Under the pieces are notes generated by a model. It was given only the letters and a program-made list of their open reading frames with translations, did no database searches and was not told the origin of the DNA. A program made the position numbers and the translations under genes. A stretch of DNA of 64,000 nucleotides from assembly GCA_040752695.1 (NCBI GenBank), contig JBFMGO010000002.1, forward strand, positions 18,564 through 82,563, read 5' to 3'. The DNA comes from a bacterium. GTDB lineage: Bacteria; SZUA-182; DTGQ01. Of this stretch, positions 1-64,000 are shown piece by piece. Position 1 is the stretch's first letter. Each line of letters starts with the position of its first letter.

Positions 1-2
1 TG

Positions 3-3000
3 TGTATAGATGCTGGTCATCCGCGAATGTATGACACAGATCATTCCCGCTCGGATATAGGAGCCCATGGAGGAGGTGGAGGATCGGATAGTCCGATCAC
101 TATCACTGTTGCAACTGATGGTAGTGGAGATTTTAACTCTCTTCAAGAGGCTTTTGATAACACGGTTACGGGAGATACGCTTACTGTTTTACCAGGAATA
201 TACAGCGAAAATCTGGTTATTGGTAATAAAGAGGTCTCTATTATCAGCGCTAACGGTGCTGAGTCAACGATTATTGATGGCTCCGGATCAGGATCGGTTA
301 TCGTCCTGACCAATCCAGGATCAGGATGCATATTAGATGGGTTTACTATCCGGAATGGATCGGCTGACTACGGTGGTGGAATTTTTTGTTCCTCTTCCTC
401 TCTCAGCATAACCAACTGTATCATTACCGGGAATTCGGCTAATGGCATCAATGGCTCCGGCGGCGGCGGGATATTTTGCCGATCATCCTCGCCGACTATT
501 GCCAACTGTACAATCACCGGGAATTCGGATACCAAGGGCGGCGGTGGCGGCGGGATATTTTGCCAAACATCCTCGCCGACTATTGCCAACTGTACTATCA
601 GCGGAAATTCGGCCTTGAGCGGAGCAGGGATTTTTTGCGAGGGGAATTCTTCACCGGCTATTGAAAACTCTATCATCAGCAAGAATTCGGGTATTGACAC
701 TTACGAGGACTGCCACGGCGGCGGGATATTTTGCCGATCATCCTCGCCGACTATTGCTAATTGTACTATCAGTGAAAATGTAACGAACGATGGAGGAGCA
801 GGGATTTTTTGCGAAGGGAATTCTTCACCGGTTATTGAAAACTCCATTATCAGCAAGAATTTGGATACTGGCGTCGACTTTTTCAGCTCCGACGGCGGTG
901 GTGGCATTTTCTGTACGGGGGATTCCTCGCCACGCATCACAAACTGTACTATCAACGAAAATTCGGCATCTGCCAGAGGGGGCGGTATTTTTTGTACGGA
1001 GGACTCCTCACCAAATATCAAAGACTGTACCATCAATAGTAATTCGGCGGACGTTGGTGGCGGGATTTATTGCCTCGGAGGATCGTTGCCAACTATTGAA
1101 CACTGTACCATAAGCGAAAATTCAGCGACCGGTTATGGTGGTGGTGGAATATATGGTGAATCCTCTTCGCCGACTATCACCAATTGTATCATCAGCAAAA
1201 ATTCGGCTCTCAGCGGTAATGGCGGCGGGATATTTTGCAAGGACTCATCACCGTCTATTACCGATTGCACCATCAGCGAAAATGCGGCCAGCGTCAATTC
1301 AGCTTTACGCAGCAGCGGCGGCGGCGGGATTTATTGCATGGGAGATTCATGCCCACGTATCATCGGCTCTACCATCAGTCAGAATTCGGCTAACGGCAGC
1401 CAGTGCTACGGCGGCGGGATAGCCTGTGATGAGGATTCCTCCCCAACTATTGAAAACTGTTTCATCAAAGAGAACCTGGTTGCCACTGCCAGTACCTACT
1501 CCGCCTTCGGCGGCGGGATCTATTGCTCACTTTCATCCTCGCCTGATATCTCTCATTGTACCATCATCGGGAATTCAACGAACAGCGGCAGCGGCGGCGG
1601 GATTTTTTGCTTATCCTCCTCTTCAGTTACTATCAAAGATTGCACCATCAGCAGTAACTCGGCTCTCGACGGCTATGGCGGCGGGATTTTTTGCTCATCC
1701 TCCTCTCCAGCTATCAGCAATTGCTCCATCAGCCAAAATTCGGTTAATGGTGACTATGGCAGCGGCGGCGGGATAGCCTGTTCCGACTCCTCTCCAGCTA
1801 TCAGCAATTGTATCATCAGCCAAAATTCAGCTTCAGGATCTACCGGGGCTGCCCTCCATGGAGGTGGCATCAGTTGTATTGGTTCTTCACCAGCCATCAC
1901 TGACTGTACTATTACCGAAAATTTAGCCTCTGGTGATGGTGGCGGTATTCATTGTTACCACTTTTCATCGCCGACTATCACTGATTCTTCCATTTCCGGA
2001 AACTCCGCCAGCCGCCATGGCGGTGGCATTCGTTGTTTTTACTTCTCCTCGTCCAAAATAACCAAAAGTATCATTTCCGGGAATTCAGCATCCCTTTCCG
2101 GCGGTGGAATTGACTGCAAATATTTTTCCCCTCCGCACATCGTCAATTCTATTTTTACTCTGAATTCAGCTTCTCATTTCGGCGGCGCTATGGCTTGTTT
2201 CGATAATTCCTCGCCGGCTGTGAGGAATTGTACGGTGACAAAAAATTCAGCTTCCAGCCACGGAGGCGGAATTTATGGCAGTGATTCATCTTCTCCAAGA
2301 ATTATAAACAGCATTCTCTGGCAGGATACGCCGGATGAAATATATGCCAGTACAGCCAGCGTAACTTACTCTGATATTCAAAACGGCTATGGCGGAGAAG
2401 GTAATATCTGTCTTGATCCTGAATTTATCGACCCTGACGGAGGAGATTACCATCTTGGGTCTCGCTCGCCTTGTATTGATAAAGGTACCGGCGATGGTGC
2501 CCCTTTTATCGACACAGATGATCTTCCAAGACCCGGAGGCGCAGGATATGATCTGGGAGCCTATGAATCTCAAGCAGCCGTTATTCACTCTGTTTTTTCA
2601 GGAGACAGTATTCAGGAGGCTATTGACGTGGCCAATAACGGGGAAGTGATTATCGTAGGAGAGGGAATCTATCGTGAGAATATCCGTATTGTAAATAAAA
2701 ATATTACGCTGAGGAGTACCGACCCTGAAGATCCGAAGAGAGTGGCTCAAACCATTATTGATGGAAACCAGACAGGCAGCGTCGTTACTTTTTCCGGCAG
2801 CAACTCTGTGCTGAGTGGATTTACTTTACAAAATGGCCACTCTCTTTATGGAGGCGCGATTTATTGTTCCGACTCTTCCTCCCCAGGCATTCATAATTGT
2901 ACTCTTACCGGAAACTCAGCGTCTCAAGCCGGGGGAGGGATCGCCTGTCAAAATTTTTCTTCACCAGGCATTACGAACTGCATCATTACGGGAAATTCGT

Positions 3001-5387
3001 CTGCCTTATCCGGCGGCGGTATAGCCTGTAGCGATCATTGTTCTCCGTCTATCATTAACTGCACCATTACCCAAAATTCAGCTTCCGGTAAAGGGGGAGG
3101 GATTTATATCGAGGATTTACTCTATTCTCCGCGAATCATAAACTGTATTCTCTGGAACGACATACCGGATGAAATATCCAGTTGGGCGCCTGTGATCATC
3201 TCCTATTCCGATGTTCAAAACCTTCTTTTCCTCACCCTGAGGGGAGAGGGTAATATGTCTGTTGATCCCGGGTTTATCGATCCAGGTGCCGGAGACTACC
3301 ACCTTAGTTTCCTTCCGCCCTTTTCACCCTGTATCGATAAGGGAACAAATGATACAGCACCCTTTTCGGATAAAGACGGGCAGATCAGACCATCGGGACA
3401 CGGATACGATATAGGGTCCTATGAGTTAAGTGTCAAGGATCGGTATGTTTATTATTCTTATCAAAGACATCGTTGTCAAGAATGCCATATCGATATCATT
3501 GAAAATGATCAGCCGGGTCATGCTGCCCATATCGGGACCAATCCCGGAGGGGCAGCCATAGACTGTACTGCCTGTCATGCTGATGATCCGGGGTCTTCTG
3601 AGCATTACCGTCAAGAGCTCGTATTATTCGCTGACGGCAAAACTTTTGATGAAACTGCCATTTGTGATAGTTGCCACAGCCCTGACGGCGCCTTTGATGG
3701 CGTGAATGATCCAGTTATTGGAGCCAAGGCCAATTGGGAAAACGGAGTATACCAAAAGCCCTCCCGTCAGCAGTTAACCCCTGGCCTGGAAAACTGGTGC
3801 GCAGGCTGTCACGACAATGGCACATCGGTCTATAGCGGAGTATCTGCCCCTGCCGTGATGGGAGATAACTCTACCTACGGCTACAATATTACCGGCCATA
3901 AGATAGCCTGCTCTGCCTGTCATGATGTAACCACGAGGCACATCGATGGCCAGGCCAGAACCTATTCGTCTTATTCCGATCCCTGGAAGTCATGGGATAT
4001 CCATAATTATCAAAATGGATACAGATTAAAGTACCGGATGATTATCCCTCTGGATGTCGGGCCTCAAGGGGGAGAGGCCAAAGATCAATTTGCTCTTTGT
4101 TTTGAGTGCCATGACGAAAACACCCGCCTGAACAAGGTCCCTCCGTATCTAACCAATTTCCAGGATAATGGAATTAACCGGCACTCATCGCATGTAAGCT
4201 CCGGTCTCAAGGCATGGGATTCTGACTGGAATTATTTACAGCCAAAAGATGAAGGTTCCATCATAGGGGGACATCTGCCAGGTGAAGATCCAATAATTGA
4301 TTCACGCCTCAGTTGTCCTGCCTGTCATAATGTACACGGATCCCCAAATCCGGTCATGATTCGACATGGGGAATTGATCAGCAGCCCAGGGACTCAGGAT
4401 AAGGTAGCGGCCCTGAATTTCCGATGGTATAAAGAGGATGGATATACACCGACCATCTTTGGCGATGAAAGCCTGTTTGCCGATGTTCCAGTCATGGGAG
4501 GGCCGGGAGGTGGCGATTTGGAAAACAGCCGGGTATGTAATGGCTGTCATGGCGGCCCCATGCCTGTCAAGTATAATCGAACCTGGCAGAGTGTGGATAA
4601 GCCTAAAGGCTCCTGGGACAGACCGGCTCTTCCGCCTTCACTGCGATTTTTGAAGCCGGCGCCGGGCAGTAAGGATATCGCTGTTGATACGTCTTTGAGC
4701 TTTTTGCTTCTTTCCAATCAAGAGGATGATCCTGATTGGAGCACCTTTTCGATTTCTCTCAAGGACTCTTTGCTTTACTCCCAAACCTATACCTATGATG
4801 ACAGCGAGGTTATGGTGATACCCGTTCAGGGAAGACCCCACTGTTATGAGGTGACGGTAAATCCCTCGGTCGATTTTGGCGACCAGCAAAAAATCAGGGT
4901 GGATATCTCTCTTCAAGATACGGCTGGCCACAGGCTAACCTCTCCTGAGTGGTATTTCGATACAGGTGTCTCTTCTCCGGTAATTTGGAGAACTCCTGCG
5001 AGGGTTCACTCTGAAAATATTTTTTGGTCACCAGAGCTTTTGATTGACGATCATCCAGAGACAGGCAACGCGTATTCCCCTTTTTCTTCTCACTGGCTCA
5101 TCTTCGATTTAGGCCAAAGCTATCAGGTTGGTCAGGTTCGCTTTCTCCTTTCCTTTCTCGATAGTCGGTTATGGAACATCTATGTGAGTGATGATCCAAA
5201 TGATCTGGGTCCTGCGGTAAAAATGAAATGGCTGGCTGAACCGGATCCTGGTCTGGCTCCTGATACCTATCTGCCAGCCTGGGCAACCACGTCTTTTGAT
5301 CCAAAACAGGGTAGATACGTGATGATTGAGACAGGAAGAGGCCCATTAGAAAAAGATACCCTCATGGAGATGGATTTTGCACCTTAA
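3..5387 (+). CDS. Giant surface protein, 5'-truncated: right-handed beta-helix repeats + multiheme c-type cytochrome (8 CxxCH) + Ig-like + F5/8-type C (discoidin)-like domain
   Basis: Frame is open from nt 3 (CIDAGHPRMYDTDHSRSDIGAHGG is a beta-helix module end motif), so ATG 27 is not the true start. Dozens of GGGI(F/Y)C..SSP.I.NC.I..NSA repeats; SPCIDKG...YDLGAYE caps; CQECH, CTACH, CDSCH, CAGCH, CSACH, CFECH, CPACH, CNGCH at ~3474-4550; C-terminal WLIFDLG...GRYV. Confidence 0.85.
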   Translation, partial: CIDAGHPRMYDTDHSRSDIGAHGGGGGSDSPITITVATDGSGDFNSLQEAFDNTVTGDTLTVLPGIYSENLVIGNKEVSIISANGAESTIIDGSGSGSVIVLTNPGSGCILDGFTIRNGSADYGGGIFCSSSSLSITNCIITGNSANGINGSGGGGIFCRSSSPTIANCTITGNSDTKGGGGGGIFCQTSSPTIANCTISGNSALSGAGIFCEGNSSPAIENSIISKNSGIDTYEDCHGGGIFCRSSSPTIANCTISENVTNDGGAGIFCEGNSSPVIENSIISKNLDTGVDFFSSDGGGGIFCTGDSSPRITNCTINENSASARGGGIFCTEDSSPNIKDCTINSNSADVGGGIYCLGGSLPTIEHCTISENSATGYGGGGIYGESSSPTITNCIISKNSALSGNGGGIFCKDSSPSITDCTISENAASVNSALRSSGGGGIYCMGDSCPRIIGSTISQNSANGSQCYGGGIACDEDSSPTIENCFIKENLVATASTYSAFGGGIYCSLSSSPDISHCTIIGNSTNSGSGGGIFCLSSSSVTIKDCTISSNSALDGYGGGIFCSSSSPAISNCSISQNSVNGDYGSGGGIACSDSSPAISNCIISQNSASGSTGAALHGGGISCIGSSPAITDCTITENLASGDGGGIHCYHFSSPTITDSSISGNSASRHGGGIRCFYFSSSKITKSIISGNSASLSGGGIDCKYFSPPHIVNSIFTLNSASHFGGAMACFDNSSPAVRNCTVTKNSASSHGGGIYGSDSSSPRIINSILWQDTPDEIYASTASVTYSDIQNGYGGEGNICLDPEFIDPDGGDYHLGSRSPCIDKGTGDGAPFIDTDDLPRPGGAGYDLGAYESQAAVIHSVFSGDSIQEAIDVANNGEVIIVGEGIYRENIRIVNKNITLRSTDPEDPKRVAQTIIDGNQTGSVVTFSGSNSVLSGFTLQNGHSLYGGAIYCSDSSSPGIHNCTLTGNSASQAGGGIACQNFSSPGITNCIITGNSSALSGGGIACSDHCSPSIINCTITQNSASGKGGGIYIEDLLYSPRIINCILWNDIPDEISSWAPVIISYSDVQNLLFLTLRGEGNMSVDPGFIDPGAGDYHLSFLPPFSPCIDKGTNDTAPFSDKDGQIRPSGHGYDIGSYELSVKDRYVYYSYQRHRCQECHIDIIENDQPGHAAHIGTNPGGAAIDCTACHADDPGSSEHYRQELVLFADGKTFDETAICDSCHSPDGAFDGVNDPVIGAKANWENGVYQKPSRQQLTPGLENWCAGCHDNGTSVYSGVSAPAVMGDNSTYGYNITGHKIACSACHDVTTRHIDGQARTYSSYSDPWKSWDIHNYQNGYRLKYRMIIPLDVGPQGGEAKDQFALCFECHDENTRLNKVPPYLTNFQDNGINRHSSHVSSGLKAWDSDWNYLQPKDEGSIIGGHLPGEDPIIDSRLSCPACHNVHGSPNPVMIRHGELISSPGTQDKVAALNFRWYKEDGYTPTIFGDESLFADVPVMGGPGGGDLENSRVCNGCHGGPMPVKYNRTWQSVDKPKGSWDRPALPPSLRFLKPAPGSKDIAVDTSLSFLLLSNQEDDPDWSTFSISLKDSLLYSQTYTYDDSEVMVIPVQGRPHCYEVTVNPSVDFGDQQKIRVDISLQDTAGHRLTSPEWYFDTGVSSPVIWRTPARVHSENIFWSPELLIDDHPETGNAYSPFSSHWLIFDLGQSYQVGQVRFLLSFLDSRLWNIYVSDDPNDLGPAVKMKWLAEPDPGLAPDTYLPAWATTSFDPKQGRYVMIETGRGPLEKDTLMEMDFAP

Positions 5388-5437
5388 CGAGGGCCAGTGT
5401 GCAAGCTCATGGTTCCCCGCATCAGGAAGCGATTTTA

Positions 5438-5487
5438 AACTTTGTAAGAACCCCCATCAATTTGAACTTTGTAAGAATCCCCATCAA
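5438..5487. repeat. Two-copy direct repeat, 27-bp period (AACTTTGTAAGAAYCCCCATCAA)
   Basis: 5438-5460 and 5465-5487, one mismatch. Confidence 0.85.
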
Positions 5488-5625
5488 AGGGATTTGCATA
5501 CACAGCCTGGTATTTCAATATTTCCTCAGGAGGAAAAGGGAGAGAAGCATATCTATTCGAAAGAAATTCCGAACAGGAGAAGGCAAGCTAGAAAAGGCGG
5601 GGAGATGACGCGAAGAGGAGATGAC

Positions 5626-6252
5626 GTGAAAAAGTTATTACATATTATAGCCACACCGCGCGGAGAGAATTCACGAACACTGAGAGTGAGCGGGATATTT
5701 CTGGAAGAATTTATGAAAACCCACCCGGATTGGATTATCGACGAGTTGGATTTATTCAAAGAGGATCTCCCCAAACTTACCGTCAGGAGAGTCGACGGTA
5801 AATATCTTCTCCTTGATGGCAAAGGCTTATTTGGGGAGTTGAAAGAGGCATGGGAAGAGATCGTTGCCCACATAGAGAGGTTTTTGTCAGCCGATGCCTC
5901 CCTCATAAGCACTCCGATGTGGAATTTTCATATCCCTTACGTGCTCAAGCAGTACATTGATATTATTGTGCAGCCGCGATTTCTTTTTAAATACACACCA
6001 GAGGGTGTCGTAGGAATGGCCAAAGGGAAAAAGATGGTCATCATCACCAGCAGGGGCGGAGATTACAGTTCAGACCAGATGCAGCCCTTTGACTTTCAGG
6101 AGCCATATTTGCGTGCTATTTTTCAATTTGTCGGGATAACCGACATCAGCTTTATCATCGCCCAGCCGATGGATGGTGTGGAATCCAGGATACGAGACCA
6201 AAAGATATTCGAAGCCCAGGCCTTAGCCAGGAAGATAGCCACTCATGTTTAA
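5626..6252 (+). CDS. azoR: FMN-dependent NADH-azoreductase
   Basis: LLHIIATPRG..SRT, TPMWNFHIPYVLKQYID, ITSRGGDY, YLRAIFQFVGI motifs; GTG at 5626 with GAGGAG RBS. Confidence 0.88.
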   Translation: MKKLLHIIATPRGENSRTLRVSGIFLEEFMKTHPDWIIDELDLFKEDLPKLTVRRVDGKYLLLDGKGLFGELKEAWEEIVAHIERFLSADASLISTPMWNFHIPYVLKQYIDIIVQPRFLFKYTPEGVVGMAKGKKMVIITSRGGDYSSDQMQPFDFQEPYLRAIFQFVGITDISFIIAQPMDGVESRIRDQKIFEAQALARKIATHV

Positions 6253-6282
6253 GAAAGAAGCCATTTTGCCGGGAGAAAAAGC

Positions 6283-8280
6283 GTGCCCCGCGATATTCCC
6301 ATAGGGAATGGAAATATATTGATTGCCTTTGACAGGGATTATCGCCTGCGGGAGTTTTCCTTTCCCCATGTCGGGCAGGAGAGTCACGTCGGGCCGGAAC
6401 CCTTCCGCTTTGGTGTCTGGATAGATGGGATCTTTAGCTGGATTCCTGAAGGATGGAAAATACGCAAGGGTTATCTTGAAGATTCCCTGGTTACCGAGGT
6501 GCATCTTATCCATGAAGATCTTGACATTCAATTTATCACGCATGATCTGGTAGATTTTCATGAGAATATATACTTAAGAAAGATAACCATTGAAAACATG
6601 TCGGGCACTGACAGGGATATCCGGATCTTCTTCTGCCATGATTTTCACATCTATGGAAATAATATCGGAGATACCGCAGCATTTCGTCCGGAAGTTCGTG
6701 GCATTGTACACTATAAAAATGAACGATATTTTCTCGTCAATGTCTATGCAAATACAAAGTATGGTATCGACCAGTTTGCAACGGGAAATAAAGAGTACGG
6801 CGATTTTATCGGTACCTGGAAGGATGCCGAAGATGGAATCCTCAGCGGGAATCCTATATCCCAGGGCTCAGTCGACTCGGTGATTGCCATTCATCTTACC
6901 TTAAAAGGATACCAAAAGGAGGATTGTTACTATTGGATTTGTGCTGGCAAGAGCTGGTCGGAGGTAAATGAGCTCAATACGGTTATCATGAAGAAAAAAC
7001 CTGAGACCATCCTCAAGCGAACCCTGGATTACTGGACATTATGGCTGAATAAGGAAGAGTTGAATTTCGATCTGCTGCCTCCGAACGTAGCCTGGCTCTA
7101 CAAAAGAAGCCTCATTATTTTGCGCACCCAGATCGATAATTGCGGAAGTATTATGGCGGCAAATGATTCGGATGTAGTTTATTTTAACCGGGATACTTAC
7201 AGCTATATGTGGCCGCGTGATGGGGCATTAATTGCTTATGCGCTTGATCTGGCTGGTTATCCGGAAATTACCTGCCGCTTCTTCAATCTTTGTGCGAAGA
7301 TTATCGAGAAGGAAGGTTACTTTTTCCATAAGTATACTCCATCGGGAATGTTAGCCAGTTCCTGGCATCCATGGTTAAAAGGAGGAAAATTTCAGCTCCC
7401 TATCCAGGAGGATGAGACTGCATTGGTTATCTGGGCGCTCTGGAATCATTATCAACTCTACAGGGATATAGAATTTATTAAATTTCTCTACAAGCCCTTG
7501 ATTAAACGTGCGGCAGATTTCATGATGAATTATCGTGACTCTGAAACAAAGCTGCCTTTACCAAGCTATGATCTTTGGGAGGAGCGCCAGGGAATTTTGA
7601 CGTTTACCGTGTCAGCCGTATACGGCGGGTTAATGGCAGCCGCAAATTTCACCCGGGCATTTGGAGAAACTGAATTAGCCGGTGAATACCAAAAGGGTGC
7701 TGAAGAGATCAGGGAAGCGATGGAGCGATACCTTTACCTTAAAGGAGAGAAAAGATTTGCCAGAATGGTTCATTTCAAGGAAGATGAAAGGGTAGAGATT
7801 GATGCTGCCATCGATGCCAGCCTCTATGGTGTATTTGCTTTTGGTGCTTTTTCCGCTCATGATGAAAAAGTAGCTTCTACGATGCAACAGGTTTATGAGA
7901 GATTATGGTGTAAAACTCATGTCGGCGGAATAGCCAGGAATGAGGACGATTATTACCACCGGGTAAGTCGTGATCTTCCGGGCAATCCATGGATTATTAC
8001 GACCCTGTGGCTTGCCCAGTATGCCATCGCCAAAGCGGAATCCCGGTCTGAACTGGATAAGGCCATGAATAGTATCCAGTGGGTTGTTGACCGAGCCTTA
8101 CCAAGTGGTGTGCTGGCCGAGCAAGTGCATCCTTATACCAACGCACCGCTTTCAGTTTCACCATTATCCTGGAGTCATGCTGCATTTATTATGGCAGTCC
8201 AGGAGTATCTGAATAAGTATACCGCAATGGAAAGATGCCCAAGCTGTGGTCAATCAAAATTTCTAAAAAAGAAAAAGTAA
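6283..8280 (+). CDS. Glycoside hydrolase family 15 (glucoamylase-like)
   Basis: YSYMWPRDG, QEDET, YDLWEER, LAEQV, PLSWSHA motifs; no signal peptide. Confidence 0.9.
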   Translation: MPRDIPIGNGNILIAFDRDYRLREFSFPHVGQESHVGPEPFRFGVWIDGIFSWIPEGWKIRKGYLEDSLVTEVHLIHEDLDIQFITHDLVDFHENIYLRKITIENMSGTDRDIRIFFCHDFHIYGNNIGDTAAFRPEVRGIVHYKNERYFLVNVYANTKYGIDQFATGNKEYGDFIGTWKDAEDGILSGNPISQGSVDSVIAIHLTLKGYQKEDCYYWICAGKSWSEVNELNTVIMKKKPETILKRTLDYWTLWLNKEELNFDLLPPNVAWLYKRSLIILRTQIDNCGSIMAANDSDVVYFNRDTYSYMWPRDGALIAYALDLAGYPEITCRFFNLCAKIIEKEGYFFHKYTPSGMLASSWHPWLKGGKFQLPIQEDETALVIWALWNHYQLYRDIEFIKFLYKPLIKRAADFMMNYRDSETKLPLPSYDLWEERQGILTFTVSAVYGGLMAAANFTRAFGETELAGEYQKGAEEIREAMERYLYLKGEKRFARMVHFKEDERVEIDAAIDASLYGVFAFGAFSAHDEKVASTMQQVYERLWCKTHVGGIARNEDDYYHRVSRDLPGNPWIITTLWLAQYAIAKAESRSELDKAMNSIQWVVDRALPSGVLAEQVHPYTNAPLSVSPLSWSHAAFIMAVQEYLNKYTAMERCPSCGQSKFLKKKK

Positions 8281-8368
8281 TTTTTCTCACTTCCAAAGAA
8301 TGTTTGCATACGAAAACGATCAGTGTATTACTAATTATATTGTTGCAGTTTTTGGCACGTGACAGGTG

Positions 8369-8387
8369 AGTTGCCCGCCGGGCAACT
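8369..8387. terminator. Hairpin between convergent genes
   Basis: AGTTGCCC-GCC-GGGCAACT perfect stem; weak U-tract. Confidence 0.45.
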
Positions 8388-8404
8388 TGTGATCAGCAGC
8401 TCCC

Positions 8405-9403
8405 TCAGGAGCTTCTCGGGTTTTCGCTATACACGGATGAACTTGCACTACCCGCGGAAGGATACTGGAGTTGCCAGGGGTACGCCATGTATGAACCCTG
8501 GAAGAGGCTTTGAATGAACGACATATCCTTTGTATTCCAGTTCTGCGTAATCGAGGGGGAAGAATAGCTCGTCCCTTGAGAGGAATAGGATGGCAGCGCA
8601 AGATAAGGCATTGTCTGATAACTTGTATAGGAAACAGGAATAATGCTCTGAATCCATGATGAATTATTGGTGGTTTGCTGAACGGGAGTCTCTACCTTTT
8701 TCAGTTTGGGAATCTTTTTGGGATCAACCTTTTGTGTTATCGGAAGCCCTGTGTCCATCCAGGATACAGAATCATTTTCATTCTCGATCTTTTCAGTGAC
8801 CGTAGCAACTTTAATTGAGGAGGAGATGGACCCGCTGGGAAGCCTTCCCGGATATCCCCTGTATCCATAGAAATATCCGTTGGTTTCAGCCTGATAATTT
8901 GAGCCCTGTAATCCACCCAGGCCGCCGGTGCCCTGAGGGCTTGACATTTCCTTGAGTTTATTATCAACCTCGTAAACAGTGGTAAATCCGAGTTGCTCCA
9001 GACGATCCGCTGCGTACGTACTTCGCACTCCAATGGCACATATAACAATCAGCGTGTCGCTTTTCCTGCTGCCGAAGGTTTGCTCAACCAGGGCATCGAA
9101 ATCGGGATTATCTTTATAGATTGTCTTGCCATTTTCATCAATGCCGTCGAACAGCTTCCAGGGTATGAGATAGGCAATGGGTTCACCACCGGCATCGAGT
9201 GCAGGACTTCCCACGAAGGTATATTCCTCCAGTGTTCTGACATCGAGAATTGTCGCCTGGCCGCTTTTCACCATATTGTAAGCCTCTTGCGCGGTAATCT
9301 GGTCAAATGCTTCCACGATACCGGGAAAATTCATCAAAAAAGACACATTAAAAAGAAAAATAAATAAGCTGAATAGTAATAAGTTGAATATCTTTTTTTT
9401 CAT
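8405..9403 (-). CDS. Secreted rhodanese-domain protein with Ser/Tyr/Gln-rich tail
   Basis: N-terminal signal peptide (MKKKIFNLLLF...VEA), ILDVRT.EEY, active loop CAIGVRS, LEQLGF. Confidence 0.8.
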   Translation of the reverse strand: MKKKIFNLLLFSLFIFLFNVSFLMNFPGIVEAFDQITAQEAYNMVKSGQATILDVRTLEEYTFVGSPALDAGGEPIAYLIPWKLFDGIDENGKTIYKDNPDFDALVEQTFGSRKSDTLIVICAIGVRSTYAADRLEQLGFTTVYEVDNKLKEMSSPQGTGGLGGLQGSNYQAETNGYFYGYRGYPGRLPSGSISSSIKVATVTEKIENENDSVSWMDTGLPITQKVDPKKIPKLKKVETPVQQTTNNSSWIQSIIPVSYTSYQTMPYLALPSYSSQGTSYSSPSITQNWNTKDMSFIQSLFQGSYMAYPWQLQYPSAGSASSSVYSENPRSS

Positions 9404-9464
9404 ATTTGGTCAACCTCGTATTTCTCGTTTACTTTTCAATAGCCTAAAGTTTGGGCGCTATTTA

Positions 9465-9494
9465 ATGATAATCTCTTTCACATCATTCTGTCAA
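9465..9494 (-). promoter_or_regulatory. Putative sigma70 promoter for rhodanese gene
   Basis: TTGACA-N18-TATCAT on minus strand. Confidence 0.5.
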
Positions 9495-9614
9495 CCATCA
9501 TTCATCCTTTAGTCAATATTTATTTACTGAAGCCAATTTTCATGGTGCTCATACCCTGTTTCTCTCTGTACCCATCAGGTGAGTGTTGAGCAGATGCCAT
9601 GATGAAACCGCATC

Positions 9615-9644
9615 TTGACAATCGGGAAAGTGTATGATTATAGT
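9615..9644 (+). promoter_or_regulatory. Putative sigma70 promoter
   Basis: TTGACA-N18-TATAGT; implies start at ATG 9698 rather than 9647. Confidence 0.5.
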
Positions 9645-9697
9645 TAATGAAAATATTCCATGATCTGGTAAATGACCCTTTCCCTGGAACCGGGACC

Positions 9698-12600
9698 ATG
9701 AAAAGATCTTTTTCTGCGAGCGGTCGCCGTATTGTTTTCATGAGCGGTACACTCGTGTGTTTCTTCACCTTTTATCTGCTTTTTCGGGTTTTCCCGGCTG
9801 ACCGTAAAGCAGGGGCGGCGCAAAAATCTGTCCTGTCCTGGAGCGGTGAGCCGGGTTTTGCTGCGGACGGGATCGATCCGCAAACCGGTGTTCCGGCAGA
9901 CACCCTTTTTTCCTACCGCATCAAGTATATCAGTGCAGATGATGTCCCTCCGGCGCCGGGATATCCGAAAGTTCACATCAAATCGGCAGGGATTGAAATC
10001 CTGGGCAGCCCCTTTTCCCTGACCGAGGATGCTGCTGCTGATATTTCCCTGAAAGATGGAAAGCTTTATACCTTCAAGACCACGCTTGCGGAAGGAGAGG
10101 ATTACACTTACTGTTTCGAAGCCCTGGACGCGAATGGGGAACAGGCGGACGGAAATCCCACGGACCCGGTATGCGCACCGCGAGTGGCAGGCAGCATTTT
10201 TGTCGACACAGGCGGGGGAAATGACACGACCGGCAACGGGAGCCCTGCCACGCCATACAAGACCATCAGCGGGGGACTGAAGCTGGCCGTAAGCGGTCAA
10301 ACTATCCGGGTCAGGCCAGGGGTCTACGAAGAAACCATCATCATGAAAAAGGGGGTCAGTGTGGTCAGCGAATCCGGCGCTGCGCAAACCGTTCTTACTG
10401 CCAGCGGAGAGGGGGGGCTGATTCAGAATGGTGCCGTTGTAACCTTCGCCGGCAAGATCACCGGCTGCACCCTGGCCGGTTTTGATATTTCCAAAGGAAG
10501 AAATGGCGAGGGCGGCGTATTCCTGAAAGCTTCGGGCGAGGGCATCAGTGGGATCACCATTTCGAACTGCATAATACATGATAATACCGGTCCAGGCATC
10601 AGGCTTGCCGGACCGGTGTCCGTGACCATAAGCGATAATGAAATTTTCAGGAACAGTTGCGCAGGAATCAGCAGTCTGGCTGCATCAAGCGAAAAGCAGG
10701 GGGAAGATGCCGCCAGTCAGCAGCAGTGGGAGAATGCCATCGGAGAATTGACCATAACCTCCGAAGACCGGGAGTTGCCTCTGACCATTTGGAACAATAC
10801 CATTCACCATAACAGCGGTGCAGGCATTGCTCTTAAGAGTGCGGATGGAGGTATCGGCTACCGGCTTGCCATCGGTGGTCCCGACCCCCGTAAGGGAAAT
10901 CAGATTTACTCCAATATCAGGGCAGGCATTGCCCTGGGGGGGATCGGGCAGGCGACGGTTCAAAACAATTTCCTTTCGAGCAACTGCACCCCACGGCACA
11001 CCTATGCAGCCGGATTGGTGGTTCAGGATGTTTCTCCGGAAGGTTCTCTTGTCAGCCTGATTCAGGATAACGACATCAGCAACCACCCAAGACCGGCTAT
11101 CAAGATCGAGGGGGCATCAAGTCTCATAATTAAAAATAATGACCTCTTCAATAATGGGGGAGGTATCGTTTTCCCTGCACACAAAGGATCTGCTTTATGG
11201 AGCTTACGCCCCGTTGTGATCAGGGGAAACCGCATCCATAACAACAGCAATTGCAGCAACGGCATAACGAAGAGTAACGGCAGCCAAAGCAGCGACAGCA
11301 ATGCTGTCTGGGGGAGCGCAGAAGCCGGGTCAGGCATTATCCTGGGCTCTTTCGATGCAGTAGGGGCAAGCTTTCCGGCCAAGATCACCATAACGCGCAA
11401 TGAACTGGCCCAGAACCTGGGAACCGGCATTGCTATCTGGGTTACCTGTGAGGCGGAAATCACCCAAAACAGTATCTATGGAAATCTTGGTGGAGGCGGG
11501 GGGATTTTTACTGGCGGAGGAAATCCGTTTTTGATCATCCGGAACAACAAGATTCACCATAACCTCATTTTTACCTCCGAGGCGGGAATTGATGTGCGAC
11601 ATGCAGGCGGTACCATTGAAAATAACCTGATCTTCCGTAACAGCCGGGGAGGAATCCGGTTTGGGGATGGCATTTGTGCCATTATCCAGAATACTGTTGT
11701 CTATAACGGCAGCCAGACAAGGGGTGGAGGCATCGTCTATGGCAGTCTTTCGGAAGACCCCAATGTAAAGGCCGGTGAAAGCTCGGACGGCCTGGTCATG
11801 ATCCGTAACAATATCAGCGCGTTTAACGAGACCGAGGGGCTGCTTCTGGGCGGTGAGGATGCGCTCTGCCCTGATAATCCGGATGCTGGAGATGGGGTCC
11901 CCTATCGTGATTATAATCTGGTATACGGCAATTATCGTACCAGCGACAACGATGACGGCAATGATACGGCCGCCGATGACTGCGGATGGGCAAAAGGCCC
12001 CCCCTATGTAGTATCCTGCATCCAGAACCAATATGGCAGATGCGGCCTGAACGAAAGCACGGGGAGCGCAAGGGGCGCAGATGGCACAGGCGGGGCAGAT
12101 GGCACCGAAAGCTCAGGGGATACATCTTTTATACTCACTAATCCCGACGACATCATTGCCGATCCCCTGTTCGTCAATCCTGCCGGAGATAACTATCACC
12201 TGAAAGCTGTATCTTTGGCCATTGGTGCAGGGTACGGCGACAACGACATCGGGGCCTATGGCGGAGAAAACCCCCTGTCAGATGGAGAACTTTTAAGGCA
12301 AAAGAGCAGGAGAAGCAAGGGAGCGGTCTTTAAAGAGCCGGTTTCTTTGGCCCCTTTGGCGGTTTCCTCACCCTTTTCTTTCATCTCTTCGGGAACTGCC
12401 ACCAGGATTATCCGGGTGACCGACAATTTCTATCAGGATGCCTACCCACATCTGCAAGGGGACTTGCTGACCTGGCAAGCGTTCCTGTATCCGAGCGCTG
12501 CTGAAGGCAAAAAGAAAAACTGGGAAATCTTCGTTTGCCACTTACCCACCGAAACCTGGCTCAGGATCACGGACAATGACACAGACGATAGAGCCCCGCA

Positions 12601-13546
12601 AACTAATGGACAGTATGTAGTCTGGCAGGGCCAGTGTGAAACCGGCAGTGAGATTTTTCTGTACCGATGGAAGACATGGGAGAGCATCAGAATCACCAGG
12701 GATACCAGCGAGGATTTTTTCCCCCGGATCTGTGGAGATTGGATTGTCTGGACATCCCGGCAGCGAAAGAACGATATGCTCCAGCCTGGTGAAATACTGC
12801 TCTACCGGATTCCTACCCAGGAAACCTTTAACCTTTCCGGCATGGTGGATCAAAACAATATCCGGGACGATACTTCCCCCCGCATACAGGAAACCCCGGA
12901 AGGGACCCTGGTAAGCTGGAGCAGGGAGGAAGGCGAAGACAGCCTCCTTTACCTCTATAACCTTGACTTCCTGGGAGAGCCTGGAGTTTTTCCCCAGGCC
13001 GCTCCCCGTGACTTTCTGTGGCCGGAAGATCGGCAGACAAGCGGAAGTCTTCAGGTGACCAGCCGCAGCGACGGCAGTGAGCGGGAGATTTTTGTCTACC
13101 GGCCCGATGTAAACCGGTACCGGCAATTGACCAATAACGAGTATGACGACCGATATCCCAGCCTGCACGGAAATCGTGCCGCCTGGATGGCGGGAGATGG
13201 TGAGGGTGCCGAGATATTTGCAGCTTTCCTTGATCCTAACTCATTTTCCGATGCGCCCTATGATCCCAATCCGCTCATAACAGATGATCCCCCGCCTGAT
13301 CCTCCGGTCACTCCACCTCCCGCTTCCGACCCCAATACACCGGAAACGCCGGGGCAAAAGCCCCCTCCTGAGGTGAGGAGTATAATCGAAGAGCCTCCCA
13401 CCCGATGCTTTATCAGCTCCTGCTGTGCCGCTGGTTGCCGTTGGCTGGTTGCCCCCTTAATAAGACTATTACGACCAGACAGGGCTATTTACGACCAGAC
13501 AGGCATATTGCGATCAAGCAGGCGCATAGCAATCAAGCAGGCATAG
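9698..13546 (+). CDS. Secreted multidomain surface protein: Ig-like + DUF1565/beta-helix + TolB-like propeller repeats + Pro linker + CFI-box-like C-terminus
   Basis: Signal peptide; IFVD..GNDTTGNGSPATPYKTI; I..N.I..N beta-helix repeats; RITDN..DD..P...G..VVW blades; PPPDPPVTPPP linker; RCFISSCC. Confidence 0.75.
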   Translation: MKRSFSASGRRIVFMSGTLVCFFTFYLLFRVFPADRKAGAAQKSVLSWSGEPGFAADGIDPQTGVPADTLFSYRIKYISADDVPPAPGYPKVHIKSAGIEILGSPFSLTEDAAADISLKDGKLYTFKTTLAEGEDYTYCFEALDANGEQADGNPTDPVCAPRVAGSIFVDTGGGNDTTGNGSPATPYKTISGGLKLAVSGQTIRVRPGVYEETIIMKKGVSVVSESGAAQTVLTASGEGGLIQNGAVVTFAGKITGCTLAGFDISKGRNGEGGVFLKASGEGISGITISNCIIHDNTGPGIRLAGPVSVTISDNEIFRNSCAGISSLAASSEKQGEDAASQQQWENAIGELTITSEDRELPLTIWNNTIHHNSGAGIALKSADGGIGYRLAIGGPDPRKGNQIYSNIRAGIALGGIGQATVQNNFLSSNCTPRHTYAAGLVVQDVSPEGSLVSLIQDNDISNHPRPAIKIEGASSLIIKNNDLFNNGGGIVFPAHKGSALWSLRPVVIRGNRIHNNSNCSNGITKSNGSQSSDSNAVWGSAEAGSGIILGSFDAVGASFPAKITITRNELAQNLGTGIAIWVTCEAEITQNSIYGNLGGGGGIFTGGGNPFLIIRNNKIHHNLIFTSEAGIDVRHAGGTIENNLIFRNSRGGIRFGDGICAIIQNTVVYNGSQTRGGGIVYGSLSEDPNVKAGESSDGLVMIRNNISAFNETEGLLLGGEDALCPDNPDAGDGVPYRDYNLVYGNYRTSDNDDGNDTAADDCGWAKGPPYVVSCIQNQYGRCGLNESTGSARGADGTGGADGTESSGDTSFILTNPDDIIADPLFVNPAGDNYHLKAVSLAIGAGYGDNDIGAYGGENPLSDGELLRQKSRRSKGAVFKEPVSLAPLAVSSPFSFISSGTATRIIRVTDNFYQDAYPHLQGDLLTWQAFLYPSAAEGKKKNWEIFVCHLPTETWLRITDNDTDDRAPQTNGQYVVWQGQCETGSEIFLYRWKTWESIRITRDTSEDFFPRICGDWIVWTSRQRKNDMLQPGEILLYRIPTQETFNLSGMVDQNNIRDDTSPRIQETPEGTLVSWSREEGEDSLLYLYNLDFLGEPGVFPQAAPRDFLWPEDRQTSGSLQVTSRSDGSEREIFVYRPDVNRYRQLTNNEYDDRYPSLHGNRAAWMAGDGEGAEIFAAFLDPNSFSDAPYDPNPLITDDPPPDPPVTPPPASDPNTPETPGQKPPPEVRSIIEEPPTRCFISSCCAAGCRWLVAPLIRLLRPDRAIYDQTGILRSSRRIAIKQA

Positions 13547-13590
13547 TGCAATCAAGCAGGTTTATTGCGAGCAGATAGGGCTATTTCGGA
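13465..13590. repeat. Degenerate ~20-bp tandem repeats spanning the gene end
   Basis: TACGACCAGACAGG x2, CAATCAAGCAGG-like x3, GGGCTATTT x2. Confidence 0.75.
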
Positions 13591-13777
13591 TAATGTGAAA
13601 GCAGCAAATCAATGAAACCGTAATTTGGTATAACAAAAAAAATACTCCTGTTCTTAAAAAGCTATGTAGACTTAGAATGATATATTTATCAATCGGTTAT
13701 CACAAGAGTAACACCCATGGCCGAGTATGGAAAGAACTCACCGCAACTCCAATAAATTACAATTCCTACAGATTTGA

Positions 13778-13807
13778 TTGACCCTTATCCTCTCTTTTGG
13801 TTATTAT
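13778..13807 (+). promoter_or_regulatory. Putative sigma70 promoter
   Basis: TTGACC-N18-TATTAT upstream of 14051. Confidence 0.35.
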
Positions 13808-14050
13808 ATTGCATAGTAGGAGTAAACAAAAGAAAAAAATTGATTATAGAATTATGACCAGGGGATATGATAACTCAAGATAACTGCCGTTCCCTTTTGA
13901 AGGGACTTTCTAAGGGAGGTGATTGGCAAGAGGCATAAAAAAAATGCTCATTGACACAAGAATTCATGAGAATTAATGCACGTTGATCGAAAAAGGTTTT
14001 GAGCGTTACAAGGTTCGTTAATGCATGCGTAATCGGAGAAGGAAAGGTTT

Positions 14051-17000
14051 ATGAGAAGGTATAGTTGGTTAAAGAGATTTTCCCTTACGAGTGTGGCAGC
14101 ATTGTTTCTCTTAACGGTAGCTGCGACAGTAATTGCTTCTGCCCAGGGTCTGGTGACAGCAACTGCTCTGTCCGGCCCGGGGGCGGTGGAGAGTGCCTGG
14201 CCATGCCGGGGGTACGATTCAGGCCGCACCAGTCAAAGTCCCTATGTCGGGGCGCAATCGAGCACTTTGAAATGGAAATATCAGATCGGCGATAAGCTGC
14301 ATTCCTCACCAGCCATAGGAGCTGACGGAACAGTCTTTGTCGGGGGCATGGACAAGATACTTTATGCCATTAGATCCGACGGTGTTCAGCTCTGGAAATA
14401 TCCGGTTGAGGATGTGATCTATTCTTCACCTGCCATAGGAGCGGATGGCACGATTTATGTTGGAAGTTACAACGGCAGGATTTATGCTGTAAATCCTCAT
14501 GGCATCTTGAAATGGAGTACTCTGATCGGATGGAATACTGAAACCTCCCCGGTCATAGGAGTGGATGGTACCATCTATATCGGAAGTCATGACGGCAAGG
14601 TTTACGCTCTCGACCCGAAGGATGGAAAGCTGAAATGGGCCTATCAGGCAGCTCCTTTATATATGTATTCCTCACCTGCCATAGGGACTGATGGCACAGT
14701 CTACATAGCAGGCTATAACGGCAAGGTTTCCGCCTTAAGGCCGTCTGACGGCAAACTGGTCTGGAACTGCCAGCCAGATGAAAAAGATACGGGATCAGCC
14801 CTTTTGGGGCTGGCTGTCGGAGAGGATGGCACAATCTATGTCGGAAGCCAGAATGGTAAAATTTATGCTCTTGGGTCCGACGGCACGGTGAAATGGAAAT
14901 TCCAAACCGGTGACGAAGTCCGATCCGCACCAGCCGTAGGCAGCGATGGTACCATCTATGTCGGAAGCTATGATTGCAAGATTTATGCTTTAAGACCCGA
15001 TGGCACCAAGAAGTGGGAATACACGACCGGAGGCTCTGTCTACTCCTCCCCGGCCATAGGAGCCGACGGAACGGTTTACTTTGGAAGTTTTGACGGCAGG
15101 GTCTATGCCGTGAGACCGGATGGCAGCCTGGGATGGAGCTATCAGACCAGAGGTCAGATTTATTCCTCCCCTGCTCTTGGAGCTGACGGAACCCTTTATA
15201 TTGCAAGCTATGATTATCGGCTTTACGCATTCGGTGCAACGCTTTGCCTGGATAACAGTCAATGCGGTGCCGGAAGTTTTTGCCAAAAAGGTATAGGAGA
15301 TTGCCTGGGGCAGGGAGTTTGCTCAAGTATACCGCAGACCTGCTCTGCTACCTACGATCCTGTCTGCGGCTGCGATGGTAAAGTCTACCATGATTGGTGC
15401 CAGGCCGTATCAAAGGCCCAGAGTATTGGCTCGTTGGGCGGATGCGGGTCAGCACAGCCAGAGGTTTGCGACGGCAAGGATAATAACGGCAATGGCCTGG
15501 TGGATGAAAATCTGACCAGGACCTGCACTACTGCGTGCGGCACAGGAGTAGAGACCTGTCAGAATGGCAAATGGGTTGGCTGTACCGTGTCCAAGCCGCA
15601 AACTGAAATCTGCGACGGCCTGGATAATGACTGCGACGGCCGGGTGGATGAGGATTTGACGGGAATCTGTACGAGCCAGTGCGGGTCAGGGCAAACGACC
15701 TGTCAGAACGGCAAATGGGTTGGCTGTACCGCGCCCAAACCGCAGGCTGAAATCTGCGACGGCCTTGATAACGACTGTGACGGCCTGGTGGATGAGGATT
15801 TGACGGGAATCTGTACGAGCCAGTGCGGGTCAGGGCAAACGACCTGTCAGAATGGCAAATGGGTTGGCTGTACCGCGCCCAAGCCGCAGACTGAAACCTG
15901 CGACGGCCTGGATAATGACTGCGACGGCCGGGTGGATGAGGATCTTTGGAAACCCTGTGCCACCCAGTGCGGCTCAGGGCAGGAGACCTGTCAGAATGGC
16001 AAATGGGTTGGCTGTACCGCGCCCAAGCCGCAGACTGAAATCTGCGATGGCCTGGATAATGACTGTGACGGTGAAAAAGACGAGGGAGTAAAGAAAACCT
16101 ACTATGCGGATAATGATGGGGATCAGTATGGCAATCTCTCCGTGAGTGTGCAGGAGTGCACTGCTCCGCAAGGCTATGTTGAGGATAGTACCGATTGTGA
16201 TGATTCAGATGGTACTATCAATCCCGAAGCTTTAGAAATCCCCTGTAATGGTAAGGATGATGACTGCCAGGGAGGGGATGATACAACTGTTTGTGACCCG
16301 ATCGGGCAGGTGGAGAACGAGACAGGAGATCTGGACATACCGGGAACCATGATCAATGCAGGAGAGGAGATTTGGATTCCGGTGCGGATTCAGAATGCGC
16401 CCAATGGAATCCATAGCTTTGGCTTTACGGTTATCTATAACCCGAACACTCTGAAATATTTGGAAGATTTTATGCTGGGAGATCTTATGAGCGGTTCTTC
16501 TTCTCAGGTCAGTGTAAATCCTGTTGTCCCTGGAAGAATCAATGTAAGTGGATCAATTCCTGAGGGTGAAGCCGGTATCGGGCAAGGATCGAGCGGCATT
16601 CTGATTTCGCTGAAATTTGAGCCTGTTGACGGCAGTCAGGAAGAGACTCAGAGCTACTCGCTGCAACTGCAAGACCTTATGGATAACCTGACATCTTTTT
16701 CCACCACAGGGGGCATCCTGACCATCGATCATACTATTGATCAACCCGTTGACCAATGCGATGGTGGAGGGGAAAAGAAAACCTACTATGCGGATAATGA
16801 TGGGGATCAGTATGGCAATCCCTCGGTGAGTGTGCAGGAGTGCACTGCTCCGCAAGGCTATGTTGAGGATAGTACCGATTGTGATGACTCAGATGAAAAC
16901 GTCTATCCGCATGCTTATGAAATCCCTTGTAATGGCAAGGATGATGACTGCCAGGGAGGGGACGATACGACTGTTTGTAACCCGATCGGGCAGGCGGAGG

Positions 17001-18313
17001 ACGAGACAGGGGAGCTGGATATCGCGGGGACCGTAATCAAGGACGGGCAGGAGATTCTTATTCCGGTACGGATTCAGAATGCGCCCAATGAGGTCCATAT
17101 CTTTGGCTTTACGGTTATCTATAATCCGAACACCCTGAAATATTTAGAGGAATTTGAGCGGGGAGAGCTTCTTCTGAGTGATACTTCTCAAGTCAGTGCA
17201 AATCCTGTTGTCCCTGGGAGAATCAATGTAAGTGGGTCGATTCCTGAGGGTGAAGCCGGTATCGGGCAAGGATCGAGCGGCATTCTGGCTTTGTTGAAAT
17301 TTGAGCCTGTTGACGGCAGTCAGGAAGAGACTCAGAGCTACTCGCTGCAACTGCAAGACCTTATGGATAACCTGACATCTTTTTCCACCACAGGGGGCAT
17401 CCTGACCATCGATCATACTATTGATCAACCCGTTGACCAATGCGATGGTGGAGGGGAAAAGAAAACCTACTATGCGGATAATGATGGGGATCAGTATGGC
17501 AATCCCTCGGTGAGTGTGCAGGAGTGCACTGCTCCGCAAGGCTATGTTGAGGATAGTACCGATTGTGATGACTCAGATGAAAACGTCTATCCGCATGCTT
17601 ATGAAATCCCTTGTAATGGCAAGGATGATGACTGCCAGGGAGGGGACGATACGACTGTTTGTAACCCGATCGGGCAGGCGGAGGACGAGACAGGGGAGCT
17701 GGATATCGCGGGGACCGTAATCAAGGACGGGCAGGAGATTCTTATTCCGGTACGGATTCAGAATGCGCCCAATGAGGTCCATATCTTTGGCTTTACGGTT
17801 ATCTATAATCCGAACACCCTGAAATATTTAGAGGAATTTGAGCGGGGAGAGCTTCTGAGCGATACTTCTCAAGTCAGTGTAAATCCTGTTGTCCCTGGGA
17901 GAATCAATGTAAGTGGGTCGATTCCTGAGGGTGAAGCCGGTATCGGGCAAGGATCGAGCGGCATTCTGGCTTTGTTGAAATTTGCACCCGTTGACGGCAG
18001 TCAGGAAGAGACTCAGAGCTACTCGCTGCAACTGCAAGACCTTATGGGTAACCTGAGATCTTTTTCCGCCACAGGGGGCATCCTGACCATCGATCATACT
18101 ATTGATCAACCCGTTGACCAATGCAATGGAGATGTTAATGGGGACGGAATCGTTTCCCCCAGGGATTATGTGATAGTCCTGGGGTGTTATAACGAGGCCG
18201 TTACCTGCCCTCGATGTTTCGATGTCAATAAGGACGGGACGGTCAGTCCGGCTGATGCTCAGTGCATATTCAATAAATATATGGGGAATCCTTCCTGTCT
18301 GGATCAACCATAG
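14051..18313 (+). CDS. Secreted PQQ-type beta-propeller + Kazal + CDGxDNDCDG repeats + 3 cohesin-like modules + type I dockerin
   Basis: Signal peptide; ~8 SSPAIGADGT.Y.GS.DG blades; CSATYDPVCGCDG Kazal; MopE-like CDGLDNDCDG.VDE repeats; EI.IPVRIQNAPN..H.FGFTVIYNPNTL cohesin-like x3; GDVNGDG.V...D / DVNKDG.V...DA dockerin duplet. Confidence 0.85.
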   Translation: MRRYSWLKRFSLTSVAALFLLTVAATVIASAQGLVTATALSGPGAVESAWPCRGYDSGRTSQSPYVGAQSSTLKWKYQIGDKLHSSPAIGADGTVFVGGMDKILYAIRSDGVQLWKYPVEDVIYSSPAIGADGTIYVGSYNGRIYAVNPHGILKWSTLIGWNTETSPVIGVDGTIYIGSHDGKVYALDPKDGKLKWAYQAAPLYMYSSPAIGTDGTVYIAGYNGKVSALRPSDGKLVWNCQPDEKDTGSALLGLAVGEDGTIYVGSQNGKIYALGSDGTVKWKFQTGDEVRSAPAVGSDGTIYVGSYDCKIYALRPDGTKKWEYTTGGSVYSSPAIGADGTVYFGSFDGRVYAVRPDGSLGWSYQTRGQIYSSPALGADGTLYIASYDYRLYAFGATLCLDNSQCGAGSFCQKGIGDCLGQGVCSSIPQTCSATYDPVCGCDGKVYHDWCQAVSKAQSIGSLGGCGSAQPEVCDGKDNNGNGLVDENLTRTCTTACGTGVETCQNGKWVGCTVSKPQTEICDGLDNDCDGRVDEDLTGICTSQCGSGQTTCQNGKWVGCTAPKPQAEICDGLDNDCDGLVDEDLTGICTSQCGSGQTTCQNGKWVGCTAPKPQTETCDGLDNDCDGRVDEDLWKPCATQCGSGQETCQNGKWVGCTAPKPQTEICDGLDNDCDGEKDEGVKKTYYADNDGDQYGNLSVSVQECTAPQGYVEDSTDCDDSDGTINPEALEIPCNGKDDDCQGGDDTTVCDPIGQVENETGDLDIPGTMINAGEEIWIPVRIQNAPNGIHSFGFTVIYNPNTLKYLEDFMLGDLMSGSSSQVSVNPVVPGRINVSGSIPEGEAGIGQGSSGILISLKFEPVDGSQEETQSYSLQLQDLMDNLTSFSTTGGILTIDHTIDQPVDQCDGGGEKKTYYADNDGDQYGNPSVSVQECTAPQGYVEDSTDCDDSDENVYPHAYEIPCNGKDDDCQGGDDTTVCNPIGQAEDETGELDIAGTVIKDGQEILIPVRIQNAPNEVHIFGFTVIYNPNTLKYLEEFERGELLLSDTSQVSANPVVPGRINVSGSIPEGEAGIGQGSSGILALLKFEPVDGSQEETQSYSLQLQDLMDNLTSFSTTGGILTIDHTIDQPVDQCDGGGEKKTYYADNDGDQYGNPSVSVQECTAPQGYVEDSTDCDDSDENVYPHAYEIPCNGKDDDCQGGDDTTVCNPIGQAEDETGELDIAGTVIKDGQEILIPVRIQNAPNEVHIFGFTVIYNPNTLKYLEEFERGELLSDTSQVSVNPVVPGRINVSGSIPEGEAGIGQGSSGILALLKFAPVDGSQEETQSYSLQLQDLMGNLRSFSATGGILTIDHTIDQPVDQCNGDVNGDGIVSPRDYVIVLGCYNEAVTCPRCFDVNKDGTVSPADAQCIFNKYMGNPSCLDQP
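15461..16090 (+). repeat. 144-bp (48-aa) Cys-rich tandem repeat, ~4.4 copies
   Basis: E(V/I/T)CDG units start at 15461, 15605, 15749, 15893, 16037. Confidence 0.9.
16091..18125 (+). repeat. 684-bp (228-aa) tandem repeat, 3 copies
   Basis: AAGAAAACCTACTATGCGG at 16091, 16775, 17459; copies 2 and 3 nearly identical. Confidence 0.92.
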
Positions 18314-18376
18314 GCACAGCCTTGATGCACCAGGCGTAATGATGCATCAGCGAAAAAAGAACATGATATTTCAACT

Positions 18377-18404
18377 GGCGGGGTTAAAAACCCCGCCTTT
18401 TTTT
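18377..18404 (+). terminator. Rho-independent terminator
   Basis: GGCGGGGTT-AAA-AACCCCGCC followed by T7. Confidence 0.8.
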
Positions 18405-18436
18405 CGGCCATACATACCAAGGGTAAGGGGGAATAG

Positions 18437-19965
<1,529 letters not shown>

Positions 19966-20113
19966 TTTTTCTTTTGCCCTCGTTGGGAATCTTATGCCCG
20001 GTGGAGGTTTATGTACGCTTTCTATGGTAACGGATCAGGGAGAGAGACTGAAGGCATTGAGACTATATGAATGAGGAGACAATGCGTCCCGATTGCAATA
20101 AGGCTTTTAGACA

Positions 20114-20190
20114 AACAGCATACAGCCAACAGTCTACCAACAGTCTACAGCCAACAGTCTACAGCTAGCAGGCCTTACAGCACCAACAAC
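20114..20190. repeat. Short intergenic tandem repeats (CCAACAGTCTA/ACAGC)
   Basis: CCAACAGTCTA x3 at ~20126-20165. Confidence 0.75.
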
Positions 20191-20198
20191 CTGAGCAG

Positions 20199-20993
20199 TT
20201 ACACTTTTTGATAAATCGAGGGCCGGACGTAGCGAAGTCCGGCAGTCATTCCAAGCAAACTTTCCGAATGGCCGACCAGTAAATATCCTTCGGTTCTGAG
20301 CAGGTTCCAAAACCGGTCAATCACCTTCCTGCGGCCCTGGTCATCGAAGTAAATCATTACATTGCGGCAAAAGATCGCGTCCAGAGGTCCCCGAAAGGGA
20401 TATTGCTCACCCTGAAGGTTCAGATGGTTGAAAACAACCATCTTCCGGATAAGATCCTGCACTTCCACACGATCCTTTCCCGCGGGCCGAAAGTATTTAC
20501 TTTCCTGTGCCGGAAAATCGACCAGTTTTTGCTTATCATAAATCCCTTGCCTGGCTGTGCTTAAAACCTGCCTTGAGATATCGGTAGCCAGGATTTTTAT
20601 ATCCAGAAATCTTTCTCCTTCAAGAGCCTCCAGGAGAGTAATGGCTAAAGAATAAGGTTCTTCTCCGCTTGAGCATCCGGCGGACCAGAATCGAAATTTT
20701 CGCTGACCTGCCTCGACCCATTTTTTTATGATAGAGGAAATGAAATCGAAGTGGTCCCCCTCTCGAAAGAAACTGGTAACATGGGTTGAGATGGCATCCA
20801 GCAGGAAGGATAATTCCCCCTTTTTTTGATCCCGGACTACATATTCATAATAGTCCTGATAATCGGAGATACCCAGAGCATTCATTCTCTTGGCCACTCT
20901 GGCCTGAACCAGTTCTTTTTTGGTTTCTCCGAGATGAATACCACTCTGGGCATAGATAAGGGTCGCGTATTTGGTATAGGTTCGATCGTCCAT
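20199..20993 (-). CDS. cheR: Chemotaxis methyltransferase CheR
   Basis: TSFFRE, WSAGCSSGEEPYS, ATDIS, IFCRNVMIYFD, GHSES. Confidence 0.95.
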   Translation of the reverse strand: MDDRTYTKYATLIYAQSGIHLGETKKELVQARVAKRMNALGISDYQDYYEYVVRDQKKGELSFLLDAISTHVTSFFREGDHFDFISSIIKKWVEAGQRKFRFWSAGCSSGEEPYSLAITLLEALEGERFLDIKILATDISRQVLSTARQGIYDKQKLVDFPAQESKYFRPAGKDRVEVQDLIRKMVVFNHLNLQGEQYPFRGPLDAIFCRNVMIYFDDQGRRKVIDRFWNLLRTEGYLLVGHSESLLGMTAGLRYVRPSIYQKV

Positions 20994-21000
20994 TTGGTTT

Positions 21001-21200
21001 TTCAGTCAGGAGTCACTGTGGTCAGCGATGGTCATAAGGTCCACTGCCTCATTAGTTTTTCGTGCTTTTGGTTTTTTGGAGAAGGGAGCCAGGAATCCAG
21101 CTTAGATCTTGTTTTCTTGAAGTTTTTGAATTCCTGGATTCTGGCCCCTTGTTTTTCGGATTCCTGCTTCGAGCCTTCTGACTTTCCGGCCCCCCGGCCC
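21001..21200. repeat. Degenerate heptamer repeats (GGAGTCA/GGAGCCA arm, TTCTGAC/TTCCTGG arm)
   Basis: GGAGCCAGGAATC...GAATTCCTGGATTCTGGCCCC...TTCTGACTTCCGGCCCC between mcp and cheR. Confidence 0.55.
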
Positions 21201-21229
21201 TTTTTTGCCTTTGTCTTACCGCTTACCCA

Positions 21230-23206
21230 TTACCCATTAAAGTCAGCGAAATCGTTATCATCCAGAGGGATAATTTCTTCAGGTTTGACCACCCTTCCTC
21301 CCTTTGGAGGAGTCTGCCCCCCCCTGGATCTTCTCTCGATCATTTCTCTTTTCGGCTCTGTCATTCTTGGAAGGTAGTGCTCAGGAGCAGCCTCTTCCCC
21401 GTTGGCTAATTGCCGTGCCGAGTCACTGCCGCCGACAATTCTGGTTAAATCGGCCACCATCAGCTTCAGGTTTTCCGACTGCTGGTGCAATTTATCAGCG
21501 GAGTTAGCTCCCTGGGAGGCATTGGCTGCGGTTTGCTGGGTCACTTTATCCATCTGGCTGATGGCCATATTTACCTGGTCTATGCCCTGGGCCTGCTCTT
21601 TGGATGCGGCGGCAATCTCACTGACCAGGTCTGCTACTTTCCCGGCACTTCCCGCCACTTTTTCAAAGGACTCAAACGTGCGTTTGGCCAGGCCGGAGCC
21701 GTCATTGATCTTGCGGACCGTATCTTCGATCATGCCGGAAGTATTTTTGGCTGCCTCGGCTGCTCTCTGAGCCAGATTGCGGACCTCATCCGCAACCACG
21801 GCAAAACCCTTGCCCGCTTCGCCTGCCCTGGCTGCCTCGACTGCTGCATTGAGGGCCAGGAGATTGGTCTGAAAGGCGATTTCATCAATGGTTTTGATGA
21901 TTTTGCCTATTTCCTCGCCGGCAGTGGAAATTTCGGTCATGGATTTACTCATGGCCTGCATCGAGTGACTGGCCTCTGCAACTACGGTTCTGGTTTCCTC
22001 CATCAACTGGTTGGCCTGGTGGGCATGGTCTGCATTATTCTTGGTCATGGAGGTAATCTCCTCCAGGGAAGCTGAGGTTTCCTGCAGGGAGGACGCCTGT
22101 TCCGAAGCACCCTCGGCCAGTTGCTGGCTGGCTGAAGAAATCTGCTCCGAAGCAGAATAGACATGCTGGGCTCCACCGGACAGGTTGAGAATAATACGCC
22201 GCAGGTTGCCTACGATGTTGCCGGACAGAAAGAAGGCTATCAGGCAGCCGAGAGCCAGGGTAAGCAGGGCGGCTATGGGAATGAATTTATTGGCGAATGA
22301 GTAGAAGGATGTGTACTTTTCGGCGATGATCTTATTATGTTTCGCCAGAATATCATCCGCCTCGGTCAAAGATCCCATGACCAGATCGATATTGCGGAGG
22401 GTCGAATCCTGAAAGATCTGAACTGCCCGGTTATTATTTTCGATTATATTGTCTATGTAACCCATAGTCTCCCTGTAGCAGGCGCCAATCTGTTCCAGAG
22501 CAGACAGGGTTTCCCCTTCATAAATCGCCATGGCTTTATCTTTGTCTCCACTCTCATAGGCATCGATAATACTCCGGGCTGAATAGTGGAGCGCCTCATG
22601 GGGTTTTTCCCATTTTTTCAGCAATCCCTCAAGTTCTCGATCCTCTGTATGGAATGTATAATACCATTGGCCAAAGGCGCACTGGCGGGGGTCCAGGGCA
22701 CCGGTAAACCTCTTTGAGGTTAACAGGTAGTTACTCAGGCCGTTAACCCAATTCAGGTGATCGACCCAGCGCTCAGCCAGCATGGCATCAATTGTCCGGT
22801 CAAATTCTACATACAAGTCATCAATCTGTTTGGCTGAATCATGCATCTCCTTATGGGGTTGTTTGATTTTATCCAGGAGCCGGGCAATTTCCGGATCGAC
22901 GCTGGCTAACTGGCCGTTTTCTTCACTATAGAGCCACTTTCCGAATCTACATTGATGATCATCGGTCTGAACATGCAGCTCAGTGACATCTTTTCTCAAA
23001 AATAAATCAGAGACAGCATTGATCCATGCCTGATGGTCTCTTTCCGCCTGATGGATCCGGGCACCTTGATCCAGGGTGCGCGCATTTGCCTGTCTCAAGG
23101 CTTCCATCCGGTGAATGACATAATAACTGGTACCGCCCATGGCCGTAAGAAGCACAAGAATGACCGCAAACCCGACTCCTATTCTCTTCCCTATGGTATC
23201 CATCAT
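21230..23206 (-). CDS. Methyl-accepting chemotaxis protein with two CZB domains between TM1 and TM2
   Basis: [30 protein letters not shown] hairpin; two H..W/C.FG.W/H...H motifs; C-terminal DFADF pentapeptide-like tether. Confidence 0.92.
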
Positions 23207-23760
23207 TATTTTTCCTCCTCCTCAGAATAATCACGCGCATCGTTCGCTTCACCTGACCGCAAGCCTTCCATCAGCATCATTCCCTCAGCATTGAGAACCT
23301 GATTGATATCCAATAAGATGATTACCTTCCCCTTGATCTTGGCCATGCCCATGATGTATTCGGTATCCAGCTTCACGCCGAAATTGGGGGTTATTTCCAT
23401 TTCCTCCACTTTGATATGCAAGACTTCGGATACCGAATCAACTACCATACCCATGGGTATGGTTCCTGATTTTCCGTTGATTTCCGTCACGATGATACAC
23501 GTGCGGTCGGTATGCTGAAGAAACTCCATGCCAAATTTCAGGCGCAGGTTAATCACCGGAATGATCTTGCCCCGAAGGTTGATTACACCCTCCACATAGG
23601 AGGGAGTTTGCGGTACAGCCGTTACTTCCATGGCCCCGATAATTTCTTTTACCTTCATGATTTCCAATCCGTATTCCTGACGAGCCAGGGTAAAGGTCAG
23701 GAATTTTCCCTCTTTCCCGGTCAGTGATTGATTGCTCTTCTCTAACAACGCTTCCGGCAT
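23206..23760 (-). CDS. cheW: CheW coupling protein
   Basis: FLTF.L..QEYG, GVINLRG.IIPV, G.VVDSV.EV. Confidence 0.95.
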
Positions 23761-23892
23761 GGTGTTTTTCTCCCTCTATTGATAGAGTATGAATATATAT
23801 AAATACTTATTTTTAATTGTCCGGAAATCTCCTGAGAGTTGTCTCCCTCATGGTATTTCCTTGTTTGTTCATCACTCCCTCGCCAGATTCCC

Positions 23893-25722
23893 TTATTGAA
23901 AAGATGATTCGGAGCGACAGGACAGATCAGCACGGTAATGCGAGGAGTAATATTCGAGTAATCCATGGGCGTCCAAAATCAGCCCTATCCGGCCGTCGGC
24001 CAGAATGGCACCACCGGAAATACCCATAAGACCCTGGAATGCCTCGCCTAACGATTTAATGACCACCTGCTGCTGGCCGATGAGATTATCCACAAAAAAT
24101 CCGACCCGGTTCGCTCCATCGCGGATGACCATAACCAGTCCTTCGGATTCCAACTGTTCTTCGGCCGATGTGCTCATCCCCAGGAGCTGGTCCAGACAGA
24201 TCAGGGGAATGATCGAATCTCTCAGGTGCAGTACCTTCCCCCGGCTGTGACAGACAACGATCTGTTCTTTTTTGGGTTTGAGAGATTCTTCAATGCAGTA
24301 GGTGGGGAATATGTAGCGCTCCTTTCCTGCCTGGATCAGCATGCCGTCAATAATGGCCATAGTCAGGGGGAGCCGGATGCAGAAGCTGGTTCCTTCCCCC
24401 TCTTTACTTTCCAGGGATATTACACCCCGTAAGGCTCCCACCTTTTTCTTAACCACATCCATTCCCACACCGCGGCCTGAGATATCGGTGATTTTCTCAG
24501 CCGTAGAAAATCCGGGATGAAAGATAAAATTAAGGATTTCTCCTCGCGAGTATTCCTTTCCTTCAACGATGAGCCCTTTTTGCAGGGCCTTTTCATAGAT
24601 TTTTTTTTCGGACAGGCCCCGGCCATCATCCCTCACTTCAATGATGATATTTCCCGCCTCGTGCCGGGCCTCCAGATGGATGTTCCCCACTTTATCCTTG
24701 CCCAGGGCGGTTCTGGTTTCCGGCTCCTCGAGTCCATGGTCTACTGCATTGCGCAGCATATGGACCAGGGGATCGCCCAGGGAGTCTATAACCTGCTTGT
24801 CGAGCTCGGTCTCCTCGCCCTTTAGGGTAACCTTCACTATCTTGTTGGCTTTTCGGCTTACATCCCGCACCAGCCTCTCCATCCTCTGGAAAAGAGGGCG
24901 GATCGGCAGCATATGCATGGACATGGTCAGGTTTTGCAGTTCCCTGGTGATTTTGCCCAATTGGGCGATATTCTTGCTGAGCTTCTGATCGTGGATATCA
25001 CTGCTGGCCACCTGGATTTGAGCGATCACCAGTTCTCCGACCATATCTACCAGGCTGTCCAGTTTATCTACGCTGACCCTGATTCCCTCTTCACTCTGGG
25101 GTCTTCGGCCTTCCGGCGAAACTGCCTGCGTCTGGGAGATTTTCTGTTCACGGATCGCTTTGGCCACGTCCCTGGATTCTACCTTGCCGGTTCTGATCAA
25201 TACCTCTCCGATTTTGCCTGGCTTGCCTTCGGCCTGTTGCTGCAAGGCATCCTGAATGTCATCCTCGGTGACGGTTCCCTGTTCCACCATGATTTCTCCG
25301 AGCTTTTTGCTGTCGTCATCCATGGTGGCCAATTTCAGCCTGCTGATCAATTGAGCAACTTCAGGAGGGACATCCTCCTGGGAGATGCTTCCTTTATTTA
25401 CCTCTGTCAGCACCTTTCCCACCAGCTTGCGCAGTACGTCCACCGTTTCAAAGAGCATATCGATCACGATGGATCGCAAAGCTATCCCCTTATCCCTGGC
25501 CGTAACCAGGATGTCCTCCGCCACATGGGTCAGTTGGCCGATGGCGGCAAGGTTAAAAAATCCCGCTACACCCTTGATGGTATGCATAGGCCGGAAAGCC
25601 GCATTAATAGCTTCCTTATCCTTTGGATTCTCTTCCAGAGACAGAAGAGCCATATCCATATTGTCCAGATGCTCCTTCGCCTCCGCACAAAACTCCATTA
25701 TCAATTCCGCATCTTCTAACAT
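23893..25722 (-). CDS. cheA: Chemotaxis histidine kinase CheA (no P2; MshEN-like insert)
   Basis: Hpt FRPMHTIKG, LVDMVGELVI, HMLRNAVDHG, SGRGVGMDVV, C-terminal CheW domain. Confidence 0.95.
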   Translation of the reverse strand: MLEDAELIMEFCAEAKEHLDNMDMALLSLEENPKDKEAINAAFRPMHTIKGVAGFFNLAAIGQLTHVAEDILVTARDKGIALRSIVIDMLFETVDVLRKLVGKVLTEVNKGSISQEDVPPEVAQLISRLKLATMDDDSKKLGEIMVEQGTVTEDDIQDALQQQAEGKPGKIGEVLIRTGKVESRDVAKAIREQKISQTQAVSPEGRRPQSEEGIRVSVDKLDSLVDMVGELVIAQIQVASSDIHDQKLSKNIAQLGKITRELQNLTMSMHMLPIRPLFQRMERLVRDVSRKANKIVKVTLKGEETELDKQVIDSLGDPLVHMLRNAVDHGLEEPETRTALGKDKVGNIHLEARHEAGNIIIEVRDDGRGLSEKKIYEKALQKGLIVEGKEYSRGEILNFIFHPGFSTAEKITDISGRGVGMDVVKKKVGALRGVISLESKEGEGTSFCIRLPLTMAIIDGMLIQAGKERYIFPTYCIEESLKPKKEQIVVCHSRGKVLHLRDSIIPLICLDQLLGMSTSAEEQLESEGLVMVIRDGANRVGFFVDNLIGQQQVVIKSLGEAFQGLMGISGGAILADGRIGLILDAHGLLEYYSSHYRADLSCRSESSFQ

Positions 25723-26016
25723 AGGAAACTCCTGTTTTTTTCATAAGGATAGTATCAGAAAGCTGGGTATTGAAGACTGACCGGGGGGAAAATGGTCCTT
25801 TCTCCCTTTGATTTCTCTTTACGGTTAAAAGGTCAGGAGACTTCTGAAAATTTGTTATGGATAAACGCTGTTCTGTATTCATGGCAGTATTTTTAAATAT
25901 GTGGCGAGTAAAAAAAGCCATATATCCGATCACCGATCTTTGCTTTCCGAATAATAAAGCAACCTTATTTCCTGTAAAACGACTCTATCGTGTGCACCTG
26001 TTAGTAATTGGGGATT

Positions 26017-27984
26017 ATGAAAATACGGAGCTTTACGCAAAAGATCGTCATCAGCTTCCTGACTGTGCTCCTTTTGATAGCCGCACTCGCTTCTGTTTCC
26101 TACCATGCCTTTATTAGGATGGAAAGGCTATCCGAAGAGCTGAACCAAATGCTCCTTTTGGACATGTTTCTGGACGAGAGCATGGGCTTTCACCGGAAAT
26201 GGATGAACGATTTAGCTCAGGTTTTCCTCCTGGACCGAAAGTTTCAAGGAAATCTGGACCCCAGTAAGTGCGAATTCGGTAAATGGCATCGGTCCTTCGA
26301 ACCTCCGGATGCAGAAATTGCGGAACTGCACAAGGGAATTGAGAAGCCTCATCGGATACTTCACGAGTCAGCCAGAGAGATCCTTTCTCTCATCTATACG
26401 CCTGGCCTTGAAAGAGAATTGGCTCACCATCTGGAGGATCAAAAGAATGCGTATTTGTCCTGGCTGCTCACCCTTTCCAAGGCCATAGGGAATAAGGACA
26501 AGAACCTTCTTGCTTCCTGTGAAAAGATAACTTACTCTTTCGACCAGTTGTATGATGGTTTTGCCGAAGGTGATGAAAAGGGCATTTCCGGCCTGCAGGC
26601 GCTGGAAGAATTTCGCCGCTGTTTGAGCAGCACCACCAGGCAGGTGTTTCAACTGGCCCGGCAGGACAGGTGGAAGGAAGCTGACAGGATATACCGTCAG
26701 GATATCCTGCCGGTTAACGAGAAATTCCTGGAGTGCTTTTCCGCGCTGGAGAAATTGATCCATCAAAGGATCGATGGCAACCGGCGGGCAAGGGAAATTT
26801 TTGCCAGCCACACCATGCCGGCCATGGAGGATCTTCAGCAGTTGGTTGACCGTATCCGTATCAAGCTCATGGGACGAATTGATAAAATGGAGAAAGAATA
26901 CACCCGGGTGGTCAGAAGATCGAAAACCTTTATTGTCTGGTCAATTGTGCTCATTTTCTCTTTGGCCGTTTTGTACAGCATCCTCATCCCTCAGTCCCTT
27001 ACCAGGCCGATCAAGCATCTTACTCAGTTCGCCAACCGGATTGCTACAGAGGGGGATTTATCGGAAACCATCGAGATCAGCAACAGGGATGAAATCGGCC
27101 AACTCGCTTCCTCGTTTAACCGGATGGTTCAGGCGTTGCGAAAGTCCAGGGAGGAACTGGAGGAGTGGGGGAAGACCCTGGAGAAAAAAGTGGAGTCCCG
27201 AACCAAGGACTTGAAGGATGCTTATCAGAAGCTGGAGACGGCCAATGCCCACCTGATTCAATCGTCCAAGCTGGCCTCTATCGGTGAGTTGGCGGCAGGG
27301 ATGGCACATGAAATTAACAATCCCATGAATATCGTTATCGGCTATGCGGAATTGCTGCTCGACGAGGTTACACCCGATACGGAGAGCTCTACCTATATTC
27401 AGGGCATACTGGAGGCAGGTCAAAGAGTCAGCGTCATTATTAAAAATCTGCTGATTTTTGCCCGCCAGGGCAAGCAAGAGTATAGCAGTTTTTCTGTTCA
27501 CGCTCTGATCGATCATGCGCTTTCATTCGTGCAAAGGCTTCTGGAAAAGGAGGGTATCCGGATTGAACGGAACTATGAGCATGACCTTCCCCTCCTTTAC
27601 GTGAGGGGCAGCCAACTGGAGCAGGTATTTCTCAACCTGATTATGAACGCCAAGGACGCTTTGCTGGACAAAGCTGAAAAAAAAGGAGAAACCTTCGATA
27701 AAGTGCTCAAGATCCAGGCCCGGCGGGTTCAGGAGAACCAAGTCCCCATGGTCCGGATCACCTTCCGCGATACAGGAGCAGGGATCAAGCCGGAAAACCT
27801 TAACCGGGTGTTTGATCCTTTTTTCACCACGAAGAGAGAAGACAGAGGAACGGGGTTGGGATTAAGTATCAGTTACGGAATTATCAAAGACCACCAGGGG
27901 AGCATCCGGGTCGAGAGCCGTGAAGGAGAATTTACGGAATTCACTGTTGATTTGCCGGTAAAAGATGCTCCTTTACGATCCTGA
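26017..27984 (+). CDS. Membrane sensor histidine kinase: CZB-like sensor + HAMP + HisKA + HATPase
   Basis: Two TMs; HRKW/CEFGKW/HRILH; DEIGQLASSFN; HEINNP; DTGAGI, FDPFFTTK, GTGLGL. Confidence 0.9.
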   Translation: MKIRSFTQKIVISFLTVLLLIAALASVSYHAFIRMERLSEELNQMLLLDMFLDESMGFHRKWMNDLAQVFLLDRKFQGNLDPSKCEFGKWHRSFEPPDAEIAELHKGIEKPHRILHESAREILSLIYTPGLERELAHHLEDQKNAYLSWLLTLSKAIGNKDKNLLASCEKITYSFDQLYDGFAEGDEKGISGLQALEEFRRCLSSTTRQVFQLARQDRWKEADRIYRQDILPVNEKFLECFSALEKLIHQRIDGNRRAREIFASHTMPAMEDLQQLVDRIRIKLMGRIDKMEKEYTRVVRRSKTFIVWSIVLIFSLAVLYSILIPQSLTRPIKHLTQFANRIATEGDLSETIEISNRDEIGQLASSFNRMVQALRKSREELEEWGKTLEKKVESRTKDLKDAYQKLETANAHLIQSSKLASIGELAAGMAHEINNPMNIVIGYAELLLDEVTPDTESSTYIQGILEAGQRVSVIIKNLLIFARQGKQEYSSFSVHALIDHALSFVQRLLEKEGIRIERNYEHDLPLLYVRGSQLEQVFLNLIMNAKDALLDKAEKKGETFDKVLKIQARRVQENQVPMVRITFRDTGAGIKPENLNRVFDPFFTTKREDRGTGLGLSISYGIIKDHQGSIRVESREGEFTEFTVDLPVKDAPLRS

Positions 27985-27995
27985 GGAGACGAGGT

Positions 27996-29498
27996 ATGCA
28001 ATGTATTCTCGTAATTGATGACGAGCCGGGAATTCGTATTACCTTCTCCAAGATGTTGGAGAGGGAAGGATATGCAGTCAGGACTGCTTCCGATTTAAAT
28101 GATGTGCAGGAGATGTTAAAGAACCACAGCTTTGATGTGATCATCAGCGATATTTTCATTCCTGGCACGAATGGCATTGAATTGCTGAAGCTTATGAAGC
28201 AGCACTTTCCGGAAACTCCTGTCATCATGATTACCGGAGAACCGAATATCGACACTGCTATCGAATCAGTCCGACAGGGAGCTTATGATTATCTTTCCAA
28301 ACCGATCACCCGCCAGCAATTGTGCCAGGTTGTGGGCAGGGCTGTAGAGAAAAAGTGGCTCACTGACGAGCGCAAAAGGCTTGAAGAGGAGAACCTGAAG
28401 TATCAGCGGGAACTGGAGAGCAAAGTCAGGGAGCGAACCATCGCTCTGGAGGAGCTGAATACTTTCGTCACGAATGTTATCGAGAGTATCTCGTCCGCTC
28501 TGATTACGCTGGACCTTTCGGGGAATATTACCATGGTCAATACCCACGCTCTCGAGCTGCTCGGTATTGAAAACAAAGACCATATCCTGGGGGGAAATTA
28601 TCGAACGGTATTCCCCCCCGACCTTGTCCAGGCAATGCACACGATTTTCCACGAAGAGGACTGGAACACCTCTCATGAATTCGAGTTGCAGAAACAGACC
28701 ATTGGCTATACCATCTCGCTCCTTCTGGATAACGAGCAAAAAGTGAAGGGAAATGTGCTCGTTATGAGAGATATTTCGGAAAAGAAGAGATTGGAGCAGG
28801 AATTAATTCAATCGGAGAAACTGGCTACCATGGGGCTTTTAGCGGGGAAAATCAGCCATGAGATGGGAAATCCCCTGTTTGGCATTATGGGATATGCGGA
28901 ATTACTGGAGTCGAAATATCCGAAGGAAAAAAACATCAGGTTCATTATCAATCAGGCACTTCGGTTGAAAAAAATGACCAAGGATCTGCTCACGATCAGC
29001 AAACCCAAGCCGCCTCTGATCAGCGCTGTCGATATCAATCAGGTTCTGAAAGACACCATGGACTTTTTGCGGGAAATCACAGGCCAGATTAAATACCATG
29101 AGGTTCTCCAGGAATATGCCCAAAATCTGCCTTCAATTCAGGGAGATGCGGAACAGCTTAAGCAGGTTTTTGTGAACTTGATCGTCAATGCTTCCCAGGC
29201 CATGCGCAACCGGATCGAAGGGAGCGTTCTGACTATAGGGACCGCCCTGGCCGAGGGAGGCCAAAAGGTGCTGATCTATGTCCAGGATAATGGCTGCGGA
29301 ATTGCTCCTGAGGACCTGGACAGAATTTTCGATCCTTTTTACACAACGAAAGGAGATGAGGGAACAGGCTTGGGTATGGCGGTGATCAAGGAGATCGTTC
29401 ATAAGCATCACGGACAGATACACATTGAAAGTAAGGTGGGAGAGGGAACCAGGGCTTCGGTTATTCTGCCGGTGGAGAGGATGAAGGACCTCCTTTAA
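27996..29498 (+). CDS. Hybrid REC-PAS-histidine kinase
   Basis: ILVIDDE..., GAYDYLSKP; PAS; HEMGNP; DNGCGI, GTGLGM. Confidence 0.9.
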   Translation: MQCILVIDDEPGIRITFSKMLEREGYAVRTASDLNDVQEMLKNHSFDVIISDIFIPGTNGIELLKLMKQHFPETPVIMITGEPNIDTAIESVRQGAYDYLSKPITRQQLCQVVGRAVEKKWLTDERKRLEEENLKYQRELESKVRERTIALEELNTFVTNVIESISSALITLDLSGNITMVNTHALELLGIENKDHILGGNYRTVFPPDLVQAMHTIFHEEDWNTSHEFELQKQTIGYTISLLLDNEQKVKGNVLVMRDISEKKRLEQELIQSEKLATMGLLAGKISHEMGNPLFGIMGYAELLESKYPKEKNIRFIINQALRLKKMTKDLLTISKPKPPLISAVDINQVLKDTMDFLREITGQIKYHEVLQEYAQNLPSIQGDAEQLKQVFVNLIVNASQAMRNRIEGSVLTIGTALAEGGQKVLIYVQDNGCGIAPEDLDRIFDPFYTTKGDEGTGLGMAVIKEIVHKHHGQIHIESKVGEGTRASVILPVERMKDLL

Positions 29499-29529
29499 GC
29501 CGCTGATCCTCCTTTGCCTTTTGTCTTTT

Positions 29530-30381
29530 TCAGCTAAAATTTCCTTTTTCAGCCTCATAGCTCGTTTTAACATTTTCAGCTAACTGGAGAATATCAAGTC
29601 CCGTGATTCCCAGGATCTGAACTGATTTGAGTGCCTGAAAATCGATATCCGTCCGGGGTTGACGATAGCCGATGCCTAAATAGATGCATATGGCATCGCT
29701 CAGGTTCAAGAGAGCTGCAAATTTAAGTATTTCTACCTCCAGAGGATCAACCCCATCGAGGTTGTGGTGATAGGTAACCGCCTCTTCCAAATCCTTGGAA
29801 AGGTTCCATTTTTGTACGATTAACCCGCCTACTTCGGCATGCGTAAAGCCCAGTTTCTCTCTTTCGGCCTCGACAAATGGGATATCTTCATTGTAAGCTA
29901 CCTGTACAATCTCGCTGAAATCCTCGTTTAATTGGTTATTCAGAATCACCTTGCCGATATCGTGCATCAATCCTCCAATAAAGGCCTCTTCTGCATGGCA
30001 ATGCAGTTTTTGGGACAGGATGTGAGCAGCTATGGCTGATGCGACCGAGTGTTCCCAGAGCATTTTTTCGATAAGGTTTATCCTTCGGTAAAAACTCTCC
30101 AGGGATGCAGCCAGAGCCAGAGTCCTTATTCCCTTGAACCCGATCAAAACGATAGCCGCAGCCAGGGTATTGATGGCCCTGATACATCCATAGAAGGAAG
30201 AATTGGCAATCTTCAGGATCTTTGCGGTCAGTGCCTGGTCCGCGAGAATAGCCCGCTCCAGAACCCTGGCGTCCGTATTGGGATCAGAAGCTAAAGATAC
30301 GATCCGGTTGGCCACTAAGGGCATCGGAGGAAGATCACAGGTGGAATCGATGACTGCCTTTAGTTCCCTGTTTATAGGCAT
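29530..30381 (-). CDS. HDOD domain protein
   Basis: LPPMP, DQALTAKILKIANSSFY, LWEHS, GLMHDIGK, GFTHAEVG. Confidence 0.9.
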   Translation of the reverse strand: MPINRELKAVIDSTCDLPPMPLVANRIVSLASDPNTDARVLERAILADQALTAKILKIANSSFYGCIRAINTLAAAIVLIGFKGIRTLALAASLESFYRRINLIEKMLWEHSVASAIAAHILSQKLHCHAEEAFIGGLMHDIGKVILNNQLNEDFSEIVQVAYNEDIPFVEAEREKLGFTHAEVGGLIVQKWNLSKDLEEAVTYHHNLDGVDPLEVEILKFAALLNLSDAICIYLGIGYRQPRTDIDFQALKSVQILGITGLDILQLAENVKTSYEAEKGNFS

Positions 30382-30697
30382 GATGATAGCCTCCTTGAAA
30401 AACGATGCTGGACTAACGATCCATACTCACTATGCATGTGCGCAGTTTTTAACCTTACTTGAATATCACAAAGTAACCGCTAAGGCAACAGCAATTCTCA
30501 TCTTTTCTCTTCTTGTCACGGAGCGCTTGTCAAAAACCTTCATAGGGAATGGTTGACGCTTTCCCGAATTCAGCCCATTCCGGCAGATATTTCCGATCTG
30601 CCGATGATCGGCTGTTTCCAGGCCGAAAAAGGAAAATATAGCAGTGGACGAAGTACCTCATGAATGGATACTGCCATCATCAACCAAGGAGGACGGA

Positions 30698-31075
30698 ATG
30701 AGTATAAAGGTCATGATAGTGGATGATTCTCTGGTAATGAGAAAGCTCGTTATTAAAAGTCTCAAGCAGATCGGTGTTGATGTTGATCCTGTCGAAGCCT
30801 CCGACGGAAAGGATGCGCTGAAAAAATTGGACCCGAAATCGATACAGTTGATCATCAGTGATTGGAACATGCCCCAGATGGATGGATTAACCTTTGTCAA
30901 AAAGGTGAGAGAAACCAAGGATAAAAAGCATATTCCGATTATTATGCTCACTACCGAAGGGAGTATGGCCAAATTCGAGGAGGCTCTCAACTGCGGGGTC
31001 GATGACTATATTACCAAACCCTTCACTCCTGATAAGCTGAAGAAAAAGTTTGATAAGGTTATGGGCAAGGCCTGA
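30698..31075 (+). CDS. cheY: CheY response regulator
   Basis: VDDS, SDWNMP.MDG, MLTTE, YITKPF; AGGAGG RBS before ATG 30698. Confidence 0.88.
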   Translation: MSIKVMIVDDSLVMRKLVIKSLKQIGVDVDPVEASDGKDALKKLDPKSIQLIISDWNMPQMDGLTFVKKVRETKDKKHIPIIMLTTEGSMAKFEEALNCGVDDYITKPFTPDKLKKKFDKVMGKA

Positions 31076-31098
31076 TCAGGAAAAGGAGAGGGAGATTC

Positions 31099-31584
31099 AT
31101 GAACGAAAAACTGTTCCAAAGTATAGTCCGGTCACTTATCATCGCGGCTCAAGATGTTTTCCAGACCATGATCTCCATGGAGGTAAAGCCTAAGGAGCCC
31201 TTTGCCAGAAAAGGGTTGGATTCTCTGGCAGATATCACCGGTGTCATCTCTCTGACAGGAAACATCGTCGGCTCGGTCATTCTCAGTATGGATGCCAGGA
31301 CCGCTCAGAAAGCGGTTTCGAATATGCTTGGCGACCAGGTCGAGGTCGAACAGGAAATCGTCGATGGAGCAGGTGAAATTACCAACATGGTCGTTGGTAT
31401 GGCCAAAACAGAACTGTCCAATATCTCCTGCGACTTTGAAATTTCCGTACCCGTCATGATCCTCGGGAAGGGGTCTGTCATCAAACACCTCTCCCTGGAG
31501 GGAAGCTCATTAACGACTATTCCCTTTGAAACGGAAGATGCCGACGTCTTCCACCTGGAACTGTATGCTAAAGATGCTCCTTAA
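31099..31584 (+). CDS. cheX: CheX phosphatase
   Basis: ITGVISLTG, GEITNMVVG, ISVP. Confidence 0.88.
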   Translation: MNEKLFQSIVRSLIIAAQDVFQTMISMEVKPKEPFARKGLDSLADITGVISLTGNIVGSVILSMDARTAQKAVSNMLGDQVEVEQEIVDGAGEITNMVVGMAKTELSNISCDFEISVPVMILGKGSVIKHLSLEGSSLTTIPFETEDADVFHLELYAKDAP

Positions 31585-31601
31585 AAGGGCATCTTTAGCA
31601 T
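31565..31601. terminator. Long hairpin at end of cheX
   Basis: ATGCTAAAGATGCTC...GGGCATCTTTAGCAT inverted repeat. Confidence 0.55.
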
Positions 31602-31697
31602 GGAAAAGTGCTTCCAGCCGCTTTCCGCTTCCCTTTCCATAATGCCGGGCAAAAGAGAAGGAAAGGGAGTGGAATCAAAAAAGGTTTAAAAATCTTG

Positions 31698-31727
31698 TTG
31701 ACTCCTCATCGATCTTAATGTTACTAT
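31698..31727 (+). promoter_or_regulatory. Putative sigma70 promoter
   Basis: TTGACT-N18-TACTAT with TGn extension. Confidence 0.4.
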
Positions 31728-31931
31728 AGTTTCGTTTTTGGTAGGGTAATTTCTCTTCGAAAAGTCTATCTCTCAATGCAATTCAATATCTATTAACAAT
31801 CATATGAACCTGGATGCTGCTTGAAGAGTAAGCGGTATCCTTCTGACTAAAGATGCAATGCCAAAAAAACATACTCCTTCTATGGGTTTCATATTCATCA
31901 TAATAAAGATAAACGGGGTGGACTTCAGTCA

Positions 31932-32600
31932 ATGTCGGATGAGTCACATGCTCGGGAGCAAAAGAAAGAGGGCATTCTGGACGTCGGGCTGGTGATAATC
32001 ATCCAGCCAAAAGGCAGTCTTAAAAATATTCGTTATAAATCTTCCATTATCGGATGGAAGACTGATCAGCTCATTCTTATCGATATGCCAATATTGAATG
32101 GAGCCTATGTGAATCTGACAGATGGATGTACCTGCATTGTGCGGTATATCCATTGTGGTAGTGCCTGCGGGTTTGAAACAAAAGTGCTGAAGAACATCAA
32201 CGATACCAGACTTCCCATGATCTATCTGAGTTATCCAAAGACAATAGAAAGAATCTCCCTCCGAAAATACAACCGGATCCAAACACTGATACCGGCACGT
32301 ATCGAAGTAAAGGGAAGGGGAAGTGTTCAGGAACTGGAAGGGATCATAGTGGATCTCAGTGTCGGAGGATGTCTTCTTGACATTCAGGATTCAAAGGAGG
32401 TCAACCTGGATATCGAAAACAAAATTAAACTCTCGTTTGCTCTTGCCAATACCGGTGAGCAGGTAGAGGGAATTTTTGTTACTATCAAGAGGGTTCAAAA
32501 AGTTCGAGGCAGTACGATGGCTGGTGTGCAATTTGTTGATTTGCCTTCAGACGTTTTTGAAAAGATCCGCTATTTCTGTGAATCGTGTAAATCCGATTGA
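31932..32600 (+). CDS. Flagellar brake protein, YcgR/FlgZ-like PilZ domain
   Basis: RKYNR and DLSVGG c-di-GMP motifs; N-terminal PilZN-like region. Confidence 0.85.
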   Translation: MSDESHAREQKKEGILDVGLVIIIQPKGSLKNIRYKSSIIGWKTDQLILIDMPILNGAYVNLTDGCTCIVRYIHCGSACGFETKVLKNINDTRLPMIYLSYPKTIERISLRKYNRIQTLIPARIEVKGRGSVQELEGIIVDLSVGGCLLDIQDSKEVNLDIENKIKLSFALANTGEQVEGIFVTIKRVQKVRGSTMAGVQFVDLPSDVFEKIRYFCESCKSD

Positions 32601-32696
32601 TTTTAGGGTGCCTGTTACTGAAGACCTCATACGTATGCACAATGCGGGGGGTTGAAGGTAAGAGCCGAGAGTTTAATCCCCCAGCAGGAATTTTGT

Positions 32697-34073
32697 ATGG
32701 CCAGAAAGAATCTTCTGTTAGTTGATGATGAAAAATGTATTCACGATATCTTCGCTGAATACTTTGATAATAAGTCTTACAAGTTAATCAGTGTCTTCGA
32801 TGGCACCGAAGCATTGAAGAAAGTCGAACAGGAGAAAGTTGATATCGTTCTTCTGGACATCAATATGCCTGGCCTGAACGGTCTGGAGACACTGAAGGAA
32901 CTCAAGAAAATTGATTCGCAGATTGTTGTCATCATCATAACCGGATACGGAACAGCGGACACAGCGATCGATGCCATGAAGTGTGGCTGTTATGACTATG
33001 TTACCAAACCCTTCCGTCTGGCAGAAATCAAAAACGTGATTGAAGCCGCCCTCATTGACAAGGATTATAATAAAAAGAATAAAAAGGGGAAAGATGCCCT
33101 TCCTCCCTACAAATCCGGCTCGATACCAATCATCGGACGGAGCAAGAAGATGCAGGAGGTTTACCGCCTTATCGCCCGCGTCATCAATACCGACTCCACG
33201 GTCCTGATTCAAGGGGAATCAGGTACGGGTAAAGATCTGGTAGCCAGGATTCTCCATTATAACGGCCCCAGGGGCAATAAGCCGTTCATTACCGTCAACT
33301 GCGCAGCTATCCCTGAGGCTCTTTTGGAGAGTGAGCTTTTCGGACATGAAAAAGGTGTCTATACCGGAGCCCACATCGCCAGAAGAGGAAAATTTGAACA
33401 GGCGGACGGCGGTACCATATTCCTGGATGAAATCGGCGATATGAGCCTCAATACTCAGGCCAAGATCCTTAGGGTTATGCAGAGCAAGACCTTTACCCGG
33501 ATCGGCGGAGAGAAAAATATTTACGCGGATGTACGGTTGATTACAGCCACGAACAAAGAACTTCGTAAGGCCATGAAGGATGGTTCATTTCGTGAAGATC
33601 TCTTCTACCGGCTGGATGTCCTGTCTTTGACCCTCCCCTCCCTGAGGGAAAGAAAAGAGGATATAGCCGATCTTGTCAACTATTTTATTGCGCGCTATAA
33701 TGAGATCGTCAATAAAAAGGTCTCCTTTATTTCTCCTGATGCCAGGGAATTAATCATGCGGCATGACTGGCCCGGAAACGTGCGGGAGTTGGAGCATGCC
33801 GTCGAGCATGCCATTGTTCTGGCCAATGGCTATGTGCTGCTGCCCGAACACCTGCCTGACAGCCTCAGGAGTCAGACGAAAAAACCCAGCTCCATCTCCC
33901 TGGACGTGGGTCTTTCCCTGGAGGAAGTGGAAAAGGTCTATATCCAGGAAACCTTGAAGATGGTCAACGGCAATCAGACCAAAGCGGCAAATATCCTCAA
34001 GGTCCACCGCAACACCCTCCATCGCCTGATGGAAAAAATGGACATCCGGCTCTCCAAAAACGATTACGCGTAA
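32697..34073 (+). CDS. NtrC-family sigma54 response regulator (FlgR/FlrC-like by position)
   Basis: REC, GESGTGKD, ESELFGHEKGVYTGA, FLDEIG, WPGNVREL, Fis HTH. Confidence 0.92.
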   Translation: MARKNLLLVDDEKCIHDIFAEYFDNKSYKLISVFDGTEALKKVEQEKVDIVLLDINMPGLNGLETLKELKKIDSQIVVIIITGYGTADTAIDAMKCGCYDYVTKPFRLAEIKNVIEAALIDKDYNKKNKKGKDALPPYKSGSIPIIGRSKKMQEVYRLIARVINTDSTVLIQGESGTGKDLVARILHYNGPRGNKPFITVNCAAIPEALLESELFGHEKGVYTGAHIARRGKFEQADGGTIFLDEIGDMSLNTQAKILRVMQSKTFTRIGGEKNIYADVRLITATNKELRKAMKDGSFREDLFYRLDVLSLTLPSLRERKEDIADLVNYFIARYNEIVNKKVSFISPDARELIMRHDWPGNVRELEHAVEHAIVLANGYVLLPEHLPDSLRSQTKKPSSISLDVGLSLEEVEKVYIQETLKMVNGNQTKAANILKVHRNTLHRLMEKMDIRLSKNDYA

Positions 34074-34651
34074 GGACAGGCTTAAGTGCATTGCGCGGTA
34101 AATACGCGACCGGATAAATCCACATCCACACAGTACGCATTCGTCTCTCGCCGAATGAAAAGAGTACCTGCCGGACCTTTCCCATGAAATCTCTGAGGGG
34201 AACAGGGCCAAAGCTCCGGCTGTCGTGAGGTCCTCCTGCACCAATCCATGGCCATTCCATAGCTGAATCCATAGTCAATGGTAATTGGAAGGTTTCATAC
34301 TCAGCGCATATTGTCAAGACACCGCGGCCTCACTCTTTCAGCATTCTCATTATGGAAAGCGGGGTATGCAATGAGGAAAAAACATGTATACCTATGCACC
34401 TGACGACTCATAATAGTTCATAGCCGCTTTCTGTGAAAAACAGCATCTTACGGTAAATCAGCCTGCTTTTTCCTCCTCTTGGGACTGCTCATCGCGCGAT
34501 AGTGCTTAAGAATAAGGCGAAAGGGATAATGTTTCAGACTGCCCACCTGTACAAATGGATTGATATTCCAGCATCTTCCCATGAGGAATGAAAATTGCTA
34601 AGAAGGTGAGAGGAAAATTCGATACACAATGTATGGACAAGGAAACTCACC

Positions 34652-37111
34652 ATGAACGACATCATCAAGATACTTGTTATTGAGCGGGAACCAGTCGTAA
34701 GCAGACAACTCAAAAAGAGCCTGAACAGGGAGCAACACATTGTTTTTGGGGTCTCCAGCGTCATGGGAGCGGTAGAGCGCCTCAAATCCATTTTTTTTGA
34801 TATCGTGGTTGTTGACGTTTATCAGGACTGGAACGACCAGGAGGACTTTTTTCTTCTCCGGTCGATTACGTGGATGGCACCCAAAACCAAAATTATCCTT
34901 GTGGCTCCTGAGGATAAACAGAATCCGGCACGCAATGTGGAGGGACTGAAAATATTCGATTTCATTCATAAGCATAAGAAATTTAAAAATCTAATTGCAT
35001 CTATCAACCACTTGAAAAGATGCCTTCTGATGCCTGCCTCCTTCTTCTTTCTTTTCTCTTTATGCATCCTTTCCTTTCCTGTGCATCTTGTTGCTGCACC
35101 TTCCACTCTCCCGCCGATCGATTCCGGTGCGGCAACTTCCAGTACATCAACATCCGGTTCCAGTGCATTAACATCCGGTAGTGCATCAACATCCGGTTCC
35201 GATGCGTCGGCTTCCGCTGCGGTACTACCCGGAGCGGTACCTTCCGGTACACCGGCCTTTGATGCCTTACCCTCCACGGTTACATCCGTCATTTTCAAAA
35301 AGGCCATGAGTGACTTGCAGGCCAATAACCTGAAGGCAGCCAGGAAAGGTTTCGAGGAACTGATCTTCAATCACCCTGAAGCCCCGGAAGTGGTGGACAG
35401 TTATATATATCTTGGGAAAGTTTATGAAAACCTGAATCTGCCCTATGAGGCCACGGCCGTATATCATCAGTTTACTCAGGAATATCCTGACCACCAGTCA
35501 GCTCCAGAGATTTTAATGAGGCAGGGGGAAATCGCCTTTCAATTGGGCGAGATCAAGAAAGCGAAAGGGATTTTCAAGCATATTCTCTTTCAGTACCCGA
35601 ATACCAGTCTGGCCCCGAGTGCAGCTTTTCGCCTGGGGGACAGTCTCTATGAATTGGAGGATACCACTACTGCCCGCCTTTACTACGATGAGGGGATGGA
35701 GCACTCTCCTCAGTTTCTTGATGATCATCCGCAAACGGCTTTCAACATCGGCGGGCTCGCTCTGCAGGATAAGCGCTTCGATCGGGCCTTGAATATCTTT
35801 TTGGCCCTTGAGAAGAATTATCCGCAACTCGAATTGACCAGCAAGGCAGTGACCTTTTGTGGTGATATCTATGCAGAGCAGGAGAAGATTCCTGAAGCTG
35901 TTCTCGCCTACCAGAGAGTCATTGATAACTATCCTCACTCTATCGGGGCGCAGGTCAGCCAGATCCGCATGGCTGACCTGGGAGTGGAGCATCCCGATGT
36001 CGTAATCGAGAATCCGGCTTCCCCCCTGGACGCATTTCGCAATCCGATTCAGGCTTATCAGGAACTGCTCAAAAAAAAGACTACCGACCTGGTGCTGGCT
36101 CATCTGGCTGAATACAAACTCGGCCTGGCCTTTCAGAAGAAGGGGGACCATGGGGCTGCTGTTGCCGCTTTCCGGTCCCTGTTGGCCAAGGGGCCTGAAG
36201 AGAGGATCTATCAGAACGGCCTCTATGCTCTTAAACAGGAGTTAACCAATGAGCTCGATCAGTATTTCCGAAAAGAAGAGTACATGGCAGTCATCAAGAG
36301 CTATGAGGCGAACAGGGACCTGTTAGACCCCTTCTGGCACGAAGAAAAAACTCCTCTTCCCTATTTCAATGTGGCCAGGAGCTATCAAACCATGAGCTTT
36401 TATCCACCGGCCATGCGCCTTTATCAAGAAGCGCTCGGATTTGGAGCACAGGATACTCTCCATAGCCAGATACATTTCCACCTGGGACAGATTTTTTTCA
36501 AGACAGGGGAATATCAGAAGGCCCTCGATACGCTCAAGGAAGTTGCCCAAAAGTCGAAAACGCCCGGCCTGGCTTTTGCAGCCCTCTCACTCATGGCAGA
36601 TGCCTACCGGGAGGCGAAGGATTATACCAAAGCTCTCGATTACTATCAGGCCAGCCTCGCTATGCAGCCGCTTCAGCAGGGGCAGGAAAGAGAGCAACTC
36701 TTCAAAGCGGGACGGTGCTACGAGAAGATCGGCAAAATTCCTGAAGCTATCCAGTCCTTTGCCAAGGCTGCGGACCGTGCCCAAAAAGAAAAAGAAAAAG
36801 AAAAAGATAAAGATTCTCGATACCTTGCTGAAATCTACTTACATCTGGCAGATTGCCAGTATAAAATCGGTGAGTATTCTGAAGCACTTAAATCCTATCA
36901 ACACGTGCAGAATTCCTCTCCTTTGAAGGAGGACCTCGATTGGGTGCTTTTCCAGATAGGTAACTGCTCTTTGAAAACGTCAGAACCAAAAGCCGCGCTG
37001 GATGCCTTTCAAGAATTAAAAGCATCCAATCAGGACTCCATCTGGCCGATTGTTGCCGGTCTCAAAGAGTCAGAAGCCCGAATTCAAGGGGCAGAAGTTA
37101 CAGAGCAGTGA
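34652..37111 (+). CDS. Receiver-like N-terminus + hydrophobic segment + long TPR array
   Basis: KILVIE...FDIVVVD...KIILV; FFFLFSLCILSF; many TPR/YfiO-type repeats. Confidence 0.7.
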   Translation: MNDIIKILVIEREPVVSRQLKKSLNREQHIVFGVSSVMGAVERLKSIFFDIVVVDVYQDWNDQEDFFLLRSITWMAPKTKIILVAPEDKQNPARNVEGLKIFDFIHKHKKFKNLIASINHLKRCLLMPASFFFLFSLCILSFPVHLVAAPSTLPPIDSGAATSSTSTSGSSALTSGSASTSGSDASASAAVLPGAVPSGTPAFDALPSTVTSVIFKKAMSDLQANNLKAARKGFEELIFNHPEAPEVVDSYIYLGKVYENLNLPYEATAVYHQFTQEYPDHQSAPEILMRQGEIAFQLGEIKKAKGIFKHILFQYPNTSLAPSAAFRLGDSLYELEDTTTARLYYDEGMEHSPQFLDDHPQTAFNIGGLALQDKRFDRALNIFLALEKNYPQLELTSKAVTFCGDIYAEQEKIPEAVLAYQRVIDNYPHSIGAQVSQIRMADLGVEHPDVVIENPASPLDAFRNPIQAYQELLKKKTTDLVLAHLAEYKLGLAFQKKGDHGAAVAAFRSLLAKGPEERIYQNGLYALKQELTNELDQYFRKEEYMAVIKSYEANRDLLDPFWHEEKTPLPYFNVARSYQTMSFYPPAMRLYQEALGFGAQDTLHSQIHFHLGQIFFKTGEYQKALDTLKEVAQKSKTPGLAFAALSLMADAYREAKDYTKALDYYQASLAMQPLQQGQEREQLFKAGRCYEKIGKIPEAIQSFAKAADRAQKEKEKEKDKDSRYLAEIYLHLADCQYKIGEYSEALKSYQHVQNSSPLKEDLDWVLFQIGNCSLKTSEPKAALDAFQELKASNQDSIWPIVAGLKESEARIQGAEVTEQ

Positions 37112-37153
37112 AGAGGGGAGTAAGGAGTATTGCAACACAGGTATGTTTCACTC

Positions 37154-37282
37154 ATCAGCGACCAGCAATCCAGTATCCAGCATACAGTTCCAGCAACCAG
37201 CATCCAGTATCCAGCAACCAGCATCCTGTATCCGAATATTCAAAAATCAGCAACCAGCGTCCAGCAGCCAATATCCAGAGGC
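37154..37282. repeat. Heptamer tandem array (WCCAGYA)
   Basis: ACCAGCA ATCCAGT ATCCAGC ... TCCAGCA ACCAGCA TCCAGTA TCCAGCA ACCAGCA TCCTGTA. Confidence 0.85.
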
Positions 37283-37305
37283 TAGAATTCAGAGGAGAAA
37301 GACAG

Positions 37306-37611
37306 ATGAAGCAGATCAGCCTTATCGACCTAAAGCCGGTACTTTTCAATCAACCGTCACCGCCAGCATCTTCTCCAAAAAGTGAGGATGTACCCTCATT
37401 TAGTGAAACTATCAAGGAAGCGATTCAGAGAGTGGATGATTTGCAGTCTACTGCGGATCAGAACCTGCAGGATTTTATAACTCATAAAAATAAAGACCTC
37501 CATGATGTCATGATTTCCTGGGAAAAGGCGGATACGTCCTTGAAGCTTTTAATGCAGGTCCGCTCAAAGGTTCTGGACGCCTACCAGGAAGTCATGCGGA
37601 TGCCTGTCTAA
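37306..37611 (+). CDS. fliE: Hook-basal body protein FliE
   Basis: SFSETI, LHDVMI, QVRSKVLDAYQEVMRMPV; GAGGAG RBS. Confidence 0.92.
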   Translation: MKQISLIDLKPVLFNQPSPPASSPKSEDVPSFSETIKEAIQRVDDLQSTADQNLQDFITHKNKDLHDVMISWEKADTSLKLLMQVRSKVLDAYQEVMRMPV

Positions 37612-37765
37612 CTGAGACACTCACGAAAAATAAATTGATGTTAACAGGGAAATGATGAATAATATGTCCTGAAGAGGAGCAATATTTAAGTATATTATAC
37701 ATATAATTGAAAGCAAAATTCCTTTGGCAAGAAGAGGAATGTAGAGGTAAGCGTGGTTAAGTCAT

Positions 37766-37830
37766 GTGGTGCGGTGTGATGGCGTGTGATGTGGTGTGAG
37801 ATGATGCAGTGTGGTATTGTATTGTGTGCT
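37766..37830. repeat. Pentamer tandem array (GTGRT-like)
   Basis: GTGGT GCGGT GTGAT GGCGT GTGAT GTGGT GTGAG ATGAT GCAGT GTGGT ATTGT ATTGT GTGCT. Confidence 0.75.
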
Positions 37831-37878
37831 CGTTGAACGTGACGATGGAAGCTGCCCCCAAGATAGGGAAAAAACGGG

Positions 37879-39525
37879 ATGCCGACTATTTCTGAGGCGA
37901 TAACGAAATTTATCGACTCGTTTCGAAACCTTCCTCTCAACAGAAAAGTTACCCTTACCCTGGTACTGGTGCTTTTGGGAGGAGGAGTGGCAGCTCTTTT
38001 GAGCTGGGCCTACAGAACCAATTATCAGACTCTTTACTCCCGTCTCGATCCGGAGAATGCCGGAGCTATTGTGGACAAGCTGAAGGAAGCCAAGGTCCCC
38101 TACAAGCTCACGCAGGGAGGCAGCACTATCCTTGTTCCGGAAGGGAAAGTATACGAGCTTCGGCTGCAACTGGCCTCTGATAAGGTTCTGCAAAAGGGAA
38201 ACGTCGGTTTTGAACTGTTCGATCAGACCAATCTGGGAACCACCGAGTTCGTCCAGACCATTAACTATCACCGGGCACTGCAGGGAGAGTTAAGCCGCAC
38301 TATCGGCAGTCTGGCTGAAGTCGAATGGGCGAGGGTCCACCTGGCGATCCCTCAGAAGAGCCTGTTCGTCGAGAAGGAGCAGCCTCCCACCGCCTCGGTG
38401 GTTATCCGGCTGAAAGAGGGGAGCCGTCTGCGCAAGGCCCAGATCAATGGTATTGTCCATCTGGTTTCATGCAGTGTGGAGGGCCTTTCTCCTGAAAATG
38501 TCCAGATCATCGATGATCAGGGAAGGATCCTGAGCGAGAATTCCAATGATTATTCCAATCAGCTTTTACAGGCCACCAAGGTTGAATATCAAACCCAGGT
38601 GGAAGAAATCCTGGAGAAGAAGGTCACCAGCATGCTGGAAAAGGCTTTGGGAGAGAACAAAGTGATTGCCAAGGTTTCGGCCAGCTTGAACCTGAAACAA
38701 GTGGAAACGACAGAGGAGAAGTATGATCCTGACAGAACGGTCGTAAAAACGGAGCAGCGTACTCAGGAAGCGGCCCAGGGACAGACGCCGGTCACCCCGG
38801 CGGCCAACAATAATTCCAATTACCAGAAGTCGGACGAAATCATCAAATATGAATTGACCAAGGCCACCAATCATATCATTGAGCTCCCCGGCCAGATCAC
38901 CCGGTTATCCGTAGCTGTCCTGGTGGACGGAAAATACGAGAAACAGGATAAGCAAGGGGCCGATGGTCCGGGGGAAAAATACATCGCCCGCACACCGGGG
39001 GAGATGAAAAGCATACAGACGATTGCGGAAAAAGCGGTTGGCTATGATGCCAGCCGTGGAGACCAGATTGAGGTGGTCAATATTCCTTTCCACTCGGATT
39101 CCTCCAGCCAGCAGGGCCAGTCATCTTTCGATATAGCCAAAAATTGGCAGCTCTGGCTGAGTCTGGCCAAATATGGAAGCAGGGTGCTGCTGGTTCTTCT
39201 TGTCCTGCTCTTCATCTTTCGTCCCCTGTTAAAGTGGCTTTACCGCTTTGCCCCATCTCCTCCCGTTGAAGTGGCCGAACAAGGGCAGATCGGACAGACG
39301 GCAGCAGTTGCAGAATTGACCGACGATACGGTGGTCGAGGAACTGCAGCAAAAACTGCCTGCACGGCTCGACAAAGTGGAAGAGGCTTTCAATTTGGCAA
39401 ATAGCGAGGAAAGTAAATCGCTTGAGGAAATGGTTAAAGTTATCCGGGAAATTGCCAAACAGGAGCCAAAACGCATTGCGCAACTTACACATGAATGGCT
39501 GTTAGAGGAGAGAAAACAAACATGA
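37879..39525 (+). CDS. fliF: MS-ring protein FliF
   Basis: GFELFD, RALQGEL.RTI, ARVHLAIP, RLSVAVLVDG, RGDQIEV. Confidence 0.95.
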   Translation: MPTISEAITKFIDSFRNLPLNRKVTLTLVLVLLGGGVAALLSWAYRTNYQTLYSRLDPENAGAIVDKLKEAKVPYKLTQGGSTILVPEGKVYELRLQLASDKVLQKGNVGFELFDQTNLGTTEFVQTINYHRALQGELSRTIGSLAEVEWARVHLAIPQKSLFVEKEQPPTASVVIRLKEGSRLRKAQINGIVHLVSCSVEGLSPENVQIIDDQGRILSENSNDYSNQLLQATKVEYQTQVEEILEKKVTSMLEKALGENKVIAKVSASLNLKQVETTEEKYDPDRTVVKTEQRTQEAAQGQTPVTPAANNNSNYQKSDEIIKYELTKATNHIIELPGQITRLSVAVLVDGKYEKQDKQGADGPGEKYIARTPGEMKSIQTIAEKAVGYDASRGDQIEVVNIPFHSDSSSQQGQSSFDIAKNWQLWLSLAKYGSRVLLVLLVLLFIFRPLLKWLYRFAPSPPVEVAEQGQIGQTAAVAELTDDTVVEELQQKLPARLDKVEEAFNLANSEESKSLEEMVKVIREIAKQEPKRIAQLTHEWLLEERKQT

Positions 39526-40532
39526 GCAGGCAAATGACCAATTCGGAAAAAGCTGCCGTTCTTTTTCTTTCCCTGGGAGAGGAAATCACCGCCGAGGTCT
39601 TCCGCGGCCTGGAAGAGTCGGAAATACAGATAATCAGCCAATATATTACCAACATGGAAACCCCCTCCCTGGCTGATATCAGAGGTGTGCTTCAGGAGGC
39701 CATGACACGGATTTCCTACAGACATGTCCTTCCTCAGGAGGTGGCCGAGTACGTCAACAATGTCCTGATTAAAGCCCTGGGAGAAAAAAAGGCTGCGGAA
39801 ATTTTTCGAAAACTGCAAGCCCCGATGATGGGTAAAGCCGGCAGCCTCAAGGCTGTCAAGGATCTGGATTCAGAAACCCTGGTCAACCTGATCCGTGGGG
39901 AGCATCCCCAGATCATGGCCCTGATTTTGACCCACCTCTCACCGGACAAGGCAGCCGAGATACTCTCCTACCTGCCCGAAGAGGTCCGGACTGATGTGGC
40001 CTTGCGGATCTGTAGCCTGGAGAGGATCCGTCCCGGAGTGATGCAGGATATCAACGAGTTTTTCAGGAATAAGCTGATGAGCTTACAGGATTCGGAGAGC
40101 CAGATAATAGGAGGAGTCAATAAGATCGCCGAAATCATGAACCACATCGATCGGGCTTCGGAAGACAGCATCATGTCGAACATTGAAAAAATGGATACTT
40201 CTCTGGCTGAAAATATCCGGATGCTGATGTTTACCTTTGAGGATCTTGCAAGTGTTGGCAATATGGAAATGCAGGCCCTCCTCAAAGAAATACCCAAAGA
40301 TGAACTGGTCCTGGCCCTGAAAACGGCCAGCGTCGAATTGAAGGATTTGATCCTGCGGAATATGTCAGAGCGCGCCGCACAGATGACGCTCGAAGATCTG
40401 GAATCCATGGGAGCGGTAAAACTCCATGATGTGGAAAAAGCCCAGCAGAATGTTGTCAAAATTGCCCGGCGGCTGGAAGAGGAAGGAAAGATCGTCCTTA
40501 AGGGTGGCAAGGGCAGTGATGTTATGGTGTAG
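39522..40532 (+). CDS. fliG: Motor switch protein FliG
   Basis: KAAVLFLSLG, EHPQ, MFTFEDL, NMSERAA. Confidence 0.95.
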   Translation: MSRQMTNSEKAAVLFLSLGEEITAEVFRGLEESEIQIISQYITNMETPSLADIRGVLQEAMTRISYRHVLPQEVAEYVNNVLIKALGEKKAAEIFRKLQAPMMGKAGSLKAVKDLDSETLVNLIRGEHPQIMALILTHLSPDKAAEILSYLPEEVRTDVALRICSLERIRPGVMQDINEFFRNKLMSLQDSESQIIGGVNKIAEIMNHIDRASEDSIMSNIEKMDTSLAENIRMLMFTFEDLASVGNMEMQALLKEIPKDELVLALKTASVELKDLILRNMSERAAQMTLEDLESMGAVKLHDVEKAQQNVVKIARRLEEEGKIVLKGGKGSDVMV

Positions 40533-40594
40533 GAACCGGGAAATGATCCATCCGTTTGGCTGCTTTTGCCATTTCGAAGGGAGCGGATATATGA

Positions 40595-41602
40595 ATGAGT
40601 AAAGTGAAGGTCGAACGGTCTGCACTGGAAGGCGATTCATTCAAGACATTCATGGAAAAGAAGGATCCTCTTTTTCAGTGTATCCAGCCTCCGCAGGATG
40701 CACGCTTTCGGCTGGTTCCCTTTCTGAGTACAAAAGGTGAAGGGAGTGCAGGTCCAATAACTGACAGCGGGGGGAAAAAAGAGGAGGAAGCGGAAGAAAT
40801 GTCTTCACTGAAGGCCGCTGACGACATTATCCGGCAAGGCGAAAAAATCGTCGCCGAGGCAAGGCAGGAGGCTGCCAGGATCAAAGAAGAGGCGTATCAA
40901 AAGGGTCTGTCTCAGGGCAGGGAAAAAGGGCAGAAGGAGGGCAGAAAAGAGGTGCGTGGCCGCTTTTTGCCCCTTGAGGACACGCTAAGGAATCTGATCA
41001 GGCAGGTCGAGCAGGTGCAGGAGGATATCCTGATCAAACAGGAGCAGGAAATCCTCCATTTATGCACTAAAATGGCACAAAAAATCGTGCACACCGAAAT
41101 CAGCCAGAACCCTCAGGTCATTTTGGCTACCCTGCGTGAGGGGCTGAAATCGGTCGCCCGGCGCAAGGTGGCAGCCATCAGGCTGAATCCTCGCGATCTG
41201 GAGCTTTTCCAGGGCATGAGAGAGGAAATCTCCCAATCGATTCTTAATCTGGAGGGGATTGCCCTGGAAAAAGATCCGGGTCTTTTACCTGGAGGATGCC
41301 TGATTCAGACCGATTTTGGGCATGTGGATGCAACGATAGAGACCCAGCTCCATGAGCTGGAAAAGACCTTTCCCACAATCGCTGACGATGGCGTGGCTGC
41401 TGACGATGGCGTGGCTGCTGACGATGGCGTGGCTGCTGACAGTGCCGTGGTTGCTGAAGGTTCCCTGGCTGCTGATCGTTTTATGATTGCTGACGGCTCC
41501 CAGGCTGTTGACGGTGGCGTGGTTAGCGGCGGTCCTGTGTTCCCTGACGGTTCCGTGCCTGCCGGCAGGAGCATCAGCACTGACAGTGGAGAGAAACGGT
41601 GA
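40595..41602 (+). CDS. fliH: Export protein FliH with repetitive C-terminal extension
   Basis: AYQKG..QG..KG..EG repeats, LNPRD, GGC.I.T..G.VDA. Confidence 0.88.
   Translation: MSKVKVERSALEGDSFKTFMEKKDPLFQCIQPPQDARFRLVPFLSTKGEGSAGPITDSGGKKEEEAEEMSSLKAADDIIRQGEKIVAEARQEAARIKEEAYQKGLSQGREKGQKEGRKEVRGRFLPLEDTLRNLIRQVEQVQEDILIKQEQEILHLCTKMAQKIVHTEISQNPQVILATLREGLKSVARRKVAAIRLNPRDLELFQGMREEISQSILNLEGIALEKDPGLLPGGCLIQTDFGHVDATIETQLHELEKTFPTIADDGVAADDGVAADDGVAADSAVVAEGSLAADRFMIADGSQAVDGGVVSGGPVFPDGSVPAGRSISTDSGEKR
41381..41596 (+). repeat. 18-bp tandem repeat (ADDGVA-type)
   Basis: GCTGACGATGGCGTGGCT x3 exact, then ~9 decaying units. Confidence 0.85.
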
Positions 41603-42996
41603 GTCAGGGCGGGCTTAATCTGGCCAAATACCACCGGTCCCTGCAAGGACTGAATCCCATTAAACGGTGTGGCAGGGTCAAAAGAGTCATCGGTCTGGTA
41701 ATCGAGGGGGCAGGCCCTGAGATTCCTCTGGGAGGTATGTGCGAAATCGAAGGTCCGGCGGGAGCGCCGCCGATCAAGGCGGAAGTTGTTGGCTTTCGAG
41801 AGGACAGGGTCTTGATGATGCCCCTTGGAGAAGTGCACGGCATCCAGCAGGGGAGCGTTATCCGGGCGGTGAAGCTGAAAGATGCCGTCAGAGTAGGACC
41901 ACGGCTTCTGGGCAGGGTCATTGATGCTCTGGCCAGGCCTATCGACGGAAAGGGAGAAATCCCCTTGCAGGAGGAGTATCCTTTCTACACCAATCCCTTA
42001 CGGCCTCTGGAGAGGGAGAGGATCTCGCAGCCCCTCGATGTCGGAATCCGGGCTATCAACGGCCTCCTGACCATCGGGAAAGGCCAGAAGATAGGTATTT
42101 TTGCCGGCAGCGGTGTAGGTAAAAGTGTTCTTTTGGGGCAAATGGCCAGAAATACCGAGGCAGGTGTCAATATCATCGCCTTGATTGGAGAGCGGGGGAG
42201 GGAGGTCAGGGAGTTCATCGAGAAGGATCTGGGAGAGGAGGGGCTCAAGCGATCCGTTCTTGTCGTTGCCACTTCGGATGAGTCCCCCCTTTTGCGCAGG
42301 CGGGGGGCCTTTGTAGCCACCACCCTGGCCGAATACTTTCGGGATCAGGGAAATCACGTCCTCATTATGATGGATTCCCTTACGCGCTTTGCCATGGCTC
42401 AGCGGGAAATCGGACTGGCTACGGGAGAGCCGCCTGCCACCCGTGGATACACGCCGTCTGTCTTCGCTTATCTTCCCACGCTTCTCGAGAGGGTCGGAGC
42501 ATCCAGCAGACCACAGAGCCCCTGTGGCGCAGGGAGCCCCTGTGGCGCAGGGAGCCCCTGTGGCACGGGAAGCATCACCGGCATCTATACGGTGCTGGTT
42601 GAAGGAGACGATATGAACGAGCCTGTTGCAGATTCCGCCAGATCGATTCTGGACGGGCATATCGTCCTGTCACGCGATCTGGCTGCCCAAAATCACTATC
42701 CTGCCATTGATATTCTGCACAGTATAAGCCGGGTCATGGGAGACATCACTCATGCGGAGCAAAGAGAGGATGCCCACCGCTTGCTCGAAATGCTGGCGAC
42801 CTACAAGAGAGTCGAAGATCTGGTGCAAATCGGTGCTTATAAGAGGGGGAGCAATCCGAAGGCTGACCGGGCGTTGAGCATGATTGACCCTATCAACGAA
42901 TTCCTCAGGCAGAAAATCGGGGAGAAGGCTGACCTGGACGCCAGTCTCAAAGCTTTGCGCAGCCTGCTTGCTTCCGTGAAGGACACCGCTCGTTAA
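41599..42996 (+). CDS. fliI: Flagellar export ATPase FliI
   Basis: GIFAGSGVGKS, IGERGREV, MDSLTRFAMAQREI, ILDGHIVLSR. Confidence 0.96.
   Translation: MSQGGLNLAKYHRSLQGLNPIKRCGRVKRVIGLVIEGAGPEIPLGGMCEIEGPAGAPPIKAEVVGFREDRVLMMPLGEVHGIQQGSVIRAVKLKDAVRVGPRLLGRVIDALARPIDGKGEIPLQEEYPFYTNPLRPLERERISQPLDVGIRAINGLLTIGKGQKIGIFAGSGVGKSVLLGQMARNTEAGVNIIALIGERGREVREFIEKDLGEEGLKRSVLVVATSDESPLLRRRGAFVATTLAEYFRDQGNHVLIMMDSLTRFAMAQREIGLATGEPPATRGYTPSVFAYLPTLLERVGASSRPQSPCGAGSPCGAGSPCGTGSITGIYTVLVEGDDMNEPVADSARSILDGHIVLSRDLAAQNHYPAIDILHSISRVMGDITHAEQREDAHRLLEMLATYKRVEDLVQIGAYKRGSNPKADRALSMIDPINEFLRQKIGEKADLDASLKALRSLLASVKDTAR
42517..42570 (+). repeat. 18-bp x3 in-frame repeat (SPCGAG)
   Basis: AGCCCCTGTGGCGCAGGG x2 + AGCCCCTGTGGCACGGGA. 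Confidence 0.92.
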
Positions 42997-43004
42997 GCCG
43001 ATAA
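42977..43004 (+). promoter_or_regulatory. Possible sigma28 promoter before fliJ
   Basis: TGAA-N16-GCCGATAA (perfect -10, imperfect -35 and spacing). Confidence 0.3.
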
Positions 43005-43091
43005 AAAAGATAAAAAATCCTGGAGACAGGAATAAGGATTCAGCAGTTCTGGTTTTGTTTTATGACTGCCAGATCTTACCTTTAAAAAACC

Positions 43092-43559
43092 ATGAAAAAG
43101 TTTCGCTTACAATCCATTCTCGAATACCGCCGCAGTCTGGAAGAGGAGATTCAACTGGAATTTGCACAGTCACAGACTCTTTTGGCAAGGGAAATGGAGC
43201 TGAGCTCTAAAATTCAGCACCAGATTGACATCTGGCAGCAGAGGTTACAGAAAAAGCAACATGAAGCAGGGAGCATCTTTGACAGCAGTTATCCGGTACA
43301 GATCGACCTTCTTCAGAAGTTTTTGCAATTTCTGACCGCAGAGGCGAAAAGGCAGGCTGAAAAAGTCCGCTCTCTTGAACTGGCTGCGGATAAAAAGCGG
43401 CAGGCGCTGCTAGAGGCCAGGCAGGAGCGAAAGGTCATGGAAAGGCTGAAAGAAAAGACCCTTGCGCTTTGGGAAAGAGAAATGCTGCAAGAGGAGCAGA
43501 AAATTCTGGATGAAAGAGCCATCAGTCAATACCGGGGGGTGCTGGATGAAGAAGGATAG
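43092..43559 (+). CDS. fliJ: Export chaperone FliJ
   Basis: FRLQSILEYR...ERKVMERLKE...EQKILDE; follows fliI. Confidence 0.88.
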   Translation: MKKFRLQSILEYRRSLEEEIQLEFAQSQTLLAREMELSSKIQHQIDIWQQRLQKKQHEAGSIFDSSYPVQIDLLQKFLQFLTAEAKRQAEKVRSLELAADKKRQALLEARQERKVMERLKEKTLALWEREMLQEEQKILDERAISQYRGVLDEEG

Positions 43560-44280
43560 CATGATGAAAAATTCCCCTGCCCCTTTGAGAAGAGGGGGAG
43601 GAAACACTCGGTCTGGCCGGTCAATGGCCAGGGAAAAACCTTCTGGGACCTTGATGAGGATACTTCTTGGTACAGCCGTGCTTTTTATGGCTCTTTACGC
43701 CTCCTTCATGAGAGGCTCCAAAATGAGCCGCCTGACATGGGCGCAGGAGAATGCAGCGAGTCCTGAGCCGCAATCAGCCTCGCGGTCAGCAGACTCAACA
43801 ACAGCGGCGAAATCCGGCGGCGGGCAGCAGAAGAGCGGGGTCACCTGGGACAGCCTCCGGGAGGTTCAGGAATCCTTGAATAAAAGAGAAGCCAGGATCA
43901 GGGAAAGTGAACAGATGCTGGAGCAAAAAGAACAGCGGATCGCCGGCATCGAGCAGGAGATTGTCAAAAAGATAGAGGAACTCAAGCTCCTGAAGCAGGA
44001 AATTGAACAAATGGGAAAGCAACTGGATGAGCAAAAGGAGCAGCGCATCAAGGAGCTTTCGAAGATCTTCGAGGGGGCTCCTCCGGAAAAGGCTGGCAGC
44101 ATCTTTGCCCAGACTGACGCCTCGACTGCGGCTGCAATCATTATGCGAATGGATAAAAGAAAAGCAGGACGACTCTGGGGATTCGTAGACCCGAAGCTGG
44201 CGGCTGAAATTACGAAGAATATTATAGCCGAAGACGCCAGGGCAAAGAAACTTTCTGACAGACGATCCAGTGGGCAATAA
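43546..44280 (+). CDS. motE: MotE/FlbB-like membrane-anchored coiled-coil protein (MgtE_N-like C-terminus)
   Basis: TM, coiled coil, LSKIFEGAPPEKAGSI...MDKRKAG; follows fliJ; start uncertain. Confidence 0.75.
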   Translation: MKKDSMMKNSPAPLRRGGGNTRSGRSMAREKPSGTLMRILLGTAVLFMALYASFMRGSKMSRLTWAQENAASPEPQSASRSADSTTAAKSGGGQQKSGVTWDSLREVQESLNKREARIRESEQMLEQKEQRIAGIEQEIVKKIEELKLLKQEIEQMGKQLDEQKEQRIKELSKIFEGAPPEKAGSIFAQTDASTAAAIIMRMDKRKAGRLWGFVDPKLAAEITKNIIAEDARAKKLSDRRSSGQ

Positions 44281-44342
44281 GGTATGGCAGTCTGGCAGGG
44301 GTCAGCCCTTAGTAGGTGCAATTTTCAAAAAGGAACAGCCGT

Positions 44343-45107
44343 ATGGACATCGCCACCGTAATCGGAATCGTTTTCGCCTTTGCTCTGGTAGTCGTTGCCA
44401 TGGTCATGGGCGGAAGTGTTTTGATCTTTATCGATATCCCCTCGATATTGATTACCGTCGGAGGGACAATCGGAGTGAGTCTCATGCACTATCCTTTGGG
44501 CGATGTCATGAGCGTAATCAAAGTGGTTAAGCACACCTTTTTCCAAAAGAAGCATGATCCGCAGGAGTTAATCAAAAAAATCATCGAAATGGCTAACATG
44601 GCCCGGAAAGAGGGACTCTTAGCCCTGCAGAATACAGCCAAAAGTCTTGAGGACCCGTTCATGCGGGTAGGAATCCAGGCTTTGGTCGACGGTCTGGAAC
44701 CCGATGCCATCAGGGATATCCTGTCCACCGATGTCGATCAGATGGACGACCGTCATTCCCACGGCGCTGAACTCCTCACCAGTATGGCTGGCTATGCACC
44801 TGCCATGGGGCTCATCGGAACACTGATCGGCCTTGTGCAGATGCTGCAAAATCTCAACGATCCCAGCAAAATCGGCCCCGGTATGGCTGTTGCCCTCCTC
44901 ACTACCTTTTATGGAGCACTTATGGCCAACATGATTTTTCTCCCCTTGAGCGGGAAGCTCAAAACGCGCGGCGCAGAGGAATCCCAGTATCGCCAGATTG
45001 CCCTGGAAGGCATCATCTCCATTTCCGGGGGCGCCAATCCACGCATTATTGAACAAAAACTCCACGCCTTCCTGCCGCCTAAGATGCGGATATCAAGCTT
45101 CAATTAA
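44343..45107 (+). CDS. motA: Stator protein MotA/PomA
   Basis: MDIATVIG, ARKEGLLAL, APAMGLIGTLIGLV, MAVALLTTFYG. Confidence 0.95.
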   Translation: MDIATVIGIVFAFALVVVAMVMGGSVLIFIDIPSILITVGGTIGVSLMHYPLGDVMSVIKVVKHTFFQKKHDPQELIKKIIEMANMARKEGLLALQNTAKSLEDPFMRVGIQALVDGLEPDAIRDILSTDVDQMDDRHSHGAELLTSMAGYAPAMGLIGTLIGLVQMLQNLNDPSKIGPGMAVALLTTFYGALMANMIFLPLSGKLKTRGAEESQYRQIALEGIISISGGANPRIIEQKLHAFLPPKMRISSFN

Positions 45108-45244
45108 TTGTGCCTCAAAATGCATGCACAATTATAATGCTTGCTTTCGGCAGATAAACAGACCAATTGAAAAACAAAAGCTGTCGCCATTACGTAAGGT
45201 ATTGATTTGACAATATATTTTTTCTATTGGTTTTTATGCTCAGT

Positions 45245-45260
45245 CGGCATTAATCTTGCT
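45245..45260 (+). promoter_or_regulatory. Putative sigma54 (-24/-12) promoter upstream of motB
   Basis: CGGCAT-TAATC-TTGCT; GG-N10-GC spacing exact. Confidence 0.55.
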
Positions 45261-45323
45261 GGAATAGAACTCACAGAAAGAGTTTAAAACCTGCTTTTAA
45301 TCGTGAGCTGACGGCCATGAAAA

Positions 45324-46157
45324 TTGAGTAAGAAAAATCATACTATGCACGATGATCCAACGAGAGGTAATTTTTTATCTGAAAAGGGCGATGCAACAAT
45401 CGTGCTGATGACCGCCCTGATGATGCTGCTGATGGCCCTTTTTGCGGTCTTGAACGCTCTGTCGGTGAAAGACGAAAAAAAGGAGCGGGCTGCTCTGGGC
45501 TCGGTTACCGAGAGTCTGGGCGTTCTTCCGGGCGGTATCCGGCCGGAGGTGGGCAAGGATTACCAGCTTGCATCTCCGCCCATTCTGGATGTAGGAGACG
45601 ACCTGGCCAGCAAGGGAATCAGCGTTGAGGCCCTCTACGACCTGATCCTCTCAAGTCCGGGGAAAAAGTGGTACCAGATAATCACCCTGAAAAAGTCAAA
45701 CGAGGGGTTGAATATATCGCTTTCGGATCAAAGTTTTTTTGCTTCGGGGACAGCGGATTTAGTGCCTGAGAAGTTAGCCGTGCTCGATAAAATCGGTGCA
45801 CTCATTCAGAAGTCATCCTGCGATGTTCTCATCAAAGGGCACACGGATGACACTCCCATGAGTTCAGGCACGTCGGGTAGATATAGTTCAAACTGGGAAC
45901 TGTCTGCCGCCAGGGCTATGAATATTCTGAAGCATTTTGTCCGGCAGGGCATCTCCCTCGTCCGTCTGGAAGCTGCGGGCTATGGAGAATACGATCCTCT
46001 TTTTCCCAACGATACGCCGGAGCACCGGGCTTTCAACCGGCGGGTCGAAATCCAGTTGGTTCAAAGAAGAAAAGAGGAAATTTTTTCAAAGGATAGCAAT
46101 AAGGATATCAATGTTCAAGGCTTTCTTTTCAAGATGCGCAACCTCAGGCGAGAGTAG
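45324..46157 (+). CDS. motB: MotB-like stator protein 1 (intact OmpA domain, no TM Asp)
   Basis: GHTDD, NWELSAARA, GYGE..P, NRRVEI; TM reads IVLMTALMMLL; alternative start 45345. Confidence 0.85.
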   Translation: MSKKNHTMHDDPTRGNFLSEKGDATIVLMTALMMLLMALFAVLNALSVKDEKKERAALGSVTESLGVLPGGIRPEVGKDYQLASPPILDVGDDLASKGISVEALYDLILSSPGKKWYQIITLKKSNEGLNISLSDQSFFASGTADLVPEKLAVLDKIGALIQKSSCDVLIKGHTDDTPMSSGTSGRYSSNWELSAARAMNILKHFVRQGISLVRLEAAGYGEYDPLFPNDTPEHRAFNRRVEIQLVQRRKEEIFSKDSNKDINVQGFLFKMRNLRRE

Positions 46158-46187
46158 AAGACAAGAAGTCGGAATCTTAAGGTCAGT

Positions 46188-46913
46188 ATGGCGAAAGAAA
46201 AGAAAAAACAAGAAACTGATCCACAGGCATGGATGTTCAGCTTTTCTGATTTGTTGACGAATATGCTGACCTTCTTTGTGCTGCTCTATTCGATGGGGTC
46301 CATGGACAATCTGACTTTTGAGTACGTTGTGGGTCCTTCACTGCGGGGGGCTTTGGGAATTATCAATCAGGGAGGGCTTACCAGCATAGGAAAGCCCAGA
46401 TTCATGCCGATTTCAGTGCCGCCGACCGAAGAATTCGCTCTCATCGAGGATGCGGTTGTCAAGGCGCTGCTGTCCAGAGGTGATGATCAGTCTAAGGATA
46501 AATCAATGCCGGTTTCTGATAAGTCACAGACAATAGACATATACGCCAATAGTAAATTCGCTCAGATATTATTTCCCGCACAGATTCTTTTTGAAAAAAA
46601 CAGCGCGGAAATTCTACCCCAAATGGCCCGGCATCTTGAGGGGATAGCGGAACTTTTAAAAAAATTCGCCCATCCCGTTCGCATCAACGGCTACAGCCAT
46701 TCGGCCTCTTTGGGGGGATCTGGAGCATCCCTTGAAGTCCTTTCGCTCAAGAGAGCATCGGCAGTTTTACAATTTTTTATCTCCAGAGGGGGACTTGCCC
46801 CTGAACGGTGCAGTATAGCCGGATATGGAGGATTAAGACACGAGGAAAGAAATGGCAAAAGTGAGGATTACGTAGAGGTTTTTATTATTAAGGCAATAAA
46901 TTACCCAATATAA
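46188..46913 (+). CDS. motB: MotB-like stator protein 2 (TM Asp present, degenerate OmpA domain)
   Basis: WMFSFSDLLTNMLTFFVLL; C-terminus GYSH, LSLKRA, EDYVEV. Confidence 0.82.
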   Translation: MAKEKKKQETDPQAWMFSFSDLLTNMLTFFVLLYSMGSMDNLTFEYVVGPSLRGALGIINQGGLTSIGKPRFMPISVPPTEEFALIEDAVVKALLSRGDDQSKDKSMPVSDKSQTIDIYANSKFAQILFPAQILFEKNSAEILPQMARHLEGIAELLKKFAHPVRINGYSHSASLGGSGASLEVLSLKRASAVLQFFISRGGLAPERCSIAGYGGLRHEERNGKSEDYVEVFIIKAINYPI

Positions 46914-47172
46914 AATATATTTAAAAACAATCGGTTTCCATTGCCTAGCTCTTCCGGATGCGACCTTTATTCCGATAGCGACTGTGGACTCATTCTTCCC
47001 TTGAGAGACTGCTCCCTCGAATTCTGTCTTGTGCTGCGTTTGGATGCAATTGCTCTTTTTCGCTCTATTTTACATCTTGTGCATGTTATTTCGTAATCGG
47101 GATCAGCCCTTGATCAGTTGATATTCATCACGGTCGGATTCGACGGCTTTTGCCCCTTTGCAGGAGGGAATC

Positions 47173-47682
47173 ATGGATTTCGGAATGTTGGATAACGCGA
47201 ATGAAAAGGGCTTCTTATCGACCAAGCTCTTGATCATCATCGGTATTGTCGTACTCCTTTTGGCAGGAGGAGGTGTATTCGCCTACCTGAAATTCATGTC
47301 GCCTTCCAAAAATGCCGAAGCTCAACAGCAGCAGGATGCTTCAGCCTCGGAGCCTCAGAATACTGCTGCCGTCACAGGGCCGGGGCCTATTTTTGACCTG
47401 AACACCTTTATCGTAAATCTCATGGGAGAGTCAGGAAGGCGCTACCTGAAGGTCACGATCAAACTGGAATTGAGTAAAGAACCACTGAAAGAGGAGATCA
47501 CCCTGAAGATGCCGGATATTCAGGACAATGTTCTCATTCTCTTGTCCAGCAAATCCTATGAGGATATAGCGGATGTTTCCGGCAAGATGCGTCTGCGTGC
47601 TGAGATTGTGAACCGGATCAACAACATCCTGACCTCAGGTGAGATTCGCAAGGTTTACTTTACAGAGTTTGTCATTCAATAG
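47173..47682 (+). CDS. fliL: FliL
   Basis: TM; FIVNL...RYLKV; VYFTEFVIQ. Confidence 0.92.
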   Translation: MDFGMLDNANEKGFLSTKLLIIIGIVVLLLAGGGVFAYLKFMSPSKNAEAQQQQDASASEPQNTAAVTGPGPIFDLNTFIVNLMGESGRRYLKVTIKLELSKEPLKEEITLKMPDIQDNVLILLSSKSYEDIADVSGKMRLRAEIVNRINNILTSGEIRKVYFTEFVIQ

Positions 47683-47790
47683 CTGTCAGCGGCCGGAGAA
47701 AATCTCCACTGCCCATCCAAAATCCCATGCCGTCGCGGGAAATGAGGAAGAAAAAGAGGGGGAGGGGGGCCGCAAAGAGAGATCTTAAAA

Positions 47791-48786
47791 ATGTCAACCA
47801 ATATGAATGATATCCTGTCACCAGATGAAATAAAGGCGCTCAGCGAAGCGGTTTTCGATGGCAAGGTCGAAACCGAAGATCAGATTTCTCCATCCCAGAT
47901 GGTAGCTGAGCTCGATTTGACCGATAAAAAGACGCTGCCTTCAAGGATGGTGGGTCTTGAGATCGTCAATAACCGCTTTGTCCGTAAATTCAGGGCAACA
48001 CTGTCAACGATGCTGAGGAAAGTGGTGGAAGTCGATATCATTTCCACAAATCACCTGAGCTTTGCAGATGTATCGAAGTCAATTCCTATCCCTTCCTGGA
48101 TCAATCTTCTGCATCTTGATCCTCTGCCCGGATCTCCCTTTCTGGCCTTCGATACCCATCTGGCCACGATTGTCATCGATTACCTGTGCGGAGGAAATGG
48201 TCATATAACCAAGAACTTGAAAAAAGAAGACTTTGGAGCCATTGAACAACATCTGATGACCAAGGTTACCCAGGAAACCATCAATTGTATGGAGGATGTC
48301 TGGAAGATTATTTTGTCTATTAAGATATTTGCCGGCGAGGTGGAATTCGACAGCCGTTACATTACCAGTGTTTCGCATGATGAAATGTTCGTGGTGACCT
48401 ATTTTTCAACCAAAATCGAGGAATCCACCGGCGTTCTCACCTGTGCCTTACCCTATACCACTCTTGAGCCGATCAAGCAGAAGCTGACCAGTACGGTCAG
48501 TAATGATGAGCAAAAAACCAGTTATTCATGGATGAATAATCTGAAAGAGTATCTTCCACAGATCGAGGCTGAAGTCAGTGTGGAGCTGGGGAGGAAAAAT
48601 GTCAGGGTTCGGGATTTACTGACCATGGAGATTGGGGAAATTATCAGTCTCGATCAATTCATCGGAGACGAACTTTTAGTCTACGTAGAAGGAATAACCA
48701 AGTTCAAGGGTTATCCGGGCCACTATAAAGGCAATAACGCCCTCAATATCACTTCGGTTCTCTCTCAGCAAAGGAGAAATACCTGA
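47791..48786 (+). CDS. fliM: FliM
   Basis: ILSPDEIKAL CheY-binding peptide, CheC-like middle, SpoA C-terminus. Confidence 0.9.
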   Translation: MSTNMNDILSPDEIKALSEAVFDGKVETEDQISPSQMVAELDLTDKKTLPSRMVGLEIVNNRFVRKFRATLSTMLRKVVEVDIISTNHLSFADVSKSIPIPSWINLLHLDPLPGSPFLAFDTHLATIVIDYLCGGNGHITKNLKKEDFGAIEQHLMTKVTQETINCMEDVWKIILSIKIFAGEVEFDSRYITSVSHDEMFVVTYFSTKIEESTGVLTCALPYTTLEPIKQKLTSTVSNDEQKTSYSWMNNLKEYLPQIEAEVSVELGRKNVRVRDLLTMEIGEIISLDQFIGDELLVYVEGITKFKGYPGHYKGNNALNITSVLSQQRRNT

Positions 48787-49256
48787 TGCCGGAAAAAACA
48801 CCACCCCCTTCCGCCAGCGACCCTGGAAGGGATTATGAGAATACCGGGAATTATGAAAATACCTTTGATCCGGCGACTGTCAGCGAACAGGGCGGCAGGT
48901 TCGATCCGTCACCCCTGCAGCCGGGAGCACAGTCGCAGAATCATAAGAATGCTCAGCTACGGACTGAAATTTCTGGTCAGGATCAGCAGTATTTTCCCCG
49001 CAACCTGGATTTCATCCTGGACATTCCCCTGGAAATCTCCGTGGAGCTGGGCCGCACCCGGATGCGCATTGCTGATATCCTGAAGCTCGGTCAGGGATCT
49101 ATCATAGAACTCTCCAATCCAGCGGGGAGCGCACTGGAGGTCCTGGTAAATCATAAACCTATCGCCAAAGGTGAAGTAGTTGTCGTTAACGAGAAATATG
49201 GCATCCGTCTAACCGAAATCCTCAGTGTCATGGAGCGAATTGAAAAATTAAGATGA
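48786..49256 (+). CDS. fliN: FliN
   Basis: LDIPLEISVELGR, GEVVVVNEKYGIR. Confidence 0.93.
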   Translation: MPEKTPPPSASDPGRDYENTGNYENTFDPATVSEQGGRFDPSPLQPGAQSQNHKNAQLRTEISGQDQQYFPRNLDFILDIPLEISVELGRTRMRIADILKLGQGSIIELSNPAGSALEVLVNHKPIAKGEVVVVNEKYGIRLTEILSVMERIEKLR

Positions 49257-50113
49257 ATCTTTCTCCCTGGTATCAAACGGTTTGTTATCGATCTTTTTGT
49301 TATCAATGGCCTGTTTATATTATCGACATGCACATGAAAAATCTTGTAAAAAATCTGAAGGCGGCCTTTCAAAAAAATGGAGTAATTTTCCTTTTTTGTT
49401 TACTTACCATATGTTCTTTTTTCGTGTCTCCATCCTGGGCCAAGTCGACAAGAGCTGAATCATCCCGTGCTGGCGTCGGATCAGATAAAGCTGCATCATC
49501 GCCTGCCGCCAGGCGGCTTTTCAACGATGAGGAAACAGGCGGGGAGGAAACAGGCGAGGAAGGTACGAAAGAGTCTCAACCTTCAGTAACCATGGATCTG
49601 CTCAAGGAGAGGTTCAGTGAAAGGTCTGCCAGCCTTGATGCACCATCACAACCTGCCCCTTTCTTCGGTTTCTCTGTACTGAAGGCGGCTCTTTCTCTGT
49701 CCCTGGTTCTGGCCATTATATGGGCCATGAGTTACCTGGTGAAAAAATACTATCTCAGGGGCAATCTCCCCGGGGGGAAATTCATTCGCCTTCTGGACAC
49801 CTGCTCTTTAGGGACCAGGGGGTCTTTGGCCCTGGTCCGGGTTGAGAATCAAACCCTGCTTTTAGGGATCACCGGTCAGGAAATCACCCTCCTGTCCCAG
49901 GTGAATCCAGCGGAGAAAAAAGGGGCGGAAGAAGCAGGAAGCAGGCCAAAAGAGCCTGAAGACTATTCAACGGTCGCTCACAGAGCTGAGCAGTTATCGC
50001 AGCAGCTATCACGCAACACGTTGAAATATCATCCCCTTAAGCCTGAACCGGGCTCTACAGACAGTATTGCCGGAATACTGGAAAGCCGGTTTAAAGGATT
50101 GAAAAAAATATGA
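49253..50113 (+). CDS. fliO: FliO/FliZ-like export accessory protein
   Basis: Second TM then IRLLD...LG...LALVRV...LLLGIT; between fliN and fliP; start may be ~49328. Confidence 0.78.
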   Translation: MNLSPWYQTVCYRSFCYQWPVYIIDMHMKNLVKNLKAAFQKNGVIFLFCLLTICSFFVSPSWAKSTRAESSRAGVGSDKAASSPAARRLFNDEETGGEETGEEGTKESQPSVTMDLLKERFSERSASLDAPSQPAPFFGFSVLKAALSLSLVLAIIWAMSYLVKKYYLRGNLPGGKFIRLLDTCSLGTRGSLALVRVENQTLLLGITGQEITLLSQVNPAEKKGAEEAGSRPKEPEDYSTVAHRAEQLSQQLSRNTLKYHPLKPEPGSTDSIAGILESRFKGLKKI

Positions 50114-50889
50114 AGAATGCCCAAAAGCACCTTCTCATAGGATTATCTTTTTTGCTCCTGCTTTTCACTCCTTACGGGAAAGAAAGAGCGCTGGCACAGC
50201 AGCGAAAGGGGGTCTCCATCCCCAAAATCAGCATTACCATGGATGAGTCAGGCCAGCCGAAAGATGTTGGAACTTCGTTGCAGATCCTTTTCCTTTTGAC
50301 TATTCTCTCTCTGGCTCCAGCCATTTTAATGATGGTCACTTCATTTACCCGGATCGTGGTAGTGCTCTCCTTTTTCAGGCAGGCATTGGGAACGCAGCAG
50401 TTGCCGACCAATCAGATCATTATCGGACTTTCTTTGTTTTTAACCTTTTTCGTCATGTCTCCTATTCTAAAAAAAATCAATGCAGAGGCACTCCAGCCTT
50501 ACCTGAGTCAAAACATTACTCAGGCTGAAGCATGGGAGAAAACCATCACTCCTTTGAGAGAATTCATGTTTCACCAGACCAGGGAAAAAGATCTGGCCCT
50601 TTTCGTGAATCTCGCCAAACTGAAAAGGCCGCGAAAGCCGGCGGACATTCCGACATCGGTTCTTATTCCCTCTTTTATTATCAGCGAGCTCAAGACCGCC
50701 TTTCAAATCGGCTTTTTGATCTATCTGCCTTTTCTTATCGTCGATATGGTGGTCTCTTCGGTACTCCTTTCCATGGGTATGATGATGTTGCCCCCGATCA
50801 TGATCTCTCTCCCCTTCAAACTGATCTTCTTTGTCCTGATTGACGGGTGGAACCTCATGGTGGGCTCTTTAGTGAAGAGTTTTGCGTAA
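50110..50889 (+). CDS. fliP: FliP
   Basis: TSFTRI, SELKTAFQIGF, MGMMMLPP, FVLIDGW. Confidence 0.96.
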   Translation: MKNAQKHLLIGLSFLLLLFTPYGKERALAQQRKGVSIPKISITMDESGQPKDVGTSLQILFLLTILSLAPAILMMVTSFTRIVVVLSFFRQALGTQQLPTNQIIIGLSLFLTFFVMSPILKKINAEALQPYLSQNITQAEAWEKTITPLREFMFHQTREKDLALFVNLAKLKRPRKPADIPTSVLIPSFIISELKTAFQIGFLIYLPFLIVDMVVSSVLLSMGMMMLPPIMISLPFKLIFFVLIDGWNLMVGSLVKSFA

Positions 50890-50965
50890 AGGTGAAGGAA
50901 AAAAGCATGGCCGCGAAAGACCATATGACTACGGCGAAGGAAAAAGGCACGATCACGGAGACACT

Positions 50966-51235
50966 ATGACTACGGAACTGGCAATACAGTTTGTAAACGA
51001 AACCCTGAAAATCGCCCTGCTCATTTCTGCCCCGATGTTGATTTCCGGGCTTATCGGAGGTGTGCTGGTGGCTCTGTTTCAGGCTGTCACCCAGATCCAG
51101 GAGATGACCTTGACCTTTATTCCCAAGGTCCTGGCTGTGGCTGTCGCTCTTTTGCTTTTCTTCCCCTGGATGGTCACGATGCTGAAAGATTTCGCAATCA
51201 GGATTTTTTCGAATATTCCCTTTTATATACGATAG
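50966..51235 (+). CDS. fliQ: FliQ
   Basis: FQAVTQIQEMTLTFIPK. Confidence 0.95.
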   Translation: MTTELAIQFVNETLKIALLISAPMLISGLIGGVLVALFQAVTQIQEMTLTFIPKVLAVAVALLLFFPWMVTMLKDFAIRIFSNIPFYIR

Positions 51236-51243
51236 TTGGAGCT

Positions 51244-52044
51244 ATGGATACTTCTTCTCTGATCGTTAACGCACTATGGATTACCGAGACGCAATTTTTG
51301 CCTTTTCTGCTGATTTTCATCCGCGTCAGCGGGGTTCTTTTTACCGCACCGCTGTTCGGTGACAGGATGATCCCTGTGCAGGTAAGGATCGGCCTGGGCC
51401 TTTTGATCGCCATGGTCCTTGCTCCGACCCTCAAGGCGGAGCAGTGGCCCGCTGCCATGCCGGAGCCGCTCATTCTGTTCTTTGTGGCCTCGGCAGAGCT
51501 TGTGGTAGGGCTCATTGTCGGCTTTTGCACCAGGCTGCTCTTTGAAGGTGTCCAACTCGCCGGGCAACTGATCGGCTATCAGATGGGGTTTTCCATGGCC
51601 AATGTCCTTGATCCGGTCAGCGGAGCACAAGTGTCCATTCTCGGACAGCTCGAGGTTTTCCTGGCTCTTTTTATCTTTTTGAGTATCAATGCACATCACC
51701 TTCTTTTAAGGGCCATGGTTGAAAGCTTCAGGCTCATTCCTCCTTTAGGGTTTCAACCCCGGGGGATACTGGTGGAAAGGGTCATGGTTCTGGCCGGCAG
51801 AATATTCATTCTGGCTATTCAGATCGGGGCCCCGGTCATTGCGGCTATTCTCTTTTCCAATGTTTTTCTGGGCATCATGGCCCGGACCATGCCGCAAATG
51901 AATGTCTTTATGGTAGCCATGCCCATTGGTATCGCTCTTGGTCTGGTTGTCCTGGCTCTGTCCACGCCTCTTTTGGCTCAAGTGCTCAGCCAGGCATTCG
52001 GCAGCCTGGATCGCAGTCTCATGTTCTTGATGAAAGGAATGTAA
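51244..52044 (+). CDS. fliR: FliR
   Basis: AGQLIGYQMGF, RTMPQMNVF. Confidence 0.94.
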   Translation: MDTSSLIVNALWITETQFLPFLLIFIRVSGVLFTAPLFGDRMIPVQVRIGLGLLIAMVLAPTLKAEQWPAAMPEPLILFFVASAELVVGLIVGFCTRLLFEGVQLAGQLIGYQMGFSMANVLDPVSGAQVSILGQLEVFLALFIFLSINAHHLLLRAMVESFRLIPPLGFQPRGILVERVMVLAGRIFILAIQIGAPVIAAILFSNVFLGIMARTMPQMNVFMVAMPIGIALGLVVLALSTPLLAQVLSQAFGSLDRSLMFLMKGM

Positions 52045-52047
52045 AAG

Positions 52048-53121
52048 GTGCCTGATACGGATAAGTCAAAAAGAACCGAGCAACCGACTCCCAAAAGGAA
52101 GAAGGATGCCCGCGCCAAAGGTCAGGTGGCACGGTCAAAAGAGCTCGGGTCTGTCTCCATCCTTCTGGCGACCCTGATTGCCTTTCACTTTTACGGGGTT
52201 CAGGTTTTTCACCGCCTTTCGGATCTCATGCAGTGGCTGCTTCGATCGAGCGGCGAATTAACGGTCCAGGATGCCAACCTGACACATCTTTTATTTCAGA
52301 TCGAGATAAGATTATTCCCCATTCTTGCGCCCGTTATTCTCCTTATGGCCGCATTCGCCCTTTTGGTCAATTTCGGTCAGGTCGGCTTTTTAGTGAGCAC
52401 GGAGGCCATAAAGCCGGATCTGGATAAGCTGAACCCGATCACTGGCTTTTGGAATCTTTTCTCACTCAGATCGATCGTAGAGCTGATGAAATCCCTCCTC
52501 AAGCTGGGGGTCATCGGCTCCATCGCTTACGTGAGCATACGGAATGAACTGTCCGGCCTTCCGCTTCTTTCCACCATGTCATGCCAGGGAATCTTTTCTT
52601 CCATCTGCAGGGTTTCATACAGCATTCTCCTTCGATCGACCATTGCCCTCCTGGTCATGGCGATCCTGGATTATATCTATCAGCGGTATGAATGGAACAA
52701 AAGCCTGATGATGACCAAAGAGGAAGTTAAGGAGGAGGCACGCCAGGCTGAAGGAGATCCCAAAATCAGGGCACAGATTCGCAGGGTCCAGCAGCGGATT
52801 GCCCGCCAGCGTATGATGGCTCAGGTTCCTGAGGCTGATGTGGTTATTACCAACCCGCAGCACCTGGCCGTGGCCATCAAGTACGAGGCTGAAGATATGG
52901 CCGCTCCAAGAGTCATTGCCAAGGGGGCAGGATATGTCGCTGAAAAAATCAAGGAGATAGCCAGGGAAAACGATATTCCCCTGGTGGAAGACAAGCCTCT
53001 GGCTCAACTGCTGTATAAAACCGTGGAGATAGGAGAAATGATTCCTCCTCATCTCTACCAGGCTGTGGCCGAAATTTTAGCCTATGTGTACCGATTGAGG
53101 CCGGAAAAGTATAAGAAATAG
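52048..53121 (+). CDS. flhB: FlhB
   Basis: TEQPTPKR, EGDP, TNPQH cleavage region, AKG. Confidence 0.95.
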   Translation: MPDTDKSKRTEQPTPKRKKDARAKGQVARSKELGSVSILLATLIAFHFYGVQVFHRLSDLMQWLLRSSGELTVQDANLTHLLFQIEIRLFPILAPVILLMAAFALLVNFGQVGFLVSTEAIKPDLDKLNPITGFWNLFSLRSIVELMKSLLKLGVIGSIAYVSIRNELSGLPLLSTMSCQGIFSSICRVSYSILLRSTIALLVMAILDYIYQRYEWNKSLMMTKEEVKEEARQAEGDPKIRAQIRRVQQRIARQRMMAQVPEADVVITNPQHLAVAIKYEAEDMAAPRVIAKGAGYVAEKIKEIARENDIPLVEDKPLAQLLYKTVEIGEMIPPHLYQAVAEILAYVYRLRPEKYKK

Positions 53122-53149
53122 CAATGTGATACGGGTAACCGGGGAAAAA

Positions 53150-53224
53150 CCCGGTATCCGGCAACCAGTAACCAGGTACCAAGAACCAGGAATAACCAGT
53201 AACCAGGTACCAAGAACCGGGAAT
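53150..53224. repeat. Heptamer-based array with 31-bp direct duplication
   Basis: AACCAGTAACCAGGTACCAAGAACCRGGAAT at 53163 and 53194, ending in the flhA ATG. Confidence 0.85.
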
Positions 53225-55328
53225 GAAGAATATGGCTGAACAGACCCAGATCCAGATGCCGATACGGGTTCTTACCGGAAAGAGCGACGTTCTGATCGCC
53301 ATTGGTGTGATCGGCATCGTTGGAGTGATGATCATTCCGCTCCCTCCCATTATTCTGGACTTGCTGTTGAGCTTTGATATCGCCCTGTCGGTGATTATTC
53401 TTCTTTCCTCTTTGTACACTCTGGATCCACTTGAGTTTTCCGTTTTTCCCTCGTTGCTTCTGATTGCCACACTCTTTCGGCTGTCACTGAATGTTGCCTC
53501 CACCAGGCTTATCCTCCTGCACGGGGAAAACGGGGTCGAGGCAGCGGGGAAGGTTATCAAGGCCTTTGGCAGCTTCGTAATCGGTGGCAATTATGTGGTT
53601 GGATTGCTGGTATTCTTTATCCTGGTCCTGATCAACTTTATTGTCATTACCAAGGGTGCGGAACGTACGGCTGAAGTCTCGGCGCGCTTCACGTTGGATG
53701 CCATGCCAGGTAAACAGATGAGTATCGATGCGGATCTCAATGCCGGGATCATCAACGAGGAACAGGCTCGCCAGAGACGGCAAAAAATCTCTCAGGAAGC
53801 TGAATTTTATGGATCCATGGATGGTGCCAGCAAATTCGTCAAGGGAGATGCCATTGCCGGCATCCTGATTACGCTTATTAATGTTCTGGGCGGGCTCGTG
53901 GTCGGCGTACTGCAAAAAGGGATGACCGTAAGTGATGCTGCTACCACCTATATCATTCTGACCGTAGGCGACGGACTGGTCGGCCAGATTCCAGCCCTGA
54001 TCATTTCAACGGCATCTGGCATCATTGTCACGCGGGCCATTTCGGAAACCCATATCGGAGAGGAAATGACCAGGCAGCTTTTGATACATCCCAAGGCTAT
54101 CGGGCTTACCTCGGTCATTCTCTTTTGCTTCGGTCTGGTGCCTGGTCTTCCTACCTTCTCTTTCCTGGGCCTTTCAGCAGCCAGCGGCCTTTTGGCCTGG
54201 GCGGTCTATAAGGTGCAGACAGCCGGGGCCCAAAAAGCGGAGGAAGAGGCTGCACCTTCACCTCCGGCGAAAGAGGCGGAAGAGCAGAGCCTTTTTTCCC
54301 TGGTCGAACCTCTCGGCATCGAGGTGGGCCTGCGTCTTATTCCGCTTATCGATTTGAACCAGCATGGGGAAATACTGGACCGCATCACCGCCATACGCAA
54401 GCAGTATGCTTCGGAATTGGGATTCGTTTTCCCGCCGGTCAGAATCAGGGATAATCTGCGGCTCGATCCCAATTCCTATTCGGTCCTCATCAAAGGTGTA
54501 TCCGTTGCTCAAGGGAGCCTGTTGCCCGGTCACTGTCTGGCCATGAATTCGGATGAGGCCGCTGTGCCCATTGATGGCATTCCTACCAAGGACCCCACCT
54601 TCGGCCTGTCAGCCTTGTGGATTCCAGAGAAAGAAACCAATAAGGCCAGAGCCCTCGGATACACGGTAGTGGACCTTTCCACGGTGGTGGCCACCCACTT
54701 TAAAGAGATCGTCAGGTCGCATTCCCACGAGATGCTTACGCGCCAGGATGTACAGACGATGCTGGAAAAACTGGCCGCAAGTCATCCCAAGGTAGTGGAG
54801 GAGGTGGTCCCCGGTCTCCTGCCGCTTGGTACCGTCCAGAAGGTGCTTCAGAACCTTTTGAAGGAGCAGATTCCTGTTCGGGACCTGGTAACCATCGTCG
54901 AGGCTCTGGGAGACTATGGCCGGTCGATCAAGGATCCGGATTTATTGACCGAGTACGTTCGGGGCAGACTGGCCCGTACCATCTCGAGCCTGTATCAGGA
55001 CGAGAGCGGCACTTTATCCGCTTTTGTTCTTGATCAGAAGATCGAGGAAATCATCACCAGATCGGTTCAGCACACCGAGCAGGGCAGTCACCTGGCTCTC
55101 AATCCCGCAACAGTCCAGGATATTATTATGCAGATCAATTCCTCTATCCAGAAAAACGGTGATGGAGACCATTATCCGGTTTTACTATGCTCCGGTGCAG
55201 TGCGAAGGTATATCAGAGGGTTGACCGAGCGGTTTATTCCCAAGCTGATTACGCTGGCTTATCATGAAATTGCAGATAATATCAAAATCCAGTCACTGGG
55301 CGTTGTTGAGTTAGCCAATGCGCGTTAA
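53223..55328 (+). CDS. flhA: FlhA
   Basis: RFTLDAMPGKQMSIDADL, FYGSMDGASKFVKGDAIA. Confidence 0.97.
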   Translation: MKNMAEQTQIQMPIRVLTGKSDVLIAIGVIGIVGVMIIPLPPIILDLLLSFDIALSVIILLSSLYTLDPLEFSVFPSLLLIATLFRLSLNVASTRLILLHGENGVEAAGKVIKAFGSFVIGGNYVVGLLVFFILVLINFIVITKGAERTAEVSARFTLDAMPGKQMSIDADLNAGIINEEQARQRRQKISQEAEFYGSMDGASKFVKGDAIAGILITLINVLGGLVVGVLQKGMTVSDAATTYIILTVGDGLVGQIPALIISTASGIIVTRAISETHIGEEMTRQLLIHPKAIGLTSVILFCFGLVPGLPTFSFLGLSAASGLLAWAVYKVQTAGAQKAEEEAAPSPPAKEAEEQSLFSLVEPLGIEVGLRLIPLIDLNQHGEILDRITAIRKQYASELGFVFPPVRIRDNLRLDPNSYSVLIKGVSVAQGSLLPGHCLAMNSDEAAVPIDGIPTKDPTFGLSALWIPEKETNKARALGYTVVDLSTVVATHFKEIVRSHSHEMLTRQDVQTMLEKLAASHPKVVEEVVPGLLPLGTVQKVLQNLLKEQIPVRDLVTIVEALGDYGRSIKDPDLLTEYVRGRLARTISSLYQDESGTLSAFVLDQKIEEIITRSVQHTEQGSHLALNPATVQDIIMQINSSIQKNGDGDHYPVLLCSGAVRRYIRGLTERFIPKLITLAYHEIADNIKIQSLGVVELANAR

Positions 55329-55334
55329 AAAGCA

Positions 55335-55668
55335 GGGGACAGAAAGCCATGGAGTCAGGAGCCGTAGAAGTCAGGAGTCAGGTGCCACAGAAGGCGGGTG
55401 CCACAGAAGGCGGGAGTCACAAGAAGGCAGGAACTGGAAGTCAGTAGCCAGAAGACAAGGGACGGAAAGCCTGGGGTCATGAGACGGGAAGGCAGGAAAA
55501 CAGGAAAAACATGAAGGCAGGAAGACAGAGGAAAGACGGGAAGACAGGAGTCAGTGGTCGGGAGCCGGGAGCCAGAAATAGAAAAAACCGAAGTCAGTGG
55601 TCAGGAGTAAAGGAAAAGAGCTTTTTTTCTGTATTCACAATTTTGATTTCTGAATTCTTTACTCTTAT
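55335..55668. repeat. Purine-rich degenerate heptamer array (GGAGTCA/GAAGTCA) followed by a TTCTGA-type arm
   Basis: GGAGTCAGGAGCCGTAGAAGTCAGGAGTCA...; GGTGCCACAGAAGGCG x2; TTTTGATTTCTGAATTCTTTACTCT. Confidence 0.7.
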
Positions 55669-55683
55669 GAGCGGAGTTAACCA

Positions 55684-57249
55684 ATGCACATAAAAAAATA
55701 TGTAGCCAACAGCATTCAGGAGGCCTTAAGTCAGATCAAGAAAGAATTGGGGCCACAGGCCCTTATCCTGTCTGTCAATAATATCAAGGCCAAGGTTGGT
55801 CCATTGGCCCTCATGTCTCCGGCCCGCGTGGAGGTAACGGCAGTCATAGATGAAGATCCTCCGGCAGACCGCTATCCGGAGAGCACGCTTCGCCAGAGTG
55901 ATCAGGAGTCGGAAGACAGTGGGCATTGGTCAGGGGACAGTGATCAGGAATCAGGAGCCCGCAGCCTGTATCCGGCATCCGGCGCCTCGCGTCCACGATC
56001 AAATAATCAGTATTCAGGATCAAGGGCCCAGTATCCGGCATCCGGTGTCCCGGCATCCGGTATCACGGTACCCGGTATCCCGGAACCAGGCATCACGGCT
56101 TCCAGTGTCCCTGCACCTAGTATCCAGTATCCAGTATCCAGCATCCGGCACCAAGAGTATCCGGCATCCAGGGATAATGATCGGCCACACTCCCTGATAC
56201 ATCTGCCTGACCTCCAGAAAGTAACCCAGGGAGCACGGCACATGGCTCAGAGTATGAGAGATGCCTTCGGTTCCTTTCGAGGGACGGGCAGCGACCATCA
56301 AGAGTCCCTCCACCAGTCCTCCGTGAGAAAAGGGAAAGAGGGCAGAGGGGAAGAGGGTAGAATTGATTTTGGAAAGGGAGGAGAGATAAGGGAACAGAAC
56401 CAGCATGGCCATGACAGGATTTCTTCCCTGTGCCGTCTCCTTGAAAAGATCGGTCTCAAGGAGGACATCATCGAACACATCGCTGATGTGTTCTCCGAGC
56501 AGATCCCGCGTTCTGAAGATTATAGCGGCCTTCGCCTGGAAGGATTTGCCAGGGATATTTTACAGCAGTTGGTTAAAACCTCAGGCCCGATCGAATCGAA
56601 TGATCAGGGGCCAAAATACGTTGCTCTGGTGGGGCCTACGGGGACTGGAAAAACCACGACCATTGCCAAGTTATCCGCAGAGAACTTGTTGAAGAGGAAG
56701 AAAAAGGTTGGATTGATCACCATCGATACCTACCGGGTAGGAGCACTGGAGCAGTTGAATACCTACGCCGGTATCATGAATATTCCCATGACGATGGCTT
56801 CCACCTTTGAGCAGATGCGCAAAGCCGTGCTCCAGTATCAGGATCAGGATGTGGTCTTGATTGATACTGCCGGATTCAGCCATCATGATCAGGAGCACCT
56901 GCAGTTGCTCAATGCCTTTTTGGCCCAGATCTCCAATCCCGAGATTCACCTGGTCTTGAGTATCAACACCGATGAGAGGGAGTTGATCAATATCAGTCAG
57001 AGTTTTAACCTTTTGCATTACGAGAGACTTCTTTTTACCAAGCTTGATGAAAGCTCCTATCCGGGCACGATTTTTAACCATATGGTTTATACAGGAAAAC
57101 CCATCTCTTACATAACCACAGGACAGAAAGTTCCCGAGGATATCGAAGTGGCCACACCCGCTGGCATCATAAACCTGATGTTTCAGAAAAAGCAGTTTTA
57201 TGCTTCACCGACACTCTTCGACGGTCGCCAGCAGGGGGTGGAATTGTGA
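55684..57249 (+). CDS. flhF: SRP-family GTPase FlhF with repeat-derived insertion
   Basis: IKKELGPQALIL; GPTGTGKTTTIAKL, DTYRVGA, DTAG, TKLDE. Confidence 0.93.
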   Translation: MHIKKYVANSIQEALSQIKKELGPQALILSVNNIKAKVGPLALMSPARVEVTAVIDEDPPADRYPESTLRQSDQESEDSGHWSGDSDQESGARSLYPASGASRPRSNNQYSGSRAQYPASGVPASGITVPGIPEPGITASSVPAPSIQYPVSSIRHQEYPASRDNDRPHSLIHLPDLQKVTQGARHMAQSMRDAFGSFRGTGSDHQESLHQSSVRKGKEGRGEEGRIDFGKGGEIREQNQHGHDRISSLCRLLEKIGLKEDIIEHIADVFSEQIPRSEDYSGLRLEGFARDILQQLVKTSGPIESNDQGPKYVALVGPTGTGKTTTIAKLSAENLLKRKKKVGLITIDTYRVGALEQLNTYAGIMNIPMTMASTFEQMRKAVLQYQDQDVVLIDTAGFSHHDQEHLQLLNAFLAQISNPEIHLVLSINTDERELINISQSFNLLHYERLLFTKLDESSYPGTIFNHMVYTGKPISYITTGQKVPEDIEVATPAGIINLMFQKKQFYASPTLFDGRQQGVEL

Positions 57250-57261
57250 GGCCGAGGACCA

Positions 57262-58164
57262 ATGAGAATGATTGACCAGGCAGACGATCTTCGCAAGTTA
57301 ATGCCCATAGATGTACCCTTGACTGATGAGACGCCGTCTGAACTGACGGCTATCCAGAGGGCCAGAGTTTTTTCCATTACCAGCGGTAAAGGCGGCGTAG
57401 GGAAGACCAATATAGCCGTAAACCTGGCCTACGCCCTGAAACAGTTTGGTAAAAGAGTACTGATCATCGATGCGGACCTTGGACTGGCCAATGTCAATAT
57501 CCTTCTTGGAACTGCATCTGCATGGACCCTGCAGCATGTTGTTCGTCAGGAAAAAAGCATTGACGAGGTGGTCTTAACCAGCCCTGATGGACTTCAGATT
57601 TTACCGGCGAGTTCAGGTGTCGAGGAAATGACTCACCTGACAGTCACTCAAAAACTCTATCTCAAGTCCCAGTTCGACCTGCTGGATCAGCAATTTGATT
57701 TTATCCTGATCGACACGGCAGCAGGCATATCCTCCAACGTCATGTCTTTCAATCAGATGGCCCAGGAAGTGATTGTCATTCTCTCGCCTGATCCAACCTC
57801 TTTGGCTGACGCATATGCCATCATCAAGGTCCTGGCCACAAAGTATGGAGTTACGGAGTTTCATGTTCTTGTCAACCAGACACACAATGCTTCACACGGA
57901 AAGAGTCTTTTTCAGAAGTTGGAAAAAATCTGCCAGCGCTTCTTAAAAATTCCCGTTCGACACCTGGGGACTCTCTCGACTGATCTTAACCTTATTCAGG
58001 CATCCAGAAACCAGCAGATTGTGCTCAAACACTACCCCAAAGCTAAAATCAGTCAAGAGATCCAAAAGGTTGCGGAATCTATTGGCGGTATTCCCTACGA
58101 CCCTTGGTCTAACAAAAGTATTAATTTCCTTTTGAATAATGTCCTTAACCTAGGACAGGAGTGA
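57262..58164 (+). CDS. flhG: MinD-like ATPase FlhG/FleN
   Basis: DQADDLR, SGKGGVGKT, DADLGLAN, DAYAIIK. Confidence 0.93.
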   Translation: MRMIDQADDLRKLMPIDVPLTDETPSELTAIQRARVFSITSGKGGVGKTNIAVNLAYALKQFGKRVLIIDADLGLANVNILLGTASAWTLQHVVRQEKSIDEVVLTSPDGLQILPASSGVEEMTHLTVTQKLYLKSQFDLLDQQFDFILIDTAAGISSNVMSFNQMAQEVIVILSPDPTSLADAYAIIKVLATKYGVTEFHVLVNQTHNASHGKSLFQKLEKICQRFLKIPVRHLGTLSTDLNLIQASRNQQIVLKHYPKAKISQEIQKVAESIGGIPYDPWSNKSINFLLNNVLNLGQE

Positions 58165-58943
58165 GGTACCTCATGAAAAACAGCTTTAAAGCCGAAAAAC
58201 CCTATGAATCATCTCAAGGCTGGATCGAAAGTGATGAGGAACGTGATCGCCTGATTCTCGATCATCTGCCTATGATCAAATTCATCGCTACTCGCATCGC
58301 CAACCGCTTACCTCCTAATGTCCAGACTGAAGATCTGATAGAAGCAGGTATCATCGGTCTGCTTGATGCTATCGAAAAATTCGACTCTTCCAAGGACGTC
58401 AAGTTCAAGACCTACGCCGAGTTCCGAATTCGCGGTGCTATTCTGGACGAACTGCGGGCTCAGGATTGGACTCCCCGCTCCATTCACCAGAAGGTCAAGA
58501 GAGTGGAAAAAGCATACATCGACGTGGAGCAAAGAAAGGGGAGAGCTGCCACGGATGAAGAAATTGCCGCGGAAATGAACCTCTCCCTGGAAAAATACCA
58601 TAAGCTTATTAATCAGGTACGGAATGTCTCTATCATCAGTCTGGAGGATTTAACCAAAGTTCTCCCCCTGGATGAGAAAGATAATATTCTCGAATGCCTC
58701 AAGAGCTCACAGGATGAAACCATCTACGAAAAAGTGAACCTGAAGCAGGTCAAGGACCTTCTGGCCAAGGCTATCAATGAGCTTAACACCAAAGACCAGA
58801 TGATCCTTTCCCTCTACTACTGGGATGAACTGACGATGAAGGAAATCGGTAACATCCTTGGATTGGCGGAATCAACCATTTCGGAGCGGCATACCAAGGC
58901 CATGATTTCTCTCAAGCAAAAGCTCCGTGAGGTGATCTTGTGA
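58161..58943 (+). CDS. fliA: Flagellar sigma factor sigma28
   Basis: GIIGLLDA, FKTYAEFRIRGAILDELR, LYY..ELTMKEIG. Confidence 0.95.
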   Translation: MRYLMKNSFKAEKPYESSQGWIESDEERDRLILDHLPMIKFIATRIANRLPPNVQTEDLIEAGIIGLLDAIEKFDSSKDVKFKTYAEFRIRGAILDELRAQDWTPRSIHQKVKRVEKAYIDVEQRKGRAATDEEIAAEMNLSLEKYHKLINQVRNVSIISLEDLTKVLPLDEKDNILECLKSSQDETIYEKVNLKQVKDLLAKAINELNTKDQMILSLYYWDELTMKEIGNILGLAESTISERHTKAMISLKQKLREVIL

Positions 58944-58949
58944 GAAGAG

Positions 58950-59160
58950 CAGGAAAGATGAGCCGGAAGCAAGATAAGCCGGTATGATGATGAACCGGAA
59001 ATAAGATGAACCAGTACAATGATGAACCGGAAAGATGAGCATGAAAACGAATAGCTCATTGTCGGAAATCAGTGGTCGGAATTGAAGCAGAAGAGCAGTT
59101 CTTCTGACTCTCTGAATTCTAAACTGTTAATTCTGAATTCTGTAATTTTGAATTCTCTCT
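58950..59160. repeat. GATGAACCGG-type repeats then heptamer array (TCTGAAT)
   Basis: GATGA(A/G)CCGG-like x5; TCTGACT...TCTGAAT TCTAAAC TGTTAAT TCTGAAT TCTGTAA TTTTGAA. Confidence 0.75.
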
Positions 59161-59198
59161 TGTGCTATCACGGACTAAAGGTAAGGAGAACAAGCAGC

Positions 59199-59564
59199 GT
59201 GCCAATCAAAATCGATGCTGAAAATACCACACAGATTATTCAAAGGAGATTATTCGATCAACCTTTTCTCACTCTTGAAGACAGGATCGACTACCGGGCC
59301 AGGCGGCAGAGCCTGATCTCCTCAAATATTGCTAATATCAATACACCTAATTACCGGGCCTTTGATTTGATCATGAATGAGAAACTCCAGAGGCCTGAAT
59401 TTGTACCAACTCCCACTTCCGTTAAAAATGACGGGAATTCCGTAGACTTGGACCTGGAAATGAGCAAACTTACCGAGAATCAGCTCATGTTCACCACTCT
59501 GACTATGTCACTTTCGAAAAGATTTGAACAGCTCCGATCTGTTATCGCCGAAGGGAGAAAATAA
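59199..59564 (+). CDS. flgB: Rod protein FlgB
   Basis: RQSLISSNIANINTPNYR, DGNSVDLDLEM; GTG start with AAGGAG RBS. Confidence 0.9.
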   Translation: MPIKIDAENTTQIIQRRLFDQPFLTLEDRIDYRARRQSLISSNIANINTPNYRAFDLIMNEKLQRPEFVPTPTSVKNDGNSVDLDLEMSKLTENQLMFTTLTMSLSKRFEQLRSVIAEGRK

Positions 59565-59567
59565 AAC

Positions 59568-60017
59568 ATGAATCTTTTTACTTCACTTGACATCAGCTCC
59601 TCAGGGCTGACTGCTCAGCGCTACAAAATGAATCTTATCTCCAGCAATATCGCCAATGCCACGACCACCAGGACCCCTGCTGGCGGTCCCTACCGCCGTC
59701 AGGATGCCACCTTTGCAGCCAGACCAGTTCAACTATCGTTTGATGAGATGCTCAAATCATATGGAGCACAGCCAATGTTTGGAGCACAGCCGGTAAACAA
59801 GGTTGAGGTGATCGGGACTTTTACCGATCCACGGCAGCCGAATCTGGTATACGACCCCTCGCACCCGGATGCGGATGCCAATGGAGTAGTGGCCATGCCC
59901 AACATCAGCCCTATCGAAGAAATGGGCAATCTGCTCAGCACCCTTCGAGCCTATGAGGCAAATCTCACGGTGGTCAGCACTACCAAGGATATGATCAGGA
60001 ATACCTTGAAAATTTGA
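59568..60017 (+). CDS. flgC: Rod protein FlgC
   Basis: SGLTAQR, SNIANA, GPYRR, YDPSHPDA, RAYEAN. Confidence 0.95.
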   Translation: MNLFTSLDISSSGLTAQRYKMNLISSNIANATTTRTPAGGPYRRQDATFAARPVQLSFDEMLKSYGAQPMFGAQPVNKVEVIGTFTDPRQPNLVYDPSHPDADANGVVAMPNISPIEEMGNLLSTLRAYEANLTVVSTTKDMIRNTLKI

Positions 60018-60037
60018 GGTAAAAAATAGGCTAATAA

Positions 60038-60218
60038 TCAGAGCGAAAGGCAGGGTAAAAACTCAGAGCGAAAAGCAGGATAAAACGCGGTGTGAAACGC
60101 AGTGCGAAACTCGGAGCGAAAACAGGACGGAATTCAGAGCGAAAAACAGCGTAAAATCTCAGGCCGAAAAACAGGGCGAAATTCAGAGCGCAGAGCAGGG
60201 CGAAATTCAGAGCGAAAA
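60038..60218. repeat. ~24-bp degenerate tandem repeat (core TCAGAGCGAAAA), ~7 copies
   Basis: Seen directly between flgC and the giant ORF. Confidence 0.8.
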
Positions 60219-60231
60219 TTAGGATGAGAAA

Positions 60232-63200
60232 ATGATTTTAGCCAAGAATCCTTCATCGAATGCGGTTTTTCTTAAAAACAATGTGAAAACCTTACCTGCC
60301 AGGGTAGGCGCCAGGGAGGGAGAATCAAGTACAACCTTACCTGCCAGCGGTGTAGCCGGTGATTTTTTCCTCCGGTTCCTGAACCGCTCGCTTGATTTGA
60401 CCAAAGATCAGCCCAAAGGCATGAACAAAGGTCAAACCAGAGGTCAGCCCAAGGATCAGAGCGAGAATCAGGCGAAAATAGACAGAGATATGGGTGCAGA
60501 TCAATTCCCGGAGCAGGGGATAGAGCACGGCACAGAGCATGATACAACGCATGATGTTATGCAGAGCACAACGCATGATGTAATGCAGAGTATAATACAG
60601 GGTATAATGCAGGGTGGCAAATTTACTGCCAGGAAGATAATGCCAGGATTAGATATAATACAGAAAAAACAAGAAGTCTCTTCCCCTTACTTCCATCCGG
60701 TTCCTTCCCCAAAAGGGGAAGAGAACAGGGGATCAACTCTCCCCGGTGATGAGAAGGACAGTGGATTCTCCTCCTTCACAGGAGGCGAGGAGAATAGCGG
60801 ACCTTGGCATTATATGACTCCTCTTCTTCAGTGGGCAGATCAAATACCGCCCCATCGGCTGGAAAGAAACAGGGCTGACACAGGAGGGTCATTCACCTTT
60901 TCTTCAGTTGAAGAAACTCAGAATCCCTCCCTTTTTACAGAGATACAAAGTTCTCCTTTTTTAAAAGAGGATTCCAGGGATTCAGGCGGATTTTCAGCCA
61001 TACAAAGAACCTCCGCTCCACCCCTTTTCGAAAAGGGGGAAGCTTTTCCGCTTAAGGTAATCCCATTACCCTCCACGAGAGAGGAGAATAGTAAGGCTCC
61101 TCAGGATTTACGGCAATATGCACAAAATAGTACTCAACAGGCCACTCGGCCGGGCTTTCAGCAGGATATTCAACAATCTGCTCAACCAGGTCAGGGTATT
61201 CAGCAGGGTATTCAACAGATTGACCCGCACATTACCTGGCAATCTGTACAGCATGTTATACTTCAGCGCACTGCACAAGTTCAAAACCGCACTGTACAAA
61301 TTCAAGACAATGAAAACAGGCCACCCGATGATCTCCATTCGGACAATCCCCATCAGGAGAATATTGGTACGCTGAATATCAACCTGGAATTGCAGGAGAA
61401 TACGCGCATAGCTCATCATGAGGCGGAAAATGCGCGGGTCCGGCAGTCAGTGAGCACTGAAGAAATCATGGAGGAGAATCTCCTATTCCCATCCTTAAAG
61501 TCATCACCGGCCAGGCATCTGGCTGATCAGGAAATAAGTTTGGATCAATTACCGCTATCTATCGGTAAGATGAAATATCCACCTCTCGAAGCGACGCAAA
61601 AGACCATAAGCATTTCTCCTGCAATAGAGGGTCACTATCCAGCAACAGATGGACGCAATCCCACAATAGAGGGTCCCTATCCAGCAACAGACAGATGTAA
61701 TTCTGCACTGGAGATGTATCATCCGCATCGTCCCACGATAGAGGAGCATCCTCTTTCCCCACCCTTTTCAGAAGAGGGCAGGGGGGATTTTCAGATGAAA
61801 GCAAATCAGGACAGGAACTACTCCTGGCATACATCAGTTCAAGCAGCGCAACCAAATCAACCAGATGAATCAGCGCACTTATTCCAACCCATACAGCTAA
61901 GTCAACCAAATCAACCAGCGCAGCTAAGTCAGCAAAATCAACCAGCGCAACGAATGCAACCAACTCATTTATCTGCTCAATTACCTCAATCTGCTCAACT
62001 ATCTTATCGGCCATTTCAAGCATATCAATCAGTTCAACTAAGAGAGGTCGAAGAATCCGATATCGGCTCTACGGGTGCATTCTTACACCTTCAGGATTCG
62101 TCCGAGAATCTGGTATCTATTCCTATCTCTACTCCTGATCTTCATCAAGGATCTGAGGTTGAAGAGAAACATCTGCCGAAGGAGGGGGGAGAGCTGGATC
62201 AAGAAACGACAGGTGACTTGTCGCCTTTTCCGCCAGACCATATTCCCTCGTCTGTTCCTTCCCTTAATGATAAAAAAGAGGCAGTTTTCATGATAAGTCC
62301 CGAGCCGCCGATTTCTGGGGACAGTGCAGGACTGCCAGCCTCACCCGGTACGGATTCCTTTGTTCTTGAGGAGAGTAATCCGGTAATTCAACCGGATTCC
62401 CATCAGGTTGATCAACCGTGTGCCCATCAGGTTGCTCAGCAGGTTGATCAGTCGGATGCTCAGCAGGTTGATCAACCGTGTGCCTATCAGGTTGATCAGC
62501 AAGTTGATCAGCAAAGTGCTGCGCCGGTTGTTCAAGAAGCAAGCAATGCAGTTAATCGGACGATTTCCCACCTGAACGCTCAGCCAATTGCTCAGTCGAT
62601 TGCTCAGAGTGTAGGCCCGTCAGACCTAACCGCTGTAGGATCCCTTTCTCATGAGCAGATCAAGCAGGTTGCCCAGCCGATAGCCCACCAGACTATTCAA
62701 GAGGAGAACAATCCATCTGCTCAGTTAATTGCTCAGCAGAATATTCAATCGGTTGCTCAGAGTGGAGGATCGCCATCACCATCCGTTGGGGGTTCTCTTT
62801 CTGCTGGTGAAAATAAGCAAGTTGCTCAGCTGGTTGCACAGCTAACAGATCAGGATGTAGTAGCCCGGCAGATAGCTCAGACAAAGAGTGAAGGATCGCC
62901 AGCACAAACCTCTACGGATTCCCTTGCTTCTGAGGCGAATAAGCTGGTCGCTGAGCCAGTTGCCCAGGATGCAGCTCATCCAATTTCTCAGGATGCAGCC
63001 CAGCCGGTTTCTGATGATGTAGCCCAGCAGATAGCTCAGGATGTAGCCCAGCAGATAGCTGAGACACAGAGAGAAGGGGTGCCAGCCCCAACCGTAGCGG
63101 GTTCCTCTACGCCAGAGGAGAGCAAGCTGATTGCTGAGCCAGTTGCCCAGGATGCAGCCCAGCCGGTTTCTGCGGATATAGCCAAGCAGGTAGCTGAGAT

Positions 63201-64000
63201 ACAGAGAGAAGGGTCGAGAGCCCCAACCGTTGTGGATTTCCCTACCCCAGAGGAGAGAAAGCTGGTTCCTGAGCCAGTTGCCCAGGATGCAGCTGAGCCA
63301 GTTGCCCAGGATACAGCACAGCCGACAACTCAAAATGTAGCCCAGCAGACTGCTGAGACACAGAGAGAAGGATTGCCAATATCAACCGTTGCGGGTTCCC
63401 CTACCCCAGAGGAGAGAAAGCAAGTTGCTGAGCCAATTGCCCAGGATACAGCTCAGCCGGTTGTCCAAGATATTGCACAGTCAATTGCCCGGCAAGCTGC
63501 GCAGAGAGAAGAATTGCCAGCAACAACCGTTGCGGATTCCCTTACCGCAAAGGAGAGTAAGCTGGTTGTTGAGCCAATTGCCCAGGATACAGCTCAGTCA
63601 GTTTCTGCGGATATAGCCAAGCAGGTAGCTCAAGATGTAGCTCAGATTTCTCTGGATGCAGCTCAGCCGGTTTCTGAGGATACAGCCCAGCAGGGAGCTC
63701 AGGATGTAGCCCAACAGGCTGCTGAGATACAGAGTGAAGGATTGCCAGCTCCAACCGTTGCGGATTCCCCTACACCAGAGGACAGTAAGCAAGTTGCCGA
63801 GCCAATTATCCAGGATACGGCACAGCTAATTTTCAAGGATACAGCCCAGCAGGGAGCTCAGGATGTAGCCCAACAGGCTGCTGAGATACAGAGTGAAGGA
63901 TTGCCAGCCCCAACCGCTACAGTTTTCCCTACACCGGAGGAGCGTAAGCTGGTTGCTGAGCCAGTTGTCCAGGATACGGCACAGCTAATTTTCAAGGATA
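60232..64000 (+). CDS. Giant low-complexity Gln/Ala/Pro/acidic ORF, 3'-truncated; candidate hook-length control protein FliK
   Basis: Translated by hand: MILAKNPSSNAVFLKNNVK...; no stop in >1250 codons to the window end; in-frame TAG at 60220 bounds the start; follows flgC. The diagnostic FliK C-domain is not in the window. Confidence 0.7.
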   Translation, partial: MILAKNPSSNAVFLKNNVKTLPARVGAREGESSTTLPASGVAGDFFLRFLNRSLDLTKDQPKGMNKGQTRGQPKDQSENQAKIDRDMGADQFPEQGIEHGTEHDTTHDVMQSTTHDVMQSIIQGIMQGGKFTARKIMPGLDIIQKKQEVSSPYFHPVPSPKGEENRGSTLPGDEKDSGFSSFTGGEENSGPWHYMTPLLQWADQIPPHRLERNRADTGGSFTFSSVEETQNPSLFTEIQSSPFLKEDSRDSGGFSAIQRTSAPPLFEKGEAFPLKVIPLPSTREENSKAPQDLRQYAQNSTQQATRPGFQQDIQQSAQPGQGIQQGIQQIDPHITWQSVQHVILQRTAQVQNRTVQIQDNENRPPDDLHSDNPHQENIGTLNINLELQENTRIAHHEAENARVRQSVSTEEIMEENLLFPSLKSSPARHLADQEISLDQLPLSIGKMKYPPLEATQKTISISPAIEGHYPATDGRNPTIEGPYPATDRCNSALEMYHPHRPTIEEHPLSPPFSEEGRGDFQMKANQDRNYSWHTSVQAAQPNQPDESAHLFQPIQLSQPNQPAQLSQQNQPAQRMQPTHLSAQLPQSAQLSYRPFQAYQSVQLREVEESDIGSTGAFLHLQDSSENLVSIPISTPDLHQGSEVEEKHLPKEGGELDQETTGDLSPFPPDHIPSSVPSLNDKKEAVFMISPEPPISGDSAGLPASPGTDSFVLEESNPVIQPDSHQVDQPCAHQVAQQVDQSDAQQVDQPCAYQVDQQVDQQSAAPVVQEASNAVNRTISHLNAQPIAQSIAQSVGPSDLTAVGSLSHEQIKQVAQPIAHQTIQEENNPSAQLIAQQNIQSVAQSGGSPSPSVGGSLSAGENKQVAQLVAQLTDQDVVARQIAQTKSEGSPAQTSTDSLASEANKLVAEPVAQDAAHPISQDAAQPVSDDVAQQIAQDVAQQIAETQREGVPAPTVAGSSTPEESKLIAEPVAQDAAQPVSADIAKQVAEIQREGSRAPTVVDFPTPEERKLVPEPVAQDAAEPVAQDTAQPTTQNVAQQTAETQREGLPISTVAGSPTPEERKQVAEPIAQDTAQPVVQDIAQSIARQAAQREELPATTVADSLTAKESKLVVEPIAQDTAQSVSADIAKQVAQDVAQISLDAAQPVSEDTAQQGAQDVAQQAAEIQSEGLPAPTVADSPTPEDSKQVAEPIIQDTAQLIFKDTAQQGAQDVAQQAAEIQSEGLPAPTATVFPTPEERKLVAEPVVQDTAQLIFKD

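Follow-up and report, generated by a model that had tools for sequence, protein, structure and literature searches.

One MotA and two complementary MotB paralogues in a flagellar cluster: a possible mixed stator with a single ion site

A full flagellar cluster lies inside the window, the 64,000-nt stretch of bacterial DNA analyzed here, and in it one motA gene is followed by two motB genes with reciprocal defects. The product of the first, MotB1, has an intact wall anchor and lacks the ion-binding Asp of the channel helix; that of the second, MotB2, keeps the Asp and has lost the ligand residues of the anchor. This complementary degeneration, to which an earlier note on the window had drawn attention, is real, is conserved in the genomes that carry the trio, and is under purifying selection. 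The simplest reading of the comparative data is that MotB1 and MotB2 would cooperate physically. We put at about one half the probability that MotA, MotB1, and MotB2 make up one kind of stator, MotA5:MotB1:MotB2, with one ion site. Judged from its sequence, MotB1 is not a local oddity but belongs to a large, old, and widespread family of Asp-less MotB paralogues, which is apparently undescribed.

Two unlike motB genes beside a single motA

The list of open reading frames gives the gene order motA, motB1, motB2, fliL:

44316..45107, + strand: motA, the sole flagellar-size stator A subunit of the genome (Pfam MotA_ExbB, 1.7e-32; NCBIfam PomA/MotA-type matches)
45324..46157, + strand: motB1, the Asp-less MotB paralogue (open reading frame, Pfam, alignment to canonical MotBs, AF2 model)
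46188..46913, + strand: motB2, with the channel Asp and a degenerate wall anchor (241 aa; full-length match to the MotB of 6ysf, 1.3e-12)
47158..47682, + strand: fliL, the next gene of the unit (Pfam FliL, 1.7e-26)

[quoted passage not shown] Only one MotA of 263 aa is encoded; of the six other MotA_ExbB matches, five fall in open frames of 208-220 aa and the sixth in one of 644 aa. Just two MotB_plug matches exceed the cut-off in the whole genome (a third, in a frame of 61 aa, scores 18 bits), and Pfam searches of this genome with MotA_ExbB and MotB_plug found no other flagellar-size MotA and no further MotB. The motA product matched the Clostridium sporogenes MotA of the solved A5B2 unit at 8e-69 and PomA at 9e-68.

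The spacer between motA and motB1 measures 216-237 nt across five genomes and is mostly diverged, with two conserved elements:

45125..45140, + strand: conserved box TGCAC-AATTATAATGC, just 3' of motA (invariant columns of the five-genome spacer alignment)
45245..45260, + strand: sigma-54-type -24/-12 promoter-like site, GGCAT-N6-TTGCT (block GGCATT(A/G)AT(C/T)TTGCT kept in 5/5 genomes of the family)

Because the sigma-54 pattern is not significant in the window by itself (4 matches against 5.1 expected), the promoter-like site draws its weight only from conservation across genomes. The box lies ~105 nt upstream of it and is a possible activator site or -10 box. An Rfam scan of positions 43000-48000 gave no match at E values up to 0.1.

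The motB1 frame encodes 277 aa from a TTG; its likely start is the ATG at 45345, which yields 270 aa, the length of the called protein. Its features are the following:

45390..45392, + strand: codon of Asp23, the Asp of 'KGDA', located 8 residues N-terminal to the channel position (clade counts: D 17, N 1)
45393..45464, + strand: transmembrane helix, residues 24-47 (helix 17-40 of the 270-aa model)
45414..45416, + strand: codon of Ala31 at the ion-binding Asp position (alignments to canonical MotBs and to the solved MotB)
45474..45515, + strand: plug-like helix after the transmembrane helix (Pfam MotB_plug match 24-57; model helix 44-57)
45675..46064, + strand: OmpA-like peptidoglycan-binding domain (Pfam OmpA, 9e-17; model pLDDT >90)
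45837-45851, 45891-45917, and 46035-46049, + strand: intact motifs GHTDD, NWELSAARA, and NRRVE

An alignment to canonical MotBs and a profile alignment to C. sporogenes MotB (6ysf/8ucs) both place Ala31 in the column of the channel Asp, confirming the Ala that had been proposed for this position, and the peptidoglycan motifs described earlier as canonical (GHTDD, SNWELSAARA, and NRRVEI) are all present. The MotB_plug match is weak, scoring 22.3 bits against a cut-off of 24 and covering profile positions 24-57 only. The plug-like helix is followed by the motif ALGS..G.LPGG, which is common to the canonical partner MotBs, and the profile of the MotB1 family aligned end to end (positions 2-241) with the MotB solved in the A5B2 unit (6ysf/8ucs) at 1e-56. 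The AF2 model has a pLDDT of 78.5, with values >90 in the transmembrane helix, the helix that follows it, and the OmpA-like core. Conservation within the protein peaks in the transmembrane region: residues 22-47, a span that includes the Gly-Asp ahead of the helix, have a mean pairwise identity of 0.77, compared with 0.66 for the OmpA-like domain. Set against what defines a stator B subunit, MotB1 has the transmembrane helix with plug segment and the wall-binding OmpA domain and lacks the ion-binding Asp.

The features of motB2 mirror this arrangement:

46221..46301, + strand: transmembrane helix, residues 12-38, with Asp21 at 46248-46250 (model helix 12-38)
46524..46895, + strand: OmpA-like domain, fold kept and ligand residues lost (Pfam OmpA; model core pLDDT 77-87)
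46689-46700 and 46851-46880, + strand: eroded motifs GYSH in place of GHTD and NGKSEDYVEV in place of NRRVE

MotB2 matches both Pfam MotB_plug (3.3e-14) and OmpA (4.3e-10), and pairwise identity over its scored transmembrane region, residues 14-37, is 0.84. The best Foldseek matches of its OmpA-like domain were H. pylori MotB-C, MotS-C, and PomB-C (E ~1e-8). The retention of the Asp and the erosion of the OmpA motifs, both claimed in the earlier note, are therefore seen at Asp21 and at GYSH and NGK..EDYVEV; MotB2 has the transmembrane Asp with plug and the OmpA-like fold and lacks the peptidoglycan-binding Asp (of GHTD) and Arg (of NRR).

Conservation of the pair and a wider family of Asp-less paralogues

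The reciprocal pattern is present in 5/5 trio-bearing genomes of the organism's family, and since it recurs in all four genomes other than the window's own, it is more than chance. Among 18 MotB1 clade members the Asp column is occupied by A (14) or G (4), and the anchor residues T, D, N, R, and R are kept in 18/18. The 21 members of the MotB2 clade all keep the channel Asp, while their anchor Asp position reads H (13), G (3), Y (2), S (2), or R (1) and their Arg position T (7), G (5), V (3), N (2), D (2), S (1), or K (1). Some metagenome proteins in these sets duplicate genome ones, and the counts leave out the window's own proteins (P0001 and P0122), P0010 and P0124 with their long N-terminal extensions, and the N-terminally cut P0015-P0017. 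Both motB genes are under purifying selection, with within-genus dN/dS of 0.15-0.23 for motB1 and 0.08-0.15 for motB2, next to 0.09-0.18 for fliL and 0.04-0.075 for motA; relaxed selection on MotB1, which would have spoken against the proposal, was looked for and is not what these values show. One genome of the same order, G006, has a motB pair in which both proteins carry the Asp; no motA was found in it. When genome contigs were scanned with MotB1 as the sole query, all matches were to distant MotB or OmpA proteins; the close relatives of MotB1 came from a separate search of genomes.

The wider family was defined by a channel position that is not acidic, a helix of the LLAFFxxLN type, the segment ALGSxxGxxGxLPGG, and wall-binding motifs that remain intact, together with a gene position that has motA on one side and an Asp-bearing motB on the other within the flagellar operon. 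MotB1 has these sequence traits, its helix LMALFAVLN being a looser version of the motif. The channel residue in the family is Ser, Ala, or Thr. Among 111 representatives of 195-300 aa drawn from the best 150 profile matches (37 of 148 new representatives, shorter than 195 or longer than 300 aa, were dropped), the position is not Asp in 61: S in 26, A in 22, Q in 4, T in 4, and other residues in five. The anchor Asp and Arg are kept in 52 of those 61. Current annotation does not set the proteins of this family apart, calling them "OmpA family protein" or "MotB", and Desulfovibrio vulgaris presumably has motA, an "OmpA family protein" gene, and motB in a row. The ESM Atlas yielded generic MotB/OmpA clusters only, and the literature searched, which covers few subscription journals, gave no description of an Asp-less MotB paralogue or of a MotB heterodimer.

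Gene order was assessed in 80 metagenome loci gathered through the transmembrane motif of the family. Where there was enough room on the contig, motA lay upstream of the Asp-less motB in 57/58 loci (in the 58th it is present and overlapped by the ORF call) and an Asp-bearing motB lay downstream in 70/70. The two motB genes are almost always co-oriented and are separated by <=30 nt in 64/72 loci, and the same order of motA, Asp-less motB, and Asp-bearing motB was present in 12/20 fetched loci of another phylum. Three of these twelve have megabase coordinates on contig 1, which points to closed genomes among them. The partner MotB has intact anchor residues in 56/60 complete partners. Its anchor loss maps to 4 changes on the tree, 2 of them forced by strongly supported branches, which gives at least two losses, whereas single MotBs adjoining motA in named genomes keep GHTD/NRR in 15/15. 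The division of labor between ion conduction and wall anchoring suggested in the earlier note is accordingly complete only in the window's lineage and a few others, because elsewhere the partner of the Asp-less paralogue is usually fully canonical.

Phylogeny placed the MotB1-like proteins and the partner MotBs in two old clades (SH-aLRT 93 and 95), so the pairing has been long maintained. A recent local duplication of motB is disfavored by the tree; constraining the tree to it costs 25.8 log-likelihood units, and the AU test leaves it unrejected (p 0.09). In a mirror-tree comparison of 32 loci, whose pairs are not independent and whose neighboring genes share history, the raw correlation was 0.83 for MotA-MotB1 and 0.76 for MotA-MotB2, and the partial correlation controlling for FliM and FliL was 0.76 and 0.79, respectively.

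A mixed stator and its alternatives

In the mixed stator that we favor at roughly even odds, a MotA pentamer would enclose a MotB1:MotB2 heterodimer. The channel's one ion-carrying Asp would come from MotB2; MotB1 would fill the second axle position with a non-ionizable residue, which is Ala in the window and Ser, Ala, or Thr across the wider family, and would supply the peptidoglycan anchor. MotB2 in the window's lineage is without the anchor ligand residues, and there the heterodimer would be obligatory because a homodimer of either protein would lack the ion site or the anchor. We infer, from comparative data, that the MotB1 helix may lie inside the MotA ring, that MotB1 may pair with MotB2, and that a unit with one Asp may turn. 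It is a tentative suggestion, possible rather than probable, that this is a natural 5:1:1 stator turning on a single ion-binding carboxylate, with the heterodimer obligatory in the window's lineage; the Asp of MotB2 would then meet a MotA subunit every 72 degrees, while MotB1 would contribute the wall anchor and present a non-ionizable face of Ser or Ala.

Several known systems resemble this locus in part. Canonical MotA5MotB2 and PomA5PomB2 stators (6ysf, 8ucs, 6ysl, 8bri, and 6ykm) are like it in the A subunit and in the place in the flagellar operon, and both MotBs of the window are full-length homologs of the solved MotB with the same order of transmembrane helix, plug, and OmpA-like domain. 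They differ in that the window has two unlike B genes per A gene, with complementary residue losses, and the canonical unit has two ion sites, whereas a unit with both Bs would have one. The TolA/TonB-type third subunit of 5:2 motors, marked by a TolA_III or TonB_C domain and a long Pro-rich linker, is not matched by either MotB, as Pfam found only MotB_plug and OmpA in both. A precedent for a mixed axle is the Myxococcus gliding motor, in which AglR (MotA/TolQ-like) works with two different MotB/TolR-like partners, AglQ and AglS; that motor is not flagellar and is not known to have an OmpA-like anchor. MotY, like MotB1, is an additional wall-binding OmpA-like protein that helps to hold stators, but it is a secreted periplasmic scaffold not known to have a MotB-type transmembrane helix and plug. 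The NCBIfam MotY model matched MotB2 only (E 0.0095; 15.6 bits against a cut-off of 400) and was not among the 25 listed of the 36 NCBIfam matches of MotB1. A similar operon is that of Aquifex aeolicus, with motA and then motB1 and motB2 (Takekawa et al. 2015, PMC4525482); its MotB transmembrane regions are 97% identical, only the periplasmic parts differ, and each MotB, as a chimera, functioned in E. coli with MotA and no second MotB. In the window, by contrast, the key residue sets the two transmembrane regions apart, and the losses in the two proteins complement each other. Bacteria with dual stators, for example Pseudomonas with MotAB and MotCD (10.1101/2025.11.06.686970), also have more than one B-type subunit per flagellum, but these belong to two complete A/B sets with an Asp each, whereas the window has a single A.

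In favor of the mixed unit we count the lone motA with two motB genes, their reciprocal states, selection, gene order, and old clades, as well as the repeated anchor loss in partners compared with single MotBs and a MotA-MotB1 distance correlation as strong as that of MotA-MotB2. The main rival, which we regard as unlikely but serious, holds that MotB2 homodimers form a working MotA5B2 stator and that MotB1 is a separate wall-anchored accessory, its helix serving only as a membrane anchor, which would hold the stator through periplasmic-domain contacts in the manner of T-ring or PflB-type scaffolds. The partner is canonical in most lineages and could therefore run as a homodimer, which supports this rival and weighs against the mixed unit, and where MotB2 has lost wall binding the loss would be tolerable if MotB1 were the docking site. 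Also counted against the mixed unit are the reported dominant-negative behavior of E. coli MotB Asp mutants, the G006 pair with both Asp residues, the AU test result, and the non-independence of the mirror-tree pairs. The current mechanism requires alternating protonation of both Asp residues for rotation (10.64898/2026.04.14.718414), which a two-Asp unit agrees with and a one-Asp unit does not; stators that depend on extra periplasmic scaffolds are known (PMC7990780). However, the conserved transmembrane region, the end-to-end alignment with a solved MotB, and the plug-like motif of MotB1 are unexpected for a mere membrane anchor, the distances of MotB1 follow those of MotA no less closely than those of MotB2 do, and no signal peptide or scaffold-type domain was found in MotB1 (Pfam, MotB_plug and OmpA only).

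It is rather improbable that two units are made, an active MotA5(MotB2)2 and an inert, well-anchored MotA5(MotB1)2 acting as brake, placeholder, or regulator of stator number. Every MotA-facing feature is kept in both MotBs, and the separate candidate promoter before motB1 could permit its regulation apart from motA, but the tight linkage and co-orientation of the motB genes argue for equimolar synthesis rather than differential control, the active homodimer would lack a wall anchor in the window's lineage, and an inert competitor conserved across several phyla seems costly. We think it very unlikely that a MotB1 homodimer conducts ions through Asp23 or another acidic or polar residue or route. 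Asp23 is kept in 17/18 clade members, and Zetaproteobacterial relatives have Glu or Gln at the channel position; yet Asp23 sits just ahead of the predicted helix, and its position is Asn in one family member and D in only 13/80 loci of the wider family. In view of these residue counts, its substitution for the channel Asp, which the earlier note had listed as a way for the proposal to fail, is rejected as a general mechanism. Decay of one motB gene as a functionless duplicate scarcely deserves credence: each MotB does lack residues considered essential in the family, but selection and conservation already contradict it, with dN/dS far below 1 for both genes, both frames intact in five genomes and dozens of metagenome loci, and an ancient family split.

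Consequences for models of rotary motors

Two equivalent aspartates that act by turns underlie current models of the stator and, by implication, those of the ExbBD, TolQR, GldLM, and ZorAB motors. A family of motors that has lost one of the two during evolution would put this model to a natural test, with a bearing on step size, ions per turn, torque per unit, and the path from a symmetric dimer to a fixed heterodimer. The case is cleanest in the window's lineage, where each MotB lacks what the other retains. The Asp-less family occurs in several phyla, closed genomes included, so genetics should be possible, and the family also matters for annotation, given the undiscriminating names that its proteins now carry. 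If the single-carboxylate unit is true, its ion use per turn would be half that of the canonical one, and alternating protonation of two aspartates would not be a universal requirement of 5:2 rotary motors.

The two MotB proteins and the single motA

The window contains a complete flagellar cluster on the plus strand, in which one motA is followed by two motB genes.

37879 to 39525, plus strand: fliF, followed by fliG, fliH, fliI, fliJ, and an FlbB-like gene
44316 to 45107, plus strand: motA, after the FlbB-like gene
45324 to 46157, plus strand: motB1 (probable start ATG at 45345, giving 270 aa, as in the database protein)
46188 to 46913, plus strand: motB2, between motB1 and fliL
47158 to 47682, plus strand: fliL, followed by fliM, fliN, fliO/P/Q/R, flhB, flhA, flhF, flhG, and fliA

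Several other features of the window were recorded. A sigma-54 activator gene lies at 32652 to 34073, and directly 5' of the flagellar genes is the coding sequence (34652 to 37111) of an 819-aa protein that combines a receiver domain with many TPR repeats. The FliH translation carries ADDGVA three times near its C terminus as a short tandem repeat (about 41380 to 41460), and the FliI ATPase has inserted short tandem peptide repeats of the GAGSPC type (about 42490 to 42570). Three giant secreted-type proteins are encoded at 27 to 5387, 9647 to 13546, and 14051 to 18313; two are beta-helix/NosD-like, of which one also carries Chlamydia PMP repeats and matches cytochrome c7, and the third (1,420 aa) matches PQQ-type propeller, MopE copper-binding, cohesin, and dockerin sequences. 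An open frame of more than 1,256 aa (60232 to 63999) continues past the window end and had no Pfam match at 1e-5.

As a stator A subunit, the window's MotA is canonical, matching the C. sporogenes MotA of a solved A5B2 unit (8e-69) and PomA (9e-68). The earlier note had described MotB1 and MotB2 as degenerate in complementary ways, and all of its statements about their sequences hold against Pfam and in alignments with canonical and solved MotB proteins. MotB1 has a Pfam OmpA domain (9e-17) and a partial, subthreshold MotB_plug match (22.3 bits, profile positions 24 to 57); its wall-binding motifs (GHTDD, SNWELSAARA, and NRRVEI) are intact, and Ala31 occupies the channel Asp column both in the alignment with canonical MotBs and when the solved MotB of 6ysf/8ucs is aligned by profile. 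For MotB2, the MotB_plug match is clear (3e-14) and the OmpA match is weaker (4e-10); Asp21 is retained, GHTD is replaced by GYSH, and NRRVE is replaced by NGK..EDYVEV. MotB2 matches solved MotB along its full length, and its C-terminal domain has an OmpA-like fold in the predicted model (pLDDT of 64 overall and 77 to 87 in the core), the nearest solved folds being H. pylori MotB-C, MotS-C, and PomB-C. The MotB1 model is better (pLDDT of 78.5, with the OmpA-like core above 90) and shows a TM helix followed by a second helix at the plug position.

[quoted passage not shown] Only motB1 and motB2 gave MotB_plug matches above the cutoff, a third match (18 bits) falling in a 61-aa frame. Seven MotA_ExbB matches were present, with flagellar MotA size only in the window's gene; five of the others are in open frames of 208 to 220 aa and one is in a 644-aa frame. 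No other stator was found among the MotB_plug and MotA_ExbB matches of this assembly, whereas dual-stator bacteria possess two complete stator sets. The MotA_ExbB domain of the 644-aa frame is at G000:C36:6750-7073, in this genome outside the window; the frame is much longer than MotA, ExbB, or TolQ.

The motA-motB1 spacer is roughly 210 to 250 nt long in all five family genomes and, in the window (45108 to 45344), 216 to 237 nt depending on the start codon chosen. It contains two conserved elements.

45125 to 45140: conserved box, TGCAC-AATATAATGC, located some 105 nt 5' of the block below
45245 to 45260: GGCATT(A/G)AT(C/T)TTGCT block, invariant in all five family genomes and similar to a sigma-54 -24/-12 promoter

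Given this promoter-like block, motB1-motB2-fliL may start as a sigma-54 transcription unit of its own. This long spacer contrasts with most metagenome loci of the wider Asp-less family, where motA abuts the first motB.

Conservation in the lineage and in a wider Asp-less family

The phylum-level lineage of the organism is small, the collection containing 20 of its species genomes. The order motA-motB1-motB2-fliL is kept in 4/4 further genomes that encode a close MotB1, two from the window's genus and two from other genera of the same family; a fifth family relative (95% complete) had no MotB_plug or MotA matches. In clade counts that include some metagenome duplicates of genome proteins and leave out truncated or extended proteins, the Asp column of the MotB1 clade (n = 18) holds Ala in 14 and Gly in 4, with the wall-binding T, D, N, R, and R present in all 18. 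The channel Asp is kept in 21/21 MotB2-clade sequences, in which the anchor Asp position is occupied by His (13), Gly (3), Tyr (2), Ser (2), or Arg (1) and the Arg position varies. Within the genus, where dN/dS is usable (pairs further apart being saturated), values were 0.15 to 0.23 for motB1, 0.08 to 0.15 for motB2, 0.09 to 0.18 for fliL, and 0.04 to 0.075 for motA. The TM helix region is the best-conserved part of MotB1 (mean pairwise identity of 0.77 versus 0.66 for the OmpA-like domain), and the degenerate OmpA-like domain of MotB2 is still conserved (0.59).

On sequence grounds, MotB1 is a member of a large family of Asp-less MotB proteins. A profile built from MotB1 and the proteins nearest to it was compared with 1.84 billion representatives, and 111 of the best 150 matches (195 to 300 aa) were analyzed; at the Asp column, 49 have D, 26 have S, 22 have A, 4 have Q, and 4 have T, the remainder being one gap and five other residues, one each. 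Among these best matches, the non-Asp proteins have in common an LLAFFxxLN-type helix and a post-TM ALGSxxGxxGxLPGG segment, and wall-binding residues are intact in 52 of 61. The few named members, called "OmpA family protein" or "MotB," are from MAGs of Thermodesulfobacteriota, Nitrospiria, and Tectomicrobia.

A metagenome scan by helix motif gave 80 loci, at which the residue at the site (S in 64, A in 8, and T in 8) is fixed by construction of the motif. Where over 800 nt was available, motA lies directly 5' in 57/58 loci; the 58th has it too, hidden beneath an overlapping ORF call. Where over 250 nt was available, a motB with the Asp, encoding the partner MotB, lies directly 3' in 70/70 loci. 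The motB-motB gap, counted from the first possible start codon, is at most 30 nt in 64/72, and the pair is usually followed by fliL, fliM, fliN, and fliP. A strict DNA pattern representing the helix, run on 401 species genomes of the phylum holding a Desulfobulbales MAG, gave 31 matches in 28 genomes versus 8 for the reversed control; 12 of 20 fetched loci contained motA, a MotB with Ala or Ser, and a MotB with Asp, and the other 8 were chance matches. The same gene order occurs in two zetaproteobacterial MAGs.

L006, 3941 to 5412: motA, MotB1-type gene with Glu at the site, MotB gene with Asp and GHTN, and fliL
L008, 3965 to 5427: the same genes and residues

Because of this Glu, the channel site of the family is not always uncharged; in some related representatives, Gln occurs there instead.

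The reciprocal pattern, for which the earlier note had proposed a survey of tandem pairs, is present in all five trio genomes of the family, but 56/60 complete partners from the 80 metagenome loci keep both anchor Asp and Arg (the exceptions are at L120, L121, L123, and L143; a partial gene at L141 also lacks the Asp). When partner and single MotBs are placed on one tree, the degenerate state requires four changes, and branches with strong support force at least two of these. Both anchor residues are found in 15/15 single MotBs adjoining motA in named genomes and in 48/49 Asp-bearing representatives. With a small, nonrandom sample of single MotBs, wall-binding decay has so far been seen only in MotBs neighboring an Asp-less, anchor-competent MotB.

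History of the pair and variant relatives

In a tree of 81 MotBs, one branch splits 32 MotB1-like proteins from 31 partners (SH-aLRT, 95), and, when the tree is rooted for viewing on Paenibacillus MotB, each group forms a clade with one member of a pair from G006, a relative in the same order (93 and 95). A constraint uniting MotB1 and MotB2 of the window's family was 25.8 log-likelihood units worse and was not rejected (p-AU of 0.09). Features shared across the family favor an old paralogy; among them are the helix Asn, the post-TM motif, and, in several distant members, a GF.F tail at the C terminus. Two relatives in the phylum carry variant arrangements.

L040/L070 (G006:C1), ORFs 2216 to 3010 and 1492 to 2226 of L040, minus strand: tandem MotB1-type/MotB2-type pair with the channel Asp in both
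L069 (G013:C347, a class-level relative), ORFs 1817 to 2590, 920 to 1660, and 151 to 996, minus strand: motA, canonical MotB with Asp, and MotB with Cys at the site

The order of the G013 trio, Asp-bearing MotB first, is the reverse of that in the window. No motA lies next to the G006 pair, and a search of the 93% complete G006 genome with the window's MotA as the query gave no flagellar MotA. A third MotB in G013 (L068, G013:C378, 1021 to 1968) is in an open frame whose first 75 residues resemble the start of a J domain; this may be a fusion, or a preceding gene may share the frame.

Composition of the stator

The heterodimeric A5:B1:B2 stator proposed in the earlier note is partly supported: the residue states, conservation, selection, synteny, and single motA are observed, whereas the assembly of MotB1 with MotB2 is something that we infer. 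Distance matrices from 32 loci with all five genes complete are suggestive of MotB1 behaving as a MotA partner, and only suggestive, because pairs are nonindependent and the genes adjacent: the MotA matrix correlated with those of MotB1 (0.83), MotB2 (0.76), FliL (0.52), and FliM (0.29), and with FliM and FliL regressed out the values were 0.76 for MotA-MotB1, 0.79 for MotA-MotB2, and 0.74 for MotB1-MotB2.

The reading that we favor, with a probability of about 0.5, is a mixed MotA5:MotB1:MotB2 unit, in which the MotB1 helix would sit in the MotA ring, MotB1 would pair with MotB2, and the unit would turn with one Asp. In a published model (10.64898/2026.04.14.718414), rotation requires that both Asp residues be protonated in alternation, each hydrogen bonding a MotA Thr. 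The Thr197 column, the counterpart of that Thr, is invariant in our MotA alignment. The main rival, which we hold to be distinctly less probable, is that a MotB2 homodimer stator docks on separately anchored MotB1; this would account for the canonical partners of most lineages but leaves the conserved helix and plug of MotB1 unexplained. Other readings were rated less likely again: inert units of MotB1 homodimers seem doubtful, an alternative ion route in MotB1 is very improbable, and gene decay is scarcely credible.

The closest known systems are canonical A5B2 units. The Myxococcus AglRQS motor has two unlike TolR-type subunits. In the Aquifex motA/motB1/motB2 operon, the TM regions are nearly identical, and either B, made as a chimera, worked without the other (PMC4525482). 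In a full-text literature search, with subscription journals largely outside its reach, neither an Asp-less MotB paralogue nor a MotB heterodimer was found described. Among natural cases, the lineage of the window is the clearest because the ion site and the wall anchor sit on different chains. A one-Asp unit would either take a single ion for every 72 degrees or require a half-step without power.
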